From: Candidatus Hydrogenedentota bacterium
GTDB lineage: Bacteria; Hydrogenedentota; Hydrogenedentia; Hydrogenedentales; SLHB01
Assembly (NCBI GenBank): GCA_036789645.1
Contig: DAIQLC010000023.1
Span: forward strand, 1,065 to 65,064
DNA length: 64,000 nt
Direction of reading: 5' to 3'
Notes under the pieces: generated by a model
The model's input: only the letters and a program-made list of their open reading frames with translations
Told to the model about the DNA's origin: nothing
The model's database searches: none
Part shown: positions 1-64,000 of the stretch, in pieces
How the letters are laid out: every line of letters begins with the position of its first letter
How positions within the stretch are numbered: the stretch's first letter is position 1
Position numbers and translations under genes: made by a program

Positions 1-471
1 TCCGAGCGCGGCGGGGTCATGTGCCATTCGAACTGGTAGATGAAGAGCCCCCAGGCGAGCCACCCCCCGGCCACCATCTCGGCGATCAGCCCGGCCCATT
101 GGGGCTTGTGGTCATCGGCTGATTCGAGGCCGAGCCCAAACAGCCCGCCGCCGAGAAAGCCATACAGCCCGCCGATCACGGCCAGCATCGAGAAGCCGTA
201 AATCACATCGATGAATTCGTTGCCCCGGCAGTAGCCAATGACGATTCCATAGCTCATGATCCCGCCCGCGCCCCAGCCGATGGCGCACAACGCCGCCAGC
301 GTGGGGGCGCGGCGCATCCACCGCGGGTCGCGCATGCCGACCAGCAGCGCCAGCCCCCCGCAACCACCAGCCCACGCGGCGCCCCATTCATGCCCGAAAT
401 GTCCGCGAATCGCCCACGCCAAACCCAGCGCCAGCGCGGTGAACACCATCACATACCACTTGCGCATCGTC
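1..471 (-). CDS. Hypothetical polytopic membrane protein; 5' end of the gene only, the 3' end runs off the window start
   Basis: Minus-strand ATG at 471 (MTMRKWYVMVFTALALGLAWAIRGHFGHEWG...). The frame stays open to position 1. Hydrophobic Gly-rich segments typical of a transporter or membrane protein. Same strand as the downstream enolase and AKR genes. Confidence 0.55.
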
Positions 472-477
472 ATCCTT

Positions 478-1701
478 TCATGCGGAATGCTTCGACCGTT
501 CCGCGAGATCCCGGAGTTTGACTTCATCCACCTGTATGCCGAGTCCGGGGCCTGTCGGGAGTCTCAGTTTGCCCTGCTCGACGCGCAACGGCTCCGCGAG
601 CACACTTTCGCCGAGGAACTGCGGCCCGTTCAAGGCCGCGGGATACCGCAGACCGTGCGCGCCGTAGAGGAGCGCCGACGCCGCCAGGGCGATGTCCGGC
701 TCGGTCAGGCCGCTGCCCAAAAACAGGAGCCCGGCGTCTTCCAGCAGGGCAATCTCCCGCCGCGCGGGCAACAACCCGGCGCAGCGCGTCGGCTTCATGG
801 CCACGCCGTCACAGCACTCCAGTTTGATGAACTCGACCAGGTCGTCCGGCGACACCACCCCTTCGTCCAGAATGATGGGCACCGCCCCCTGCCGCCGGAG
901 GGCCTGGTAGCCGGTGATCCGGTTGGCCGGCAACGGCTGTTCAAACACGTCGAGCCCGGCTTCCGCGAGCTTCGGCGCCAAGGTCAGGGCCGTCGTCACG
1001 TCATACGCCCCATTGGCGTCGCCCCACAGGAAACCCTCTGGTGCGAGCCGCTTCACGATGCGGCACATCTCCAGATCAAAGGCGGGCTCGGGCCCCAGCT
1101 TGACGTTGAAATGCTCGTAGCCCGCCTCCCGGCCTTTCAGGAGCAGCGGTTCGACTTCATTCAGGGTCCTGGGATTGAGCGTCCAGCTCAACGTCAAGGC
1201 GTCCGGCACGGTCCGCCCCCACAGTTCCGCCAGGGTGCAGTTCAGCGCCTTGCCGATCAGGTCGTGGAGGGCGGTATCCACGCCGGCTTTCGCGATGGGC
1301 GCGCCCGTGGAAAACGAATTTGCGATCTCCCGGTTCATCGCCGCGTGGAGCGCATTCAGGTCAAACGGGTTCCGGCCCAGCAGCACCGGCCGCAGATACA
1401 GGTCGATGGTCGTGGTCACGCTCTCCAGCGTCTCATAGCTCCACCGTGGGCTCGGGATGCTCTCCCCCCACCCCACGGTGCCGTCGTCGGCCGTGATCTT
1501 CACCACGGCGGACGCGCGCCCGTACCCCGTCGGCCCTTCGAAGAACTTGAACCGCATCACGGTGGGATACCACACCGGGATGACCTCGATGCTGGCGATC
1601 GTCACCGAGCGTGACGCGCCGGCCGGCGCATCACGCGCCAGCGTGATCCCGGCCAGTCCCCCCGATAGCGCCTTCAGAAATCCTCGCCGCGTAGTCTTCA
1701 T
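478..1701 (-). CDS. Enolase-superfamily enzyme (mandelate racemase/muconate lactonizing enzyme-like; putative sugar-acid dehydratase/epimerase) with twin-arginine signal
   Basis: 407-aa ORF. N-terminal RRGFLKALSGGLAGITLA TAT motif. MR/MLE-like barrel motifs (KLGPEP, DANGAY, LFEQP-like FEQPLP). Confidence 0.85.
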   Translation of the reverse strand: MKTTRRGFLKALSGGLAGITLARDAPAGASRSVTIASIEVIPVWYPTVMRFKFFEGPTGYGRASAVVKITADDGTVGWGESIPSPRWSYETLESVTTTIDLYLRPVLLGRNPFDLNALHAAMNREIANSFSTGAPIAKAGVDTALHDLIGKALNCTLAELWGRTVPDALTLSWTLNPRTLNEVEPLLLKGREAGYEHFNVKLGPEPAFDLEMCRIVKRLAPEGFLWGDANGAYDVTTALTLAPKLAEAGLDVFEQPLPANRITGYQALRRQGAVPIILDEGVVSPDDLVEFIKLECCDGVAMKPTRCAGLLPARREIALLEDAGLLFLGSGLTEPDIALAASALLYGAHGLRYPAALNGPQFLGESVLAEPLRVEQGKLRLPTGPGLGIQVDEVKLRDLAERSKHSA

Positions 1702-1704
1702 ACT

Positions 1705-2700
1705 TCAGGCGGGCCCCTCCGTCTCCTCCGCCGCCTCGCGGATGATGGCCAGTTCGTCTTCGCTCAGATCCAGGTCCGCCGCGGCCGCGTTCTCCTCCAC
1801 CTGTTGTGCATTCCTCGCGCCCGCGATCACCGTGGTGATCCCCGGCTGCGACAGTGTCCAGTACAGCATGACCTGGGCCAGCGTGGCGCGGTGACCGTCG
1901 GCAATCGGCCGCACCTTCTCCAGCATGTCCAGGACGCGCCTGCGGTTTTCAGGCGAAAACCAGCGGTTCCTGCTGCGGCCGTCCGTCTGCGGAAACTGCC
2001 GGTCCAGGGTCACCTTGCCGGTCAACAGCCCCTGAGCCAGCGGACTGTATGCCAGGATCCCGAGATCGTGTGTCCGGCAGAACGGGACAATGTCCCGCTC
2101 GATGTCGCGGCGCAGCGCATTGTACGGCGACTGGCTGCTCACGATGCGCCCGCAACGCAGACACGCCTCCATCAGCCCGGTCGGGAAATTGCTCACCCCG
2201 AAACAGCGGATCTTGCCTGCGTCTTGGAGTTCGAGCAGGGCGCCGATGGTCTCCTCCACCGGGGTGCCGGTTTCATCGGGCCAGTGGCACTGGTAAAGAT
2301 CGATGTAATCCGTTCCCAGGCGTTGCAGGCTGGCCTCACACTCCTCCTTGATGGAATCCGCTTTCAGGATGTGCGTGATGGCGCCCACGTCGCCCTTGCC
2401 GGTGGCCGGGTCAAACGTGATCTCCTCGCCCGAGAGTCCCCAGCGCGAACCACACTTGGTGGCAAGCAGCACCCGGTCGCGCAGGCCGCGAATAGCCTTC
2501 CCCACCACCCGCTCGCTGTGTCCCATTCCGTAAATCGCTGCGGTGTCAACACATGTGATCCCCGCATCCACCGCGCGGCGGATGGCGTCCACGGCCGCGT
2601 GGTCATCCGTGCCGCCCCACCAGAAGCCCCCGATGGCCCAGGCACCGAATGTGACCGCCGGAACCTGCAGAGCGCTGTCTCCCAACTGCCGGTGTTTCAT
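1705..2700 (-). CDS. Aldo/keto reductase family oxidoreductase
   Basis: 331-aa ORF with AKR hallmarks (DTAAIYG, GVSNF, tyrosine/lysine catalytic context). Stop is 4 bp from the enolase start. Confidence 0.9.
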   Translation of the reverse strand: MKHRQLGDSALQVPAVTFGAWAIGGFWWGGTDDHAAVDAIRRAVDAGITCVDTAAIYGMGHSERVVGKAIRGLRDRVLLATKCGSRWGLSGEEITFDPATGKGDVGAITHILKADSIKEECEASLQRLGTDYIDLYQCHWPDETGTPVEETIGALLELQDAGKIRCFGVSNFPTGLMEACLRCGRIVSSQSPYNALRRDIERDIVPFCRTHDLGILAYSPLAQGLLTGKVTLDRQFPQTDGRSRNRWFSPENRRRVLDMLEKVRPIADGHRATLAQVMLYWTLSQPGITTVIAGARNAQQVEENAAAADLDLSEDELAIIREAAEETEGPA

Positions 2701-2924
2701 TCAGTGCATCCCCACCGGGTGCAACCCCTCAAACCATTGCTCTAAAATAACTTGAACCAAAACTGTCCAACGAGGAACCGGCGCGGCACGCGAGTCGAGC
2801 CGCACACAACAGGCGACACCCGGCCGTCAAGGGCATTTCCGTCGCCCGGAAACGCGCCTCGGAAAGCCATTCTCTTCCCCGTGCGTGCGCCTCCCGAAAC
2901 AGAGATGCCCGCTTACCGGCTTTA

Positions 2925-3258
2925 AGGTATAATGCATTCGATTCGGAAAGGCAAGACCGGCGTCACCGGCATACGGGCCGGCGAAACGTTGCTGGAGGCC
3001 GGCCGGATTTGCTAAAGTGGCCTTGTATTCAGAGTTTCCCTGCCGTGTTCGAGGGATAGGGCGAAAATTGTACCTTAGAAATTGAACCGGGAGCCCGATA
3101 TCTGAGTAGCTGACGACATGCCCCCTCGTCGGGGAAGCCGGAAGGCTGCCGTGAGGGCACCCCCTTAGTGGGTGAGGTTCAATTTTTCGTCCCGTCTACG
3201 GCACAGTGCGGGGAAGTCAAGAAGCGGGATTCTCGTAATCCCGCTTTTTCTGTTTTGC
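2925..3258 (+). ncRNA. Candidate small non-coding RNA (about 320 nt) defined by a -10 box and an intrinsic terminator with no ORF between them
   Basis: GGTATAAT at 2926-2933. Terminator hairpin agcgggatt/ctcgt/aatcccgct followed by ttttctgtttt at 3223-3256, plus strand only. No ORF of 60 aa or more bridges the element. Divergent from the AKR gene. Confidence 0.25.
3223..3256 (+). terminator. Rho-independent terminator (9-bp perfect stem, 5-nt loop, T-tract)
   Basis: agcgggatt-ctcgt-aatcccgct-ttttctgtttt, read directly. Confidence 0.6.
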
Positions 3259-3552
3259 CGCGCGGCGCGTTCCCGGCCCGTCTATGTCGGACGCGGCCGA
3301 CAGGCCCGCGGTCCTGCCGCCCGGGACTGCCACAACGGCAGGATTTGTCCGCTACGACGGGAATCCGGCACCCTCCGGCCGGCTTCGCCCCCGTTCAGTC
3401 AACAGATATTTGTCACAAAAACCGCTATTTTCGGGGTTTTTCACCTTGGATACCCCACGTGGCATGAGCTTTGCACTGCGTAAACGTGCGCACTTGGAGG
3501 CTTTTGCCCCGGCGATGCCTTCCGGGGATAAACGCTTTCCAAAAGTTAAGAG

Positions 3553-3581
3553 TTGACAAAGTTTCGCAGTTTTGGTAGTAT
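3553..3581 (+). promoter_or_regulatory. Near-consensus sigma70 promoter for the pil operon (TTGACA-17 bp-TAGTAT)
   Basis: ttgaca at 3553-3558, 17-bp spacer, tagtat at 3576-3581. About 120 bp upstream of the pilM ATG. Confidence 0.55.
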
Positions 3582-3701
3582 CTACTGTAGGAAGAAGCGG
3601 AATCCAGGCCGCTGTGTGCCCAGCACACCACTTGCCAGGTTCAGGGGAGCTTGCCGCGGCAATGGGCACGCAAACGCCTCGAAAGTGGGGTATCAAGGCC
3701 A

Positions 3702-4949
3702 ATGCTGTTTTCCAAGCCGAGTAAAGCCATTGGCGTCGACATCGGCTCCCATTCTGTCAAAGCCGTCCAGATGACGAAATCGGGAGGGCGGTTGCGCGTC
3801 GAGCAGGTCGGATTCGGCGCCGTCGACCGCAACAAGATCAACGTCGACCCAATTGCAGCCCAAGCCGCGGCGGTTCGCGACGCCCTGCTGCGGATGAACC
3901 TGCCCCAGAGCCTGCTCGTGGGTTCCCTCCCGGGGCAGAACGTGGTCATCCGCTACCCGCATCTGGCGGACATGCCCGCGAACCAGATCGCGGAAGCCGT
4001 CGAGAACGAGGCCGGCCAGAACATCCCGTACGAGCTTTCGGAGGTCTATCTGGACTGGTCGCTGCTGGAGAAGGTCGCCGACAATGGCGAGACGACGCTC
4101 CGGGTCCTGCTGGTCGCGGCGAAACACGAGGTGATCGAGTCGCGGGTGCAGATCGCCAACGCGGCGCAGATCCAGTACACCGTGCTGGGGGTGGATTCGC
4201 TGGCGCTGGCCGATGCGGCGGAGTCGTGCGATTACCTGCGGACCGGCGAATCGGTGGCGCTCCTCAATCTCGGGGCCTCGACCACCAGCATCCATTTCAT
4301 GAAAGGCGGCCTCTCGAACTTCATTCGCGACATCAGTTGGGGCGGGCGCGAACTGATTCAGGCCATTGCCAAGAGCCGGCGGTGCGAATTCGTGGAGGCG
4401 GAGAAGGTGCTGACCAGCGCCAGTCTGCTGACGCCGCCTCCGGTTCCCGACCGGCAGGCCGCGTCCGAACCCGCGCCCGGTCCGTTTCCGCCCGCGCCTC
4501 CGTCGCGGGGCGGCGGTTCGCTTCTCGATCCCTTTGACGACGAGCTGGGGGATTTTGGCGGCAGCCAGACGGCGCCCCCGAAGCCTCCGGTCCACAGCAT
4601 GGGGATGGGCGTGGGCGGCGGCGCACCCGAGGAAAAAGATCTGCGCGAAGTGCTGACCTCGCCGCTGACGCGGCTGGTCACCGAGATTCGCCGTTCGTTC
4701 GACTACTACGAACAGCAACTGTACGAAAAACCGGTGGAACGGCTGATCCTGAGCGGCGGCGTCGCTCAGTTGCCGGGTCTTCCGGAGGCCCTTGGCGAAG
4801 AGCTGGGGCTCGAGAATGTGGAAGTGGCCAACCCGGCCTCGAGCGCCCTCATCCTGGGCCAGGAGACAGCCGTTGCCGAACTGCGGCGGCGGCCCGCCCA
4901 GTTCATGGTCGCGATTGGCCTGGCTGCACGGGGAGCCGCGGAACTATGA
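3702..4949 (+). CDS. pilM: Type IV pilus assembly ATPase-fold protein PilM (with Pro-rich insertion)
   Basis: MLFSKPSKAIGVDIGSHSVKAVQM actin-like N-terminus typical of PilM. The six-frame ORF starts at 3651, but the PilM-like start is the ATG at 3702. About 70-aa Pro/Gly-rich insert (PPPVPDRQAASEPAPGPFPPAPPSRGGG...). Confidence 0.85.
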   Translation: MLFSKPSKAIGVDIGSHSVKAVQMTKSGGRLRVEQVGFGAVDRNKINVDPIAAQAAAVRDALLRMNLPQSLLVGSLPGQNVVIRYPHLADMPANQIAEAVENEAGQNIPYELSEVYLDWSLLEKVADNGETTLRVLLVAAKHEVIESRVQIANAAQIQYTVLGVDSLALADAAESCDYLRTGESVALLNLGASTTSIHFMKGGLSNFIRDISWGGRELIQAIAKSRRCEFVEAEKVLTSASLLTPPPVPDRQAASEPAPGPFPPAPPSRGGGSLLDPFDDELGDFGGSQTAPPKPPVHSMGMGVGGGAPEEKDLREVLTSPLTRLVTEIRRSFDYYEQQLYEKPVERLILSGGVAQLPGLPEALGEELGLENVEVANPASSALILGQETAVAELRRRPAQFMVAIGLAARGAAEL

Positions 4950-5620
4950 TTACGATCAACCTGCTTCCAAAGCATCTGCGGCCCGTCAAACGGACCCCCA
5001 TCCCCCACATCCTCAGCATCCTGGTTCTGCTGGCGGCCATTGCGGGCATGGTGGTCGTGTTCGGCGCGGTCCACGCCCGGCTCATGCTCACGCGGGGCGA
5101 ACTCGACGGCGTCCAGAAAGACCTCGCCGGCCTGCAGGCCGTCAAGGACGAGTATGACCAGCTCATGGCGGACAAGACGAAGCTGGCCAGCAAGATCAAA
5201 GCCATCGAGGAGATCACCCGCGACCGCATAATCTGGTCGCGGCAACTGTACAACCTGAACCGTCTGGCTCCCGACAATCTCTGGTACACCGACATCGCCG
5301 TCGATACCAAGCGGATCGAAAAAGAAGTGCCGGTGATCGGCAAAGACGGCAAGCCGGTGCTGGATCCCAACACCAACAAACCGCGCATGGGCAAGGTCAA
5401 CGTCGATATCCCCCTGCTCCGCGTGGCCGGATACGTCATGGAGACCCCTGACGGACGCCTCGACACGGGCACCTTTGCCCGGGCCGCGGAGACCGACGAG
5501 GAATTCTCGTCGCTCTTCCAGATCGAGCCGCCGCGCGTCGAGGATACGACGTACGAAGGCTACCGGGTTCGCAAGTTCTCCTTCGAATTCATCATCAAGA
5601 AGGGAGGCGAATCGTCATGA
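4946..5620 (+). CDS. pilN: Type IV pilus inner-membrane component PilN
   Basis: MITINLLP start with a single TM, then a coiled-coil/ferredoxin-like periplasmic part. ATGA overlap with pilM. Confidence 0.85.
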   Translation: MITINLLPKHLRPVKRTPIPHILSILVLLAAIAGMVVVFGAVHARLMLTRGELDGVQKDLAGLQAVKDEYDQLMADKTKLASKIKAIEEITRDRIIWSRQLYNLNRLAPDNLWYTDIAVDTKRIEKEVPVIGKDGKPVLDPNTNKPRMGKVNVDIPLLRVAGYVMETPDGRLDTGTFARAAETDEEFSSLFQIEPPRVEDTTYEGYRVRKFSFEFIIKKGGESS

Positions 5621-6192
5621 TTGGTTTCCTGAAAGGCACCGTCACTCCCAAAGACTGGATGTTCGTCGGCGTTATCCTGGGGCTGACCGCCCTGCTGTGC
5701 GCCGTCTTCTACTTCCTGGTCTACCAGCCGGAACTTCAGCGTCTCGACCAGACCCGGAAAGAGCTGGCCGACGCGCAGACCGAGCTCGCGAACCGCAAGC
5801 AACTGGCCGCGAACATCGACGCCCTGCGTGCGGACACCGCCCAGATCCGGGAACTGGTGAGCGATTTCGAGGAACGCCTGCCCTCCGAGCGCGAGATTGC
5901 CACGCTCCTCACCCAGTTCGAGGACATCGCCGGAGACGTGGGCGGGCTCGATGTGCAGATGCGCGCCCAGATCGCCCGCCCGGAGGGCGCCAAACTCACC
6001 ATCCCTTACCGCATTGTGGTTCGTGGAAGTTTTCACGACATTGCCGAGTTCATCAACCGCCTGGAACGGTTCAAGCGGTACCTGAAGGTCTCCGAACTCC
6101 AGGTCGGGCCCGAAAAAGACGGGGTGTCGGAGGCTGAATTCACCCTGAGCACCTATACCTTCGTAGAAAACGATACGGAGGGCGCGGCGTGA
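5617..6192 (+). CDS. pilO: Type IV pilus inner-membrane component PilO
   Basis: 191 aa with a single N-terminal TM and coiled coil. 4-bp overlap with pilN. Position matches a pilMNOPQ operon. Confidence 0.8.
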   Translation: MIGFLKGTVTPKDWMFVGVILGLTALLCAVFYFLVYQPELQRLDQTRKELADAQTELANRKQLAANIDALRADTAQIRELVSDFEERLPSEREIATLLTQFEDIAGDVGGLDVQMRAQIARPEGAKLTIPYRIVVRGSFHDIAEFINRLERFKRYLKVSELQVGPEKDGVSEAEFTLSTYTFVENDTEGAA

Positions 6193-6851
6193 ACAAGAAG
6201 ATCACAAAAATCGTGTTCCTCGCGATCCTTGGCCTGGTTGCGGCGTACTTTGTGGTGACCCGCGTACTGACCGAGTCTCCCGAGGACAAACAGTGGCGTG
6301 AGCAGTACGAGGCCAATCAGAAGGCGCGCGAAAGCGGCCAGGCGCCCGCGGCCACCGCGGCAGCCGGTTCCGGCGGCGCATCGACCGCGGCCCCGGCGGC
6401 GGCCGGCAGCCCCGCCGCCGCCAGTACCGCGGCGATCGACTTCGAGCAGCTCGCCTCCGGCATCAAGGAAATCGAGTTCGACTACGATGCCATCCGGAAG
6501 ACCGAGCAGCGCCGCAATCCCATGGCGCCGCTGGTGGGTCCCTACGTTGCGCCGGCCGTTATGGCGGCGTCAGGGCCTGGCGAAGCGGCCAACACAAACG
6601 ACGAAGCCATCGTGTCCGCGATTCGCCGCAACCTGCTGTTGTCGGGGATCATGTGGCACCCGACCGCACCCGTCGCGATCATCAACAATGAAGCAATTCC
6701 TGCCGGCTACACCTTCCCGAACGAGATGTTCCGCACAGCTCGCTCGGCAAGCGGCCTGGAGGATGCGGTTACCGTCAAGAGCATGACGCAACACAGCGTG
6801 ATTCTGAAATACAAAGACTCGGAAATCACCCTGGAGCTGAAGGAGCGGTAA
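6189..6851 (+). CDS. pilP: PilP-like lipoprotein/periplasmic pilus component (divergent, Ala/Pro-rich linker)
   Basis: Fourth gene of the operon. N-terminal TM or lipoprotein-like anchor, a low-complexity AAAPAAAGSPAAAS linker and a C-terminal beta domain. Assigned mainly by position. Confidence 0.55.
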   Translation: MNKKITKIVFLAILGLVAAYFVVTRVLTESPEDKQWREQYEANQKARESGQAPAATAAAGSGGASTAAPAAAGSPAAASTAAIDFEQLASGIKEIEFDYDAIRKTEQRRNPMAPLVGPYVAPAVMAASGPGEAANTNDEAIVSAIRRNLLLSGIMWHPTAPVAIINNEAIPAGYTFPNEMFRTARSASGLEDAVTVKSMTQHSVILKYKDSEITLELKER

Positions 6852-6852
6852 G

Positions 6853-9024
6853 GTGATGTCTCTAAAAGCTTATGTCTCTGCGTTGGCCGCGGTGGGTGTT
6901 GTTGCTGGGCTGACCATCCTGTCGGCGTCCACCATCGAAGCCGCCGAAGGAGGGGGCGTTTGCCCGGGCGAAACCTGCCGCTCCGCCGAAAGTCTTATCG
7001 AGGCGCTCTTCGCCGCGCCACCGGCGGAATCCGCGGATGCATCCGCCGCGCCGCCCACGGTCGAGGTGATCACGCTGACCAGCCTGACCGCCCCGCCGCC
7101 CCGGCCCGCGACTGAGCCGGTCTATGCGGCCACGCCCGAACCGGCACTGCCGTTCGAAGCGCCGATGGCGCTTGTGCAGGCTGTGCCCATCAGGCTCGAG
7201 GGCATGCCCATGATCCGCCTCGCCGCCACGGAGAAAGCGGAAGAAGGCGAGGAGGCTCCCGCGGAGGAGCCCGCCCAGGCAGAAGGCGCGGAAGCTTCCG
7301 CCCCGGCCTCACCCTCACCCGAGCCCGCCCCCGCGCCCGCGCCGGCGGCGCCGGTACCTCCGGCCCCCCGGGAAGCCCGGCCAGAGATGAAACCGGTCAC
7401 GCGGGAAGCCAAGCCCATTCCCGTGCCTGTGGAAGGCACCAGTCTGGCCCCGGCCGAACTGAAAACCGCGCCCGCGCCCCAATACAAGGGCGACCCCCTG
7501 CGCAAGCCCGTCACCATCGAGTTCCGTGAGATGGATCTCAGCAATGTCGTGGCCCTCCTCGCGCAGCAGGCGGACATCAACGTCATCGCGGGCACCGAAA
7601 TCACCGGCACCGTGACGGCCAGCCTCAAGAACATCCCGCTGATGGAAGCCATGGAAGTCGTCCTGGGGATGAACGGCCTGGGCATCGTCAAGGAAGGCTC
7701 CATCTACCGCATCGTCAGCATCGACGAGGCGATTGCCGCGAAACGCACCACCCGGCTCGTGGTCCTCGAGAAGGCCAAGCCCGACGAAGTCAAGACCACG
7801 CTTGACGCCATCGTTATCGGGTATCCGGACGCCCAGGCGATTTCCGTCGCCGCCAATCCCAGCACCAACGTCGTTGTGCTGGCCGGGCCCGACGAACGCG
7901 TCCAGGAACTGGAACAGATTGCCCGCCAGCTCGACATCGCCGAGCCGGTCATCCCCACCGTGACGCGCGCGATCAAGCTCAATTATGCCGAACCCCAGGG
8001 GGTCCGCCCCGTGATTGAAGGCATGATCACCAAAGACATCGGCATGGTCGAGGAAGACGAGCGCGGCCGTCACATCGTCGTCACCGACACCCCGCTTGTG
8101 GTCGAGCAGATCGAGGCGTTGATCAAGGACCTCGACACCCCCGTGAAACAGGTCGCGATCGACGCGATGATCGTCGACGCGGTCATGCGTGACGCGTCCC
8201 AGACGGGCGTCGACTGGCTTGTCGAACACATACCGGATCGCAACCGCCGCGGCGAGGTCATCGGCAACCTGCAGGAACTCGCCCTCGACGCGACTATGGG
8301 CAACATCGGCGGCGACCTGCTCGACGCCGGCATACTCTCGATCGGAACGCTCAGCAGCGACTGGAACTTCCGCGCCGACATCGCCGCGGAGGTCCAGAGC
8401 CGCAATGCGGAGATTCTGGCCAATCCGGTCATCGTAACGGTGGAAAACAAGCCCGCCCAGATCCAGATTGTCCAGGAGTACCCCTACCAGGAACTGACCC
8501 AGTCCACCGAGGGCGGGTCCGTGGCTTCGACCGAGTTCAAGCCCATCGGCGTAACCCTCGAGGTCACGCCGCGCGTCACCCACGAAAACGACATCATCGT
8601 GGATGTCCAGACCAAACAGAGTTCCATCAGCGGGCTGTCCGAAACGGGCGTCCCGATCGAAGACAAGCGCGAGGCCGCCACCACCCTGCTCACGGGGAAT
8701 GGACGCACCATCTTCATCGGCGGCCTGCGCAACGTCTCCGACCGTCTTGACGTCAGCAAGCTGCCGGTGCTGGGCGACATCCCGATCGCCAAGTTCCTCT
8801 TCAGCCAGAACGACATCGAGAAGGTCAACACCGAGTTGCTGGTCTTCATGACCTGCAACGTCGTTGAGAAGGAACTGCCGGAACTCAGCCCCGAACAGCG
8901 CACGCGCCACGACAAGATCGACACCGTTCCGGAAGTCCCCGATTCCCAGCGCGCGCTCTTCCGCAGTATGACCCACCCCGAAGAGATTCGCGACCCCGCC
9001 TGGAAATGGCGCCGGAAAAAGTGA
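6853..9024 (+). CDS. pilQ: Type IV pilus secretin PilQ
   Basis: 723 aa. Signal peptide, long Ala/Pro/Glu-rich linker, N0/N1 secretin domains and a C-terminal secretin core (LPVLGDIPIAKFLFSQN...TELLVFMT). Confidence 0.9.
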   Translation: MMSLKAYVSALAAVGVVAGLTILSASTIEAAEGGGVCPGETCRSAESLIEALFAAPPAESADASAAPPTVEVITLTSLTAPPPRPATEPVYAATPEPALPFEAPMALVQAVPIRLEGMPMIRLAATEKAEEGEEAPAEEPAQAEGAEASAPASPSPEPAPAPAPAAPVPPAPREARPEMKPVTREAKPIPVPVEGTSLAPAELKTAPAPQYKGDPLRKPVTIEFREMDLSNVVALLAQQADINVIAGTEITGTVTASLKNIPLMEAMEVVLGMNGLGIVKEGSIYRIVSIDEAIAAKRTTRLVVLEKAKPDEVKTTLDAIVIGYPDAQAISVAANPSTNVVVLAGPDERVQELEQIARQLDIAEPVIPTVTRAIKLNYAEPQGVRPVIEGMITKDIGMVEEDERGRHIVVTDTPLVVEQIEALIKDLDTPVKQVAIDAMIVDAVMRDASQTGVDWLVEHIPDRNRRGEVIGNLQELALDATMGNIGGDLLDAGILSIGTLSSDWNFRADIAAEVQSRNAEILANPVIVTVENKPAQIQIVQEYPYQELTQSTEGGSVASTEFKPIGVTLEVTPRVTHENDIIVDVQTKQSSISGLSETGVPIEDKREAATTLLTGNGRTIFIGGLRNVSDRLDVSKLPVLGDIPIAKFLFSQNDIEKVNTELLVFMTCNVVEKELPELSPEQRTRHDKIDTVPEVPDSQRALFRSMTHPEEIRDPAWKWRRKK

Positions 9025-9040
9025 CCGGGCCCGCATCCAA

Positions 9041-9077
9041 ACGGCCACAAGCCTCACCGCTTGCGGCCGTTTTTTTG
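9041..9077 (+). terminator. Rho-independent terminator after pilQ (12-bp stem, 1 mismatch, T7 tract); may also serve the convergent dnaE2
   Basis: acggccacaagc-ctcacc-gcttgcggccgt-ttttttt, read directly. Confidence 0.65.
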
Positions 9078-9146
9078 TGGCCGGGCGCGACACCCTGGTC
9101 TCTCCCCGCCGCCCGGCGGGACGCCGGCATCCTGCGCGTCTCTCCC

Positions 9147-12100
9147 CTACTCTTCCCGCGCGCCGGGGAAAATCCAGTGTTTGGGCGGGGTAATGTCGGA
9201 CGCCCCGGGCGACTTGGGCGTGGCGTCCACCCGTTCGAGTTCCTCGACGATGAGCGAACAGTAATCGTCGTCGTTCTGCACCCTGCCCAGGACAAAATAC
9301 GGCCCGTGGGAATCGAGCAGGCGCCCGTACCGCTGGTAGGTTTCGGGAAACAGGACGCCTTCGAACACGCCTTTGGGGTCTTCGAACGTGCAGAACTTCA
9401 TGCAGCCGCGCCCCTTGAGTCCCACACGCCGTTCGGCGATCAGCCATCCGACCAGCATCACGACGCGGTCCACGTAGCGCGGCAGGTCGGCGCTGCTGAC
9501 GAGGGCGCGTTCCTGAAACAGCGACGCATAGTACTCGAGCGGATGGGTCGACACGACGAGTCCCAGCGCTTCCCATTCCTGATCGGTGCGCTTTTTCCGT
9601 GACACGTCAGGCAGCCGGGGCACGGTACGATACTCTCCCCCATGTTCGCGGAACAGGCGGTCCGCGCCGGCAGGCGTTTCCCCGTGTCCGCCCTGCGACA
9701 GCAGATGCAGTTCCCAGAACAACGCGGGACGCGTCCGGCCGAAGGCGTCGAACGCGCCGGCCTGAAGCAACGCCTCCGCCTCGGGACGCGTGATGCCGGC
9801 GCGGGCCCACACGTCCGCGAGACTTTCGAACGGGCGGTTCGCGCGCCCGGCGAGAATGGCCTCGACAGTGTCCTGAGCGAGTTGGCGCACTTCAACGAAA
9901 CCCACCCGGATGGCATCGCCTTCGGCGACGTATTCGCACCGGCTCTTGTTGATGTCCGGCGGGCGCACTTCGATGCCCAGCCGCCGGGCCTCTTCCACGT
10001 AGACCGCGGGATGATAGAAGCCCCCCCGGTTCGACAGCACGCAGGCCATGAACTCGGCCGGGAAATGGGCCTTCAGATACGTGCACTGGTAGGCGATTTC
10101 GCCATAGGTTGCCGCGTGCGCTTTGCAATACGAATATGCGGCGAAATTGGCAATGAGCCCCCAGATCTCCTCGGCGACGGCCTCCGCGATCCCGTTCGCG
10201 ACCGCCTTTTCGATGAAGGTCTTCATGCTCTTCGCCATTTCCCGGGGCGAGCGTTTCTTGGTCATGGCGCGGCGCAACAGGTCGCCCTCGGCCAGGTCCA
10301 TCCCCGCGATGACATTCGCCACCTTGAGAATGTCTTCCTGATAGAGCATCACGCCGCAGGTATCGCCGAGCACGCGTTCGAGCGCGGGGTGCAGGTACTC
10401 GACCGGCTCCCTGCCAAGGTGGCGCGCGATGAAACGCTTTTTCATGCCGCTGCCCGAGGGACCGGGCCGGACCAGCGACAGGGTTTTGATGAGCATGTCG
10501 GTATCGGCGGCCTGCGTGTTGCGCAGGAGCGTGCGCATGGCAGGCGACTCGATCTGGAAACAACCGATGGTGCGCCCGTTGCGAATCAGGTCCGCCGTGT
10601 TCGGGTCGGGTTCCGGGAGGTTCTCGACATCGAGCCGGATGCCCCGGTTGTCCCACACCTGCTGAACCGTCTCGTCGATCACCGTCAGCGAACGGTGACC
10701 CAGAAGATCCATCTTGATGAGACCCAGGTGCTCGATGGGATGCATATCGTACTGCGTCACCACAAAACCTTTCGCGGCCCGTTGAAGCGGCACGAATCGC
10801 GTGAGCGGCTCGGGCGCGATCACCAGCCCGCACGGATGCAGCGCGATGTGACGCGGATACTGGTCTATCGCTTCGGCGATGGCCACGATGGACCGCAGCG
10901 GCTCCTCGTGGATGGGCAGTTCGCGGCACTCGGGCAGGTGGCGCACAACGGTCTGGATGTCGCCCGCGTGGTAATGAGGCAAGCGGCGCGTCACCTCCCC
11001 GATCTCGCTGCCGGTGAGTCCCATGGCCTTCGCGACTTCCCGCACCGACGACCGGGCCTGGAAGGTGTTGAACGTGGCGATCATGGCAACGTGCCCGGCC
11101 CCGTACCGCTCATACACGTAATTCACCACGCGGTCGCGGCGGCGCCAGCAGATGTCGAGATCGATGTCCGGACAATCGCTCCGGGACGGATTCAGAAACC
11201 GCTCGAAATACAGATCGTACTTGAACGGATCCACCCGCGTGATGCCCAGCGCATACGCCACGAGACTGTTCGCGGCGGAACCGCGTCCCACGACGGGAAT
11301 GTCGCGAGCACGGGCGAAGTTGACGATGTCCTCCACGATGATGAAGTACGGGGCGAACCCGAGACGCTCGATGATGTCCAGTTCATGATGCAGCCGTTCG
11401 ATAACGCGGCGGTTCAGCGGCGTGTACCGGCGTTTTACCCCCTCGAAAGCGAGTTTCCACAGGTGCGAAAACGGCGTCTCGCCGCCGGGCAGTTCCACCC
11501 CGGGAAACAACGGCCTGCCGAGCGGCAGTTCGAGCCGGCATTCCTCCGCCACCCATTCCGCATTGCGCAGCGCGTCGGGCCAATCGACGTACAGGCGGCG
11601 CATCTCCTCCGGCGGCCGGAACCAGCAGGCGGCGTCCGCGGCATCGCCCGTTTCCAGCGTATCGACGGTGGCGTTGCAGCGAATGGCCGACAACACCCGG
11701 TGCACGCGGTACTCCTCGGGCTGCAAAAAGTACACGGGGTTCACCGCGACGCAGCGCAACCCGAGTTCGGCGGCCAAATCGTGCAGCCGGGTCGCCCGGT
11801 AACGCGAGACCGCGTCGCCATGATGGGTCAGGGCCACCAGCGGGTTCAGGCCATTCCGGTGAAGCCGCCGGATGCGTTCGGCGTCATCCGCGAGCACGAA
11901 CACGCGGCCGCATTCGAGCAAGCGGGCCGCCAGGTCGAAGGCCTCCTCGAGATGGTATGCGGTCACCAGGCGGCACAACTGGGCGTAGCCTTCCCGGTCG
12001 CGGGCCAGCAAGACGGTATGCTCCAGGAATACCCCGATAATGGGCTTGATGCCCGCGGCACGGGCCGCCCGGTAAAACGGCACCGCTCCATACAGCCCCC

Positions 12101-12231
12101 CCGTATCGGTAAGGGCCAGCGCCGGCAGCCCGTACGACGCGGCCCGCTCCACCAGCCGCTCCACCGGCGCCGTCCCTTCCAGCATCGAGTAATTGCTGTG
12201 TACATGCAACGGAATCACGGTATCAAGCACC
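9147..12231 (-). CDS. dnaE2: Error-prone DNA polymerase III alpha-subunit paralog (DnaE2/ImuC-type)
   Basis: PHP domain (IPLHVHSNYSMLEGTA), polymerase core and OB fold, about 1030 aa, with no long C-terminal tau-binding extension. Lies immediately downstream of a Y-family polymerase gene. The longest ORF (ATG at 12410) adds 60 Arg-rich residues without similarity, so I prefer the GTG at 12231 just before the PHP motif. Confidence 0.7.
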
Positions 12232-12475
12232 TTCGCAAAAATCCGGGACGGCCTTCCCAGCCGCCCCCGGCAATCATTTGTCTCCGATCTTGTCCGGTGC
12301 GGGACCCCGCGGGCCCGCGCGACGGAGCAAACCGCAGCGCGTCCGGAATGATCCTCCCTGGTGGCCTGGTGTCTTTGTGTGAGGCGGTTATCCATTGCAT
12401 CGTATTTCACACCAAGACACCAAGATTGTCGTGTTGCCGGGCGTCAGCTTCGCATGCGGTTTCTTGTAGCGCAGG

Positions 12476-12532
12476 GTTCGAACGGGGACACGTTGTCGCG
12501 CCGCAGACGGCGCTTGGAACATGTCCCCGTTC
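12476..12532. promoter_or_regulatory. Intercistronic palindrome (16-nt arms, 14/16 complementary, 21-nt spacer) between dinB and dnaE2: candidate operator or RNA hairpin
   Basis: gaacggggacacgttg (12480-12495) and gaacatgtccccgttc (12517-12532). Each arm reads GAAC-N8-GTT(G/C). Preceded by a GTTCGAAC palindrome at 12476-12483. Confidence 0.35.
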
Positions 12533-12639
12533 TTAGTCCGGTGTTTTGAAAATCTGTGTTCTCGGAGCCCTCTGTGGCCGTTCTCTGGTCAATCAAGATC
12601 GCCGCTGACTCACGGTGCGCTGCTCCGAAGGCGGACGCG

Positions 12640-13851
12640 TTATCTCGAAAGCGACGGTGTAGCGAGCTCAACGTGACGTCCCAGCTCCATCGATTTGCCG
12701 AACCGGATGAACTCAAAGCCATGCCGTGCGCGAATGTTGTCGACGCTTTCCATCACCCGCAGCCACTTCTCCGGCTGTTTGCCGTCAAACAACCGCAACT
12801 GATGCTGGTCGTAGCTCAACGAGGTCAGGGCAACACCCACCAGACGCACCCGGGCCCGGCGCTGGCGGGCCTTGGGAAGCAGTTCGTCGAGGGCCCGGCC
12901 GATATCCCGCTCCAGGCATGTGGACTCGGGCAGTGTTCTGGAAAACGTGTACGTCGAAAAATCGCTGTGCCGCACCTTGAGCGTCACGCAGCGGGTCTCC
13001 ATGCCGTTTTCGCGCAACGCATGCGCGCAGCGCTCCGACAAATAGGCCACAATCCGTTCGATGCGTTCCCAATCCAGCAAATCCTCCTCGAACGTCGTCT
13101 CCCGGCTGATGGATTTGGGCCGTGAGCACGGTTGGACCGGCGTAGTGGACTCCCCCCGGGCCGCGCGCTGAAGGGCGTACCCCATGGAGCCAAACGCCTG
13201 TATCAGCACCTCCACCGGAACGTCAGCGAGACATCCCACCGTCATAATGCCCAGCCGCTCCAGGATTTCCCGTGTCCGGGGACCCGCGCCCGGCAATTTT
13301 GCCAACGGAAGCGGCCGGAGAAAATCGCGCACCCGCTCCGTGTCTATCCGGAGGTAGCCATCGGGTTTGCCCTCATCCGAGGCAATTTTGGCCACGAGCT
13401 TGTTCGGGGCGATGGCGACCGTCGACGGCAACCGGGTCTCCGCGCGAATCGACTCCTTGACATAGCGCGCAATGGCGTCGTCACCGCCGAAAAGCCGCTG
13501 GGAACCCGTGATGTCCACATAGGCCTCGTCAATGGAAGCCATTTCGACACAAGGGGATATACCATCAAGAACCGCGCGGATCTTTTCGGAGGCCTCCCGG
13601 TAATGCTCGAAATGGCCCCGGATGAAAATGCCGTGGGGACACCGCCGTTTTGCTTCCGCGAGGGGCATGGCCGAGTGAATGCCGTACTTGCGCGCTTCGT
13701 ACGACGCCGTGCTTACCACGCCCCGCTTGTCGCTCTTTAACCCGCCGACAATCAGGGGTTTGCCCACAAGCGCCGGATTGAGCACCTGCTCCACCGACGC
13801 AAAAAAGGCATCCATATCGATGTGTAGAATATGCCGTTCCATGGCGCGCAC
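12640..13851 (-). CDS. dinB: Y-family DNA polymerase IV (DinB), catalytic residues intact
   Basis: HIDMDAFFASVE and SIDEAYVDIT active-site motifs, little-finger region, and a QLRLF beta-clamp-like motif near the C-terminus. 403 aa. Confidence 0.85.
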   Translation of the reverse strand: MRAMERHILHIDMDAFFASVEQVLNPALVGKPLIVGGLKSDKRGVVSTASYEARKYGIHSAMPLAEAKRRCPHGIFIRGHFEHYREASEKIRAVLDGISPCVEMASIDEAYVDITGSQRLFGGDDAIARYVKESIRAETRLPSTVAIAPNKLVAKIASDEGKPDGYLRIDTERVRDFLRPLPLAKLPGAGPRTREILERLGIMTVGCLADVPVEVLIQAFGSMGYALQRAARGESTTPVQPCSRPKSISRETTFEEDLLDWERIERIVAYLSERCAHALRENGMETRCVTLKVRHSDFSTYTFSRTLPESTCLERDIGRALDELLPKARQRRARVRLVGVALTSLSYDQHQLRLFDGKQPEKWLRVMESVDNIRARHGFEFIRFGKSMELGRHVELATPSLSR

Positions 13852-13982
13852 CTAAAATTATTTTCAGTGAAATTCTACCACGGAACACACCACGAGTCAA
13901 TAACGTTTCAACCCGGATACCTGCAGGCTGGAGCGGACTGGCCTCCGGAACGGGATGGTCTCACCGGCGCGAAACGGCCCGC

Positions 13983-14894
13983 TTACAGGTCGATCCCGAA
14001 GGCTTGCCGCAAGACAAAACCAATGCCGAAGCTGATGAGGGACACCCCGAGACACAGCCCGGCCATCTCCAGGAAACGGTGCTTGAACGGCATATCGCGG
14101 ACCACGGCAAGGTAGTATGTGAACATCACGATAATCAGGATGGCGCAAAACAGCGTGATCGCCAGGGAAATCAGGGGATTGGGAAGCAACAGATAGGACG
14201 CCACAAGCAGGGCGACGGTCGCGATGTAGGCGATCCCCGTGTAGACCGCCGCTTTCAAGGGCGAATGGCCCTCTTTTTCCTCGGCCTTGCTCGACAGGTA
14301 TTCGGAAGCGGCCATCGACATCGCGGCCGCGATGCCGGTAATCAGCCCGATCAGCGCGATGAGCCGGCTGTTGCCCAGCGCCAGCGTCAGCCCGGCCAGA
14401 GCGCCCGTCAACTCGACCAGGGCATCGCTCAACCCGAGCACGATAGAGCCGATATACTGCAACCGCTCCTCATCGAGAATGGCCAGCAGTTGCCGCTCGT
14501 GCTCTTCTTCCTCCTCAAGCACGCGCTTCGCCTCGGGGATGACGGTGGCGATCGCCTCGTAGTTGATCTGCGCGGCCTCCTCGCCCCGTTCCATCAGTTT
14601 GACGGCAAAGGTCAGGCCCAGCAGCCGCGCCATAAGGGTATACAGCGTGATTTTCGGCCGGTTCGGTTTCGCGGAGGCCTCCGTGTACCCCCGCCAGAAG
14701 TCGTGGTGGCTGCGTTCCTCTTCGGCTATCCGCTGCAGAACGCCGCGATTATGCGCGTCGGTCTGGCGCTGGGCGAGACGCGTATAGACGTGGTATTCCG
14801 TGATTTCATTCCGTTGCACGGCCAGCAGCTGGCGGCGCAGCTCCGGCGCGAGTTCCGGCGAGCCGGGAATCATCCCGTCAGACATGACCTGCAC
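13983..14894 (-). CDS. Membrane-bound ferritin-like/VIT1-CCC1 family iron (Mn) transporter fusion (MbfA-like)
   Basis: N-terminal rubrerythrin/ferritin-like four-helix segment with paired ExxH motifs (EEERSHHDFW, EEEEHERQ). C-terminal VIT1/CCC1 membrane domain with five predicted TMs. Confidence 0.75.
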   Translation of the reverse strand: MQVMSDGMIPGSPELAPELRRQLLAVQRNEITEYHVYTRLAQRQTDAHNRGVLQRIAEEERSHHDFWRGYTEASAKPNRPKITLYTLMARLLGLTFAVKLMERGEEAAQINYEAIATVIPEAKRVLEEEEEHERQLLAILDEERLQYIGSIVLGLSDALVELTGALAGLTLALGNSRLIALIGLITGIAAAMSMAASEYLSSKAEEKEGHSPLKAAVYTGIAYIATVALLVASYLLLPNPLISLAITLFCAILIIVMFTYYLAVVRDMPFKHRFLEMAGLCLGVSLISFGIGFVLRQAFGIDL

Positions 14895-14977
14895 CTCCTG
14901 ATGGCGCCCGCGCGCATGGCCCGGCCGGCAGAGCCGGTTTCAGACGGGCCGCGCAAAAACCGCGGCGCCGGCGGTTG

Positions 14978-15457
14978 TCACGGGCCGGTGCTCTCCCACC
15001 GGCCGTCTTCAGACAGCACGATGCGCCGTTCCCCGTAGAAGGGATACCGGACGACCACCCACTGCGGCGGGGTGTCCAGCGATGTCGTGAACCGGTAGAC
15101 GAGCTTCCCGTCCTCCCGGGCGGCATCCGCGTTTCTGCGCGTCTCGCCGTTGGGCAGCTTCAGCAGGACGGGTATGGCGATGTCGCGGCCGGCCCATGCG
15201 CCCCGCACAAGGAAGGCCACCCGCAGCTCGCCCGCCTCCCATCGCGCCCACGCGACCTCGCCTTTCCATTCCGCTACGGGGGCGGCTCCGATCTGGGCCT
15301 TGAGGTCTTCGTCGTAATTGCTCCAGGAGGGTTCGCACTCCGCTACGCGGCGCGCGAGTTCCTCACCGGAAATCGGCCCCCGCCCCGTGAGAAGCAGCAC
15401 CAGCACCATCACACCGGCAACAGCCAGTCCTGCTACGGGGAGGCGCCGCGACGGCAT
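14978..15457 (-). CDS. Hypothetical membrane-anchored protein
   Basis: ORF with N-terminal TM (LPVAGLAVAGVMVLVLLL). The start at 15457 avoids overlap with the upstream gene. No recognisable family. Confidence 0.45.
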   Translation of the reverse strand: MPSRRLPVAGLAVAGVMVLVLLLTGRGPISGEELARRVAECEPSWSNYDEDLKAQIGAAPVAEWKGEVAWARWEAGELRVAFLVRGAWAGRDIAIPVLLKLPNGETRRNADAAREDGKLVYRFTTSLDTPPQWVVVRYPFYGERRIVLSEDGRWESTGP

Positions 15458-15464
15458 CGGGCGC

Positions 15465-16397
15465 CTACCGGTCGGTCTGCCGGCGGTCGACAAACATCAC
15501 GCTCTTATTGACCGGTTTAGCCATCTGGCGGGTCTGCGCGAGGACTTCGAACATTTTTTTGGCGCTTTTGTACTGCCGGAACTGGTTGTGGGCCACGCCA
15601 ATCGACAGCATCATCAGCGGATACCGCCCGGTCTTGCCGCGGCGGTCGGTCGCGGTGATGTAGCCCTGCTGCACCTGCTCCGGGGTGTAGAGCTCCCTGA
15701 CCCGCTGGTCAAACATTTCCATGAACGTGTTGCAGAACCGCTCATAGTCTTCCAGATTGAGCATGACCACAAAATGTTCGCCGCCAAGGTGCGCGGTATA
15801 GCTCTCATACACGCCCATGTCCCGCGTGAGCGTGGTGATCATGCGGGCGATGAATTCCAGGGCGCGGGTCTGACCGCTCGCACCGGTCATGGCGCAGTAG
15901 GGCTTGAACCCCACCACGTCGATATAGCAGCAGGCGAGCGCCATGTTCCGCGCCAGCCGATGGTTGATCTCGCGCTTGATCGCTTCCGTTCCCGGCAGCC
16001 CCGTGGAGCCATGCCGCCGCTGCGACGATTCGAGCAGGGCCTCCAGCGAAACGATCTTGTCCATCAGGTGGTCGAGCTTGAAGGGTTTGGACAAATAGTC
16101 GTCGGCGCCCTGTTCCAGTCCGTGAAGCACCTCCGGCTCTTCCCCCAGCGCCGTCAGGATCAGGATGCCCACTTTGTAGAGTTCGGGATCCTTGCGGAGC
16201 CGTCTGCAGATGCGGTACCCCGTCTCGCCCGGCAACATGATATCGAGGATGATCAGATCCGGCTTCACCTGCTTGGCCATCTCAAAGGCGCCATCGCCCG
16301 AATGGATGACGGAGACCTCGTTTCCCTCCGCAACCAGTTTGGTACGAATGAGCTGTGCGAGGTCAACGTCGTCATCGACCAGCATGATATGACTCAT
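15465..16397 (-). CDS. Response regulator: receiver domain fused to a degenerate GGDEF domain (GGEHF)
   Basis: Receiver motifs (MLVDDD, phospho-acceptor D in LIILDIMLPG, K in SKPF). The GGDEF-like domain has DVVGFKPY and HLGGEHF instead of RxGG(D/E)EF. First ATG of the PleD-like start MSHIMLVDDD is at 16397. Confidence 0.8.
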   Translation of the reverse strand: MSHIMLVDDDVDLAQLIRTKLVAEGNEVSVIHSGDGAFEMAKQVKPDLIILDIMLPGETGYRICRRLRKDPELYKVGILILTALGEEPEVLHGLEQGADDYLSKPFKLDHLMDKIVSLEALLESSQRRHGSTGLPGTEAIKREINHRLARNMALACCYIDVVGFKPYCAMTGASGQTRALEFIARMITTLTRDMGVYESYTAHLGGEHFVVMLNLEDYERFCNTFMEMFDQRVRELYTPEQVQQGYITATDRRGKTGRYPLMMLSIGVAHNQFRQYKSAKKMFEVLAQTRQMAKPVNKSVMFVDRRQTDR

Positions 16398-16529
16398 GAA
16401 ACATCCTTTCGTTTCGCCTTCGGGCCGCCAGACGGCTGAATCATAGTATGCCACAAATCACGAACGCAACATCCCCGTGGCCATGGCCGCGAAGCCGGGG
16501 ACGTTCGCGAACCGCCGGGAAATCCCGGG

Positions 16530-17315
16530 CTAATGGTACTGCTGCCAGTCGGGTTCATTCTCGAAAATCCAGCGGTAGTAGTCCGTATTCTGCAGCAGCG
16601 AGCCCGCCTCCTGGTCCACAATGACCGTGCAATTCGGGTGCAATTGGAGGGCCGTCGCGGAAATCATGGCCGTAACGGGTCCTTCGACGGCCTTGGCGAT
16701 CACCTCGGCCTTCTCCCTGCCCGTTGCCAGCAGCACGCACCGGCGGCATTCCAGAATAGTGCCCACCCCCATGGTGATCGCGCGGCGCGGCATCGGCGTG
16801 CCTCCCGTGAACAACGGAGCGTTCTGCTCCACGGTTTCGGGCGTCAGGGCCTTGGCGCGCGTGCGCGAATGCATGGCGGACAACGGCTCATTGAAGCCGA
16901 TATGTCCCGTGCGGCCGATGCCCAGCACCTGGAGATCGATGCCGTTGCAGTCGCAGATTTCCTCCTCGTAATGGCGGCATTCCGCCTCGATGTCTTCGGC
17001 CATGCCATTGGGCAGATGGGTATTGCGCAAATCGATGTTCACGCGGTGAAACAGGTGCTTGTTCATGTAAAACCGGTACGAATTGGGGTCTTCCGGAGGC
17101 AGCCCCACGTATTCATCGAGGTTGAACGTCCGGGCGAGCGAAAAGTCCAGCCCGTCGTCCTCGTACATGGCCACCAGCAGTTCGTACACCGATTCCATGG
17201 TGCGGCCCGTGGCCAGCCCCAGCACCAGATTGGGCTTTTTCACCAGCGCCCGCGCAATCAGGGCCGCCGCCAACGATACCGCCTGGTCCCGTGTGTCACG
17301 GATAATCACTTCCAT
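16530..17315 (-). CDS. nagB: Glucosamine-6-phosphate deaminase
   Basis: 261 aa with NagB/6-phosphogluconolactonase fold motifs (LGLATGRT, FNLDEY, GIGRTGHIGFNEP). Confidence 0.9.
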   Translation of the reverse strand: MEVIIRDTRDQAVSLAAALIARALVKKPNLVLGLATGRTMESVYELLVAMYEDDGLDFSLARTFNLDEYVGLPPEDPNSYRFYMNKHLFHRVNIDLRNTHLPNGMAEDIEAECRHYEEEICDCNGIDLQVLGIGRTGHIGFNEPLSAMHSRTRAKALTPETVEQNAPLFTGGTPMPRRAITMGVGTILECRRCVLLATGREKAEVIAKAVEGPVTAMISATALQLHPNCTVIVDQEAGSLLQNTDYYRWIFENEPDWQQYH

Positions 17316-17412
17316 CGAAACAACCTTCCTTCAACGCCGATTGTCTTTCCCGTTCGCTCCGCCCGCCTCCCGAACCCTGCCGGGCATGATCTTCCGCCTC
17401 GCCCGTGCCGGA

Positions 17413-17985
17413 TCATCCGGCCAGGAGATGCTCGAGCAGGATTTTCACGCCGATGGCGACCAGTATAGCCCCGCCGGCGATCTCGATGCGCCGGCCGAAA
17501 CGCAGGCCCAGCCGCGCACCGAACAGCATGCCGACGGTGGTCAGTGTACCCGTTATAATGCCAATAATTGCCGCGGGATACCAGATATCGACGGCGATGA
17601 TGCTGAAACTGATGCCCACCGCGAGCGCGTCGATGCTGGTCGCCACGGAAAGCGTGACCAGGCTCCAGCCGCGTGTGGGATCCATCGCGGGCGCATCGGC
17701 GCCGCCGCCGTCCGCCGCGAGCGCGCCCCAGATGGCCTTGGCGCCCACGTACGACAGCAGCGCAAAGGCCACCCAGTGATCCCAGGTGACAATCAGGTCC
17801 TCGAGATGCGTCCCGAAATACCATCCGATGACGGGCATCAGCGCCTGAAACAGGCCGAAATGCCATCCGAAGCGAAACACCTGCCGCGCGGATACGTGCC
17901 CGAGACGGATGCTGGCCCCGATGGCCACGGCAAAGGCGTCCATGGCAAGCCCCAGGGCGATCCCCACGATGGTAATCAGCGTCAT
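17413..17985 (-). CDS. mntP: Manganese efflux pump MntP
   Basis: 190 aa with six TMs and the duplicated DAFAV(A/S) motif (AMDAFAVAIG and SIDALAVGISF). Confidence 0.85.
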   Translation of the reverse strand: MTLITIVGIALGLAMDAFAVAIGASIRLGHVSARQVFRFGWHFGLFQALMPVIGWYFGTHLEDLIVTWDHWVAFALLSYVGAKAIWGALAADGGGADAPAMDPTRGWSLVTLSVATSIDALAVGISFSIIAVDIWYPAAIIGIITGTLTTVGMLFGARLGLRFGRRIEIAGGAILVAIGVKILLEHLLAG

Positions 17986-18012
17986 GCGTCAGAGTTCCGG
18001 CTGGCCGCGCAT

Positions 18013-19137
18013 TCAGGGAATGCTCTGGTGGTCGGTGTTCTTCACGCGGTACCAGCACAGCAAGCGGTCGCGTTCGGGAATGCCGGGCCCCTGTCCGCCG
18101 GGCGTGTCGAGGTAGCAGAACGCGACCGAGGAATAGGCGTACGGCGCGAGCCGCTCCGGGTCGAACGGGTTCACGAATTCCATGCGGAACCGTTTCTGGA
18201 AGTGAATCGCGTCGGCCTCATGCGCGCGGTACATGGCCACGCTCGACTCGAGCGTGTCCTTGATGGGCAGGCCATGATACGGCCCGGCAAACGTGCCTTC
18301 GCGAAAATACCATCCGCCCATGAAGTAGTCTTCGAGGCCCGTGCCGAAGATTCGCGCCCGGTCCCAATCGTCGTCCAGGTAGATGTACTCCGGCGCTTCG
18401 AGATACACGAGGGTGTTCAGCGGTTCGGCCTGCATCGACAAGGTGCATCCGACGTAATGGCCGCGGCCTTCGAACTGGCCGATGAACACCGGGTCGGGCC
18501 CCTGGTTGCGCGCGGTGTGAAACTGGGCGTGAAAGTAGCCCGCCCCCTCCGACACGCCGCTGTTCAGCTGATACAACACATTCATGAAGACCCCGGTGTC
18601 GATCTTCGCGTCCATATTCTCGAGTTCAATGCGGAATCCCTGCTTGAACGGCATCGGGAATTTGCAGAAGAACCCCCCGCTCGAGGCGCCGAAATACCGC
18701 GCCGCATAATTCGCCGCCTGCGCCAGCCCGAGCCCGAAAAAGTCCGCCGCGGGCGCTTCCACCGCGGGCTTTTCCGCGCCATCCCAATAGATGCGCAGGA
18801 TCAGCGTTTTCAGGATGGACTGATCCACCGGCGCTTCGGTATTCCAGTGCTGCCAGAACCAGCCGGGAAACGTCATCCACAGATTTGCGATATGGCCCTC
18901 GCCCCGCACCTCGGTCAGGGTCACCCGTTTCCCCGCCGGCACCGATACGGTCTTCTGCCGGGTGTCGGGGTTGAACGTCGTGAACTGATGCGTTTCCCAG
19001 TCGCGCATGGCGGTGATCGCCGTGAGGGCGTCCCCGTCGCCGGCCGCGGGCGGAAGCCCGGGAGAGGCGGCTGCGGTCCCCGTTCGAAGGGCAACCAGCG
19101 AAACCCCCAGGAGAACCGCGGCGTGCCACGCGTGCAT
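18013..19137 (-). CDS. Secreted DUF2961-like protein (putative glycoside-hydrolase-like beta-sandwich); family assignment tentative
   Basis: 374 aa with signal peptide. Resembles DUF2961-like proteins by composition and length. No catalytic motif confirmed. Confidence 0.5.
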   Translation of the reverse strand: MHAWHAAVLLGVSLVALRTGTAAASPGLPPAAGDGDALTAITAMRDWETHQFTTFNPDTRQKTVSVPAGKRVTLTEVRGEGHIANLWMTFPGWFWQHWNTEAPVDQSILKTLILRIYWDGAEKPAVEAPAADFFGLGLAQAANYAARYFGASSGGFFCKFPMPFKQGFRIELENMDAKIDTGVFMNVLYQLNSGVSEGAGYFHAQFHTARNQGPDPVFIGQFEGRGHYVGCTLSMQAEPLNTLVYLEAPEYIYLDDDWDRARIFGTGLEDYFMGGWYFREGTFAGPYHGLPIKDTLESSVAMYRAHEADAIHFQKRFRMEFVNPFDPERLAPYAYSSVAFCYLDTPGGQGPGIPERDRLLCWYRVKNTDHQSIP

Positions 19138-19282
19138 GAGATGCTCCTTTCCGTGCTGCAGGCGACTTCGATCCTATGGTATCAGATTTCGCCCCGCCCG
19201 GTCCCTTTCCCCCGGAGCGGCAGCCCCGTGGTCCAGGCCGCCGGAGAACGCAGGCGGTGCGCCCGCGTGTCCCCTGCCGCGC

Positions 19283-20119
19283 TCACTCGCGCGGCTTCGT
19301 CTTGCCGGCCCATTCGGGATAGAGCTGTTCCATGCAGTCCGGACACAGGCCGTGGCTGAACTGGGCGCCGGAGCGCTGGCTGATGTATTCCTCGATCTGT
19401 TTCCAGTAGCCCTGGTCGTCGCGCACTTTCTTGCACGCACTGCAGATCGGGAGCATGCCGCTCAACGTCTTGACTTCCCGCAGCGCGGTTTCAAGTTCAT
19501 GTATCAGGTTTTCGCGTTCGGCCTCGGCGCTCTTGCGCTCTGTGATGTCCAGCGAATACTCGATCATCTGCGCCAGGCGGCCCGTTTCATCAAAAACCGG
19601 GTAACCGTGAACCTCGAAGATCCGCGCTTCGCCCCCACCCATCCGGTGGCGGTGTTCCGTGATGGCCGGCGCGTGCGTCTCTTTCACGATCCGCAAGGGA
19701 CAGGCATGCTCTTCACCGTCGCACGGGTGATCGCGGCCGTGGATGAGCTGGTAACACGTCGACGGTCCTTCGGCGGCATGGGACCGCGCGGCGGCGTTCG
19801 CCATCAGCACCTCGTATGTCCCGGCATCAATGACGTAAAAGGGATGCGCCAGCGACTCGAGGACGTTTTCCAGGAAGCGCCGCCGCTCGAGGTCATGCGC
19901 CAGCGCCTGGCGCGCATCCGCCCGGCGAATGTGCACGTGATAGATCAGGCCGATCAGCAGGACGGCTGCGGTAAGCAGCAGCGACGCGTCCACCCACGCG
20001 TCTTCGCCCGAGAGGAAATCCTGCCAGATGCCCGTTTCCGCTCCGAACAGTTGCACCCGCGCCTCCGCGAAGGAATATCCGTGCATACGTGCCCGCACAC
20101 CCCAACCCTGCATTCTCAT
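19283..20119 (-). CDS. Membrane-anchored PAS-domain sensor with C-terminal Cys4 (CxxC...CxxC) module
   Basis: TM (ASLLLTAAVLLIGLIY), then a PAS fold (FYVIDAGTYEVLMANAAA...), then ICSACKKVRDDQGYWKQIEEYISQRSGAQFSHGLCPDCMEQLY. Start codon uncertain. Confidence 0.7.
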   Translation of the reverse strand: MRMQGWGVRARMHGYSFAEARVQLFGAETGIWQDFLSGEDAWVDASLLLTAAVLLIGLIYHVHIRRADARQALAHDLERRRFLENVLESLAHPFYVIDAGTYEVLMANAAARSHAAEGPSTCYQLIHGRDHPCDGEEHACPLRIVKETHAPAITEHRHRMGGGEARIFEVHGYPVFDETGRLAQMIEYSLDITERKSAEAERENLIHELETALREVKTLSGMLPICSACKKVRDDQGYWKQIEEYISQRSGAQFSHGLCPDCMEQLYPEWAGKTKPRE

Positions 20120-20290
20120 TGTACCAGACGCGCGCCTGAACCCGGCCGGGATCCCGAGGGAAAAGCCTGGTTTACAGACCCCTTATCCGAGGAAGGAACA
20201 CAAAAAGAGAGCCGGGATCTTCCGCTGTCGTTGCCGCCGTGGAAACAGCGCTGCGCCCGGCACCGCGGCGGGAGCGGTGCGCGACCCGCG

Positions 20291-20971
20291 TCAGACCAGG
20301 AAATTGAGCCGGTTGCCGGCGCCCTCGGGCGCCTCCCTCACTGCCCGATACGGCGTCTGGGGCGGCCGTGTTAACGGCACGCCTGACGCCCCGGCAAAGA
20401 GCCCCAGCGCGTCGGCTTCCGCCCGGGTAACAGCGGCCGCGAGGTTTTGCGCGCCTGAACGCGCCGCGGGAGCGGCAGCCTCCCGGCGCAGGGCCTCCGC
20501 GCGGCGGGCCAGCATAGCCTCACGGAACGCCTCGCGTTGCGCCTCGACCGCCGGCACCGCGCGGCGGGCCGTTTCGAAGCCGCCGCGGAGCATCTCCAGA
20601 ATCGCCCGGTTGTAGGACAAGCGGTTGCCCGCGCCCGCATCAAGCACATCCGCCACGGATTGCCGGGGTTCGATCGCGTTCGGCGGGTCCACCGTCGACT
20701 CCGCGAGACGGCTCAGCGCGGCGCCCAGCCGGTCAACCCGCTGCGCGTTGATGTTCGGCGATGTGCTCTGCGACGTGGTCTCCGCCATCTGCCGGAGCCC
20801 GGCCAGTTCCTGAAGCGGGCGCGATGCCGTAATGGCCTGTGCGCTTTGCGGAACGGCCGCTTCCTGCACCTCAATCGGCGCCTGCGCCGGAGAGGCCGCC
20901 TGCGTCGGGATCTGCTCCACCAGTGCCCGGATGCGGCTCAACGCCGCCAATGCAGCTATACGTTCGCCCAT
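20291..20971 (-). CDS. Hypothetical Ala/Arg-rich protein
   Basis: 226-aa low-complexity ORF with no recognisable family. Coding status supported only by length and strand context. Confidence 0.35.
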   Translation of the reverse strand: MGERIAALAALSRIRALVEQIPTQAASPAQAPIEVQEAAVPQSAQAITASRPLQELAGLRQMAETTSQSTSPNINAQRVDRLGAALSRLAESTVDPPNAIEPRQSVADVLDAGAGNRLSYNRAILEMLRGGFETARRAVPAVEAQREAFREAMLARRAEALRREAAAPAARSGAQNLAAAVTRAEADALGLFAGASGVPLTRPPQTPYRAVREAPEGAGNRLNFLV

Positions 20972-21443
20972 GTCGCGCTTCCTGCAGATGGAATGGTCGT
21001 GTCAGAAATGTCGTGTGTCGAGAAGGCGCACCGCATACGCCGTTCCACAGCCTGAACATTACGATACCTGAAATGCTTCCAGAATAGAAGACTTTTTGCG
21101 CGAATTATTACAAGTCGTTTATTCGCAATCTGTTGTGCACGACCGGGATTTGCCGGAGCATGGGGAAACGCGTGCCTGAGAACGCCCGGAGCCCACCCCG
21201 CAACCTCGGCGCTGTACGCGACACAGGCGCCGATCCTCATTCGGAGAAAGGAACATGCCGGACTGGCGCACGCGGGCCCGTGTGAATCCCCCTCGCGAGA
21301 CACAACTTCCCTGCTCCGCCACAACGTCAGGTTTCGCGCCGGCGTGAAACAGCTGCCCCCTCAGCGTGCAGACACGGTACCCACACCCCGGTCAGGACAC
21401 TTGGCGCCCCCGCCAACAGGGCTGAGAGCCCTGTTGCCCGGGC

Positions 21444-21644
21444 TCAGGCAGTGCGGACTTCTTTCGCTTCAGGCCCCTTGCGCCCGTCGCCCACCTCGTA
21501 GACCACCTTTTCGTTCTCTTTCAACGTGCGATTGACCGTCGCGACGTTTGAGCGATGAACGAAGATGTCTTTCCCGCCTTCATCCGGAATGATGAACCCA
21601 TACCCCTTCTGCTCATTGAACCACTTCACGGTACCGGTAGGCAT
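21444..21644 (-). CDS. cspA: Cold-shock protein (CspA family)
   Basis: MPTGTVKWFNEQKGYGFI...DIFVH RNP1/RNP2 motifs. 66 aa. GGAG RBS. Confidence 0.95.
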   Translation of the reverse strand: MPTGTVKWFNEQKGYGFIIPDEGGKDIFVHRSNVATVNRTLKENEKVVYEVGDGRKGPEAKEVRTA

Positions 21645-22064
21645 AGTCGTAACTCCGTATGCAAACCAAAGGCCCCTTCATGTTTATACATTCGAACACA
21701 GATGACAGCATCTGTCAAGCGAAAATGGCGAATTTCTGGAATCTCCCGGCGCCGTCCGCCCTGGCCGAAAAACCCCGCACCGAAGCCGGCACCCCCACTC
21801 TTGCCCGAATCCGGACGACCCTGTGGCCGGATCCAGCCTCGGAATGCCGCCAGGGTACGCGCCGCGGCTCACCGCGCAGAGGCCCGTCGAGGGCATGGAC
21901 ACTGACGAATAGACAACTTTGCCCCGAGGTGTCCGCGCTCACAAGTCTTTATTTTGATTAGTCTTATGACTCTCTCGCAGCCCCCCCCCGGCGAATGCCG
22001 CGGATGCGGCATGGAACGGTCAGCACGGCCGCCCCACGGAAATGCGCGAGCGCCGTCCGCGTCG

Positions 22065-23045
22065 TCAGTGCTTTGGACGCAGGTGGTTTTCCAGAAACGC
22101 CAGGAGCGGTTCGAGGGCCACCTCGTGGGCGCCGTTGTGCACGAGGAGTTCGACGTGGCCGGGCGCGCCGGCGTCGCGGTAGGCGGGCACGATTTCGAGG
22201 AGGGCCCTTCGCGCCAGTTCGGGCGTAAATTGGGTCGGGGGCTCCTGACGGCCGTTCTGGCACTGGAGCGGTCTCGGGGCAATCAAGGCGTACACGTCGG
22301 GGAAATCGACGAGTTCACGCAGGCCATCGAACTTCCAGCACATGCAATGGTTCTGTTCCATCTGGTCCATGAACGTCAGGAATCCCGCGCTGACGGTCGC
22401 AGTCACGCGCGGGTCCATCGCGCCGAGCCACATGGCCATCTCGCCGCCCAGCGACAGCCCCGCGCATCCGATGCGGGCCGGATCGACGTCCGCGCGGCTG
22501 CGGAGGTAGTCCACGCAGCGCATGAGGTCCCAGAGCCGTTCACCCATCACGGTGCGGCCGGCCTCATAGACGTCATGCTGGCCGACGTCCGTGCTGATGA
22601 CCACGAAGCCGCGCCGGGCCAATTCGCTGCCAAACGATTTGTAGATGGCCTGTTCTGGATCGAACGGCGTCATGCGGTTGCCGCCGTGCCCGTGAATGGC
22701 AACGACCGCGGGCATCGGCCCGCTGGCTTCCGCCGGAACCGCCAGCATGGCCTGAAACACGCGTCCCGGCGTCGCCCGCAGTTCGAGCGTGTCCAGCCGG
22801 AACCCCTCGCGCTCCCCGGTGGCCAGCATGCGCGCATCCAGCGGAAGCGAGGCGCCCGTCTCCGCCAGATCGCGCATGCGCATGAGATCAAACAGGCGCG
22901 TGCGCAGTTCCCCCTGCCACGCCGCCACAGCGTCCGCCGCACGGGGGGTGTAGCGCATCGCCCGCGCCGCGCCGGACTCCTCCGCGCTCGCCACGACGGG
23001 CATGAGCAGCCCCGCCAGCGCGCCCACGAACGCCATCGCAATCAT
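22065..23045 (-). CDS. Secreted alpha/beta hydrolase (dienelactone hydrolase/acetyl-xylan-esterase-like)
   Basis: Signal peptide, AIHGHGGN oxyanion region, GLSLGG nucleophile elbow and a C-terminal His. Confidence 0.8.
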   Translation of the reverse strand: MIAMAFVGALAGLLMPVVASAEESGAARAMRYTPRAADAVAAWQGELRTRLFDLMRMRDLAETGASLPLDARMLATGEREGFRLDTLELRATPGRVFQAMLAVPAEASGPMPAVVAIHGHGGNRMTPFDPEQAIYKSFGSELARRGFVVISTDVGQHDVYEAGRTVMGERLWDLMRCVDYLRSRADVDPARIGCAGLSLGGEMAMWLGAMDPRVTATVSAGFLTFMDQMEQNHCMCWKFDGLRELVDFPDVYALIAPRPLQCQNGRQEPPTQFTPELARRALLEIVPAYRDAGAPGHVELLVHNGAHEVALEPLLAFLENHLRPKH

Positions 23046-23077
23046 GCGCCTGGACACGCCGCACGTTCCCCGGTGTT

Positions 23078-23962
23078 TCAAGGCTGTTCCTCCCCGGCCT
23101 GAGTCCAGCCGTTCATCTTCAACAAGTCGCCGTAATACATGCTCTTGGCGAGTTGCGCCTCAAAGTCTTTCCGGAACGCGTCTTTGCCCGGTTTGTCGCC
23201 CGGCCAGAGTTCGTCGAGGAAGGTCCATGCCCGCTCGCCGTTGCCGGAGTAAATGAGGTCCAGCATGACGCCCCACAGCGAAGGGGGCACCCTCCCCCAC
23301 TCTTCGTCGTCAAAGGTCATGTCCATGACCTCCCTATTCTCCCAGTCCGCACGCACCGCAGCCGCGCGCTTTTTCCATTCGTCCTCGGAGGGTGCGGGTT
23401 TGCGCATGAAATGTTCGGCGAGATGGAATGCGCCGTTGTCGTACAGCACGACGATGGGCGTACGCGCCGAGGCCGCGAAGGGCGCCCCGAAATACGCGAA
23501 GGCCATGTCCTCGGAATGGAACTCCGTGATGCCGTCCCCGTCGGCGTCCTTCAGCATGGCGCCCGAATCCTGGGCCTCGAAACGAGCCATCAGCGCGGGG
23601 ACTTCCCCGAGCAAAAACACCAGATAGGAGAAGCAGCAGTGCGCCCCCCCGCTGAAGGTCTGCAGGACCAGTTCCTCCTGGCGATCGCCGTCAATGTCGC
23701 AGACGGTCGCACACCGCTTGAGCACCTCCACGAATTCGTCCACCGAGTGTTCGAAGACCACTTCTTCCCCCCTGGTGAACTCGATGCGGCTCTGCCAATA
23801 CAGGTCGCTCGGCCCGAAAATGCGGATGGTGAACGGACGGTACTGGATCTGCTCGCGCAGCACCTCGGGTCCGGGCGCGGCGGGCTCCTGGGCACGTGCG
23901 GCAACAGACAAGGCCACCGCGGCGGCAACGCTCACAACAGCAACACCCACGCGCATGCCCAA
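23078..23962 (-). CDS. Hypothetical secreted protein
   Basis: 294 aa with signal peptide (VAVVSVAAAVALSVAARAQEP). 4-bp overlap with the downstream hydrolase. No family recognised. Confidence 0.55.
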   Translation of the reverse strand: MGMRVGVAVVSVAAAVALSVAARAQEPAAPGPEVLREQIQYRPFTIRIFGPSDLYWQSRIEFTRGEEVVFEHSVDEFVEVLKRCATVCDIDGDRQEELVLQTFSGGAHCCFSYLVFLLGEVPALMARFEAQDSGAMLKDADGDGITEFHSEDMAFAYFGAPFAASARTPIVVLYDNGAFHLAEHFMRKPAPSEDEWKKRAAAVRADWENREVMDMTFDDEEWGRVPPSLWGVMLDLIYSGNGERAWTFLDELWPGDKPGKDAFRKDFEAQLAKSMYYGDLLKMNGWTQAGEEQP

Positions 23963-24030
23963 ACCCTCCCTGGCCGGTTACGGCGACAACATATGCCCCT
24001 CGGGCCGGCAGGCCACCGCCGGCGGCCCGG

Positions 24031-26997
24031 TTATTTCCGGATGATCGCGGCCGACCAGTCCTCGGCGATCCGGAGTTCCGTGTACGTTTTTCCATCCTGG
24101 TTGACCCAGGGGGCTTCGAAGCTCTCGACTTCGCGGCCCTCGCCGTCAAAGACGTGGACCTCGTGGCGGGAAGCGTCGCCCCATCCGAACAGGCCGCTCC
24201 GGTTCGTGATGATGCGTTCCTCGCCGATGACATACCCTTCGTGCAGCTCGAGCGGCGTGAAGGGATACATGTAGCGGGTGAGGTGATGGTGCGTCGGGAT
24301 GACCAGCACGTCGTTGTACCAATGATAGAGGCATCCGTAATTGAGCGCGGAAAGCATGACGCGGTACGCATCAAGTTCACTGCGCTCGGTCAGATGATCG
24401 CCCAGCGCGATGGGCGAGTACAGGTGGTTGTGGGTGCAGTTGGTGATGCTGCCGGTCTCGACGAAACACGGGAAGTGCAGATCCGCCATGGCCTGCGTAA
24501 ACGGGGCGCCGTTGCCGATCAGGGGGCCGCGGGCCAGGATCCGTTTGGCCAGCGCCACGCGCCACGATTCGCTCAGCAGAGTCACCGACGATTTCAGCCG
24601 CACGATATCCATGGTCTTCGGATCGATATCGCCCGAGACGCCGTCCCACGGCCCGCCGAAATGGTACATGACGCGGCTGTATCCGTGTTCGTCCCAATAC
24701 ACGCCGTCGGCGCCGATGTCGTCGAGAATGATGTCGACGTTCTTCGCGACGGCGGGGCCGTAGCTGTTGGTCTCGGTGGGGATGAACAGGCGCAGCTTGG
24801 GGCTGCCGTAGTCGGCCTGTTTGCCGTCGACGCCCAGGGTGCGGGCGTCCGCGAAGCGCTCCGGCCCGTCCTCGGTGACGTCGAGAAAACAGTGAAAATA
24901 CACGAGGTATCTGGCCTTCGGGTAGAGCCCGCGGAACCGCGCGAAGGAGGTCTTGAACGAATCGTGCGGCACCTGCTGGAACCCCGTGCCGTGGCAGGGT
25001 TCGCCGTTGACCGTCAGGTGGCCGATACTGGCGCAGACGTACAGCGGATCTTTGAAATTCAGGAAGTTTGAGAGCAGTTTATCCGACCATTTATCGGTGA
25101 TGGTGTCCGCGCGCAGGAACGCGAATCCGCCGTCGACGCAGAAGTTGGCGTTCATCAAACGGCGCGCGGCATTGATAAACCGCCAGTAATCCGGCGTTTC
25201 CGTGGGAACGATGAGCCATCGCGCGCTGTATTCCCTGCCCGGAGGCAGCACCAGGTTGTTGTCGGCCAGCCCAAGGCTGTTATTCATGGCGTAGTTGGCC
25301 ACGTGAATGCGAAACACGTCTTCACGCGGCAACAGGCCGACACCGGCCCGCGAGGTGGTTCCAAACGTGGTGGGGTTGTGGGACGACGCGCTCTTCCCGG
25401 CAAGCCCCGGCTGAGGCAGCCCCGCCAGCCAGAGGCCCTGGAGGCCCTCCACCTGGACCTCATGCCGGTGCATGAGGGCAAGGTTGCCCCCGGTAAGGTT
25501 GGTAAAGGTGTCGGTGACCTCCAGACCTTCGGGAAGACGCGTCACCTTCCGGCTGTGGCGGAAGTAATCGCAGGAACCGGTCTTCCAGGCCGGTTCAGGG
25601 CACGAGAAGCGGCTTTCCACGACAAACGACTCGCCGGCGACCGTCACTTCGATGCATGCATTCTCCAGTTCGCGGAAGTCGAAGGCCGTGTCGCGCGCCT
25701 GGAGCGGGACATAGACCTCGAGCGGTCCCGTGGGCGGTCCGGCCTTGGGCCTGGGAGGCGGCGGCGGGGTGCGGAACACGAGCGCGCCGTCCCCGGCCAC
25801 CAGGACCCGCTCGACGGTCGGGGCGGCCGCGTTTTCGATGGTCAGCGTGTTCTCGCCTTCGTGCAGAACGCCCGTCACGTCGAGCTGGAACTCGCACGCT
25901 TTGACGCCCTCCAGGAGCCCGTAATGGGTGTCCTGGTCGGCCTTCTCGAAGTCGGGCGCGTAGTAGGTGGTAAGCCGTTCGCCCGAGTGCATCGAATACA
26001 TGGCGCCATTGCGCGACAAGACGCGCGCCGGTTTGTCCACCAGGCGCTCGCCGGTGAGCGGCTGGCCATTCAGGAGCAGCCGCAGCGCGGGGGTATGTCC
26101 CGCGACGCGCCCGGTATCGAGACGGGCCTTCAGGAAGAGGACGGCCAGCTTGCCCTCGGGCGTGGGCGGCGCGGTGATGGTCATGGCCTTCGTTTCGTCC
26201 CGTTGCAGGCGCACTTCGTCGAACAGGGGCACGCGATTGGCGCGTTCGGGGGGGACGCCATCCGTCCCGGAGAGCAGCGCCGGAATCAGACGCGAACGGC
26301 TGTGGCCCCACGGGGCGCTCGACAGGGCCAGCATGGCTTCCTGGCGCGCTTCCGGGCCGTCCGTATCCGACAGGGTCACTTCGATGCGGAGGAAGGCGCC
26401 TACTTCGGGCGTGACACCGAAAAACGTCCAGGGAATGGCCGCTTCGAGAATGTATCCCTCGGCGGTACGCACCGACGCGGCCAGCGCCCCCTCGATGGGT
26501 TGGGCTTCCGGACGGTAGCAATAGGCTTCCGGAGGGCAATCCGTGAATGCGTCGCCGGAGTTCTGGAAATTGCCCGGGCTCAGCGCCAACTGGAACTGGC
26601 CGGGGCCAAAGGTCTCCCGCCCGGGGTCGAGGTCCGGCGCGGCGTCGAGATACAGCTCGATATGATCGCCCCGCCAGATGTTCGCCCCGCGCTGGGTCTG
26701 GTGGATGGTGTCGTCGACCACTTCAGCGGCAATGAACAGATATTCCTGCCGCCACGCCAGGCGCACGGTCCCCCGCAGATCCGCGGGACCGGTCCAGCTG
26801 TTCGCCCCCCAGACCGCCTGTTCCGGGGCGCTGATGCCGCGGGCGTTCGGAACGCGCTCCCAGTCGCCGAGGTTGCCGTCCACCGCGATGGGCGGATCGG
26901 GTTTCAGCGGGATCCCGACGGTCTCCGGGGGAGCGGACGATGCCGTGAGACAGAGCCCCAGGAGCAGGACCAGAATGGCGGGCGCAGTGCGAAGCAT
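24031..26997 (-). CDS. Large secreted carbohydrate-active protein: N-terminal CBM9/DOMON-like sugar-binding domain plus glycoside-hydrolase-like TIM-barrel region
   Basis: Signal peptide MLRTAPAILVLLLGLCLTASSA at the internal ATG 26997; the ORF extension to 27264 is probably untranslated. CBM9-like DGNLGDWERVPNA...LRLAWR...DHIELYLD motif. Confidence 0.65.
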   Translation of the reverse strand: MLRTAPAILVLLLGLCLTASSAPPETVGIPLKPDPPIAVDGNLGDWERVPNARGISAPEQAVWGANSWTGPADLRGTVRLAWRQEYLFIAAEVVDDTIHQTQRGANIWRGDHIELYLDAAPDLDPGRETFGPGQFQLALSPGNFQNSGDAFTDCPPEAYCYRPEAQPIEGALAASVRTAEGYILEAAIPWTFFGVTPEVGAFLRIEVTLSDTDGPEARQEAMLALSSAPWGHSRSRLIPALLSGTDGVPPERANRVPLFDEVRLQRDETKAMTITAPPTPEGKLAVLFLKARLDTGRVAGHTPALRLLLNGQPLTGERLVDKPARVLSRNGAMYSMHSGERLTTYYAPDFEKADQDTHYGLLEGVKACEFQLDVTGVLHEGENTLTIENAAAPTVERVLVAGDGALVFRTPPPPPRPKAGPPTGPLEVYVPLQARDTAFDFRELENACIEVTVAGESFVVESRFSCPEPAWKTGSCDYFRHSRKVTRLPEGLEVTDTFTNLTGGNLALMHRHEVQVEGLQGLWLAGLPQPGLAGKSASSHNPTTFGTTSRAGVGLLPREDVFRIHVANYAMNNSLGLADNNLVLPPGREYSARWLIVPTETPDYWRFINAARRLMNANFCVDGGFAFLRADTITDKWSDKLLSNFLNFKDPLYVCASIGHLTVNGEPCHGTGFQQVPHDSFKTSFARFRGLYPKARYLVYFHCFLDVTEDGPERFADARTLGVDGKQADYGSPKLRLFIPTETNSYGPAVAKNVDIILDDIGADGVYWDEHGYSRVMYHFGGPWDGVSGDIDPKTMDIVRLKSSVTLLSESWRVALAKRILARGPLIGNGAPFTQAMADLHFPCFVETGSITNCTHNHLYSPIALGDHLTERSELDAYRVMLSALNYGCLYHWYNDVLVIPTHHHLTRYMYPFTPLELHEGYVIGEERIITNRSGLFGWGDASRHEVHVFDGEGREVESFEAPWVNQDGKTYTELRIAEDWSAAIIRK

Positions 26998-27175
26998 GAG
27001 ATTCTCCTTCAGGTGCGGTGAAATTGGCTTCAGTATGCGGCAAGGCCGGGGGAAATCCAAGAGGCCGGATTGGGGGGAGGAATGAGACGTATGGGAGGAC
27101 CGGAGCCTCTGGGTCGGCCGGTTTCCGCGGGGGAGCCCACTGGCGTGCCCGGTCCGCCGGTGATAGAGTGATTGT

Positions 27176-28033
27176 ATGGATACCGCCGCGTCAATGCCAT
27201 CGCGCCATGCGGTCCCCGTGGTGCGCGAGATCTCCTGCAAAACGGTGCTGAACAAGTGCAGCATCAGCGATTATTCGTTGAACTGTTACGTGGGTTGCGC
27301 GCACGGCTGCGCCTACTGCTATGCCCGCTACATGCAACGGTTTCATCCCCATCAGGAACCCTGGGGCTGTTTCGTGGACGTGAAGACCAACGCGGTCGAG
27401 GTGCTGAAAAGACAGGTGCGCCGCCTGCCCCCCGGTTCGGTGTTCATGAGCAGCGCCTGCGACGGCTGGCAGCCGCTTGAACGCACCTGGGAACTTACCC
27501 GCGATTGCTGCCGTATCCTCCTCGAACACGGATTCCGGGTCCAGGCCCTGACCAAAAGCGCGTTGATTCTGCGCGACCTCGACATCTTCGCCAACGGCAA
27601 CGCCCGCATCGGCGTGACCGTCACCACACCGGACGAACGCCTCGCCGCGCTCTGGGAACCCGGCGCCAGCACGGTTGCGGAACGCTTCGACGTCCTGGCG
27701 CGGGCCCGCGACGCCGGTATCGAAACGAGCATCATGTTCGGGCCGCTCCTGCCGTTTCTTTCGGACAGCGAAGCCTCGCTGGATGCCCTCTTCGCGCTGG
27801 CCGCCCGCCATCAGGTCGATGTCATCTGGGTGGACACCCTCAATCCCCGCCCGAAAGTCTGGGAATCGGTCCGCGCAATGGTGCACCGTGAGTTTCCGGA
27901 GCTGGAAGAACGCTATCGCCGGATGCTCTTCGCGCCCGTGGTGCGGACCGCCTACGTCAACGCCCTGCGCGAGTGGGTCCATCGCGCCGCCCGCAAGTAC
28001 GGCGTCCTGGACCGGGTCGCGGGATGCCCCTGA
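27176..28033 (+). CDS. Radical SAM protein, spore-photoproduct-lyase/DNA-photolyase-like (SplB family)
   Basis: CAHGCAYCYARY CxxxCxxC radical-SAM cluster motif. 285 aa. COG1533-like architecture. Confidence 0.75.
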   Translation: MDTAASMPSRHAVPVVREISCKTVLNKCSISDYSLNCYVGCAHGCAYCYARYMQRFHPHQEPWGCFVDVKTNAVEVLKRQVRRLPPGSVFMSSACDGWQPLERTWELTRDCCRILLEHGFRVQALTKSALILRDLDIFANGNARIGVTVTTPDERLAALWEPGASTVAERFDVLARARDAGIETSIMFGPLLPFLSDSEASLDALFALAARHQVDVIWVDTLNPRPKVWESVRAMVHREFPELEERYRRMLFAPVVRTAYVNALREWVHRAARKYGVLDRVAGCP

Positions 28034-28056
28034 CTATCCCGTCGAACCGCCGGCGG

Positions 28057-30552
28057 CTACTCCCGCGCACACGGCGCAATCCGGTCCGGCAGCACGCGAA
28101 CCCGTTGCGCCAGCAGCGGCATGGCACGTTCGGCGTTCATGTAGGTGCAGAGCAATACGTCCGGCTCCACCTCGGTGACGGTCCCCATGGCCCAGACGGG
28201 ATAATCGATCACGGTGCCCGCGTCCCAGTGCAGACCGCCGTCGCGGCTGACGTTCACGGCGTAGTGCGGATACCGGTGCGCGCAGACCATCGCTCCGGAA
28301 GCCGTCATCGCCATGGACTGGGCGTATCCCGGGAAGGTTGCGCGGCTGGCGGCATCCCAGGTTGCTCCTCCGTCATAAGACCAGCACTGCCACATGTACG
28401 GGCTGTATACCGGCCGGATCAGGGCTGTCACGGTCTGCCCCATCACCACGGCGGTCGGCTCGGTGAAATCCAGCGAACCCGGGACGGTCCCCCGCTCGGT
28501 GCCGGTCCACGACGGCCGATCCAGCTCGATGGGCGCCGACCATGTCGCACCCGAGTCCGCGCTGCGAATCACATACGCCTTGCAATGGATGGCGCTCCAG
28601 GTGCGGACGTCGGTGAACGTCGCCCCTTCGTCCATTGCATTGCCCAGCAGGAAGCGCATCAGTACGCCGTCACTGTTTTCCGTCACGGGTCCGTAGGGGA
28701 CGAGGTTTTTGGGTGTGACCGGCCATTCGGGCGCGACCGATGAGGCGACCGGCTCGGACCACGTGACGCCGTTGTCTGCCGATTCGCTGATGGAGATCTC
28801 CGGCACGGGGTTCCCCGTCTCGGCCGGGGGCCTGTACAACATGACCATGAGACGCCCGGACGGCGCCGTAAACAGGCCGTTCCCGTAATCGGTGATCATC
28901 CCCAGAAACTCAGGCAGGGATTCGGGCGCCTGCCAGGTCCGGCCGTGGTCCGTTGAACGCACAAGCTGATTTCCCGCCGCAATCAGCACGTCCCCGTTGG
29001 GGGCCACACAGGCGCTGGGCATCTCCGCACTGGACAGGCCGACCGTGAACGCATGCGAGGGAATCTCGATTCCCTCATTCCACGGCGGGGCTTCCGTGGA
29101 TGGTCCGGAGAGCCGCAGGTTGCGGAAGCGGTACCAGCCATAGCCCGCGAGCCCCACAAAACCGGAAGCGTACGTCCCGTCTTCCGCGTTCAGGGCGTGG
29201 CGCCCGTCTACCCACACGTCGAGCGCGGGCCCCCGCGCGGCCACGCGCACGTGGTACCAGCGGTCGGTCTCGCTGGGGACGCCAGGCACCCATTCAGCGG
29301 CGAGATGGCGAAGATAGGCGTCGCCCTCAAGCTTGGCCACGGCGGCCCAGAAGTGTTTTGCACGAAGCTGTTGCCCGCCCCACGGGAAATACACCAGGTA
29401 CGCGTGGTTAAGGTCCTGCCCGCGCAGCAGCACCCCCGCGCTCCCCGTGCCGGTCTCGCGATAGTCCCCGTTGAATTCGAATTCGAGTTCGAAATCGCCG
29501 TAGCCGTTCGCGAGCCGGAATGCGCGGCTGTGAAGGTTGCGCGCATCGGGCGGCCGGATGACGCCCTCGGCATCCTGGGTCCATGCGTCGCCGGAGAACC
29601 GCCAATGCTCGTCCAGCGCCAGTGCCTCGGCGGGAGGCGCGCCTGGTGCTTCAGGGGCCGCTTCCGGAGAGCCCACCGTCTGCCCGCCGACGCGCTGGAC
29701 CCACTCCGCCGCACGGCCCACGATGGCGGCATCGTTTGTGATCGTGAGAAACACCATGCCCTCGATCCGCTTCGCGTGCGCGAGTCGCAGCGCGGTGGCG
29801 GTCTGCTGCTCGAACTGCGCCGCCGTCATGGGCCTGTTGTTGCCGTAATCGTAAAGATACAGCCCCAGGACGATCGGCGTTTCCGGAAACCGCTCCTTGA
29901 GACGGGCGACCGATTCTTCGATCTGACCCAGATCCGTGGCATGCCATACCCAGAGGGTGATCACGTCAAGTTCGCGAAGGTAATCGTCGAGATTGGGAAT
30001 GTCGAGGTTCATGGTGTACACCACCCCCCAGAGTTTCACCTGGGGGCATTGCGCTCGCAGCAGCGTGCGCAGCGCGGTGAGGTGTCCGGGCTGGAAGCCC
30101 CGTCCGATCATCTGGCTGGTCATATCATCGAGCAGGGCGCCCTCGAGCTGCGGGCAGGCGCGCGCAACGGTCGCGAGACGCGCCACTGTCTGTGTGTACT
30201 CGAATGGCGGACCGCCGTTGGCCTCATCGCACCCGATTTCCCATACCAGCCGCGGCGCATGGGCCACGGCCGCCATCTGGGCCATTGCCGCGGCCTCATC
30301 GCGCGGGAGACCGTTCCCCGCCATCGCGATATTGGGGACACCGAGAAGCTGAGCCCGTTCCGCGGGCGACGCCTGCGCAAAGGCGCCCAGGCCATGCGGC
30401 CCCGGTTCCGCCATCTCCGCGTTGCCCCAGACCCAGAGCAGTTCGCGAATCGTGCGCCCTTCCGCCAGCGCCTGCGCATCGGCCGCCATGCCCGCCGCGG
30501 CCACGAGCCAGAGACCCGTCACCGCCACTCGAACCGGAATACCCGTTCTCAT
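28057..30552 (-). CDS. Secreted multidomain protein: TIM-barrel-like N-domain, DUF1080 (LamG-like 3-keto-disaccharide hydrolase fold) and BNR/sialidase-like beta-propeller
   Basis: Signal peptide after MRTGIPVRVAVTGLWLVAAAG. The middle segment (GDFELEFEF...VLLRG...GFVGL) is DUF1080-like. C-terminal repeats SxDxGxTW (STDHGRTW, SADNGVTW, SADSGATW, YDGGATWD). Confidence 0.75.
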   Translation of the reverse strand: MRTGIPVRVAVTGLWLVAAAGMAADAQALAEGRTIRELLWVWGNAEMAEPGPHGLGAFAQASPAERAQLLGVPNIAMAGNGLPRDEAAAMAQMAAVAHAPRLVWEIGCDEANGGPPFEYTQTVARLATVARACPQLEGALLDDMTSQMIGRGFQPGHLTALRTLLRAQCPQVKLWGVVYTMNLDIPNLDDYLRELDVITLWVWHATDLGQIEESVARLKERFPETPIVLGLYLYDYGNNRPMTAAQFEQQTATALRLAHAKRIEGMVFLTITNDAAIVGRAAEWVQRVGGQTVGSPEAAPEAPGAPPAEALALDEHWRFSGDAWTQDAEGVIRPPDARNLHSRAFRLANGYGDFELEFEFNGDYRETGTGSAGVLLRGQDLNHAYLVYFPWGGQQLRAKHFWAAVAKLEGDAYLRHLAAEWVPGVPSETDRWYHVRVAARGPALDVWVDGRHALNAEDGTYASGFVGLAGYGWYRFRNLRLSGPSTEAPPWNEGIEIPSHAFTVGLSSAEMPSACVAPNGDVLIAAGNQLVRSTDHGRTWQAPESLPEFLGMITDYGNGLFTAPSGRLMVMLYRPPAETGNPVPEISISESADNGVTWSEPVASSVAPEWPVTPKNLVPYGPVTENSDGVLMRFLLGNAMDEGATFTDVRTWSAIHCKAYVIRSADSGATWSAPIELDRPSWTGTERGTVPGSLDFTEPTAVVMGQTVTALIRPVYSPYMWQCWSYDGGATWDAASRATFPGYAQSMAMTASGAMVCAHRYPHYAVNVSRDGGLHWDAGTVIDYPVWAMGTVTEVEPDVLLCTYMNAERAMPLLAQRVRVLPDRIAPCARE

Positions 30553-30612
30553 GACCCGCCCCTCCGCACCGTGTTCAGACACACGCCGCCCCGTCAACAC
30601 CGTCCAGAAGAA

Positions 30613-32454
30613 TCAGTACGCGCGAATCTCAAAAATGCGGGCGTGGTCGAGGCCGTTCGTCGCCGTCACGGTCACCCGGAGCGCCGAGACGTCCCCCGAC
30701 GGTTTCACCTTGTGCACCCGCCGGCGCTGGTAATTGCCTTTGACGTCGACGAGGGATTGCCAGCCGTCCGCGCATTTCGCCTCGATGGTGTAATCTCGGA
30801 CGGTTTCGGGCTGCGGCCGGCCCCAGTCCATCCGGGCGGCGTACGCGTCGGAATGCGTCAGCGTCAACACGCGGTGCATGCCCGTGTCGAAGATTAACTG
30901 CAGTTCGGATAGCGGCACCGGCTTGTCCCAGCGCAACTGGATCCACGCCGGCAGCCCGGCGCCCGGATCGCTCATCCAGCGGTGCAGGCCCGGCGCCGCG
31001 CGCTCGGGTTTCACCCCGCGGGGCCCGTGGGTGGAACGCGTCGGTCCCGAGATCACCTGGGCCGCCCCTCCATTGGGCTGGGCGCTCGACGCGGCCACCT
31101 TGGCGTCGCGGGCGCGGTCGTTCGGGTCCAGGTTCACCGCTCCGATCAGGTAGGCGTCGTCGCGCAGCAGGCGTTGCTGGATCGTGGTCATGCTCTGCGG
31201 GTCCGCGACCAGGTCCGCGGGTTCGATGTTGTGTTTTGCGGCATAGGCCGCCGCGGTGCCCACGCCCTGCCCGAGGGCGGCGCAGGTCGCCATCACGCGC
31301 GTGGAGGCAAACGCGATGTGCGTGGCCGAGATGTTGCGGCCCGCGAACATCAGATTGCGCGGCCCGGCGGAAACGCAGGCCCGGAGCGGAATGTCGTACA
31401 CGTGCTCGAGCTGGCGCTGCATGCACGGGTGTTCGTCCGGAGCGTCCACCCCTTCCGGGGGATGCGTATCGATGGGCCAGCCGCCGTACGCGATCGCGTC
31501 GTCAAACGGCCGCGACTTCTGCAGGTCCTGTTGCGTCAGCGTGTATTGGCCGATGAACCGCCGGCTCTCCCGTTTCCCGGGGACGAAGCCAAACCAGTCC
31601 AGCACCCAGGTGTCCGCTCCGTGATCGCCGCCGTTCTTGATGTGATCCCAGATCCCCAGCAAAATCGCGAGCAGCTCATCGCGAATGACCTCGTTGTCCT
31701 TGATGACATCGAGATGCCCGCCCCACTCCAGCCACCAGTAGCCGTATTCGAGACCCCGATCGATGCCCACTTGCGCGTGCGGACGGTGCTCGAGGTCGTC
31801 TTCGGTAAACTTGCGCGCCCACGGCGGCGGGGTGAACGGCACGGGATGGCCCAGGTCGCGTCCCATGAAGAGGAGCGATGACCCCAGGGTCTTGTCGTCC
31901 GCCGTCTCGGGCGCAAACGACTCGCCAAACGCGTCGCGCCCCTCGCGTCCCGCGCGGAACGGCGCCTGCGCCTCCACCCCGAGACGGCCGTCGCCGGTGC
32001 AATCCACAAACACCTTGGCCGCGATGGTGAAGCGGTCCTCGGTGGATTCCCGGTGCGCGATGGCGTGGGTGATGCGCGTGCCCTGAGTCTTCGCGCCGAC
32101 GACCGCCGTGTTCAGCATGAGCTGGAGACGGGGTTCGGCGCGGCACTTGTCGTAAAGAATCAGGTCCAGCATCGACGCCGACCGCTGGGGGTTGTGCACA
32201 GTCGTATCGAGCCGGATCTCCTCGATGATGCCGCCTTCGCGGGTCTCGGTCTCGAGTTCCGCGCCGCGCCCGCCCGAACAGTCCGCGCCGACAATGTGCA
32301 TGCGGATTTCGCTGGAGGCGTTGCCGCCCAGGACCGGGCGATCCTGGCACAGGATCACGTTGGCGCCCAGCCGGGCCGCGGCCAGCGCGCACGGGACGCC
32401 CGCCGGGCCTCCGCCCGCCACCAGGATGTCGCAGTTCAGGTCGTGCTGATCCAT
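30613..32454 (-). CDS. FAD-dependent oxidoreductase (FAD_oxidored family) with C-terminal discoidin/F5-8-type-C-like domain
   Basis: DILVAGGGPAGVPCALAAARLGANV Rossmann GxGxxG. The C-terminal approx 150 aa is a beta-sandwich. Start at ATG 32454. Confidence 0.75.
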   Translation of the reverse strand: MDQHDLNCDILVAGGGPAGVPCALAAARLGANVILCQDRPVLGGNASSEIRMHIVGADCSGGRGAELETETREGGIIEEIRLDTTVHNPQRSASMLDLILYDKCRAEPRLQLMLNTAVVGAKTQGTRITHAIAHRESTEDRFTIAAKVFVDCTGDGRLGVEAQAPFRAGREGRDAFGESFAPETADDKTLGSSLLFMGRDLGHPVPFTPPPWARKFTEDDLEHRPHAQVGIDRGLEYGYWWLEWGGHLDVIKDNEVIRDELLAILLGIWDHIKNGGDHGADTWVLDWFGFVPGKRESRRFIGQYTLTQQDLQKSRPFDDAIAYGGWPIDTHPPEGVDAPDEHPCMQRQLEHVYDIPLRACVSAGPRNLMFAGRNISATHIAFASTRVMATCAALGQGVGTAAAYAAKHNIEPADLVADPQSMTTIQQRLLRDDAYLIGAVNLDPNDRARDAKVAASSAQPNGGAAQVISGPTRSTHGPRGVKPERAAPGLHRWMSDPGAGLPAWIQLRWDKPVPLSELQLIFDTGMHRVLTLTHSDAYAARMDWGRPQPETVRDYTIEAKCADGWQSLVDVKGNYQRRRVHKVKPSGDVSALRVTVTATNGLDHARIFEIRAY

Positions 32455-32498
32455 AAACTCCCCTCTCCCGGTATCCGGCCGGCGCGCATCCCGCCGGC

Positions 32499-33338
32499 TC
32501 ACTGCGGGAACAAATAGTCTATCAGCGCAGGGCCGTCCGAGAAATCGGGCACCATGATGTCCGCGCCCGCCTTGACCAGCCGCGGATACTTGTCCATGTT
32601 CCATCCGTAGCCCCGGATTTCGTCCGAAGCCACGCCGACCGACACGCAGTCGTTGTCTCGGGCGTTGCGAATCTCGACGGGGCCATCGCCTACAATCAGC
32701 ACCTCAGAACCGTGGAGATTGTTGGTGGCGATGATCTCCTTGAGCACCATTTCCTTGTTGTAGTCCTTGTATTCGCGGAGCGCGCCCCAGATCTCCTGAA
32801 AATACGGCGCGACACCCACCAGACGCGATTCGTTGCGCACGTCGTCGCGGTCCGTACCACTGAAGATGTACATCGTGACGTCCTTCCGGGACAGGCGCTC
32901 CAGGAAATCCAGCGCGCCGCGCAGCGTGACGTCTTTCGGCGTGAGCGTGCCGGTCTCCAGTTCCTTGATGCGCTCGTTCACGCGTTCCATCAGGCGATCG
33001 TTGTAGATCTGCTTGTATCCCTGCGCGTCGAGGATCTGGTCTTCGGGCACGAGACCGCGGGCGCGCACCATCTCGACCAGCCGTTCCATCTGCAGGATGG
33101 TCTGGATGCCCGTCGACTCCTCGATGTACTCGCGCACCTCGTCTTCGATCTCGGGCAGGCACGACGGAGAGCCGCCCCCGCTGATCATCTCGACCATGAG
33201 CGGGCCCATGACGAGTTGCCAGCCTTCGCGCAACAGGCTGACCGTTCCGTCAAAGTCGAACAGGACGTGCTTGAAACGGCCCCGCTCGACCTCGTTGATG
33301 ACTTCGATTTCCGTTCCGGGAAGTTTTGTGCCTTTCAT
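32499..33338 (-). CDS. HAD-superfamily hydrolase/phosphatase
   Basis: FDFDGT motif I, SGT motif II region and GDG(P)V(E)...D motif IV. Confidence 0.8.
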   Translation of the reverse strand: MKGTKLPGTEIEVINEVERGRFKHVLFDFDGTVSLLREGWQLVMGPLMVEMISGGGSPSCLPEIEDEVREYIEESTGIQTILQMERLVEMVRARGLVPEDQILDAQGYKQIYNDRLMERVNERIKELETGTLTPKDVTLRGALDFLERLSRKDVTMYIFSGTDRDDVRNESRLVGVAPYFQEIWGALREYKDYNKEMVLKEIIATNNLHGSEVLIVGDGPVEIRNARDNDCVSVGVASDEIRGYGWNMDKYPRLVKAGADIMVPDFSDGPALIDYLFPQ

Positions 33339-33347
33339 AGAACCTCG

Positions 33348-33869
33348 TTATTCCACCATGAATTTGACCAGTGTATGCACCGGATACCCCTGCAACTGTT
33401 CGCGGCCCTTCAACAACGGCAGCTCGATCACGAATGCCATCTCGACGATCTCCGCGCCGAGCCGCTCAACCAGGCGGGCCACGGCGCTCATCGTGCCGCC
33501 CGTCGCCAGCAGATCGTCAATCAGCACGACCCGGTCGCCCGCGCGCAAGGCATCCTTGTGCACCTCAAGCGAATCCGTCCCGTATTCGAGCTGGTACGAC
33601 TCCGAGAGCGTCTCGGCGGGGAGCTTGCCGGGCTTGCGCACCGGCACAAACGGCACCCCCAGCGCGTACGCGAGCGCGCCGCCGAACATGAACCCGCGGG
33701 CCTCGGCGCCAACAACCGCGTCCACGCGCTGCTCCGCATAGCGTTCCCGCCAGCCGTCAATCACGCTCCGGAAGGCCGGGCCGTTCTTCAGCAGCGTCGT
33801 GATGTCCTTGAACTGTATCCCCGGTTTGGGGAAATCGGGCACATTGCGAATCAGCGGCGCCAAGTCCAT
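33348..33869 (-). CDS. apt: Adenine phosphoribosyltransferase
   Basis: FKDITTLL, VLIDDLLATGGT PRPP-binding motif. 173 aa. Confidence 0.95.
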   Translation of the reverse strand: MDLAPLIRNVPDFPKPGIQFKDITTLLKNGPAFRSVIDGWRERYAEQRVDAVVGAEARGFMFGGALAYALGVPFVPVRKPGKLPAETLSESYQLEYGTDSLEVHKDALRAGDRVVLIDDLLATGGTMSAVARLVERLGAEIVEMAFVIELPLLKGREQLQGYPVHTLVKFMVE

Positions 33870-33992
33870 CCGGTAAGGTCCCTCTCTCTACGGGCAACAG
33901 ACGGCCGCCCCCGGGGCGGCGCGCAGCGTTATACAGGCGGGACGGGGGGCGATTCAACCGCCGGGCGCGCCTGACAGCCCATCCCGGCGCCC

Positions 33993-34823
33993 TTACGGCC
34001 GGAAATCGTCCGAGTGTTCCGCAACAAACACGCGCAGCCGGCGCATCACGTCCTTCTCGATCTGCCGGATCCGTTCCCGGGTCAGTCCGAACTGTTTGCC
34101 CGTTTCCTCGAGGGTATGCGCCTCGCCGTCCATCAATCCGTACCGGAAACGCATGATCTCCGCTTCGCGTCCCGTCAGCTGCTGCATGAGCTGCTCGAGC
34201 TGCTGATCCACTTCGATCTGCGCAATGGCTTCGTCGATGCGGCGCGGTTCGAGGCTCTCGGGAATGCCGCGGCCCGCGTCTTCGTCCGTGGTCTCGAGCT
34301 TATCGAGCGGGCTGACATCTTCCACGAACGATTGCAGTTTCTTCGCTTCCGCGACCTTGATGCCCAGCACACGTGCGACTTCTTCCGGCTCGGGTTTCTT
34401 GCCGGTCTTGATGTAGAGTTCCTCGGCGGCCTTTTTGTATTTCGCGATGTTGTCGGTCACATAGACCGGGATGCGCACGGTGCGCCCATAGTTCGACAGC
34501 GCGCGCGTAATCGCCTGGCGGATCCACCACGTGGCATAGGTCGAGAACTTGCAGCCGCGCTCGGGATCGTAGCGTTCCACCGCCTTCAACAACCCGACAT
34601 TGCCTTCCTCGATCAGGTCCTGCAGCGGCAATCCGTAATACAGGTATTTCTTCGCGATGCTGACCACAAGGCGAAGGTTGGAAACGATCAGCTTGCGGCG
34701 CGCCTCGCCGTCTCCCTGCTGCGCCCGGCGGGCCAGACGGACCTCTTCCGTCGTCGAGAGCAAGGGAATCCTTGAGATCTCGCCCAGATAGGTGCTTAAG
34801 CTGCCGTCCTTCACCTTCTGCAT
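33993..34823 (-). CDS. RNA polymerase sigma factor, sigma-70 family (group 2/3, RpoS/RpoH-like size)
   Basis: Regions 2-4 ([36 protein letters not shown], region 4 [22 protein letters not shown]). First ATG at 34823. A GTG-initiated extension to 34871 is possible. Confidence 0.85.
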
Positions 34824-35255
34824 GCTGTTGCCCCAGTTGTACACCGCGCCCGACGCGGTGCAAAAACGCACCCGGACTTGCGAGATCCCGCCGGGCTGTG
34901 CACGGCTTTCACCACCTGCAACGACTTAAGGTAGTCTGGTTTACTGCAACTTGTCAAACGATTTAGCTCATTTCCGGGGCTTTTCACGGCGCAGGGGCCG
35001 TACCTTTCGCGCCTTTTCAACGTTTTCACATACGGGCCCGCTCGAAGTGCCGGTTCACGCGCGCGAGCGGCGAGCGCCAAACGCCACACCAGGCATAAAT
35101 CGAACAACCCGCAACACCGCGATATTCGTGGCCGCCGCGGTCAGTCCGGCCCGGAGAACGCCGTCCGCGGGGGCAGCCGCGGGTTCCCGTTCGAAGGCCG
35201 CCACAGGCCACGGCAACTTGACATTCAGCAGGGCAGACGACAGAATCCCCGCGTT

Positions 35256-35750
35256 ATGCAGGACGAGAATCAGAGATACATGGGCTACGCCCTGCGTGAA
35301 GCCCAGCGCGCCATGGACATCGGCGAGGTGCCCATCGGTTGCGTCATTGTCAGCGATGGGCAGATCGTCGGAAAGGCCCACAACCAGCGCGAACTGTTGC
35401 AGGACCCCACCGCCCATGCCGAAATCCTCGCGATCACCCAGGCGGCCGCGCACTTCCAGAGCTGGCGCCTGGAAGGCGCCAAACTCTACGTCACGCTCGA
35501 ACCGTGCGCGATGTGCGCCGGCGCCATCATCCTCGCCCGGATCGCCGAGGTCTACTTCGGCGCCTACGACCCCAAGGCGGGCGTCTGCGGCAGCCTCATG
35601 AATCTCCTCGAGGATTCCCGGTTCAACCACAACCCGAAACTGTACCCGGGTCTCCTGGCCGACGAGTGCGGCGCGCTCCTCAGCGGATTTTTCCGGCGCA
35701 TCCGCGAAGACGCCTCCCAGCACCCCAAACCCGGCCCCCACCGGAACTGA
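35256..35750 (+). CDS. tadA: tRNA adenosine(34) deaminase
   Basis: HAEILAI ... TLEPCAMCAGAI CDA zinc motifs. 164 aa. Confidence 0.9.
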   Translation: MQDENQRYMGYALREAQRAMDIGEVPIGCVIVSDGQIVGKAHNQRELLQDPTAHAEILAITQAAAHFQSWRLEGAKLYVTLEPCAMCAGAIILARIAEVYFGAYDPKAGVCGSLMNLLEDSRFNHNPKLYPGLLADECGALLSGFFRRIREDASQHPKPGPHRN

Positions 35751-35939
35751 GGCGGTCTTCGGCCGGGCTTCGCAACGCCCGGGTGGTGCGGACTTCATAA
35801 CGCCTCCCCGGACTTGCTATACTCTGTCGTATTCTGCGAATGCCGCGCATGAGACCCCTGTTCGGGGGGAACGGATGCGGCGCCGCGCGGCAATCCCCGC
35901 GGAGAGCCGCCGCCTGAATGGCAACAAAGGGAACGGATT

Positions 35940-36701
35940 ATGAGCGATGTACTGCCCCAGTTGATCGAGATGACGCGTTACCTGGCCGACCCCGCAAAAG
36001 GTCTGGCCATCCTCGGAGAAGGCAACACGTCGGCGCGCATCGATGACGACACCTTTTACGTCAAGGCCTCCGGGTCTTCGATGGTCAATATCGACGCCAA
36101 CGGGTTCGTGAAGGTCTCGATTTCCAAGGTGATTGCGCTGCTGGACGCTCCGGACGCGGGCGACGCGGAAGTGCAGGAGGTTTTCCAGAACGCCATGATT
36201 GACGCCCCGGAAGGGAAACGGCCGTCGGTCGAGGCCATCCTCCACGCCATCCTGCTTCAGGTGCCCGAATTCGCGTTCGTCGGCCACACCCACCCGAGCT
36301 ACACCAACATGATCCTGTGTTCGAGGAACTGCGCCGAGGCCGCGCGCGGCCGCCTCTTCCCCGACCAGATCGTTTCGATGAAACACAAGTCGGTCTATGT
36401 GCCGTATACCGACCCGGGCCTGCCGCTTGCCCGCGAGGTCAAGCGGCGCTTCGAGGCGTTCGTGGACGAGGAAGGCGTGCTGCCTTCGGTGATCCTGATG
36501 CAGAACCACGGGCTCATCGTCATGGGCAACACCCCCCGCGCCGTGGCCAGCGCCACGGACATGACCGAGAAAGCGTCGAAGGTCCTTGTGGGCACGTATG
36601 CCATGGGCGGCCCGCATTTTCTTGCGCCGAAAGACGTTGAGCGCATCTTCACGCGGCCCGACGAGGCCTACCGCCTGAAATCCATCACCGGAAATCAATA
36701 A
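35940..36701 (+). CDS. Class II aldolase/adducin-family protein (fuculose/rhamnulose-1-phosphate-aldolase-like)
   Basis: Class II aldolase fold with metal-binding His cluster (FVGHTHPSY, MQNHGLIVMG). Confidence 0.8.
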   Translation: MSDVLPQLIEMTRYLADPAKGLAILGEGNTSARIDDDTFYVKASGSSMVNIDANGFVKVSISKVIALLDAPDAGDAEVQEVFQNAMIDAPEGKRPSVEAILHAILLQVPEFAFVGHTHPSYTNMILCSRNCAEAARGRLFPDQIVSMKHKSVYVPYTDPGLPLAREVKRRFEAFVDEEGVLPSVILMQNHGLIVMGNTPRAVASATDMTEKASKVLVGTYAMGGPHFLAPKDVERIFTRPDEAYRLKSITGNQ

Positions 36702-36729
36702 CCACGAACACCGAGAAGGAGATGCCGTT

Positions 36730-38340
36730 GTGGGTACAATAAACGACTATCGCGAGGCCGGCTCCCCCTTGCCGAAGACCTACCAGGCGTGGCAGATTTT
36801 CGGCGCGGGATTTGACAATATCGGCAAGGACGGCAAACCGACCACCCTCGAATTGCGTCCACCGAAGGACAATGAGATCCTCCTGCGGGTGGACGCGCTG
36901 GGCCTGTGCCTTTCCGACATCAAGATCATCCGGCAGGGCAGCGCCCATCCCCGGCTGCGCGGCCGCGACCTGGCCACCGATCCCACGGTACTCGGCCACG
37001 AATGCTCCGTGACCGTGGTCGCCGTGGGCACGCAGTGGCAGGACATGTTCAAGAAGGGCGAGCGGTACATCGTGCAGGCCGACATCTATTACAAAGGTCT
37101 GAACTACGCCTTCGGCTACCTCATCCCCGGCGGCCTGGCCCAGTACTGCTACCTCGATGAACGCGCCCTCGCCGGCGACGAAGGCTGCTACCTGCTGCCC
37201 GTCCGCGACGAGACCGGCTACAGCCAGTCGGCCCTTTCGGAACCCTGGGCCTGCGTCGAGATGTCCTACAACCTCGAAGACCGGCTCGAGCCGAAATCCG
37301 GCGGGGCGATGCTCGTCGTCGCCACCGATACCGACGCCGCGAAACGCGCCTATCCCGGCGCGAAGGTCGCCCTGCCCAACCCCGACACCATGCCGGACGG
37401 CCCGTTTGACGACATCGTCGTCACGGAGCCCACGCCGGGGGTCGTGGATGCCCTCGCCGGCCGACTCGCGCCGGGCGGCGTCATGTTCCTGCTCGGAGAC
37501 CCCGCCGAAGACGGCATGGTCACCCTGGACATCGGCCGAATCCATTACGAAAACATGCGGTTCTTCGGCGGCGGCGATGACGTTGCCGCGGCAGGCAAGG
37601 CCAATGCGCGCGCAGACCTCCTGCCCCAGGGCAGTTCGCTGTTCATCGGCGCGGGCGGCCCCATGGGGCAGATGCACGTCCAGCGGGCCATCGAACTCCC
37701 CTGCGGCTCCAAACGCGTCGTCGTGACCGACCTGGACCGCCAGCGGCTCGACCACATCGAAATGCGATTCGGCGAGATGGCCAAAGCCAAAGGCGTGGAA
37801 CTGTTCACCCTGTCCCCCTCTGAATTCGGGTCGCAGGATGAGATGAACGCGAAGATCCGCGAGCTGTCGCCCAACGGCTACAACGACGTGTGCGTGCTCG
37901 CCCCGGTCGCCCCGCTGGTCACGCAGGCCTGCGGGTTCGCGGCCGACAACGCGCTCGTGAACGTGTTTGCGGGCATTCCCATCGGCAACCCCGCCCAGAT
38001 CCGGCTCGGCGACCTGTGCCGGGGCATCAAGATCATCGGATCCAGCGGCTCGCGGATCCGGGACCTGCGCCGCATCCTCGAAATGGTCGAGCAGGGCGAG
38101 CTGAACACCGACATGAGCGTCGCCGCCATCGGAGGATTGAACAGCGCCCGCGAAGGTCTGGAAGGCGTGCGGGACGCGCGCTTCCCCGGGAAGACGGTCA
38201 TCTACACCCAGATCATCGACCTGCCCCTGATGGGCCTCGATGAAATTCCCGAGCGCATCCCCGAGCTCAAGGATAAGCTGGGCCCCCAAGGCTGCTGGAC
38301 CAAGGAGGCTGAGGCCGCATTGTTGGAGAAATACCTGTAA
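36730..38340 (+). CDS. Zinc-dependent alcohol dehydrogenase (MDR superfamily), unusually long at 536 aa
   Basis: GroES-like N-domain with the GHECSV catalytic-zinc motif. Rossmann GxGxxG (IGAGGPMG). GTG start at 36730 per the ORF track. About 150 aa longer than typical MDR enzymes. Confidence 0.8.
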   Translation: MGTINDYREAGSPLPKTYQAWQIFGAGFDNIGKDGKPTTLELRPPKDNEILLRVDALGLCLSDIKIIRQGSAHPRLRGRDLATDPTVLGHECSVTVVAVGTQWQDMFKKGERYIVQADIYYKGLNYAFGYLIPGGLAQYCYLDERALAGDEGCYLLPVRDETGYSQSALSEPWACVEMSYNLEDRLEPKSGGAMLVVATDTDAAKRAYPGAKVALPNPDTMPDGPFDDIVVTEPTPGVVDALAGRLAPGGVMFLLGDPAEDGMVTLDIGRIHYENMRFFGGGDDVAAAGKANARADLLPQGSSLFIGAGGPMGQMHVQRAIELPCGSKRVVVTDLDRQRLDHIEMRFGEMAKAKGVELFTLSPSEFGSQDEMNAKIRELSPNGYNDVCVLAPVAPLVTQACGFAADNALVNVFAGIPIGNPAQIRLGDLCRGIKIIGSSGSRIRDLRRILEMVEQGELNTDMSVAAIGGLNSAREGLEGVRDARFPGKTVIYTQIIDLPLMGLDEIPERIPELKDKLGPQGCWTKEAEAALLEKYL

Positions 38341-39128
38341 TGAAACGACTCCACGACAAAAAGGCGATCGTCACCGGCGCGGCCCAGGGATTGGGCGCGG
38401 CCATTGTTGAGCACCTGGCAGAGGAAGGCTGCGATGTCATCGCGTGGGACGTCCAGCTCGACAAGGTGCAGCAGTCCGCCAGCGAGATTGGCGCCCGAAC
38501 GGGGCGCCTGGTCGCCGGAACGGCCGTCGACGTGACCGACCCCGAGGCGGTCCGCGGCGCGATCGAACAGAGTGTGCGGGAGTTGGGCGGCCTGGACGTG
38601 TTCGTCTCGAACGCGGGCATCCTGATCTCGGGCGATTCCCTCGAATTCGACGTCGCGAGATGGCGGCGGGTCATCGATGTGAATCTGGTGGGCTACTTCA
38701 TTTGCGCGCGCGAGGCCGCACGGGCCATGCTGCAGACGGGCGGGGGCTCGATCATCCAGATCAACTCCAAGTCCGGCAAGAAGGGCAGCTTCCGCAACAG
38801 TGCCTACGCGGCAAGCAAGTTCGGAGGGATTGGCGTGACCCAGAGCCTCGCCCTGGAGTTCGCCGAACAGGGCGTGCGAATCAACAGCGTCTGTCCGGGC
38901 AATCTCCTGGATTCGCCGTTGTGGGTTGACAGCCTGTTCAAGCAGTACGCCGCCAACCAGGGGATCAGCGAGGCCGAAGTGCGCCAGAAGTACATCGACC
39001 AGGTCCCCATGAAACGCGCCTGCCAGTACCGCGACGTCACGAATGTCGTCGTGTTTCTGGCCTCGGATGACGCCTCGTATATGACCGGACAGGCCATCAA
39101 CGTCACCGGCGGCCAGGAAATGCGTTGA
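38340..39128 (+). CDS. Short-chain dehydrogenase/reductase (SDR)
   Basis: TGAAQGLG cofactor motif, NAG and YAASK catalytic motifs. Start overlaps the ADH stop (TAATG). Confidence 0.9.
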   Translation: MKRLHDKKAIVTGAAQGLGAAIVEHLAEEGCDVIAWDVQLDKVQQSASEIGARTGRLVAGTAVDVTDPEAVRGAIEQSVRELGGLDVFVSNAGILISGDSLEFDVARWRRVIDVNLVGYFICAREAARAMLQTGGGSIIQINSKSGKKGSFRNSAYAASKFGGIGVTQSLALEFAEQGVRINSVCPGNLLDSPLWVDSLFKQYAANQGISEAEVRQKYIDQVPMKRACQYRDVTNVVVFLASDDASYMTGQAINVTGGQEMR

Positions 39129-39322
39129 TCCGGGCGGAATCGCCCGCCGCATACTCCGCAACAAATAGTTATATCTATCGATTTTAATATTTATAGTATT
39201 TTTCAGGCCCCGCCTGGCCGATTCGCGTAATTCTTATCAAGATTTGGCCGCAATCTGCCGATAGATAGATCGAGCGGAGAAGCAGGAGGTTTCTCCGATT
39301 CGGGCGTCAGGAGGTCAACGCA

Positions 39323-39508
39323 ATGGACATCATCACACCCATTGCCGGCGCCGGGACCAGCCAGACGCAGATTCGTGTGCAGGAGCAGGCCGCGGTTACG
39401 GCCAGGCAGGACGCGGTCGCGGAAGGAATCAGCGAGGCGGCCATCAAACTGGTTCAATCTGCAATGGCGAACCCGGACGTTGGCAACTCCATCAACATGA
39501 CGGTATAG
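39323..39508 (+). CDS. Small protein, YjfB-like 'putative motility protein' family (61 aa)
   Basis: AGGAGG RBS 7 nt upstream of the ATG. MDI...Q.Q...A......PDVGNSINMTV resembles the PF14070 pattern (N-terminal MDI, C-terminal (L/V)GNxI(D/N)). Sits in an AT-rich islet and is followed by a perfect terminator. Confidence 0.5.
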   Translation: MDIITPIAGAGTSQTQIRVQEQAAVTARQDAVAEGISEAAIKLVQSAMANPDVGNSINMTV

Positions 39509-39539
39509 AAACTGCCGGCTACATCGGAAGCGTTCCCAT

Positions 39540-39578
39540 GCCTGAGGGTGATCTTTGCCCTCAGGCATGTTGTCTTCC
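39540..39578 (+). terminator. Rho-independent terminator (9-bp perfect stem gcctgaggg/ccctcaggc, 9-nt loop, U-rich tail)
   Basis: Read directly, 32 nt after the small ORF stop. Confidence 0.55.
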
Positions 39579-39823
39579 TGCGCTTTTGGGGACCTCGAAC
39601 CCGTGGACCGTGAAAACTCCGGGGGCCCTCCGGTGTAACGCAGGCGTCTCGCCTGCATCCGGATCGCCCCCAGAAGCCAAGCATGCCGAGCGGGCGCCCA
39701 GCGAGCCCGGGGCGCCGTCCGGGGCGCGAGGGCGTGTCCCCCGTTCGAGCGCGGGCGTGTTCACGGCAGCACGAGGCTCGGCTGTGGATACTCCTGAACA
39801 CGCCCTGAGGCAGCGCACGCCCC

Positions 39824-42592
39824 TCAGGAAGCCGCTCGCTGCGGGGCGAGCGTCACCGGCCCCGCCAGCCCGGACGGGAGCACAGGCCATTCCGCGGCGC
39901 TGAACGGCTTGTAATCGATGTTGACGAAGAAGTAGTTCTGCCAGTTCTCGCCGGCGCGATCCATGTGGCGGATCCGGTTGGCCATCAGGTTCACGACCTC
40001 GATCGCCAGCGTGTTTTCCCCCGGTTTCAGAAGATGGCCTATCGACAACCGGTAGGGTTTACACCACAGGATCCCCGCCGGTTCTCCGTTCACGAATACC
40101 GCGGCGCTTTCATGGACCTCCCCAAGGTCAAGGATCCAGTCCGCAACGTCCGTTTCGGGCAGCGCAAACCTCGTCTCATAGCGAGCCTTGCCCGAGAAGG
40201 CGTCAGCCAGTTCATCGCCGCGATTGGTCCACAGGACGGGATTTTGCGAGCCGAATCCCTCGGGCGTCGCGGGGCCGCCGTCCAGGAAGGTAACGGTCCA
40301 CGGCCCGTGCGCGTGCACTGGGTCCCCGGCCGGCTCCAGATACGGCCAGGGCGGGCACCCGGCAGCGTTGTCGAACGTCTGGATGACTCGTGTGCCGCCC
40401 GGTTCGAAATCCACCCGGACCTCGCTCCGGCCGTCCGCTCCCGTGCGCACCCGGCCTGCGCCCATCTGTTCAAGCCGCGGATCGAAAAGCACGGCGCTCG
40501 TGCACGCCGTGGCGAGCGGCAACCATAGCGACGCGGTTTCGGCGCTGCGATTCGCGAGGAAATACGTTTTGCCGCGTTCGTGAGAACGCCGAACAAACCC
40601 CACGCCCGAGTCCGTCATGGTTTCCCGGACAATTCCCTGCGCCGCGAGCGCCTCCGGGAGCGCGCCGGTAAGCACGAGACGGCCCTTGCCCAGATGGATC
40701 ACGCGCCCTTCCTTGAAATCCCCGGGCCCGCACGTGTTGCCCCCGGCTGCCAACGCGATGGTCTCCAGATGCGCCTTGAGAGGCATGCCCCCGTCACGAA
40801 CCGCCCGTCCCGGCGTCTCCGAAGGCAACCGATCCACAACAATCACCGCCGCCCCTGCCTCGACCAGTTTCACAATCGTACCCAGGGTTGTGCCGGGCAT
40901 GCGTGTGCACGCCGGCAAGACCAACGCGCGGTAACGGCCGCCGCCAGTATCCAGCTGGCCGTTTACGACGCGCGTACGCTCGATCAACAGCTTGTCCGAG
41001 ATGTAATCGAAGGTGAAACCCAGCTCGTCCATGGTCTTCGCCGCGTTGTAGAAATGGACCATGCCCTTATGGAGCCAGTCGCCGGTGTAATGCACGGAGA
41101 ACTGCCTCAACGGCACCCCCTCACCGTCCGTGAGATGCCAGTAATCGTAAATGGGCTGATAGAGCAGCACATCGTTATCGGGCGCGCCCGATTGCAGAAA
41201 CGACTGACACCGCGCGATGTAGGCGTTCAGTTCCGGGAGATGGGGCCAGAAGGTGTTGGACGGGCCGAAATTCGTGGAAGCGTAGAACAGCCAGCCCGGC
41301 CACGGCACATCCGCCGGCGAGAACGCCATCCCGTGAAAAAACACGTGATTGACGCCACCCAGGAACAGCTGGTCTATGGCCGGTTTCACCTCGGCCAGCG
41401 ACACCTGGAAATGTTCGTCGAGCCACGTGCAGGATTCCGACGACACCAGCCGTTTTCCACATACGTGCGCGGCGGACGACGCGAACTGCGTCATCAGGAT
41501 CTCCGCCCCGCCCCGGCCGAATCCCTCGGTTTCGGGAATGTCCGCGGCCGCGTAGAGATCGAGCAGATTGCCCGGCGAACCGTGTGCCTGATTGCGCGTA
41601 AGGGCCCCGTTCGCATGCGACCACGCCACCCAGGGCACGGTGAAGCGTTCGTACAGCAGATCGCTGACCGTCTCGCAGTAATCGGAACGCACGCGGCCCA
41701 CGGCGTCGGGTTCGCCCCGGCCGACCAACTGCGGCAGGAACGCGCGCAGATCGTAGCCCCGGCGCTCGGTGAACTGCTCGAAGAAATCGCCGGTCCAGTT
41801 GGCGTTGTAGACTTCATAGGAGTCGTTATAAAAAGCGCGGGGCGGCTTGCCGCGATAGCTGTTGAACGCCGCGTCGAATGGGGCCAGATAGCGGTCGAGA
41901 GACCCTCTCGAGAAATAATCCATCACGTTGCCCTCGGCGCCCGGCGCGGCCCGTTTCACCTGCTGCCGGGTCCAGCCCTGGTATACGGCGTAGACCGTCC
42001 AGCGCCCACGATCCGGAAACCAGTCCAGTTGGCCCTCCGCGGTGACACGGTCCGTCACATCGGCGCAGGCGCCGTCCGCCGAAAACGCTACGACAGCCCG
42101 GAGCGCGGCCTCCGGCTGCTCCCCGCACCGGAGAGGCTCCGCCAGGGACTCCCCCGCAGCCAGTTCGTGCGGTTCCACGAAAACCCGCGCGGCCGCATTC
42201 TCGTCGTCGACCCATGGTCCGCCGAAGGGCCACCCGGTCCCCGTGGTCATGTCAATGCCCATCCCGGCGCCGTCTGCCGCTGCGGTGACCGCATCGAGCA
42301 TGGCCATCCACTGCGGCGTTAGGTAGTTGATGTAGCGCTCCTCACAACCCTGCGCCCCGTAGATGGGAACGATGTGCATGCCCCCCATCCCCGCGCTCGA
42401 ATACAGGTTGACGTGCCGCTCGAGCTCCGCCGCGCCCACCGCGCTGCCCATCCACCACCAATACGTCCATGGGCGGCATTCCCGGGTGATCTCCGGCCAG
42501 GCCGGTTCCTGGCCCCGGGCGCCCGGTGAAGTTGCCGCCATCACACACAGAACCACCACGACTGTTGCGAAATCCGCGAATCTGGGTGACAT
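39824..42592 (-). CDS. Secreted glycoside hydrolase, GH106/alpha-L-rhamnosidase-like (family assignment tentative)
   Basis: 922 aa. Signal peptide after the ATG at 42592. RPWTYWWWMGSAV N-terminal motif and C-terminal beta-sandwich of the kind seen in large Bacteroides/PVC rhamnosidase-like hydrolases. Confidence 0.55.
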   Translation of the reverse strand: MSPRFADFATVVVVLCVMAATSPGARGQEPAWPEITRECRPWTYWWWMGSAVGAAELERHVNLYSSAGMGGMHIVPIYGAQGCEERYINYLTPQWMAMLDAVTAAADGAGMGIDMTTGTGWPFGGPWVDDENAAARVFVEPHELAAGESLAEPLRCGEQPEAALRAVVAFSADGACADVTDRVTAEGQLDWFPDRGRWTVYAVYQGWTRQQVKRAAPGAEGNVMDYFSRGSLDRYLAPFDAAFNSYRGKPPRAFYNDSYEVYNANWTGDFFEQFTERRGYDLRAFLPQLVGRGEPDAVGRVRSDYCETVSDLLYERFTVPWVAWSHANGALTRNQAHGSPGNLLDLYAAADIPETEGFGRGGAEILMTQFASSAAHVCGKRLVSSESCTWLDEHFQVSLAEVKPAIDQLFLGGVNHVFFHGMAFSPADVPWPGWLFYASTNFGPSNTFWPHLPELNAYIARCQSFLQSGAPDNDVLLYQPIYDYWHLTDGEGVPLRQFSVHYTGDWLHKGMVHFYNAAKTMDELGFTFDYISDKLLIERTRVVNGQLDTGGGRYRALVLPACTRMPGTTLGTIVKLVEAGAAVIVVDRLPSETPGRAVRDGGMPLKAHLETIALAAGGNTCGPGDFKEGRVIHLGKGRLVLTGALPEALAAQGIVRETMTDSGVGFVRRSHERGKTYFLANRSAETASLWLPLATACTSAVLFDPRLEQMGAGRVRTGADGRSEVRVDFEPGGTRVIQTFDNAAGCPPWPYLEPAGDPVHAHGPWTVTFLDGGPATPEGFGSQNPVLWTNRGDELADAFSGKARYETRFALPETDVADWILDLGEVHESAAVFVNGEPAGILWCKPYRLSIGHLLKPGENTLAIEVVNLMANRIRHMDRAGENWQNYFFVNIDYKPFSAAEWPVLPSGLAGPVTLAPQRAAS

Positions 42593-42891
42593 CGTATCCC
42601 ACCTCGTGTTGCGCCTGTTCCGTCCTGCCTTACTCAAGCAGAGGCGCCGGAAAGAAGTCAACCGGACAAAACTCCAGACAGAACGCCGTGTTTTGCCACA
42701 GGGCGGCTTCATACGTACCTCAACAACCGCAATTGCAGGCAGGCCCGGTCCGTTGCCTCGTCACGCCGGGTGCGCTGACCACAGTCCGCCGGACAGAGGC
42801 CGTGGCCCCGTCGACAGCACCTTCCCGCGCGTGCATTCCCGGCGCCATTCCAGTATCCTCTCGCCAAGCTCAACGCAAGGAGAACCCCGCC

Positions 42892-44640
42892 ATGGTCCTG
42901 GTCATGCCGCTGCTGCTGCTCCTGTCGCAATCCTTCACCGCCGCCGATCTGCCGGAAGCCGATTTCGTGGTCGCACCGGACGGCAATGACGGGAACCCCG
43001 GCTCGCTCGAAGCGCCGTTCGCGACGATCCAGCGCGCGCAGGAGGCGGTGCGCGGCCTGCTCGCCCAGGGCCTCGACAACAACGTGACCGTGTTCCTCCG
43101 GGAAGGCGAATACGTCCTGGAGCAACCCCTGGTCTTCGGCCCCGCGGACTCCGGCACCGCCAATTTCATCGTCCGCTACGCCGCGTACCCCGGCGAAACG
43201 CCGGTCCTCTCGGGCGGACGCCGCCTCACCGGCTGGACAAAGGGCGAAAACAACCAATGGACCCTCAACGTGGCCGAGGCCGCCGGCGAAGCGTGGCCCT
43301 TCCGGCAACTGTTCGCCGACGGGGAGCGCCTGCCGCGCGGACGCTTCCCGAACCCGCCGGACCTGCTTCGCGTCGAGGCGGTATCCCCCGACGTGACCGG
43401 GATCACCCTCGCCACCGCCCCGCCCGTCGCCAGTCTCTCCGGCAAAGACGCCGAACTGGTCATGTACCAGAACTGGTCCATTTCGCGGACGGCCATTGTC
43501 TCCTCCGAAAACAACGTGCTCAAACTCGCCAACCCGATGGGCTGGATCGGCCACGGCGATGCGACCACGGCCAGCCCGGGCAAACCCGCCATCATCGAGA
43601 ACGCGCTGGAATTCGTCGACCAGCCCGGCGAATGGTATCTGAACCGCACGTCCGGCCTGCTGACGTACCAGGCCGCCGAAGGCGAAGACCCCAACGCGAA
43701 GGCGTTCATCGCGCCAAAACTCGAACAGCTGCTCGTCGTGGAAGGGCATCCGGATGCCCCCGTCATCAACCTGTGGTTCGAGGGCCTGACCTTCGCGCAT
43801 GCCGAATGGGCCCTCCCCCCGTTCGGCTACCTGGGCATCCAGGCCGGACATTACGGCACGACCACGGCGGACCGCACCTACGTTCTTCCCGTCGGCATTG
43901 AATTCATCTTTGCGGAACGGTGCGCGCTCGAACGCTGCCGCGTGGAGCATTTCGGGGCTTCGGCCATCGGCTTCGGCCCCCGCTGCCGCCACAACCGCGT
44001 CGCCGGCTGCGCTCTCACCGACATCGGCGGCAACGGGATCATGACCGGCTGGCGCGGCAAGGGCAGCCTGGCGGGCTCCGCCCCCGCCGAAGACCACCAC
44101 CTCGCGGCCGATTGGGCCAACCCGGACGACGTGCCCACCGGCAACGAGATCGTCGCCAACGAGGTCCAGACCTGCGGCGCCGTCAATCACGGATGCGTGG
44201 GCATCTTCGACGCCTTCTGCGCGGAAACCCGCATCGCCCACAACGTCGTGCACGCGATGCCCTACACCGGCATCTCGGCGGGCTTTCGCTGGGACGAATC
44301 CCCCACCAGCCAGCGCGGCGCCGTCATCGAATACAACCACGTCTACGACACGATGCGCATGCTTGCCGACGGCGGCTGCCTCTACACCCTCGGCTGGCAG
44401 CCCGGCGCCGTAATCCGGGGCAACGTCTTCCATGACGCCCACCGCAGCGCGTTTGCGCACGGCGGCGCGCCCAACAACGGCATCTTTTTCGACCAGGGCA
44501 GCAAGGGGTTCCACGTCACGGGCAACACAATCTACAACTGCAGCGGCGGACCGATCCGCTTCAACCAGACCGGCGCGGGCAGCATGACCTGGGAAAACAA
44601 CGCCCTCGAAACCGGTCCCGATTACGCCGCCGAACCCTAG
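42892..44640 (+). CDS. Secreted right-handed parallel beta-helix (pectate-lyase-fold) protein
   Basis: AAGGAG RBS. Signal peptide MVLVMPLLLLLSQSFTAA. Repeated beta-helix rungs containing NxxxGxxxxG/IxxN motifs (CALTDIGGNGI..., HNVVHAMPYTGISAG...). Confidence 0.75.
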   Translation: MVLVMPLLLLLSQSFTAADLPEADFVVAPDGNDGNPGSLEAPFATIQRAQEAVRGLLAQGLDNNVTVFLREGEYVLEQPLVFGPADSGTANFIVRYAAYPGETPVLSGGRRLTGWTKGENNQWTLNVAEAAGEAWPFRQLFADGERLPRGRFPNPPDLLRVEAVSPDVTGITLATAPPVASLSGKDAELVMYQNWSISRTAIVSSENNVLKLANPMGWIGHGDATTASPGKPAIIENALEFVDQPGEWYLNRTSGLLTYQAAEGEDPNAKAFIAPKLEQLLVVEGHPDAPVINLWFEGLTFAHAEWALPPFGYLGIQAGHYGTTTADRTYVLPVGIEFIFAERCALERCRVEHFGASAIGFGPRCRHNRVAGCALTDIGGNGIMTGWRGKGSLAGSAPAEDHHLAADWANPDDVPTGNEIVANEVQTCGAVNHGCVGIFDAFCAETRIAHNVVHAMPYTGISAGFRWDESPTSQRGAVIEYNHVYDTMRMLADGGCLYTLGWQPGAVIRGNVFHDAHRSAFAHGGAPNNGIFFDQGSKGFHVTGNTIYNCSGGPIRFNQTGAGSMTWENNALETGPDYAAEP

Positions 44641-44776
44641 ACGCCCGCGCCCTTCACCGCCCTTCGTTGCGGTCCCCGTTACCGGGTCCGCCGGGTGGCC
44701 TCGTTTTGCGTCACGGCGGCGCGTGCAGGTATGCTTCCGCTGCATGCATTCCCGCAACAGAAAGGAACGGCGTTCG

Positions 44777-45592
44777 ATGCACACTCCTTGCCTGATTCTC
44801 GTACCGCTGGCCATGCTTCTGGCCCTTACCGCCAGCGCCGCGGAGCTCTCGTTCGAAGACATTGCGTTCACGGCACGCTGCGACGGCACCGAGCAGCGCT
44901 ACGTGATCGGCCTCCCGCCGGGGCTGGATGCGAGCGCGCCGCATGACGCCCTGATCGCCCTCCACGGCCATGGCTCGGACCGCTGGCAATTCGTCCGGGA
45001 AGAACGCGGCGAATGCGCGGCCCCGCGCCATATCGCCCAGGAACGTGGAATGGTCTTTATCTCGCCGGATTACCGCGCCACGACCTCCTGGATGGGCCCG
45101 AACGCCGAGGCCGATCTGGTGCAGATCATCGAGGCAGTGCGGGAAAAGTACAACGTGACGCGATTCTTCCTTTGCGGAGGCTCCATGGGCGCGTCCGGCG
45201 CGCTCACGTTCGCGGCGTTGCATCCCGATCTCATCGCCGGCGTGGCCGCGATGAACGGCACGGCCAACCATCTCGAATATGAGAACTACCAGGATGCCAT
45301 CCGGGAATCGTTCGGGGGCACAAAAGCCGAGATCCCGGAGGAATACAAAAAGCGCAGCGCGGAATACTGGCCCGAACGCTTCACCATGCCGTTCGCCATG
45401 TCGCTCAGCGGCCAGGATGAGGCCGTCCCCCCGCAGAGCGGCCTCCGGCTCGCCGACGTGCTGCGGAAGATGGGCCGCGACGTCCTCGTCATCTATCGCG
45501 AAGAACAGGGCCATTTCAGCACCTACGAAGACACCCGGGCGATCGTCGAACACATCCTCGCCCGGGCCGACGCCCTCGCGGCGAAGCCATGA
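44777..45592 (+). CDS. Secreted alpha/beta hydrolase (esterase/peptidase S9-like)
   Basis: Signal peptide MHTPCLILVPLAMLLALTASA. HGHGSD region. GGSMGA nucleophile elbow. Confidence 0.75.
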   Translation: MHTPCLILVPLAMLLALTASAAELSFEDIAFTARCDGTEQRYVIGLPPGLDASAPHDALIALHGHGSDRWQFVREERGECAAPRHIAQERGMVFISPDYRATTSWMGPNAEADLVQIIEAVREKYNVTRFFLCGGSMGASGALTFAALHPDLIAGVAAMNGTANHLEYENYQDAIRESFGGTKAEIPEEYKKRSAEYWPERFTMPFAMSLSGQDEAVPPQSGLRLADVLRKMGRDVLVIYREEQGHFSTYEDTRAIVEHILARADALAAKP

Positions 45593-45680
45593 TTCCGGGC
45601 GCCGCGCCCATGACTGGACATTCCCCGGGCCGCTCACGGTATGATGCGCCCCCGGAGCGTACACACGAAAGGAACCACCC

Positions 45681-46976
45681 ATGACGATGAAGCGCTTTAC
45701 CCGGCGCACATTTCTGGGCCTTGCCGGCGCCGCCGCGGCGGCCGGGCTGGCGCCGCGGACCGCCCGCGCGGGCATCGGGCCCAACGAGAAGATCAACCTG
45801 GCCGTGATCGGCTGCGGCGGCATGGGCTCGCGCCACATCGAGGCCCTCGCCGTCAACGACAACTGCAACCTCGCCGCCCTCTGCGACGTCTACATCCCGC
45901 GGTACGTTGACCAGCAGAAGGTGGTCGAGGAACGAAGCGGCAGGAAACCCGACGGCTACCAGGATTTCCGGCGCGTCCTCGAACGCAACGACATCGACGC
46001 CATTCTCGTGGCCACGCCGGACCATTGGCATCCCCTGTTGACCATCCTCGGTTGCGAGGCTGGGAAAGACGTGTACGTCGAGAAGCCCGCCTGCACGACC
46101 GTTCAGGAGGGCCGCGCAATGGTCAACGCCGCCCGCCGGTACGGGTCCGTGGTGCAGGTCGGCATCCAGCAGCGCTCGATGCCCCTGTTTCAGCAGGCGA
46201 TCGAAATCATCCACTCGGGCCGGCTGGGCGTCATCACCTCCGCCACGGCATGGGTCGGCACCAACGGCTCGCTCGTCCAGGAGAGCGTGCGCGAGGTCCC
46301 CAGGGGACTCGACTGGGACCTGTGGCTCGGTCCCGCTCCCTGGCACGACTACACCCAGGAGCGGTTTACGGCCTTCCGCGCCTTCATGGATTACGCGCGG
46401 GGGGGCGAACTCGCGAACTGGGGCGTCCATCTCGTCGACATCCTCCACTGGGGAATCCGCCAGGACCGCCCGCTGACCGCCCAGGCCGTCGGCGGCAATT
46501 ATCTTGGCGGCGCGGGCGCGGACAACTATGAGGTCGTCGACGCCCTGCTCGAATACCCGGGCGCAACCGTGACCTGGGAGCAGCGCCACAGCAATACCCA
46601 TTCATCCAAGGGTTACGGCATGCGGTTCCAGGGCACGCGCGGCCGCCTTACCCTCGACCGCGCCTCGTACTGGCTCGAGAACCTCGCGCCGGATTCCGAT
46701 CTTACCCCCGGCGAGGTTGTAGGCGCCCCGGAACTCAGTTGGGCCAACCCCGACCACCACAATAACTTCTTCGAGTGCATCCGCGCGCGCAGGAAACCCC
46801 GGACCGATGTCGAGATCGGCGTGCGCTCGACGTCCGCCATCCTCATCGCGGGGGTCGCCCTCAAGGTGTCGCGCAAGCTCGTGTGGGACGGCGACGCCGA
46901 ACGCTTCATCGGAGACGCGGAAGCCAACAAACACCTGACCCGGCCCTATCGCGCGCCGTGGCGGTTGGATGTATAG
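45681..46976 (+). CDS. Gfo/Idh/MocA-family oxidoreductase with twin-arginine signal
   Basis: RRTFLGLAGAAAAAGLA TAT motif. INLAVIGCGGMGSRH Rossmann. EKP motif (YVEKPAC). Confidence 0.9.
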   Translation: MTMKRFTRRTFLGLAGAAAAAGLAPRTARAGIGPNEKINLAVIGCGGMGSRHIEALAVNDNCNLAALCDVYIPRYVDQQKVVEERSGRKPDGYQDFRRVLERNDIDAILVATPDHWHPLLTILGCEAGKDVYVEKPACTTVQEGRAMVNAARRYGSVVQVGIQQRSMPLFQQAIEIIHSGRLGVITSATAWVGTNGSLVQESVREVPRGLDWDLWLGPAPWHDYTQERFTAFRAFMDYARGGELANWGVHLVDILHWGIRQDRPLTAQAVGGNYLGGAGADNYEVVDALLEYPGATVTWEQRHSNTHSSKGYGMRFQGTRGRLTLDRASYWLENLAPDSDLTPGEVVGAPELSWANPDHHNNFFECIRARRKPRTDVEIGVRSTSAILIAGVALKVSRKLVWDGDAERFIGDAEANKHLTRPYRAPWRLDV

Positions 46977-46988
46977 AAGGAGCCGATC

Positions 46989-49055
46989 ATGCGCATCCAC
47001 AGACTGTTCTTCGCGGGGATTCTCGGGTTCGCGGCCGCTGCGGGCGCGTTCGCCGCGACAACCGGCCAGCTCCTTGCCGATATCGCGGGCGGCGACGAGC
47101 ATGCGCGCGCGGTGGCGCGCCAAGTTCTGCCCCGGCAGGGCGTAGAGATCATCCCCAGACTCGTCCCGCTGCTCAGCCACGAAGACATGGCGGTCAGCAA
47201 GACCGCGTTCAACGTGCTCGAGGATCTCGTCAACATGGCCGGTGCGCCGGGCCGCTTCAACGACCGCCTCTTCGCCACCGCCGAGCTTCTGAAACTGCTC
47301 CAGCCCGATCAGACGCCGGCCATCAAGGAAACCGGCATGCGGCTGCTTCCGTTGATCATGCCTCCGGACGTGCCGCTCGACCCGGTGTCGGTGCTGCTCC
47401 AGGACCCGGAGCTGCGCGAAAAGGCCCGTGAATGCCTCGAACACATCGGCACGCAGGAAGCGTCTGACGCGCTGCTCACGGCGATTCCCGGCGCCGACCC
47501 GGGCTTCGCGCGCGCCCTGGCCGATGCCGCCGGCCGCATCCACGAACCATCAAGCATCGAACCGCTGCAACGCATTGCGGCCGAGCATGCCGCCCCGGAA
47601 GTCCGCGCCGCCGCGCTCCATGCCCTGGCCTGGACCGGCGACCCCGCGCTCGCCGCCCTGTTCCGCGACGTCCGCGCAAAGGCCGACGAGGCCACCCGCC
47701 TCGAATGCGAGCGTGCCTTCATCCGGCTCGCCGGGAACATGGGCCGGAAAGGCGGCAGCTGGGACTATACCCTCGCCGTGTTTGAGGAAATCCTCGCTGA
47801 AACGCAGCACGACATCATCAAACGGGCCGCCATGATGGGACTCGGCCGGTTCGGCGACGAAACCGTGGTCGATCCCATCGTTGCTGCCGCGGCGGGAGGC
47901 GCTCCCCTGGTGCAGGCGACCGTCGTCCCCGCGCTCGAACAGCTCCGGGGGCCCGCAGCCACGCGGCGCATCCTCGCCGCCTATCCGAACCTCGAGCCCG
48001 CCACCCAGCTTCGCATGATTCAGATGTTTGGCCGCAAAAACGATCCGGCGTTTCTTCCCATCCTCAAAGAGGCCGCCCTCGGCCAGGACACCGCCTTTCG
48101 CCGGGCCGCGCTCGATGCGCTGGCCTCCGCGCGCTCGGTTGACGCCCTGCCCGTGCTCGTGACCCTGGCGCGCGAAGGCTCGGAGGAAGAACGCGCCCTC
48201 GCCATCCATGCCGCTTCCAACGTCGCGGGCAGCATTGGAGGCGCGGGCGACGCTGAAGCCGCCGGAAACGCCTTCCTGGAACTCTACGCCCTCGCCGGCG
48301 ACCCCGCCGTGCGGCGTACCGCCCTGGAAGGCCTCGCACGCTATCCCGTCGCGGCTGCGCACGACACCGTCGTCTCCGCGCTTGCCGACGAGGCCCTGGC
48401 CAACACGGCACGAGCCGCCCTGCCCGGACTTTTCGGAGCGCTGGTCAAATCCGGCGCACAGGATAAGGCCCTCGAGATCTTCGACCGCGTGCTCCGCGGC
48501 GGAGCGGCCCCCGACGTCCTCGTGGGTATGGCGTCGCGCCTGCAGGGGCTTCAGACGGCGCTCGACACCACCCAACTGCTGGGCGTCGTCAAGCAGTGGC
48601 ATGTCATCGGCCCCTTCCAATGGAAAAGCGACGACGACTGGACGGCCGCCTTCGTCGGCGAGCCCGACATCACGCTCGATGGCGTATACAAGGACGGCGA
48701 CGCCGAACGCCGCTGGACCGCCGTCACCTCGGGCGACGCCCTCGGTCTGGTCGATCTCATGGGCACTATCGGTCAGTACGACCGCGTTTTTGCCTATGCC
48801 TATACGGAAATCGACGTTCCAGAAGCCACGCCCGCACAGATTCGCATCGGCTCCGACGACGGCAACGCCGTGTGGCTGAACGGCGAGAAGATTTGGGAAA
48901 ACCGCGTGGACCGCGGCACCGCGCCCGACCAGGACATAGCCCCCTGCCAGCTCCTGCAGGGCAAGAACCGCATCCTCGTCAAAATCAGCCAGGGCGCCGG
49001 CGGCTGGAACTTCATGCTCCGCGTCACCCGGCCCGACGGCACCGCACCGTGGTAG
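46989..49055 (+). CDS. Secreted HEAT/PBS-lyase-repeat protein with C-terminal beta-sandwich domain
   Basis: Signal peptide. Multiple approx 30-aa repeats (PEVRAAALHALAWTGDP..., VRRTALEGLARYP...). The C-terminal approx 150 aa form a jelly-roll-like segment. Confidence 0.65.
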   Translation: MRIHRLFFAGILGFAAAAGAFAATTGQLLADIAGGDEHARAVARQVLPRQGVEIIPRLVPLLSHEDMAVSKTAFNVLEDLVNMAGAPGRFNDRLFATAELLKLLQPDQTPAIKETGMRLLPLIMPPDVPLDPVSVLLQDPELREKARECLEHIGTQEASDALLTAIPGADPGFARALADAAGRIHEPSSIEPLQRIAAEHAAPEVRAAALHALAWTGDPALAALFRDVRAKADEATRLECERAFIRLAGNMGRKGGSWDYTLAVFEEILAETQHDIIKRAAMMGLGRFGDETVVDPIVAAAAGGAPLVQATVVPALEQLRGPAATRRILAAYPNLEPATQLRMIQMFGRKNDPAFLPILKEAALGQDTAFRRAALDALASARSVDALPVLVTLAREGSEEERALAIHAASNVAGSIGGAGDAEAAGNAFLELYALAGDPAVRRTALEGLARYPVAAAHDTVVSALADEALANTARAALPGLFGALVKSGAQDKALEIFDRVLRGGAAPDVLVGMASRLQGLQTALDTTQLLGVVKQWHVIGPFQWKSDDDWTAAFVGEPDITLDGVYKDGDAERRWTAVTSGDALGLVDLMGTIGQYDRVFAYAYTEIDVPEATPAQIRIGSDDGNAVWLNGEKIWENRVDRGTAPDQDIAPCQLLQGKNRILVKISQGAGGWNFMLRVTRPDGTAPW

Positions 49056-49240
49056 GCCGGGCCGTATCCCATGCCACAGGGCGTCCTCCGCTCGTGAGCG
49101 CCTGCCCCCGCATCGCGGGAGGGCCGCGCGTGCCCTGATGCGACTAGCGCCTGTCGTGCCCTCTTGCGTATTTCACCCACTCGGGGGGTATACTGCAGGT
49201 GTCGGGGGGGCCGGCGGTGTCGAGGGAGGGGGAGACAGCC

Positions 49241-52177
49241 ATGGGGGACGAGAACCCGGATCAAGGGTACCAGGCGGCCCAGGTTCTGTTCCAGCAGCAA
49301 CGTTATGCCGAGTCCCTCGCGCTTCTTGACCGGCTGCTAAACAGCCATCCCGGCGCGCCCGAACTCCACTACGCCCGGGCTCTCTGTCTCAGCCGGCTCG
49401 GACGCCTTGGCGAAGCGGTCCAGACCTGCGACCGCCTCATCCGCGATTTCAGGCACGAGAATGCCCAGCGGCTCAAAGTGCAAATACTGACGAGACAAGC
49501 GAGTCCGCACGCTCCGGTTGCGCGTGTGCAGGAGCCGGGCCGGTACGCACAGCCGGGAAAGGCCCGGGGCAAACCCGTTCTGCTGGGCGCGGTCGCCCTC
49601 GCCGCCGCGGTCGTGCTCATGGGCCTGGGTATGCTGCTCGGAAGGGGCACGACCGGCCCCGAAGAGCGCCGCGCGCGTGACGCGGCCACATTGCCTCCTC
49701 CGTCTCCCGCCACGACGGCCCCACCCTTGCAGAGAGGCTTCGCACTGCTCGCCTCGTCCGTCGGAAGCACGTATCATGTCGAGGACGTGGCCGCATTCGC
49801 GGAACAAGGCGGGTTCGCGCTGGTGATCGTCGACTGGGCATGGATAACTCACCACTGGGAACAGACCCGTTTCGACGAATTGCAGACGCTGGTGGCCGCA
49901 CTCCATGCCAGAGGCATCCGCACCGCCGCCATGTACCGTCCCCGCTTCCTCTCGGATCCGACCGTGCCGACGCAGACCAAAGCCGACGGCAGCAATGCCT
50001 TTTCCCACGGGTACCAGATTAACTACTTCGACCCGGCCGCCCGTCAATGGGGCATCGAATGGGGGACCAGGATTCTCAGACAGTGTCCTGTCTTCGACGA
50101 GCTGATCATCTACAACCCGCTTAATCTCGACGACAGCCCGGCAGCGCGGGAACAGCTCGCCCGGAACCCCCATGCCCGCGACGACGCGATCTGGACCTTC
50201 ATGGAAGAGGCTCGCGCGGCCTGGCAGGCGGTACGGCCGGGCATCCAGACGGGCGTCGTTGCGATGCCGTCCCCGGAGTTCTGGGAGCGCGGGAGCAACT
50301 GCTTCGATTCCGCCTATCCCTTCTTTGTGCTACGTGACCATACCCCTATCGAGGAAGAGCTGCGGAATTTCCGTGTCATGCGCACGTCGATGGGGGACAC
50401 CCTGAAAGCGGTTCTCGCCAAAGTGACCTGGGAATCCGGCGAGCGCGTTTCACCCGAGCGTCTCCGCGACTTCCAGGCCGCGGCACAAACGGAGAACATC
50501 CCGCATGTCTTCTGGACCCTGGAAACACTGGCCGACCCCGCCCGGTACAGTCCACGTGAGACGGCCGAAGCCCTCGCGGTGGATGAAGACCGGCTGGCCG
50601 CGCTATTCGCAACCGCGCCCCCGGCCCCCGCGGTGACTGTAACACGTGCGCAGGTCGACGAGCTTTTCAACACCATCGACAAGTTCGATACGAATGAACA
50701 GAAGGCAGAGAACATCAAGCGGCTGGCCGACCTTGCCAAGTCCGCGGACCCGGAAATGGCTGAATACCTTCTGCAGCAAGGACAGGACATCGTCCTGGAC
50801 ACATCCCGCGGCATCAACCAGCGCTGGATGATCTGTTACGTGCTCAGCGATTCCGGCGACGAGCGCACCGTGCCTGTCTTGAACCGTGTTTTGCGCGAGG
50901 ACCCCTCCCCCCTGGTCCGCGGGGTGGCTGCCTGCGCCCTCGGCTCGTTCAGCAGCCCTGAGGCGCTGGCCGCGCTCGAACAGGCGCCGTTGGCCGAACG
51001 CGATCCGGGTGTTCTGCGTGAGATCGCCCGGTCCCGCGAGCGTCAGGAGCAGCTCCGGACCCACGCAGGGGGCCCGGCCACAAGCGCGCCCCCGCCCGCC
51101 ACGCACGAGCCCGCGTTGACGCTGCCGTTCGACGAAGCGCGGGCCGAAAAGCTGCCCTGGCCGCATCAGTCCCCCGACATGCAGCCGGCCGACGCCGAGC
51201 GCCTGGCGCGCGACGTCTGGGTCATCAACGATTTTCCCATCTTTCAGGGCGACCAGGAAGGCAGAAACTGTTACTTTCACGCCGCCTTCGACGTTGTGCT
51301 TCCCAATGGCACCCCCATCTACGCGGTGAAAGACGGCTGGGTGAAGGCAATTCGCCATTCGACGGTCTACATCGCGGACGCCCGGGACGGCGCGCCCTGC
51401 TACGGCTGGGAGTATACCCACCTCGGCAATTTCCAGGTGCGAGAGGGCGAATTCATAAAACGCGGCGCCTGCGTTGGTGAAGTGCAGTTCGAAGGGCTCG
51501 AACACATCCACCTCGCCAACGTGTTTTCAGAAGGCCCGTACTGGGGGGCCTGGCACTATTACTGCGCGCCCAACGCCCACTTTGCCTGCACCGACACCGA
51601 GCCGCCCGTCATCGCGTCGGTCCATTTCTTCAAGAACAACACGGACGAGGCCTTCCCGATCGATGCTTCGGGATTGGTCACGGTCACCGGCGACGTCGAC
51701 ATCGTCGCCGCCATACGCGATCCGGGCGAGATGGCCCGTTCGCGAGAGAACGGGTTCGGCGACCGGCTGGGCGTCGACCGGCTCGACTATGCCATTCACC
51801 GCGCTGAAGACACAGACGCTCTTGTCCGCCGGCGCAGTTTTGAGTTCAGCCGCCTCTACATCAAGAAGGCGTACGACAATCCGGAATTCAACACCAGGCA
51901 GACCGCGCTCGTCTTTAAGCACTGGGCACTGTTCGAGGGGCACCGCGCGCGTTACGACAAGACGCTGTCCTACTACATCATCACCAATTGCGCCGGCGAC
52001 AAACCGCCCCAGACCGTCGACACCGTGGACGGCAAGCACTGCTGGCGCACGGGCGCACGCAGCGCGGAGGGCGTCCCGCTCTTCCCCGACGGGGAATATG
52101 CGATCAGCATCGAGGCCACGGATTTCGCCGGCAACCGCGCCGAGCAGACCTTCCGCGTGAACGTCAGGAATCCGTGA
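49241..52177 (+). CDS. Multidomain protein: TPR, TM anchor, glycoside-hydrolase-like TIM barrel, HEAT repeats and C-terminal M23 (LytM-type) metallopeptidase domain
   Basis: GGAGG RBS. TM segment VLLGAVALAAAVVLMGLGMLL. HEAT repeats (PLVRGVAACALGSFSSPEALAALEQA). M23 motifs HxxxD (YFHAAFD) and HxH (EHIHL) with a conserved Gly-rich core. Confidence 0.6.
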   Translation: MGDENPDQGYQAAQVLFQQQRYAESLALLDRLLNSHPGAPELHYARALCLSRLGRLGEAVQTCDRLIRDFRHENAQRLKVQILTRQASPHAPVARVQEPGRYAQPGKARGKPVLLGAVALAAAVVLMGLGMLLGRGTTGPEERRARDAATLPPPSPATTAPPLQRGFALLASSVGSTYHVEDVAAFAEQGGFALVIVDWAWITHHWEQTRFDELQTLVAALHARGIRTAAMYRPRFLSDPTVPTQTKADGSNAFSHGYQINYFDPAARQWGIEWGTRILRQCPVFDELIIYNPLNLDDSPAAREQLARNPHARDDAIWTFMEEARAAWQAVRPGIQTGVVAMPSPEFWERGSNCFDSAYPFFVLRDHTPIEEELRNFRVMRTSMGDTLKAVLAKVTWESGERVSPERLRDFQAAAQTENIPHVFWTLETLADPARYSPRETAEALAVDEDRLAALFATAPPAPAVTVTRAQVDELFNTIDKFDTNEQKAENIKRLADLAKSADPEMAEYLLQQGQDIVLDTSRGINQRWMICYVLSDSGDERTVPVLNRVLREDPSPLVRGVAACALGSFSSPEALAALEQAPLAERDPGVLREIARSRERQEQLRTHAGGPATSAPPPATHEPALTLPFDEARAEKLPWPHQSPDMQPADAERLARDVWVINDFPIFQGDQEGRNCYFHAAFDVVLPNGTPIYAVKDGWVKAIRHSTVYIADARDGAPCYGWEYTHLGNFQVREGEFIKRGACVGEVQFEGLEHIHLANVFSEGPYWGAWHYYCAPNAHFACTDTEPPVIASVHFFKNNTDEAFPIDASGLVTVTGDVDIVAAIRDPGEMARSRENGFGDRLGVDRLDYAIHRAEDTDALVRRRSFEFSRLYIKKAYDNPEFNTRQTALVFKHWALFEGHRARYDKTLSYYIITNCAGDKPPQTVDTVDGKHCWRTGARSAEGVPLFPDGEYAISIEATDFAGNRAEQTFRVNVRNP

Positions 52178-52271
52178 GTGCAGGCTCCGGGCACTGGCAG
52201 GGGCCATCCCGTCCCGTCCTGGATGCCCGCAATGGAACCGCGAGACGCCTGCGCGGCACGGGCACCGACGC

Positions 52272-54791
52272 TCATTCCACCACCCGGTACTCCATCAGCA
52301 GCGACCCCGGGGCTTCTTCGATACGCGCATCGAAATTGGCGAGCTCGGCCCCTGTCATCCGGACGGGCGCCTCGGGCACATACCCGCGCGACACGGTGAC
52401 GTCGTATTCGGCGTCGGGACGAATCCCCCGCAGAGGACACGCGAAACCGGTGTAGGGCGACGCGGGCCGCCGGAACGCCAGCACCATCCCCTCGCCGGAG
52501 CCGGCAAGATGATACTGCATCACCAGCCATGCGGAGGGCTCGATCGAGACGTCGGACAGCGCATAGAAATCGCCGGGATAGTACTTCCGAATGCGTTTCC
52601 CCTCGGCAATTGCCGCGGCGAGCTGGTCACGCGGATAATCCGCCGCGCGGATGTCTTCGCTGAACGCCATACCTCCGTTGAACCCGCTGCGGAACAGGTA
52701 CGGCGTCACGCCCATCTGGCCACTGGTGTGGAACGGCAGGTACCGGTTCAGTCCGGCGGTGATGACCTGGTTGCGCAGGGCCGCCTCCGCGTAGTTCTTC
52801 TCCAACAGCGGTATGATGGTGCCGTCGGTCCGCCACAGGGGGATGGACCGCGCACACAATTCGAGATCGATGCGCTGCCCGCCCGAGGCGCAGTTGTCGA
52901 TGAACAGGCCGGGATGGGCGGCCAGGAGATCGTCCCACATGCGATAGAGCCCCTCGACGTACCGTACTTCGTCGATGCCCGCACGGTCCGGGTCCCGTTC
53001 ATCGAGAATCCCCCACAACACATCGTAATCCACCGCATTGTCGATGCGCAGGCACTCGATGCCGTACGCGTCGATAGCGGCGTTCAGGTACTCCGTCGCG
53101 TACTGCCGGGCCTCGGGAATGGCCAGATTGATCATGCCGCCATGCCCCATGCGCTCCGGCGGAGGCATCACCACCCATTCGGGATGCTCCTGGTCCATCA
53201 AGGACCCCGGGGAGATGCGCTCCGGCTCGAACCACAACAGGAACTTCATGCCGGCGTCGTGGGCGGCCCTCGAAATCGGCGCCAGCCCGTTCGGGAAGCG
53301 GTTCTTGTCGACTTCGCGGTCGACGGGCAACACGTAATGCCCGATGACCGGAAAGCGGGTGATGCCGCGGTACGCGTCCAGCCAGAAATATTCGAACCCC
53401 AGGCCTTTGGCGGATTCGAGATGCGCCATCACGTCGGCCTCGGTGCCGTCGTCCATCTCGTAGAACGAGGTGCTCATGTGCGCGATCGGCGGCACAACGG
53501 GCTGTCCGTCAATCTTCGGCATGATATGGCGCAGCATCACCTGCCGGAACGCGTTATAGCCGTACCAGACATCGTCGCCCTGCCAGTAGACCTGCAGGAT
53601 ACGCGGCCCGCGCACCGTTTCGCCGGGTCTCAGCTTCGCGCGGAACTTCTCGAGGCCCGCCTGAAGCCGAAGGGTCTGGCCGCTGTGCTCGACCGAGGCC
53701 GTCCAGCGCCCCGTCCAGCCAATGGCCGTGACCACGCCCCCGCCCTGCCACGCGCAGGTGAAAAACGGCGACGCGCCTTTCGACGACCGCCCCGACTGCG
53801 GCTGAATCGTGACCGCGTGTCCGTCTGCGACCCCCTGTGAGAAGGGACGCCAGTCGGTCGCGCCTGCGATGCTCCCTTCGAGCTGGTGCAGCACCGGTTC
53901 CGCGACGTCCGGGATCACGACATCCAGCGAACGAATTGCTTCGAGCACCGGCGAATCCGCAGTGCCGGTATTGGTGAAGTAGAGCGTCCAGTCCACCCCC
54001 GGTACATCGGTATACAGCGTGCAGACGGCGCGCACTTCGAGGCCCGTGGCCGGATCGCGCAGGGTCAGTGTGCGCGTGCGCGGCCCGTCTCCCGGCGCCG
54101 GGCCGTCCACCGACTGTTCCCACGCGCTCAGCAATTCCGAGGAGGGCTTCCCGCCATACACAAACGAAAACGGAGGCCGATCGAGGTACGACGGAGTGAA
54201 ATCCAGTTCGTCGAGCCACAGGACGGCGCCGCTGGCGAGCGTCACCCGTGCATCGCCCCAGTCTCCCTGGTCGAAGTACCGGTTGTCGCCGCCGGTGTCG
54301 ACCACCAGGTCGAACTCTTGCGCGCCGCTCAACGGAACCTCGATGGATTGCACCGGATCGCCCGGGCGCATCACCTCCGTCTCGAAAACCGTCTCACCGG
54401 CCACGAGCACCTGGAACCGCACCGAGGCGGCGCTCCCGTCGACATTGCGGTCGAGCCCGATGTCCGCGGCGAATTCCCGGGCCGGCTCCGCAAGGCTCAC
54501 CCGCAGGACGCTGTGGGAATTGACGCCGATGCCGTGTTCGTAGACCCGCTCGCCCAGGCGCAACGGGCCCCCGAAATTACAGCGCCGGAGCTTGGTCTCT
54601 CCGGCGCCGTCTTCATGAACCACCACCAGCCGGTTGCGCGGCGTCCTGTCCGGAGTGCGCGCCGCGAACGCGCGTTCGGCCCACGCGATGGTGCGCTGCG
54701 CGTCCGCGGCGTAATCCGTCGCGGCCGCCGCACCGCCGCCCGCAAGAACCGCTGCGATCCCCAGACCCACGCAAAGCACGACACCACGCAT
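52272..54791 (-). CDS. Secreted NPCBM-domain + GH36-like (alpha-galactosidase/melibiase superfamily) glycoside hydrolase
   Basis: Signal peptide. N-terminal NPCBM-like segment (GIGVNSHSVLRV...ADIGLDRNVDGSAASVRFQV). TIM barrel with IDNCASGGQRID resembling the GH36 CxSGGGRxD motif. Confidence 0.6.
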   Translation of the reverse strand: MRGVVLCVGLGIAAVLAGGGAAAATDYAADAQRTIAWAERAFAARTPDRTPRNRLVVVHEDGAGETKLRRCNFGGPLRLGERVYEHGIGVNSHSVLRVSLAEPAREFAADIGLDRNVDGSAASVRFQVLVAGETVFETEVMRPGDPVQSIEVPLSGAQEFDLVVDTGGDNRYFDQGDWGDARVTLASGAVLWLDELDFTPSYLDRPPFSFVYGGKPSSELLSAWEQSVDGPAPGDGPRTRTLTLRDPATGLEVRAVCTLYTDVPGVDWTLYFTNTGTADSPVLEAIRSLDVVIPDVAEPVLHQLEGSIAGATDWRPFSQGVADGHAVTIQPQSGRSSKGASPFFTCAWQGGGVVTAIGWTGRWTASVEHSGQTLRLQAGLEKFRAKLRPGETVRGPRILQVYWQGDDVWYGYNAFRQVMLRHIMPKIDGQPVVPPIAHMSTSFYEMDDGTEADVMAHLESAKGLGFEYFWLDAYRGITRFPVIGHYVLPVDREVDKNRFPNGLAPISRAAHDAGMKFLLWFEPERISPGSLMDQEHPEWVVMPPPERMGHGGMINLAIPEARQYATEYLNAAIDAYGIECLRIDNAVDYDVLWGILDERDPDRAGIDEVRYVEGLYRMWDDLLAAHPGLFIDNCASGGQRIDLELCARSIPLWRTDGTIIPLLEKNYAEAALRNQVITAGLNRYLPFHTSGQMGVTPYLFRSGFNGGMAFSEDIRAADYPRDQLAAAIAEGKRIRKYYPGDFYALSDVSIEPSAWLVMQYHLAGSGEGMVLAFRRPASPYTGFACPLRGIRPDAEYDVTVSRGYVPEAPVRMTGAELANFDARIEEAPGSLLMEYRVVE

Positions 54792-54845
54792 GGCCCAGTT
54801 TCTCCGCGCGCTCATGCGCTTCCGGACACGCCGCCAGCGCCGCGC

Positions 54846-55751
54846 TTATTGCGCGACGAGTTGCTCGACGAATTCGCGCGCGCGTTTCGCCTCGGCCAGC
54901 AATTGCGCTTCGTCGCCGGGCTTGAGGCACTCCACAACCAGCGCGCCTTTCGTGAACCCGCCCTGCTTGAGCCGGGCCAGCACCTTCGCGAAGTCGACCA
55001 TGCCGTCGCCGGGCGTGACCGCGACTTCCTTGGGATGCACGTAATCCTTCACGCACATGCCCACGACCAGGCCGTCCACCGTCGCGGCATCGTCCACGGG
55101 GCTGAGCGCGCCATCCGAGTAGTAATAGATGTTGCCCGGGTCGTACCAGATCCGGAAATTCTTGTGGCCCACGGTCTCCTCGACGGTCTTGCGGCACTGG
55201 GGCCCCGTCGCATTGAGCCCGCCATGGGGTTTCACGCTGATCCCGATGCCCTTCTCCGCGGCGTAGTCGCAGGTCTCGGCGATCGCCTGGTAGTAGAGCG
55301 CGTACAGCGTCTCGTCTCCGATGCCGCCCATCAGCAGGTTTTCGGCCTTCACGATGGCGCAGTTGTCAATGAGCGTACGCATGCCCGCGATGCCGGCCTC
55401 GAGCGATTCGTTGACCGGAATGCCCCCGCCGTATACCGACGGAACCTGGAGCCCGCGTTTCGCGCATTCTTCGGCGACCTGCTGGGCCTCTTCCGGCGTG
55501 GTCTTGACTGAAACGACCAGGTGGGTATCGTTGTTGGTCGTCATCAGCCCCGCATACTTGTAACCGGCCGCCGCGATGGCGTCGAGCGCCACGCGGTAGT
55601 CCAGTTTGTCCCACGGGCGGGTATAGATGCCGATCTTCCACGGGCCGCCGGCTGGGGATTCGGCCGCTGAGGCCCCCAGCGCCACGGCCGCAAGACCGGC
55701 CGCTCCGAACTGGGCGGAGCGGCCGAGAAACTCGCGTCGAGTGCTTTTCAT
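54846..55751 (-). CDS. Sugar-phosphate isomerase/epimerase (xylose-isomerase-like TIM barrel) with twin-arginine signal
   Basis: RREFLGRSAQFGAAGLAAVALGASA TAT motif, 301 aa. Its first 63 codons are duplicated at 59116-59304. Confidence 0.85.
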   Translation of the reverse strand: MKSTRREFLGRSAQFGAAGLAAVALGASAAESPAGGPWKIGIYTRPWDKLDYRVALDAIAAAGYKYAGLMTTNNDTHLVVSVKTTPEEAQQVAEECAKRGLQVPSVYGGGIPVNESLEAGIAGMRTLIDNCAIVKAENLLMGGIGDETLYALYYQAIAETCDYAAEKGIGISVKPHGGLNATGPQCRKTVEETVGHKNFRIWYDPGNIYYYSDGALSPVDDAATVDGLVVGMCVKDYVHPKEVAVTPGDGMVDFAKVLARLKQGGFTKGALVVECLKPGDEAQLLAEAKRAREFVEQLVAQ

Positions 55752-55790
55752 AGTGCGATGTCCTTCATCGTAAACCCTGTTTGTGACAGA

Positions 55791-57041
55791 TCAGGCGCTG
55801 CGCATTTCGCGCTTGTCCGCGTCGTAGATCTGCCGCTGGCCGGTGTTGCAGGCCCGCATGGCCAACAGCACCGCGACGGCGTGCTGGTACCCGGCATCGA
55901 GCGACGCGTTCGGGGTCTCGCGGCTGCGCAGGCACTGGAGCCAGTCCAGGAAGTGGTCCGCGCGCTCGACAGGCGCCACGTCCTGCTTTTCAAAGGTCTC
56001 GCCCTTGGCCGTATTGATTCCGTCCGACGTCAGCACGGGCTGATTCCAGTTCTGGCAGTCCAGCACCGCGGTGTCGCCGAAGAACTTGAAGGAGTTCCCG
56101 CTGCCGTTGCCGAAATGGGTCGAATACGACACCATGAATCCTTCCGGGTACTCCCACAGGGCGTGCACATGGTCATGGCACGTGAAGTTGTAATCGTCCT
56201 TCCACGTGTAGGTCCCGCCCATGCAGACCGCCGACGTCGGGAACGCCGCCCCCGTGATGTAGTGGACCAGATCGATGAAATGGCTGCCCAGCCCCGGCAC
56301 CGGACCGTCCGAGAAGTCCCGGTAACCGTACCACCCGGAATACTGCGCGGCACTGAACGGCCGCGGCTCGCGGTCCGCCAGAAACTCGTTCCAGTCCACA
56401 TCCGCCTCGTTGACTTCCTTCACGTAGGAATACCAATACGGCTGGGGGGCGTTGCGGCACTGTTCGATGCGTCCCACGGTGCCCAGCTTGCCGGACCGGT
56501 AGACTTCCCGCGCGCCGGTCATGCTGGCCATGCTGCGCAACTGGGTGCCGGCCTGGAACACCACGCCATTCGCCTTGACCGCGTCGCAGGCGGCCTTGAG
56601 CTGGTCGAAATCCATGGCCAGGGGCTTTTCGCAGTAGATGTCTTTCTTCGCCTCGGCCGCGGCCTTCATGTGGGTGGTGTGCAGGTGGTCGCACGACGCA
56701 ATCATGACCGCGTCAATATCTTCCAGGGCGACCAGATCCCGGTACGAGACAAACTGGCGGGCTTCACGGCCGTACCAGCTCTTGGTGTCCGCCGCGGCCC
56801 GCTCGCGGTTCACCTTCCAGGGATCGCAGACCGCGGTGATTTCGACGTTCTGCTCTTCAGAGTAGCGGTGTATGTTGGTCATGTGGGCGTTGCGGCCGCG
56901 TTCGCCGCAGCCGATGATGCCGATGGAAATGCGCTCATTCGCGCCCTTGATCCGCGCGTAACTCGCGGCGCTCATACTGATCGCCGCCGCGCCAACGGCG
57001 GCGTTGCGAAAAAACTGACGACGGGTCGTGCCTTGTGACAT
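55791..57041 (-). CDS. Gfo/Idh/MocA-family oxidoreductase with twin-arginine signal (copy 1 of 2)
   Basis: AGGAGG RBS. MSQGTTRRQFFRNAAVGAAAISMSAA TAT motif. IGIIGCGERG Rossmann, EKP motif. Identical to 59344-60594. Confidence 0.85.
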   Translation of the reverse strand: MSQGTTRRQFFRNAAVGAAAISMSAASYARIKGANERISIGIIGCGERGRNAHMTNIHRYSEEQNVEITAVCDPWKVNRERAAADTKSWYGREARQFVSYRDLVALEDIDAVMIASCDHLHTTHMKAAAEAKKDIYCEKPLAMDFDQLKAACDAVKANGVVFQAGTQLRSMASMTGAREVYRSGKLGTVGRIEQCRNAPQPYWYSYVKEVNEADVDWNEFLADREPRPFSAAQYSGWYGYRDFSDGPVPGLGSHFIDLVHYITGAAFPTSAVCMGGTYTWKDDYNFTCHDHVHALWEYPEGFMVSYSTHFGNGSGNSFKFFGDTAVLDCQNWNQPVLTSDGINTAKGETFEKQDVAPVERADHFLDWLQCLRSRETPNASLDAGYQHAVAVLLAMRACNTGQRQIYDADKREMRSA

Positions 57042-57312
57042 GGGATGACCTCCTGTTCTTTGTCTTGGCCGGCAAACGGTCTTATCATACCGATTCATCG
57101 GCCAAAGTAAAAGCGCGCGCACAACACAGGTCTCGCCATGCCATCCCGCCGGTTCAACAACAAGGTCCGGCTCTCGCCAAAAGAAAGGCGCGGCCACACT
57201 GCTTATGACCGCGCCACCACACGAGGACTTTTGTCTCGGGCTCGACCCGTCCGTCACGCCGACGCCTCCGGCCTGTCGCGACACTCAAAACGAGGTCCGG
57301 CAGGCGCGTTTG

Positions 57313-57939
57313 TCAGGCGCGCCGAATGCGCCGCAGAACAAGACCCGCCAAACCCAGCCCGATGATGGAGATCGTAGCCGGCTCCGGAACGACTGGGCTT
57401 TCAAGCAGCGTTACCGATGCATACACATCCGCGCAGCTGGTGCCGAACAGCCCGTCGGGTCCAGTCCACACGCCATTTCGAAGGCTGATATCGCTCAACT
57501 GGAGAGCGAACCGGCCCCCGTTCTCAAAGCTGAACTCAACCGGATCGTCCCAGACTAGGTCCCAACCCTGCTCATACCCAAACCACGCACCCGAAAAACC
57601 GACCGATGTTCCATCCACGCTGCCCGTAAGGAGGGGCACGTCGAATGCGATATGCGCGACAACGGATCCCGGGACAAGATCATCGCCCTCCACCCAGTCC
57701 TCATAAGTGCCCATCCACGCAAAATGAATCGGGACGCTCGTTTCGCCTTCAGACAGGGTCAACACCACGTTCTCGAACGAGCTGTTGACATGCGCCCACA
57801 GTTCGAGTCCGTCAGCGGTTCCCGACGTGTCAATCCACGAACCTGCACCCATCTCGAAAGCGCACGGGTCCGCCAACGCCTGTCCCCCCATACACACAAC
57901 ACTCATCGTCGCGAGCGCAAGAAAACCCACTTTTCGCAT
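57313..57939 (-). CDS. PEP-CTERM sorting-domain protein (putative exosortase substrate), copy 1 of 2
   Basis: GAGGAGG RBS. Signal peptide. C-terminal VPEPATISIIGLGLAGLVLRRIRRA is a PEP + TM + Arg-rich tail. Identical to 60866-61492. Confidence 0.8.
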   Translation of the reverse strand: MRKVGFLALATMSVVCMGGQALADPCAFEMGAGSWIDTSGTADGLELWAHVNSSFENVVLTLSEGETSVPIHFAWMGTYEDWVEGDDLVPGSVVAHIAFDVPLLTGSVDGTSVGFSGAWFGYEQGWDLVWDDPVEFSFENGGRFALQLSDISLRNGVWTGPDGLFGTSCADVYASVTLLESPVVPEPATISIIGLGLAGLVLRRIRRA

Positions 57940-58349
57940 GTGTAAACCTCCTCTACTAGTCTGTTGTTTAACATTGTGCAACGTCTATCCACCTAACTGT
58001 CTAAAATCCAGGCCACTCAACTTTTATATGACTTTTCCCGCAGATAGGTGGAGCAAGGTCCATGCCAAATGCCTGGGTATCCCTAAGACTATGAATCCAA
58101 GTGTTTTAAGTTATTCACTGTCGTCTGAAGCGTGTAACGATGACTGCCTTTAGATAATAAATATTCATTTCTGAGTAACTATTTACAGTATTCAGGCAAG
58201 AAACCTCGACGGATGCGGTTGATGTCACCACGGACCCTCATACTTCGGTGCTCGGTCTGCTTTCTTGCACACCGAGTTCTGTTTCGCTATTGTTTGTAGC
58301 AGCACGCCAATTCAGGAAGACAACGACACCGACTCAGGGAGCTTGGATC

Positions 58350-59306
58350 ATGCCGCGCAAACCGGTCCTTCTCGCGATTCTCATGGCACTGGCCCTCTCC
58401 GGAACTGTTTTCGCGGACGGCCCGCCTCTGGACGGCATCCTGAAGGCCGCGGGCGTCGACGACCCGTCCAACATGGTCCGCCGCTACATGCTCACGGAGG
58501 TCGAAGCCACGTGGACCGCCTGGCAGGAGGCGTACGAGGCGCGCACCGAGCCCGCCGCCATCGCGCAGCATTACCGGGCGCTTCAGGCAAAATTCATCGA
58601 ACGCCTCGGGGGATTTCCCGAGAGAACCCCGCTGAATCCGCAGATTACAGGGGTAATCCAGCGCAACGGCTACCGCGTTGAGAAGGTCCTGTTTGAAAGC
58701 CAGCCCCGGCATTACGTCACCGCCCTGCTGTTTGTGCCGGAACAGCCCGAATACGCCCCGCCATACCCCGGCGTGCTGGTGCCGTGCGGGCACGCGCAGG
58801 ACGCCAAACACCACGAACCGTACCAGTCCGTGGGAGCGCTCCTGGCCCTCAACGGCATGGTCGCGCTCGTGTTCGACCCCATCGAGCAGGGGGAACGGTG
58901 CCAATACCTCGACGAAACCGGCAAAGCGCCCTATCAGGGAACCACCGCCCACACCATGAGCGGCGCGGGAAGCATCCTCCTCGGGAGAAACACCGCCACC
59001 TACGAGATCTGGGACGGCATGCGCGGCATCGACTACCTCCAGTCGCGCCCGGAAGTCGCTCCGGAACGCATCGGCATCACCGGCAACAGCGGCGGCGGCA
59101 CCCAGACCTCGTATAACCGGCCGCCGCGATGGCGTCGAGCGCCACGCGGTAGTCCAGTTTGTCCCACGGGCGGGTATAGATGCCGATCTTCCACGGGCCG
59201 CCGGCTGGGGATTCGGCCGCTGAGGCCCCCAGCGCCACGGCCGCAAGACCGGCCGCTCCGAACTGGGCGGAGCGGCCGAGAAACTCGCGTCGAGTGCTTT
59301 TCATAG
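58350..59306 (+). pseudogene. 5' fragment (290 codons) of the tandem alpha/beta-hydrolase gene, truncated at the duplication junction and reading out of frame into unrelated sequence
   Basis: Identical to 61903-62667 up to ...GNSGGGTQTSY at 59114, then diverges (NRPPRWRRAPRG...). Same promoter region as the intact copy. Confidence 0.7.
59077..59304 (-). pseudogene. 5' fragment (63 codons) of the xylose-isomerase-like gene created by the tandem duplication
   Basis: MKSTRREFLGRSAQ...DAIAAAGY is identical to the N-terminus of the 54846-55751 product, then junction-derived residues follow. Confidence 0.7.
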
Positions 59307-59343
59307 TGCGATGTCCTTCATCGTAAACCCTGTTTGTGACAGA

Positions 59344-60594
59344 TCAGGCGCTGCGCATTTCGCGCTTGTCCGCGTCGTAGATCTGCCGCTGGCCGGTGTT
59401 GCAGGCCCGCATGGCCAACAGCACCGCGACGGCGTGCTGGTACCCGGCATCGAGCGACGCGTTCGGGGTCTCGCGGCTGCGCAGGCACTGGAGCCAGTCC
59501 AGGAAGTGGTCCGCGCGCTCGACAGGCGCCACGTCCTGCTTTTCAAAGGTCTCGCCCTTGGCCGTATTGATTCCGTCCGACGTCAGCACGGGCTGATTCC
59601 AGTTCTGGCAGTCCAGCACCGCGGTGTCGCCGAAGAACTTGAAGGAGTTCCCGCTGCCGTTGCCGAAATGGGTCGAATACGACACCATGAATCCTTCCGG
59701 GTACTCCCACAGGGCGTGCACATGGTCATGGCACGTGAAGTTGTAATCGTCCTTCCACGTGTAGGTCCCGCCCATGCAGACCGCCGACGTCGGGAACGCC
59801 GCCCCCGTGATGTAGTGGACCAGATCGATGAAATGGCTGCCCAGCCCCGGCACCGGACCGTCCGAGAAGTCCCGGTAACCGTACCACCCGGAATACTGCG
59901 CGGCACTGAACGGCCGCGGCTCGCGGTCCGCCAGAAACTCGTTCCAGTCCACATCCGCCTCGTTGACTTCCTTCACGTAGGAATACCAATACGGCTGGGG
60001 GGCGTTGCGGCACTGTTCGATGCGTCCCACGGTGCCCAGCTTGCCGGACCGGTAGACTTCCCGCGCGCCGGTCATGCTGGCCATGCTGCGCAACTGGGTG
60101 CCGGCCTGGAACACCACGCCATTCGCCTTGACCGCGTCGCAGGCGGCCTTGAGCTGGTCGAAATCCATGGCCAGGGGCTTTTCGCAGTAGATGTCTTTCT
60201 TCGCCTCGGCCGCGGCCTTCATGTGGGTGGTGTGCAGGTGGTCGCACGACGCAATCATGACCGCGTCAATATCTTCCAGGGCGACCAGATCCCGGTACGA
60301 GACAAACTGGCGGGCTTCACGGCCGTACCAGCTCTTGGTGTCCGCCGCGGCCCGCTCGCGGTTCACCTTCCAGGGATCGCAGACCGCGGTGATTTCGACG
60401 TTCTGCTCTTCAGAGTAGCGGTGTATGTTGGTCATGTGGGCGTTGCGGCCGCGTTCGCCGCAGCCGATGATGCCGATGGAAATGCGCTCATTCGCGCCCT
60501 TGATCCGCGCGTAACTCGCGGCGCTCATACTGATCGCCGCCGCGCCAACGGCGGCGTTGCGAAAAAACTGACGACGGGTCGTGCCTTGTGACAT
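59344..60594 (-). CDS. Gfo/Idh/MocA-family oxidoreductase with twin-arginine signal (copy 2 of 2)
   Basis: 100% identical to 55791-57041 at the translation level and in the sampled nucleotide stretches. Confidence 0.85.
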   Translation of the reverse strand: MSQGTTRRQFFRNAAVGAAAISMSAASYARIKGANERISIGIIGCGERGRNAHMTNIHRYSEEQNVEITAVCDPWKVNRERAAADTKSWYGREARQFVSYRDLVALEDIDAVMIASCDHLHTTHMKAAAEAKKDIYCEKPLAMDFDQLKAACDAVKANGVVFQAGTQLRSMASMTGAREVYRSGKLGTVGRIEQCRNAPQPYWYSYVKEVNEADVDWNEFLADREPRPFSAAQYSGWYGYRDFSDGPVPGLGSHFIDLVHYITGAAFPTSAVCMGGTYTWKDDYNFTCHDHVHALWEYPEGFMVSYSTHFGNGSGNSFKFFGDTAVLDCQNWNQPVLTSDGINTAKGETFEKQDVAPVERADHFLDWLQCLRSRETPNASLDAGYQHAVAVLLAMRACNTGQRQIYDADKREMRSA

Positions 60595-60865
60595 GGGATG
60601 ACCTCCTGTTCTTTGTCTTGGCCGGCAAACGGTCTTATCATACCGATTCATCGGCCAAAGTAAAAGCGCGCGCACAACACAGGTCTCGCCATGCCATCCC
60701 GCCGGTTCAACAACAAGGTCCGGCTCTCGCCAAAAGAAAGGCGCGGCCACACTGCTTATGACCGCGCCACCACACGAGGACTTTTGTCTCGGGCTCGACC
60801 CGTCCGTCACGCCGACGCCTCCGGCCTGTCGCGACACTCAAAACGAGGTCCGGCAGGCGCGTTTG

Positions 60866-61492
60866 TCAGGCGCGCCGAATGCGCCGCAGAACAAGACCCG
60901 CCAAACCCAGCCCGATGATGGAGATCGTAGCCGGCTCCGGAACGACTGGGCTTTCAAGCAGCGTTACCGATGCATACACATCCGCGCAGCTGGTGCCGAA
61001 CAGCCCGTCGGGTCCAGTCCACACGCCATTTCGAAGGCTGATATCGCTCAACTGGAGAGCGAACCGGCCCCCGTTCTCAAAGCTGAACTCAACCGGATCG
61101 TCCCAGACTAGGTCCCAACCCTGCTCATACCCAAACCACGCACCCGAAAAACCGACCGATGTTCCATCCACGCTGCCCGTAAGGAGGGGCACGTCGAATG
61201 CGATATGCGCGACAACGGATCCCGGGACAAGATCATCGCCCTCCACCCAGTCCTCATAAGTGCCCATCCACGCAAAATGAATCGGGACGCTCGTTTCGCC
61301 TTCAGACAGGGTCAACACCACGTTCTCGAACGAGCTGTTGACATGCGCCCACAGTTCGAGTCCGTCAGCGGTTCCCGACGTGTCAATCCACGAACCTGCA
61401 CCCATCTCGAAAGCGCACGGGTCCGCCAACGCCTGTCCCCCCATACACACAACACTCATCGTCGCGAGCGCAAGAAAACCCACTTTTCGCAT
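60866..61492 (-). CDS. PEP-CTERM sorting-domain protein, copy 2 of 2
   Basis: Identical to 57313-57939. Confidence 0.8.
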   Translation of the reverse strand: MRKVGFLALATMSVVCMGGQALADPCAFEMGAGSWIDTSGTADGLELWAHVNSSFENVVLTLSEGETSVPIHFAWMGTYEDWVEGDDLVPGSVVAHIAFDVPLLTGSVDGTSVGFSGAWFGYEQGWDLVWDDPVEFSFENGGRFALQLSDISLRNGVWTGPDGLFGTSCADVYASVTLLESPVVPEPATISIIGLGLAGLVLRRIRRA

Positions 61493-61902
61493 GTGTAAAC
61501 CTCCTCTACTAGTCTGTTGTTTAACATTGTGCAACGTCTATCCACCTAACTGTCTAAAATCCAGGCCACTCAACTTTTATATGACTTTTCCCGCAGATAG
61601 GTGGAGCAAGGTCCATGCCAAATGCCTGGGTATCCCTAAGACTATGAATCCAAGTGTTTTAAGTTATTCACTGTCGTCTGAAGCGTGTAACGATGACTGC
61701 CTTTAGATAATAAATATTCATTTCTGAGTAACTATTTACAGTATTCAGGCAAGAAACCTCGACGGATGCGGTTGATGTCACCACGGACCCTCATACTTCG
61801 GTGCTCGGTCTGCTTTCTTGCACACCGAGTTCTGTTTCGCTATTGTTTGTAGCAGCACGCCAATTCAGGAAGACAACGACACCGACTCAGGGAGCTTGGA
61901 TC

Positions 61903-63945
61903 ATGCCGCGCAAACCGGTCCTTCTCGCGATTCTCATGGCACTGGCCCTCTCCGGAACTGTTTTCGCGGACGGCCCGCCTCTGGACGGCATCCTGAAGGC
62001 CGCGGGCGTCGACGACCCGTCCAACATGGTCCGCCGCTACATGCTCACGGAGGTCGAAGCCACGTGGACCGCCTGGCAGGAGGCGTACGAGGCGCGCACC
62101 GAGCCCGCCGCCATCGCGCAGCATTACCGGGCGCTTCAGGCAAAATTCATCGAACGCCTCGGGGGATTTCCCGAGAGAACCCCGCTGAATCCGCAGATTA
62201 CAGGGGTAATCCAGCGCAACGGCTACCGCGTTGAGAAGGTCCTGTTTGAAAGCCAGCCCCGGCATTACGTCACCGCCCTGCTGTTTGTGCCGGAACAGCC
62301 CGAATACGCCCCGCCATACCCCGGCGTGCTGGTGCCGTGCGGGCACGCGCAGGACGCCAAACACCACGAACCGTACCAGTCCGTGGGAGCGCTCCTGGCC
62401 CTCAACGGCATGGTCGCGCTCGTGTTCGACCCCATCGAGCAGGGGGAACGGTGCCAATACCTCGACGAAACCGGCAAAGCGCCCTATCAGGGAACCACCG
62501 CCCACACCATGAGCGGCGCGGGAAGCATCCTCCTCGGGAGAAACACCGCCACCTACGAGATCTGGGACGGCATGCGCGGCATCGACTACCTCCAGTCGCG
62601 CCCGGAAGTCGCTCCGGAACGCATCGGCATCACCGGCAACAGCGGCGGCGGCACCCAGACCTCGTATCTCATGGCCCTCGACGAACGCATCGGCGCCGCT
62701 GCGCCGAGTTGTTACCTGAACCTCCTCAAACGCCAGGCGGAAAACGCCATGGGCGACGCCGAACAGAACATCTACGGCCAGCTCCGCTGGGGAATGGAAC
62801 ACCCCGACTACGTCATGATGCGCGCGCCCATGCCCGTCAAAATTCTGGCCGCGACCCGCGATTTCTTCGACATCAACGCCACCTGGGTCAATTTCCGGTA
62901 CGCTAAACGCCTGTACACGCGCCTCGGCTTCTCCGAGCGGGTCGACATCCTCGAGAATGACGCCGAACACAACTACGACACGTCCCAGCGCGAGGCGGCC
63001 GTCCGCTGGCTCGCCCGATGGCTGACCGGCGTCGACAAACCCATCACGGAACCCGAACTCGACCTGTTGTCGGTCGAGGAGACCCACTGCACGCCCCAGG
63101 GCGAGGTCATGCGGCTCGAGGGCGCGCGTTCTGTCTACGACGTGAACCGTGAATACCTCGGGGCGCTCGCACCCAAACGCGCGGACTTCCTCAAGAACGC
63201 CGATGACGCCGCCCTGCGGGCCAAGGTGCGGGAAGTCACCGGCATCAGCGATACCGTGGCCCCGCTGGAACCCACGCGCCTGGGCGCCGATGAACGCGGC
63301 GGCATCCGCATCGAAAAACTGGCCCTTTCCAACGGTCTCGGCATAACCCTGCCCGCCGCATACCTCACGAGAGGCAGCGCCGCGCCCGGCGCGGTCACCC
63401 TGTTGCTCCACGAAGCCGGCATCGCCGCCGCCTGCGCGCCCGGCGGGCCCGCCGAAAACCTGCTCGCCGAGGGGCGTGCGGTGCTCGCCGTCGACGTGCG
63501 CGGCACCGGCGAATCCCGCCAGACCGGGCAGACCGCGTTCGGCGAGGCCGTCGGGCTCGACTGGCAAGATTCGCTCATGGCCTACCTCCTCGAGAAGCCC
63601 AACGTGGCCATGCGCGCCGAGGACGTGCTGGCCGCCGCGCACGTTGCGGGACAGCTCGCGGGTGCGGCGCCGGTCCACCTCGTTTCCGTTGGCCACGTGG
63701 GCGTCCCGGCCCTGCACGCCGCCGCCCTCGAACCGGCTCGCTTCGCATCGGTTCGAATCGAGGGCTGCCTGCTCTCGTGGTCCAACGCCATTGAGCTCGG
63801 CATCACCCACAATCAACTGCACAACGCGGTTCACGCCGCATTGTGCTGGTACGATTTCCCGGATCTCGCGCGCCTCGCCGGCGAGCACACCGCCGTCGTC
63901 GCGCCCGTCGACGCGATGGGCAGGCCGGCGGCCCTGAACCAGTAG
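61903..63945 (+). CDS. Secreted tandem alpha/beta-hydrolase (acetyl-xylan-esterase/peptidase-like), intact copy
   Basis: Signal peptide MPRKPVLLAILMALALSGTVFA. First alpha/beta domain with GNSGGG nucleophile elbow. Second alpha/beta-like domain at the C-terminus. 680 aa. Confidence 0.75.
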   Translation: MPRKPVLLAILMALALSGTVFADGPPLDGILKAAGVDDPSNMVRRYMLTEVEATWTAWQEAYEARTEPAAIAQHYRALQAKFIERLGGFPERTPLNPQITGVIQRNGYRVEKVLFESQPRHYVTALLFVPEQPEYAPPYPGVLVPCGHAQDAKHHEPYQSVGALLALNGMVALVFDPIEQGERCQYLDETGKAPYQGTTAHTMSGAGSILLGRNTATYEIWDGMRGIDYLQSRPEVAPERIGITGNSGGGTQTSYLMALDERIGAAAPSCYLNLLKRQAENAMGDAEQNIYGQLRWGMEHPDYVMMRAPMPVKILAATRDFFDINATWVNFRYAKRLYTRLGFSERVDILENDAEHNYDTSQREAAVRWLARWLTGVDKPITEPELDLLSVEETHCTPQGEVMRLEGARSVYDVNREYLGALAPKRADFLKNADDAALRAKVREVTGISDTVAPLEPTRLGADERGGIRIEKLALSNGLGITLPAAYLTRGSAAPGAVTLLLHEAGIAAACAPGGPAENLLAEGRAVLAVDVRGTGESRQTGQTAFGEAVGLDWQDSLMAYLLEKPNVAMRAEDVLAAAHVAGQLAGAAPVHLVSVGHVGVPALHAAALEPARFASVRIEGCLLSWSNAIELGITHNQLHNAVHAALCWYDFPDLARLAGEHTAVVAPVDAMGRPAALNQ

Positions 63946-64000
63946 AAAAAGATGGTGTCGTCATTGTCTATGCGCGAAACGCGGGTGTTCTCCGGCGGAT

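Follow-up and report, generated by a model that had tools for sequence, protein, structure and literature searches.

Does the perfectly repeated 3.5-kb segment in this stretch of DNA record a genuine tandem duplication in a bacterial population, or was it made by assembly, and if it is genuine, how did it arise? In the window, by which we mean the whole 64,000-nucleotide stretch that was analysed, position-by-position self-comparison finds identity at a period of 3,553 that is unbroken over 3,554 positions, 55561–59114 against 59114–62667; the window has no N among its letters, and at this offset there is no second matching run of 20 or more anywhere else in it. The unit (repeat family D1) is 3,553 bp long. 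Copy 1 occupies positions 55561–59113, with an edge that is ambiguous by 1 bp owing to a shared T, and copy 2 occupies positions 59114–62667, of which the last, 62667, is the shared T and the others make up the 3,553 bp. The copies lie head-to-tail with nothing between them, copy 2 beginning where copy 1 stops, and their non-coding parts are identical too. A repeat that is perfect over 3.5 kb cannot be of chance origin. The two identical back-to-back copies are as an earlier sequence-only reading had described them, and open reading frames (ORFs) and profile matches agree with the gene order it gave: intact isomerase, duplicated gene pair, truncated esterase, isomerase stub, duplicated gene pair, intact esterase.

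The first of the two boundary genes (positions 54846–55751, minus strand) is intact and encodes a 301-amino-acid xylose-isomerase-like TIM-barrel protein (PF01261, 1.8e-22) with a twin-arginine signal, STRREFL. Copy 1 takes in the first 63 codons of this gene, which places the unit edge at codon 63, as had been read from the sequence. In a public collection, 454 blocks index exactly this protein, and no PDB sequence match to it was found. Each copy of the unit carries, on the minus strand, a Gfo/Idh/MocA oxidoreductase gene (55791–57041 and 59344–60594; 416 amino acids, PF01408 and PF02894, twin-arginine signal TRRQFF) and a PEP-CTERM protein gene (57313–57939 and 60866–61492; 208 amino acids, TIGR02595, and PF07589 at 27.9 bits with a cut-off of 20.7); the two copies of each gene are identical. 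In PDB and NCBIfam searches the oxidoreductase comes out loosely near DgpA, the glycoside 3-dehydrogenase family and inositol dehydrogenases, all below the family cut-offs. Putative signals found by consensus scans only are present separately in each copy, a promoter-like site before the oxidoreductase gene (57111–57084 and 60664–60637) and a terminator-like hairpin with a 12-bp stem and a T-run after the PEP-CTERM gene (57187–57215 and 60740–60768, minus strand). The other boundary gene (61903–63945, plus strand) encodes an intact 680-amino-acid alpha/beta-hydrolase that is acetyl-xylan-esterase-like (AXE1, Peptidase_S9 and DLH matches, all weak); copy 2 includes the first 255 of its codons, and 64 blocks index exactly this protein. 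The unit does end inside this gene, as first read, and it does so after codon 255 of the 680-amino-acid public gene calls and not at codon 290, a number that results if counting starts at the GTG farther upstream (58248) that opens the longest ORF; the public esterase start is at 58350 and 61903 in the two copies.

Where the copies meet, esterase codon 255 abuts isomerase codon 63 in antisense, and the 30 nucleotides of this novel junction (59099–59128) consist of the flank sequence CACCCAGACCTCGTA, the shared T and the flank sequence AACCGGCCGCCGCG. Two ORFs run across it. The first is a chimeric frame of 318 amino acids (58350–59306, plus strand), in which esterase residues 1–255 are followed by a 63-amino-acid out-of-frame tail read in antisense from the isomerase stub; the chimeric frame retains the signal peptide and the GNSGG nucleophile motif (Ser247), its Peptidase_S9 match is partial only, and to judge from its sequence it is probably non-functional. 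This exact protein is called on three public contigs, one of them 50–200 kb long. The second is an orphan isomerase 5' fragment (59077–59304, minus strand) made of 63 isomerase codons and a 12-amino-acid tail across the junction, and it is called exactly on three short junction-spanning contigs (JGI 3300019237, JGI 3300009589 and Logan SRR5215119).

A perfect tandem repeat from a metagenome can be tested without reads, by seeking the junction and the single-copy allele in other public assemblies. The host is a Candidatus Hydrogenedentota population that is common in sewage and anaerobic-digester metagenomes, and the exact junction 30-mer is present in five further public records (L011/L046, L012/L056, L013/L041, L047 and L048), some of which may re-assemble the same reads, the ends of L047 and L048 being identical. 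ERZ2647914 and ERZ764778 are full two-copy SPAdes contigs with unique flanks; the three short JGI and Logan contigs named above hold the junction and unit sequence with the flank absent. At least three pipelines, those of MGnify/SPAdes, JGI and Logan, produced the junction-bearing records, whose contigs differ from the window by 1–3 SNPs within the stretch that each shares with it, and the junction is found on at least four SNP backgrounds. Since an identical junction recurs in five other records on differing SNP backgrounds, it represents real DNA and not a private artefact of one assembly, and its presence on at least four backgrounds indicates that it is older than the spread or mixing of these populations. 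Alleles 56447G and 56976A are common to the junction-bearing contigs and the nearest single-copy contig (L002), a pattern that would fit one origin inside the PEP-CTERM-bearing haplogroup; the duplication presumably arose once. A protein search with the junction-spanning 118-amino-acid peptide returned distant esterase fragments only and no further carriers, and a literature search with the sample accessions found nothing.

The locus is present once in 16 same-species public records that are 99.6–99.9% identical to the window and span both ancestral boundaries; these include SPAdes and MEGAHIT assemblies. The junction 30-mer was found in none of the 16, and it has no exact match in the GTDB representative genomes. 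Other Hydrogenedentota species are single-copy as well, namely UBA2224 (L014; the species representative or the nearest one, at about 92% nucleotide identity), L015, L017 and L021. The single-copy arrangement that the sequence-only reading looked for in related genomes thus exists both within the species and beyond it, and, as the 16 same-species contigs show, the form with one copy is ancestral and the most common.

The locus is variable in other ways. The PEP-CTERM gene lies within a 1.27-kb presence/absence island, whose edges (57054 and 58321) do not match those of the unit (55561 and 59114). We also note that the tract formed by the oxidoreductase gene, the PEP-CTERM gene and the esterase 5' portion is about 100% identical in another Hydrogenedentales species, where the flanks are only about 82% identical; it has been transferred between Hydrogenedentales species. 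The duplication documents a copy-number polymorphism in an uncultured Hydrogenedentota population of global distribution, and the locus concerned holds the indel island and this tract of inter-species recombination as well.

The feature in the window is a tandem segmental duplication of the non-homologous (illegitimate) type, with head-to-tail copies, a novel junction, single-copy relatives and 1 bp of microhomology. We consider it likely that it is genuine, a minority structural variant segregating in a widespread uncultured Candidatus Hydrogenedentota population of sewage and anaerobic digesters. One illegitimate joining event, independent of RecA and involving either sister chromosomes or a switch of template, would have connected codon 255 of the esterase gene with codon 63 of the isomerase gene at the 1-bp microhomology. 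It would have converted the ancestral order isomerase-oxidoreductase-PEP-CTERM-esterase into isomerase-unit-unit-esterase. The dosage of the TAT-exported Gfo/Idh/MocA sugar-type oxidoreductase and of the PEP-CTERM-anchored secreted protein would thereby be doubled or more, and one intact copy of each boundary gene remains; the truncated esterase fusion ORF and the isomerase stub would be by-products of the junction, both probably inert. Such a duplication is an ordinary kind of event and an ordinary copy-number variant.

An unlikely alternative, which nonetheless carries some weight, is that the junction is real and the two-copy layout is the assembler's choice, the graph loop having been traversed once; the junction would then come from a small subpopulation, an array of at least three copies or an excised 3,553-bp circle. 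A junction of unit end to unit start is equally expected from such a circle or such an array. The visible names of two-copy contigs are all in the SPAdes style (NODE_..._cov_), in which the coverage value refers to the contig as a whole, the three non-SPAdes records hold the junction and the unit with no flank, and the unit is polymorphic beside the junction, at 58952 (C/T), where L047 and L048 differ. In ERZ2647914 and ERZ764778 the SNPs that distinguish each contig from the window occur in both of its copies, so that the copies are identical within each assembly. One graph edge printed twice gives the same between-copy SNP pattern, which makes copy identity uninformative on age, and an assembly graph does not reveal copy number (PMC9104695). 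Most probably the copies are perfectly identical because the assembly was graph-based, and their identity holds no information on the age of the event. The earlier claim that zero divergence implies a very recent event does not stand, and the identity of printed copies should not count as evidence of age. Against a circle, the unit has no recombinase, terminal repeats or replication gene and its ends are intragenic, and a circle would be made or maintained only via pop-out from a pre-existing tandem array. A subpopulation or a larger array would still be a tandem duplication, so this alternative differs from a genuine segregating duplication in degree and not in kind. We infer exactly two copies in tandem, and not a circle.

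That the junction is present in no genome, and came from chimeric library molecules or a graph mis-join, is very improbable. Chimeric library molecules also give junctions with 0–1 bp of microhomology, and the 1 bp seen here is typical of random chimeras (PMC3411829), and a mis-traversed graph would give perfectly identical copies; neither source accounts well for a junction that is base-identical in five other records from at least three pipelines and on at least four SNP backgrounds. SPAdes, moreover, gave a single copy at this locus in at least four assemblies (ERZ747220, ERZ747221, ERZ778040 and ERZ4240871), indicating that the loop is not created by the assembler itself. The assembly artefact that the sequence-only reading had kept as its alternative is therefore largely rejected for the junction itself.

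The breakpoints bear on how a genuine duplication was joined. Microhomology at the junction is exactly 1 bp (T), in-register identity immediately beyond the repeat is 21–30%, which is the random level, and when the neighbourhoods of the two breakpoints are aligned locally the best score is 21, where shuffled sequences average 21.9; by these two comparisons no extended direct repeat was found at the outer boundaries. Homologous recombination of the R-D-R-D-R type is recognised by a direct repeat of at least 35 bp, about 92% identical or higher, that brackets the unit (bioRxiv 10.64898/2026.05.22.727201), and flank identity and local alignment find none at the unit boundaries. Positions 50000–64000 showed no inverted repeat with a length of at least 30 nt, and no terminal direct or inverted repeats or att-like core were found at the unit ends, both of which fall inside coding sequences that are unrelated to each other. 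No recombinase, transposase or integrase ORF was found within the unit, whose large ORFs are only the oxidoreductase gene, the PEP-CTERM gene and the two gene fragments. Breakpoints that have no flanking homology, recombinase or repeat argue for illegitimate (non-homologous) recombination, and in this the first reading, which had preferred it to homologous exchange, is supported. A recurrent, site-specific origin through repeats that recombined homologously or through a mobile element (an IS, a composite transposon or an integrative element) is scarcely credible: several SNP backgrounds for one junction could in principle mean recurrence, and the PEP-CTERM gene does lie inside the variable island, but the outer boundaries and the surrounding sequence lack the repeats, the unit lacks the transposase or integrase, the breakpoints cut two unrelated genes, the island edges are not the unit edges, and the junction is invariant, occurring in one form only. 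A reading as a mobile element or excision circle was likewise rejected, recombinase and terminal repeats being absent from the unit. Separately, an 8-nt inverted repeat (GCGGCGGC/GCCGCCGC) brackets the new junction; it was treated as a chance occurrence and not as the cause of the breakpoints, since GGC runs are common at 65% GC, and direct duplications are not generated by inverted repeats.

It is rather unlikely, though worth putting forward tentatively, that the duplication is moreover a dosage variant under positive selection, stably kept at an adaptation hot spot in digester Hydrogenedentota. Tandem repeats are normally lost quickly, and the persistence of the junction across several datasets despite this would fit such selection, as would the near-100% transfer of the tract into a species with flanks of about 82% identity and the presence/absence island of the PEP-CTERM gene within that tract. 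Any selective benefit of the duplication is hypothetical. If selection were indeed at work, this would be natural in-situ amplification-driven adaptation in an uncultured phylum, and a periplasmic oxidative glycoside-cleavage step might be the selected function; if the frequency of the variant rose under some reactor condition, the locus would be a natural case of adaptive gene amplification.

RecA-independent tandem gene duplication and amplification in bacteria has reportedly been treated by Andersson and Hughes in 2009 and by Reams and Neidle in 2004. The literature (reviews cited in bioRxiv 10.64898/2026.05.22.727201; PMC1428787) describes such events with short or no homology as having been studied in Salmonella, at E. 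coli lac and ampC, at the Acinetobacter baylyi cat genes and in Pseudomonas fluorescens SBW25. Like these duplications, the one in the window repeats a segment of a few kb head-to-tail and has a single novel junction, at which microhomology is between 0 and a few bp; flanking repeats are absent, genes are cut arbitrarily with one intact copy of each boundary gene left, and the rest of the population is single-copy. It comes from wild metagenome populations of an uncultured phylum, whereas the known examples come from laboratory selection. Tandem repeats in metagenome assemblies also give rise to assembly-graph loops, or "phantom cycles" (PMC9104695), which the window resembles in its cycle from unit end to unit start, its identical printed copies and a number of turns that is not set by the graph. 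Unlike those, the cycle edge of the window is backed by several datasets and assemblers, so the underlying repeat is real. Tandem amplifications are also said, by Sandegren and Andersson in 2009 and Nicoloff et al. in 2019, to lie behind heteroresistance and dosage adaptation. Like such heteroresistance amplifications, the duplication in the window is an unstable minority copy-number variant that raises the dosage of an enzyme gene, but where they amplify resistance genes, it amplifies a periplasmic sugar-type oxidoreductase and a PEP-CTERM surface protein.

When the window is compared against itself shifted by 3,553 nt, a spacing that a repeat finder also reports, 3,554 positions match without a break (55561-59114 against 59114-62667) and no other run reaches 20 matches; it therefore contains two perfect copies, head to tail, of a 3,553 bp unit, with one base (T) common to both at the join. 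Immediately beyond the repeat, in-register identity drops to the random level of 21-30%. The sequence-only reading had proposed a perfect tandem duplication at 55562-62667 with 1 bp of junction microhomology; the match run bears out the duplication, its limits agree with the edges found here within a 1 bp ambiguity, and the shared T is the microhomology.

Gene content was assigned from ORFs plus Pfam/NCBIfam scans. Genes for a GH36/NPCBM glycosidase (52272-54791), a xylose-isomerase-like TIM-barrel protein with a twin-arginine signal (54846-55751), a Gfo/Idh/MocA oxidoreductase, also with a twin-arginine signal (55791-57041 and 59344-60594), and a 208 aa PEP-CTERM protein (57313-57939 and 60866-61492) all lie on the minus strand, and an alpha/beta-hydrolase with weak acetyl-xylan-esterase similarity has its intact copy on the plus strand (61903-63945). 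The unit starts after isomerase codon 63, as first read, and ends after esterase codon 255, numbered from the start in every public gene call (680 aa); the codon 290 given earlier counts from an upstream GTG. Each of these two boundary genes retains one intact copy, and the dosage of the oxidoreductase and PEP-CTERM genes is doubled or more. The junction also makes two ORFs, a 75 aa isomerase stub (59077-59304, minus strand) and a 318 aa fusion (58350-59306) of esterase residues 1-255, which retain the GNSGG nucleophile motif, to 63 residues from the antisense of the isomerase stub. The fusion has lost the last 425 residues of the esterase, and with them most of the hydrolase fold past the nucleophile, and is probably inert. 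Consensus scans alone place a terminator-like hairpin 3' of the PEP-CTERM gene and a promoter-like site 5' of the oxidoreductase, both within the unit, and since each copy carries these signals it is plausibly expressed independently. The oxidoreductase is a loose relative of DgpA, glycoside 3-dehydrogenases and inositol dehydrogenases (all matches are under family cut-offs), and periplasmic metabolism of sugars or glycosides is suggested by the proteins it is paired with: a TAT-exported TIM-barrel protein, a GH36-like glycosidase and an esterase. We note that its gene contains an imperfect 37-nt direct repeat (73% identity, 438 nt apart; 56447-56483 and 56885-56921, and copies), likely a chance or codon-level similarity.

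An isomerase of identical sequence is found in 454 blocks of the public collection, on contigs from sewage and anaerobic-digester metagenomes, and among named genomes the closest are MAGs of Candidatus Hydrogenedentes/Hydrogenedentota (UBA2224, at 97% aa and about 92% nt identity). Ten long public contigs match the window at 99.6-99.93% identity; the locus is single copy in all ten, and PEP-CTERM and esterase protein look-ups gave extra same-species records. Both ancestral boundaries are present, and the junction absent, in 16 distinct same-species records comprising MEGAHIT (k141_) and SPAdes (NODE_) contigs, and other Hydrogenedentota species (L014, which is UBA2224, L015, L017 and L021) also have one copy. 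Single copy is therefore the ancestral and majority state, the arrangement predicted for related genomes.

Exact search with a 30-mer centred on the join found no match in the GTDB representative genomes; its one match was in JGI metagenome data, where contig Ga0180028_1115270 (2,656 bp) runs across the join and carries 3 SNPs relative to the window. Protein look-up places the chimeric 318 aa ORF on three public contigs, and that of the 75 aa stub ORF adds two further short junction-spanning contigs, JGI 3300009589 and Logan SRR5215119 (L047 and L048). Apart from the window, the 30-mer thus occurs in five public records, made by at least three pipelines; some of these records may stem from re-assembly of one set of reads (the ends of L047 and L048 are identical). 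The junction is genuine and common to several datasets. Contig Ga0180028_1115270, from JGI 3300019237 (L011/L046; window 58910-61565), begins 73 nt 5' of the PEP-CTERM start codon and runs through the oxidoreductase and isomerase stub into 205 nt of truncated-esterase antisense; if its dataset is a metatranscriptome, it would be read-through RNA over the junction.

The alternative that survives best grants a real junction and holds that the printed two-copy layout over- or understates the true one, which could be a subpopulation, an array of at least three copies or a pop-out circle; this is a matter of degree, not of kind. The flank-unit-unit-flank layout is complete in at least two of the fusion-ORF contigs, ERZ2647914 NODE_1957 and ERZ764778 NODE_526. 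The unit of L012 differs from that of the window at 3 sites and the unit of L013 at 2, each difference being present in both copies. A de Bruijn-graph assembler that traverses a loop and prints one edge twice gives between-assembly variation with zero within-assembly variation. As this fits the SNP pattern, assembly does not establish the copy number, whether two or more, and "two copies" and perfect identity are assembler-level statements. Identity between the copies is likewise no evidence of recency, since the differing sites are shared by both, and the earlier step from no divergence to a very recent event does not stand. The duplication is young in evolutionary terms, because all haplotypes are at most 3 SNPs apart over the part of the unit that each covers, yet it is not private to the window's sample. 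The junction lies on at least four SNP backgrounds, and junction-bearing contigs have alleles 56447G and 56976A in common with L002, the closest of the single-copy contigs; read most simply, the junction arose once within the PEP-CTERM-bearing haplogroup, then spread with some mixing. Site 58952, 162 nt from the junction, differs (C/T) between L047 and L048 (window 58853-60181), with C in the window and T in L012 and L013; the two copies, or else co-occurring strains, may truly differ at this site and be collapsed by assemblers.

A homology- or element-mediated origin is rejected, as neither repeats nor recombinases are found: the outer boundaries have no direct repeat, the sequences around the two breakpoints show no significant local similarity, the region has no inverted repeat of 30 nt or more, and no recombinase or transposase ORF lies within the unit. 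Such events are usually classified by whether the outer boundaries bear an HR signature or the inner junction bears microhomology (bioRxiv 10.64898/2026.05.22.727201), and the absence of boundary repeats with 1 bp of microhomology makes this a non-HR, illegitimate duplication, consistent with the first reading, which preferred illegitimate recombination or slippage to homologous exchange. End joining, template switching and topoisomerase-mediated exchange are candidate pathways that sequence cannot tell apart. Once formed, 3.5 kb repeats would permit homologous loss or more amplification. A perfect 8-nt inverted repeat, GCGGCGGC / GCCGCCGC, flanks the new junction (59089-59099 and 59120-59127), its arms 20-23 nt apart, one supplied by esterase Gly codons and one by the isomerase; it is probably chance at 65% GC, and a direct duplication could not be explained by it. 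Chimeric molecules do yield 1-bp-microhomology junctions (PMC3411829), but they do not form at one and the same base in different datasets. A pure artefact is rejected because the junction recurs: its presence in those five records effectively excludes a private mis-join or random chimeric molecules, and the assembly-artefact option of the sequence-only reading largely fails for the junction.

The PEP-CTERM gene and its AT-rich upstream region form a 1.27 kb lower-GC island (57054-58321, copy 60607-61874). The sister species UBA2224 and about half of the same-species contigs have unrelated sequence of about 170 bp in its place (compared in L001, L003, L004, L006-L009 and L014). The island is a presence/absence polymorphism within the duplicated unit, and its edges differ from the duplication breakpoints. 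In L021 (JBMNGZ010000005.1, a 1.16 Mb contig of a different Hydrogenedentales species) the flanks are about 82% identical to the window, and a single-copy tract of roughly 3.9 kb (window ~55900-59114 plus 62668-~63300, L021 ~5900-9950) is 98-100% identical over most 100-nt windows (~55900-63300 in single-copy coordinates), falling to 93-96% near 62700. The tract covers the island together with most of the oxidoreductase and about two-thirds of the esterase. It is a product of recent recombination between species, and the window's species is the probable donor, since over the oxidoreductase the tract is about 99.3% identical to that species' island-free haplotypes. With island polymorphism, recombination tract and tandem duplication the locus varies in three ways, which leaves room for selection as a possibility. 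More strain-level variation lies a few kb past the window end (64000), downstream of the esterase (L001-L010, L036-L058), where a 308 aa N_methyl/SBP_bac_10 (DUF1559-type) gene swaps with a 51 aa ORF between contigs and DNA methylase, HNH and Vsr cassettes vary by contig.

The case is chiefly of use in showing, step by step, how such repeats can be validated from public assemblies. The event itself is an ordinary illegitimate tandem duplication segregating in a natural population, a fresh instance of a well-known type.
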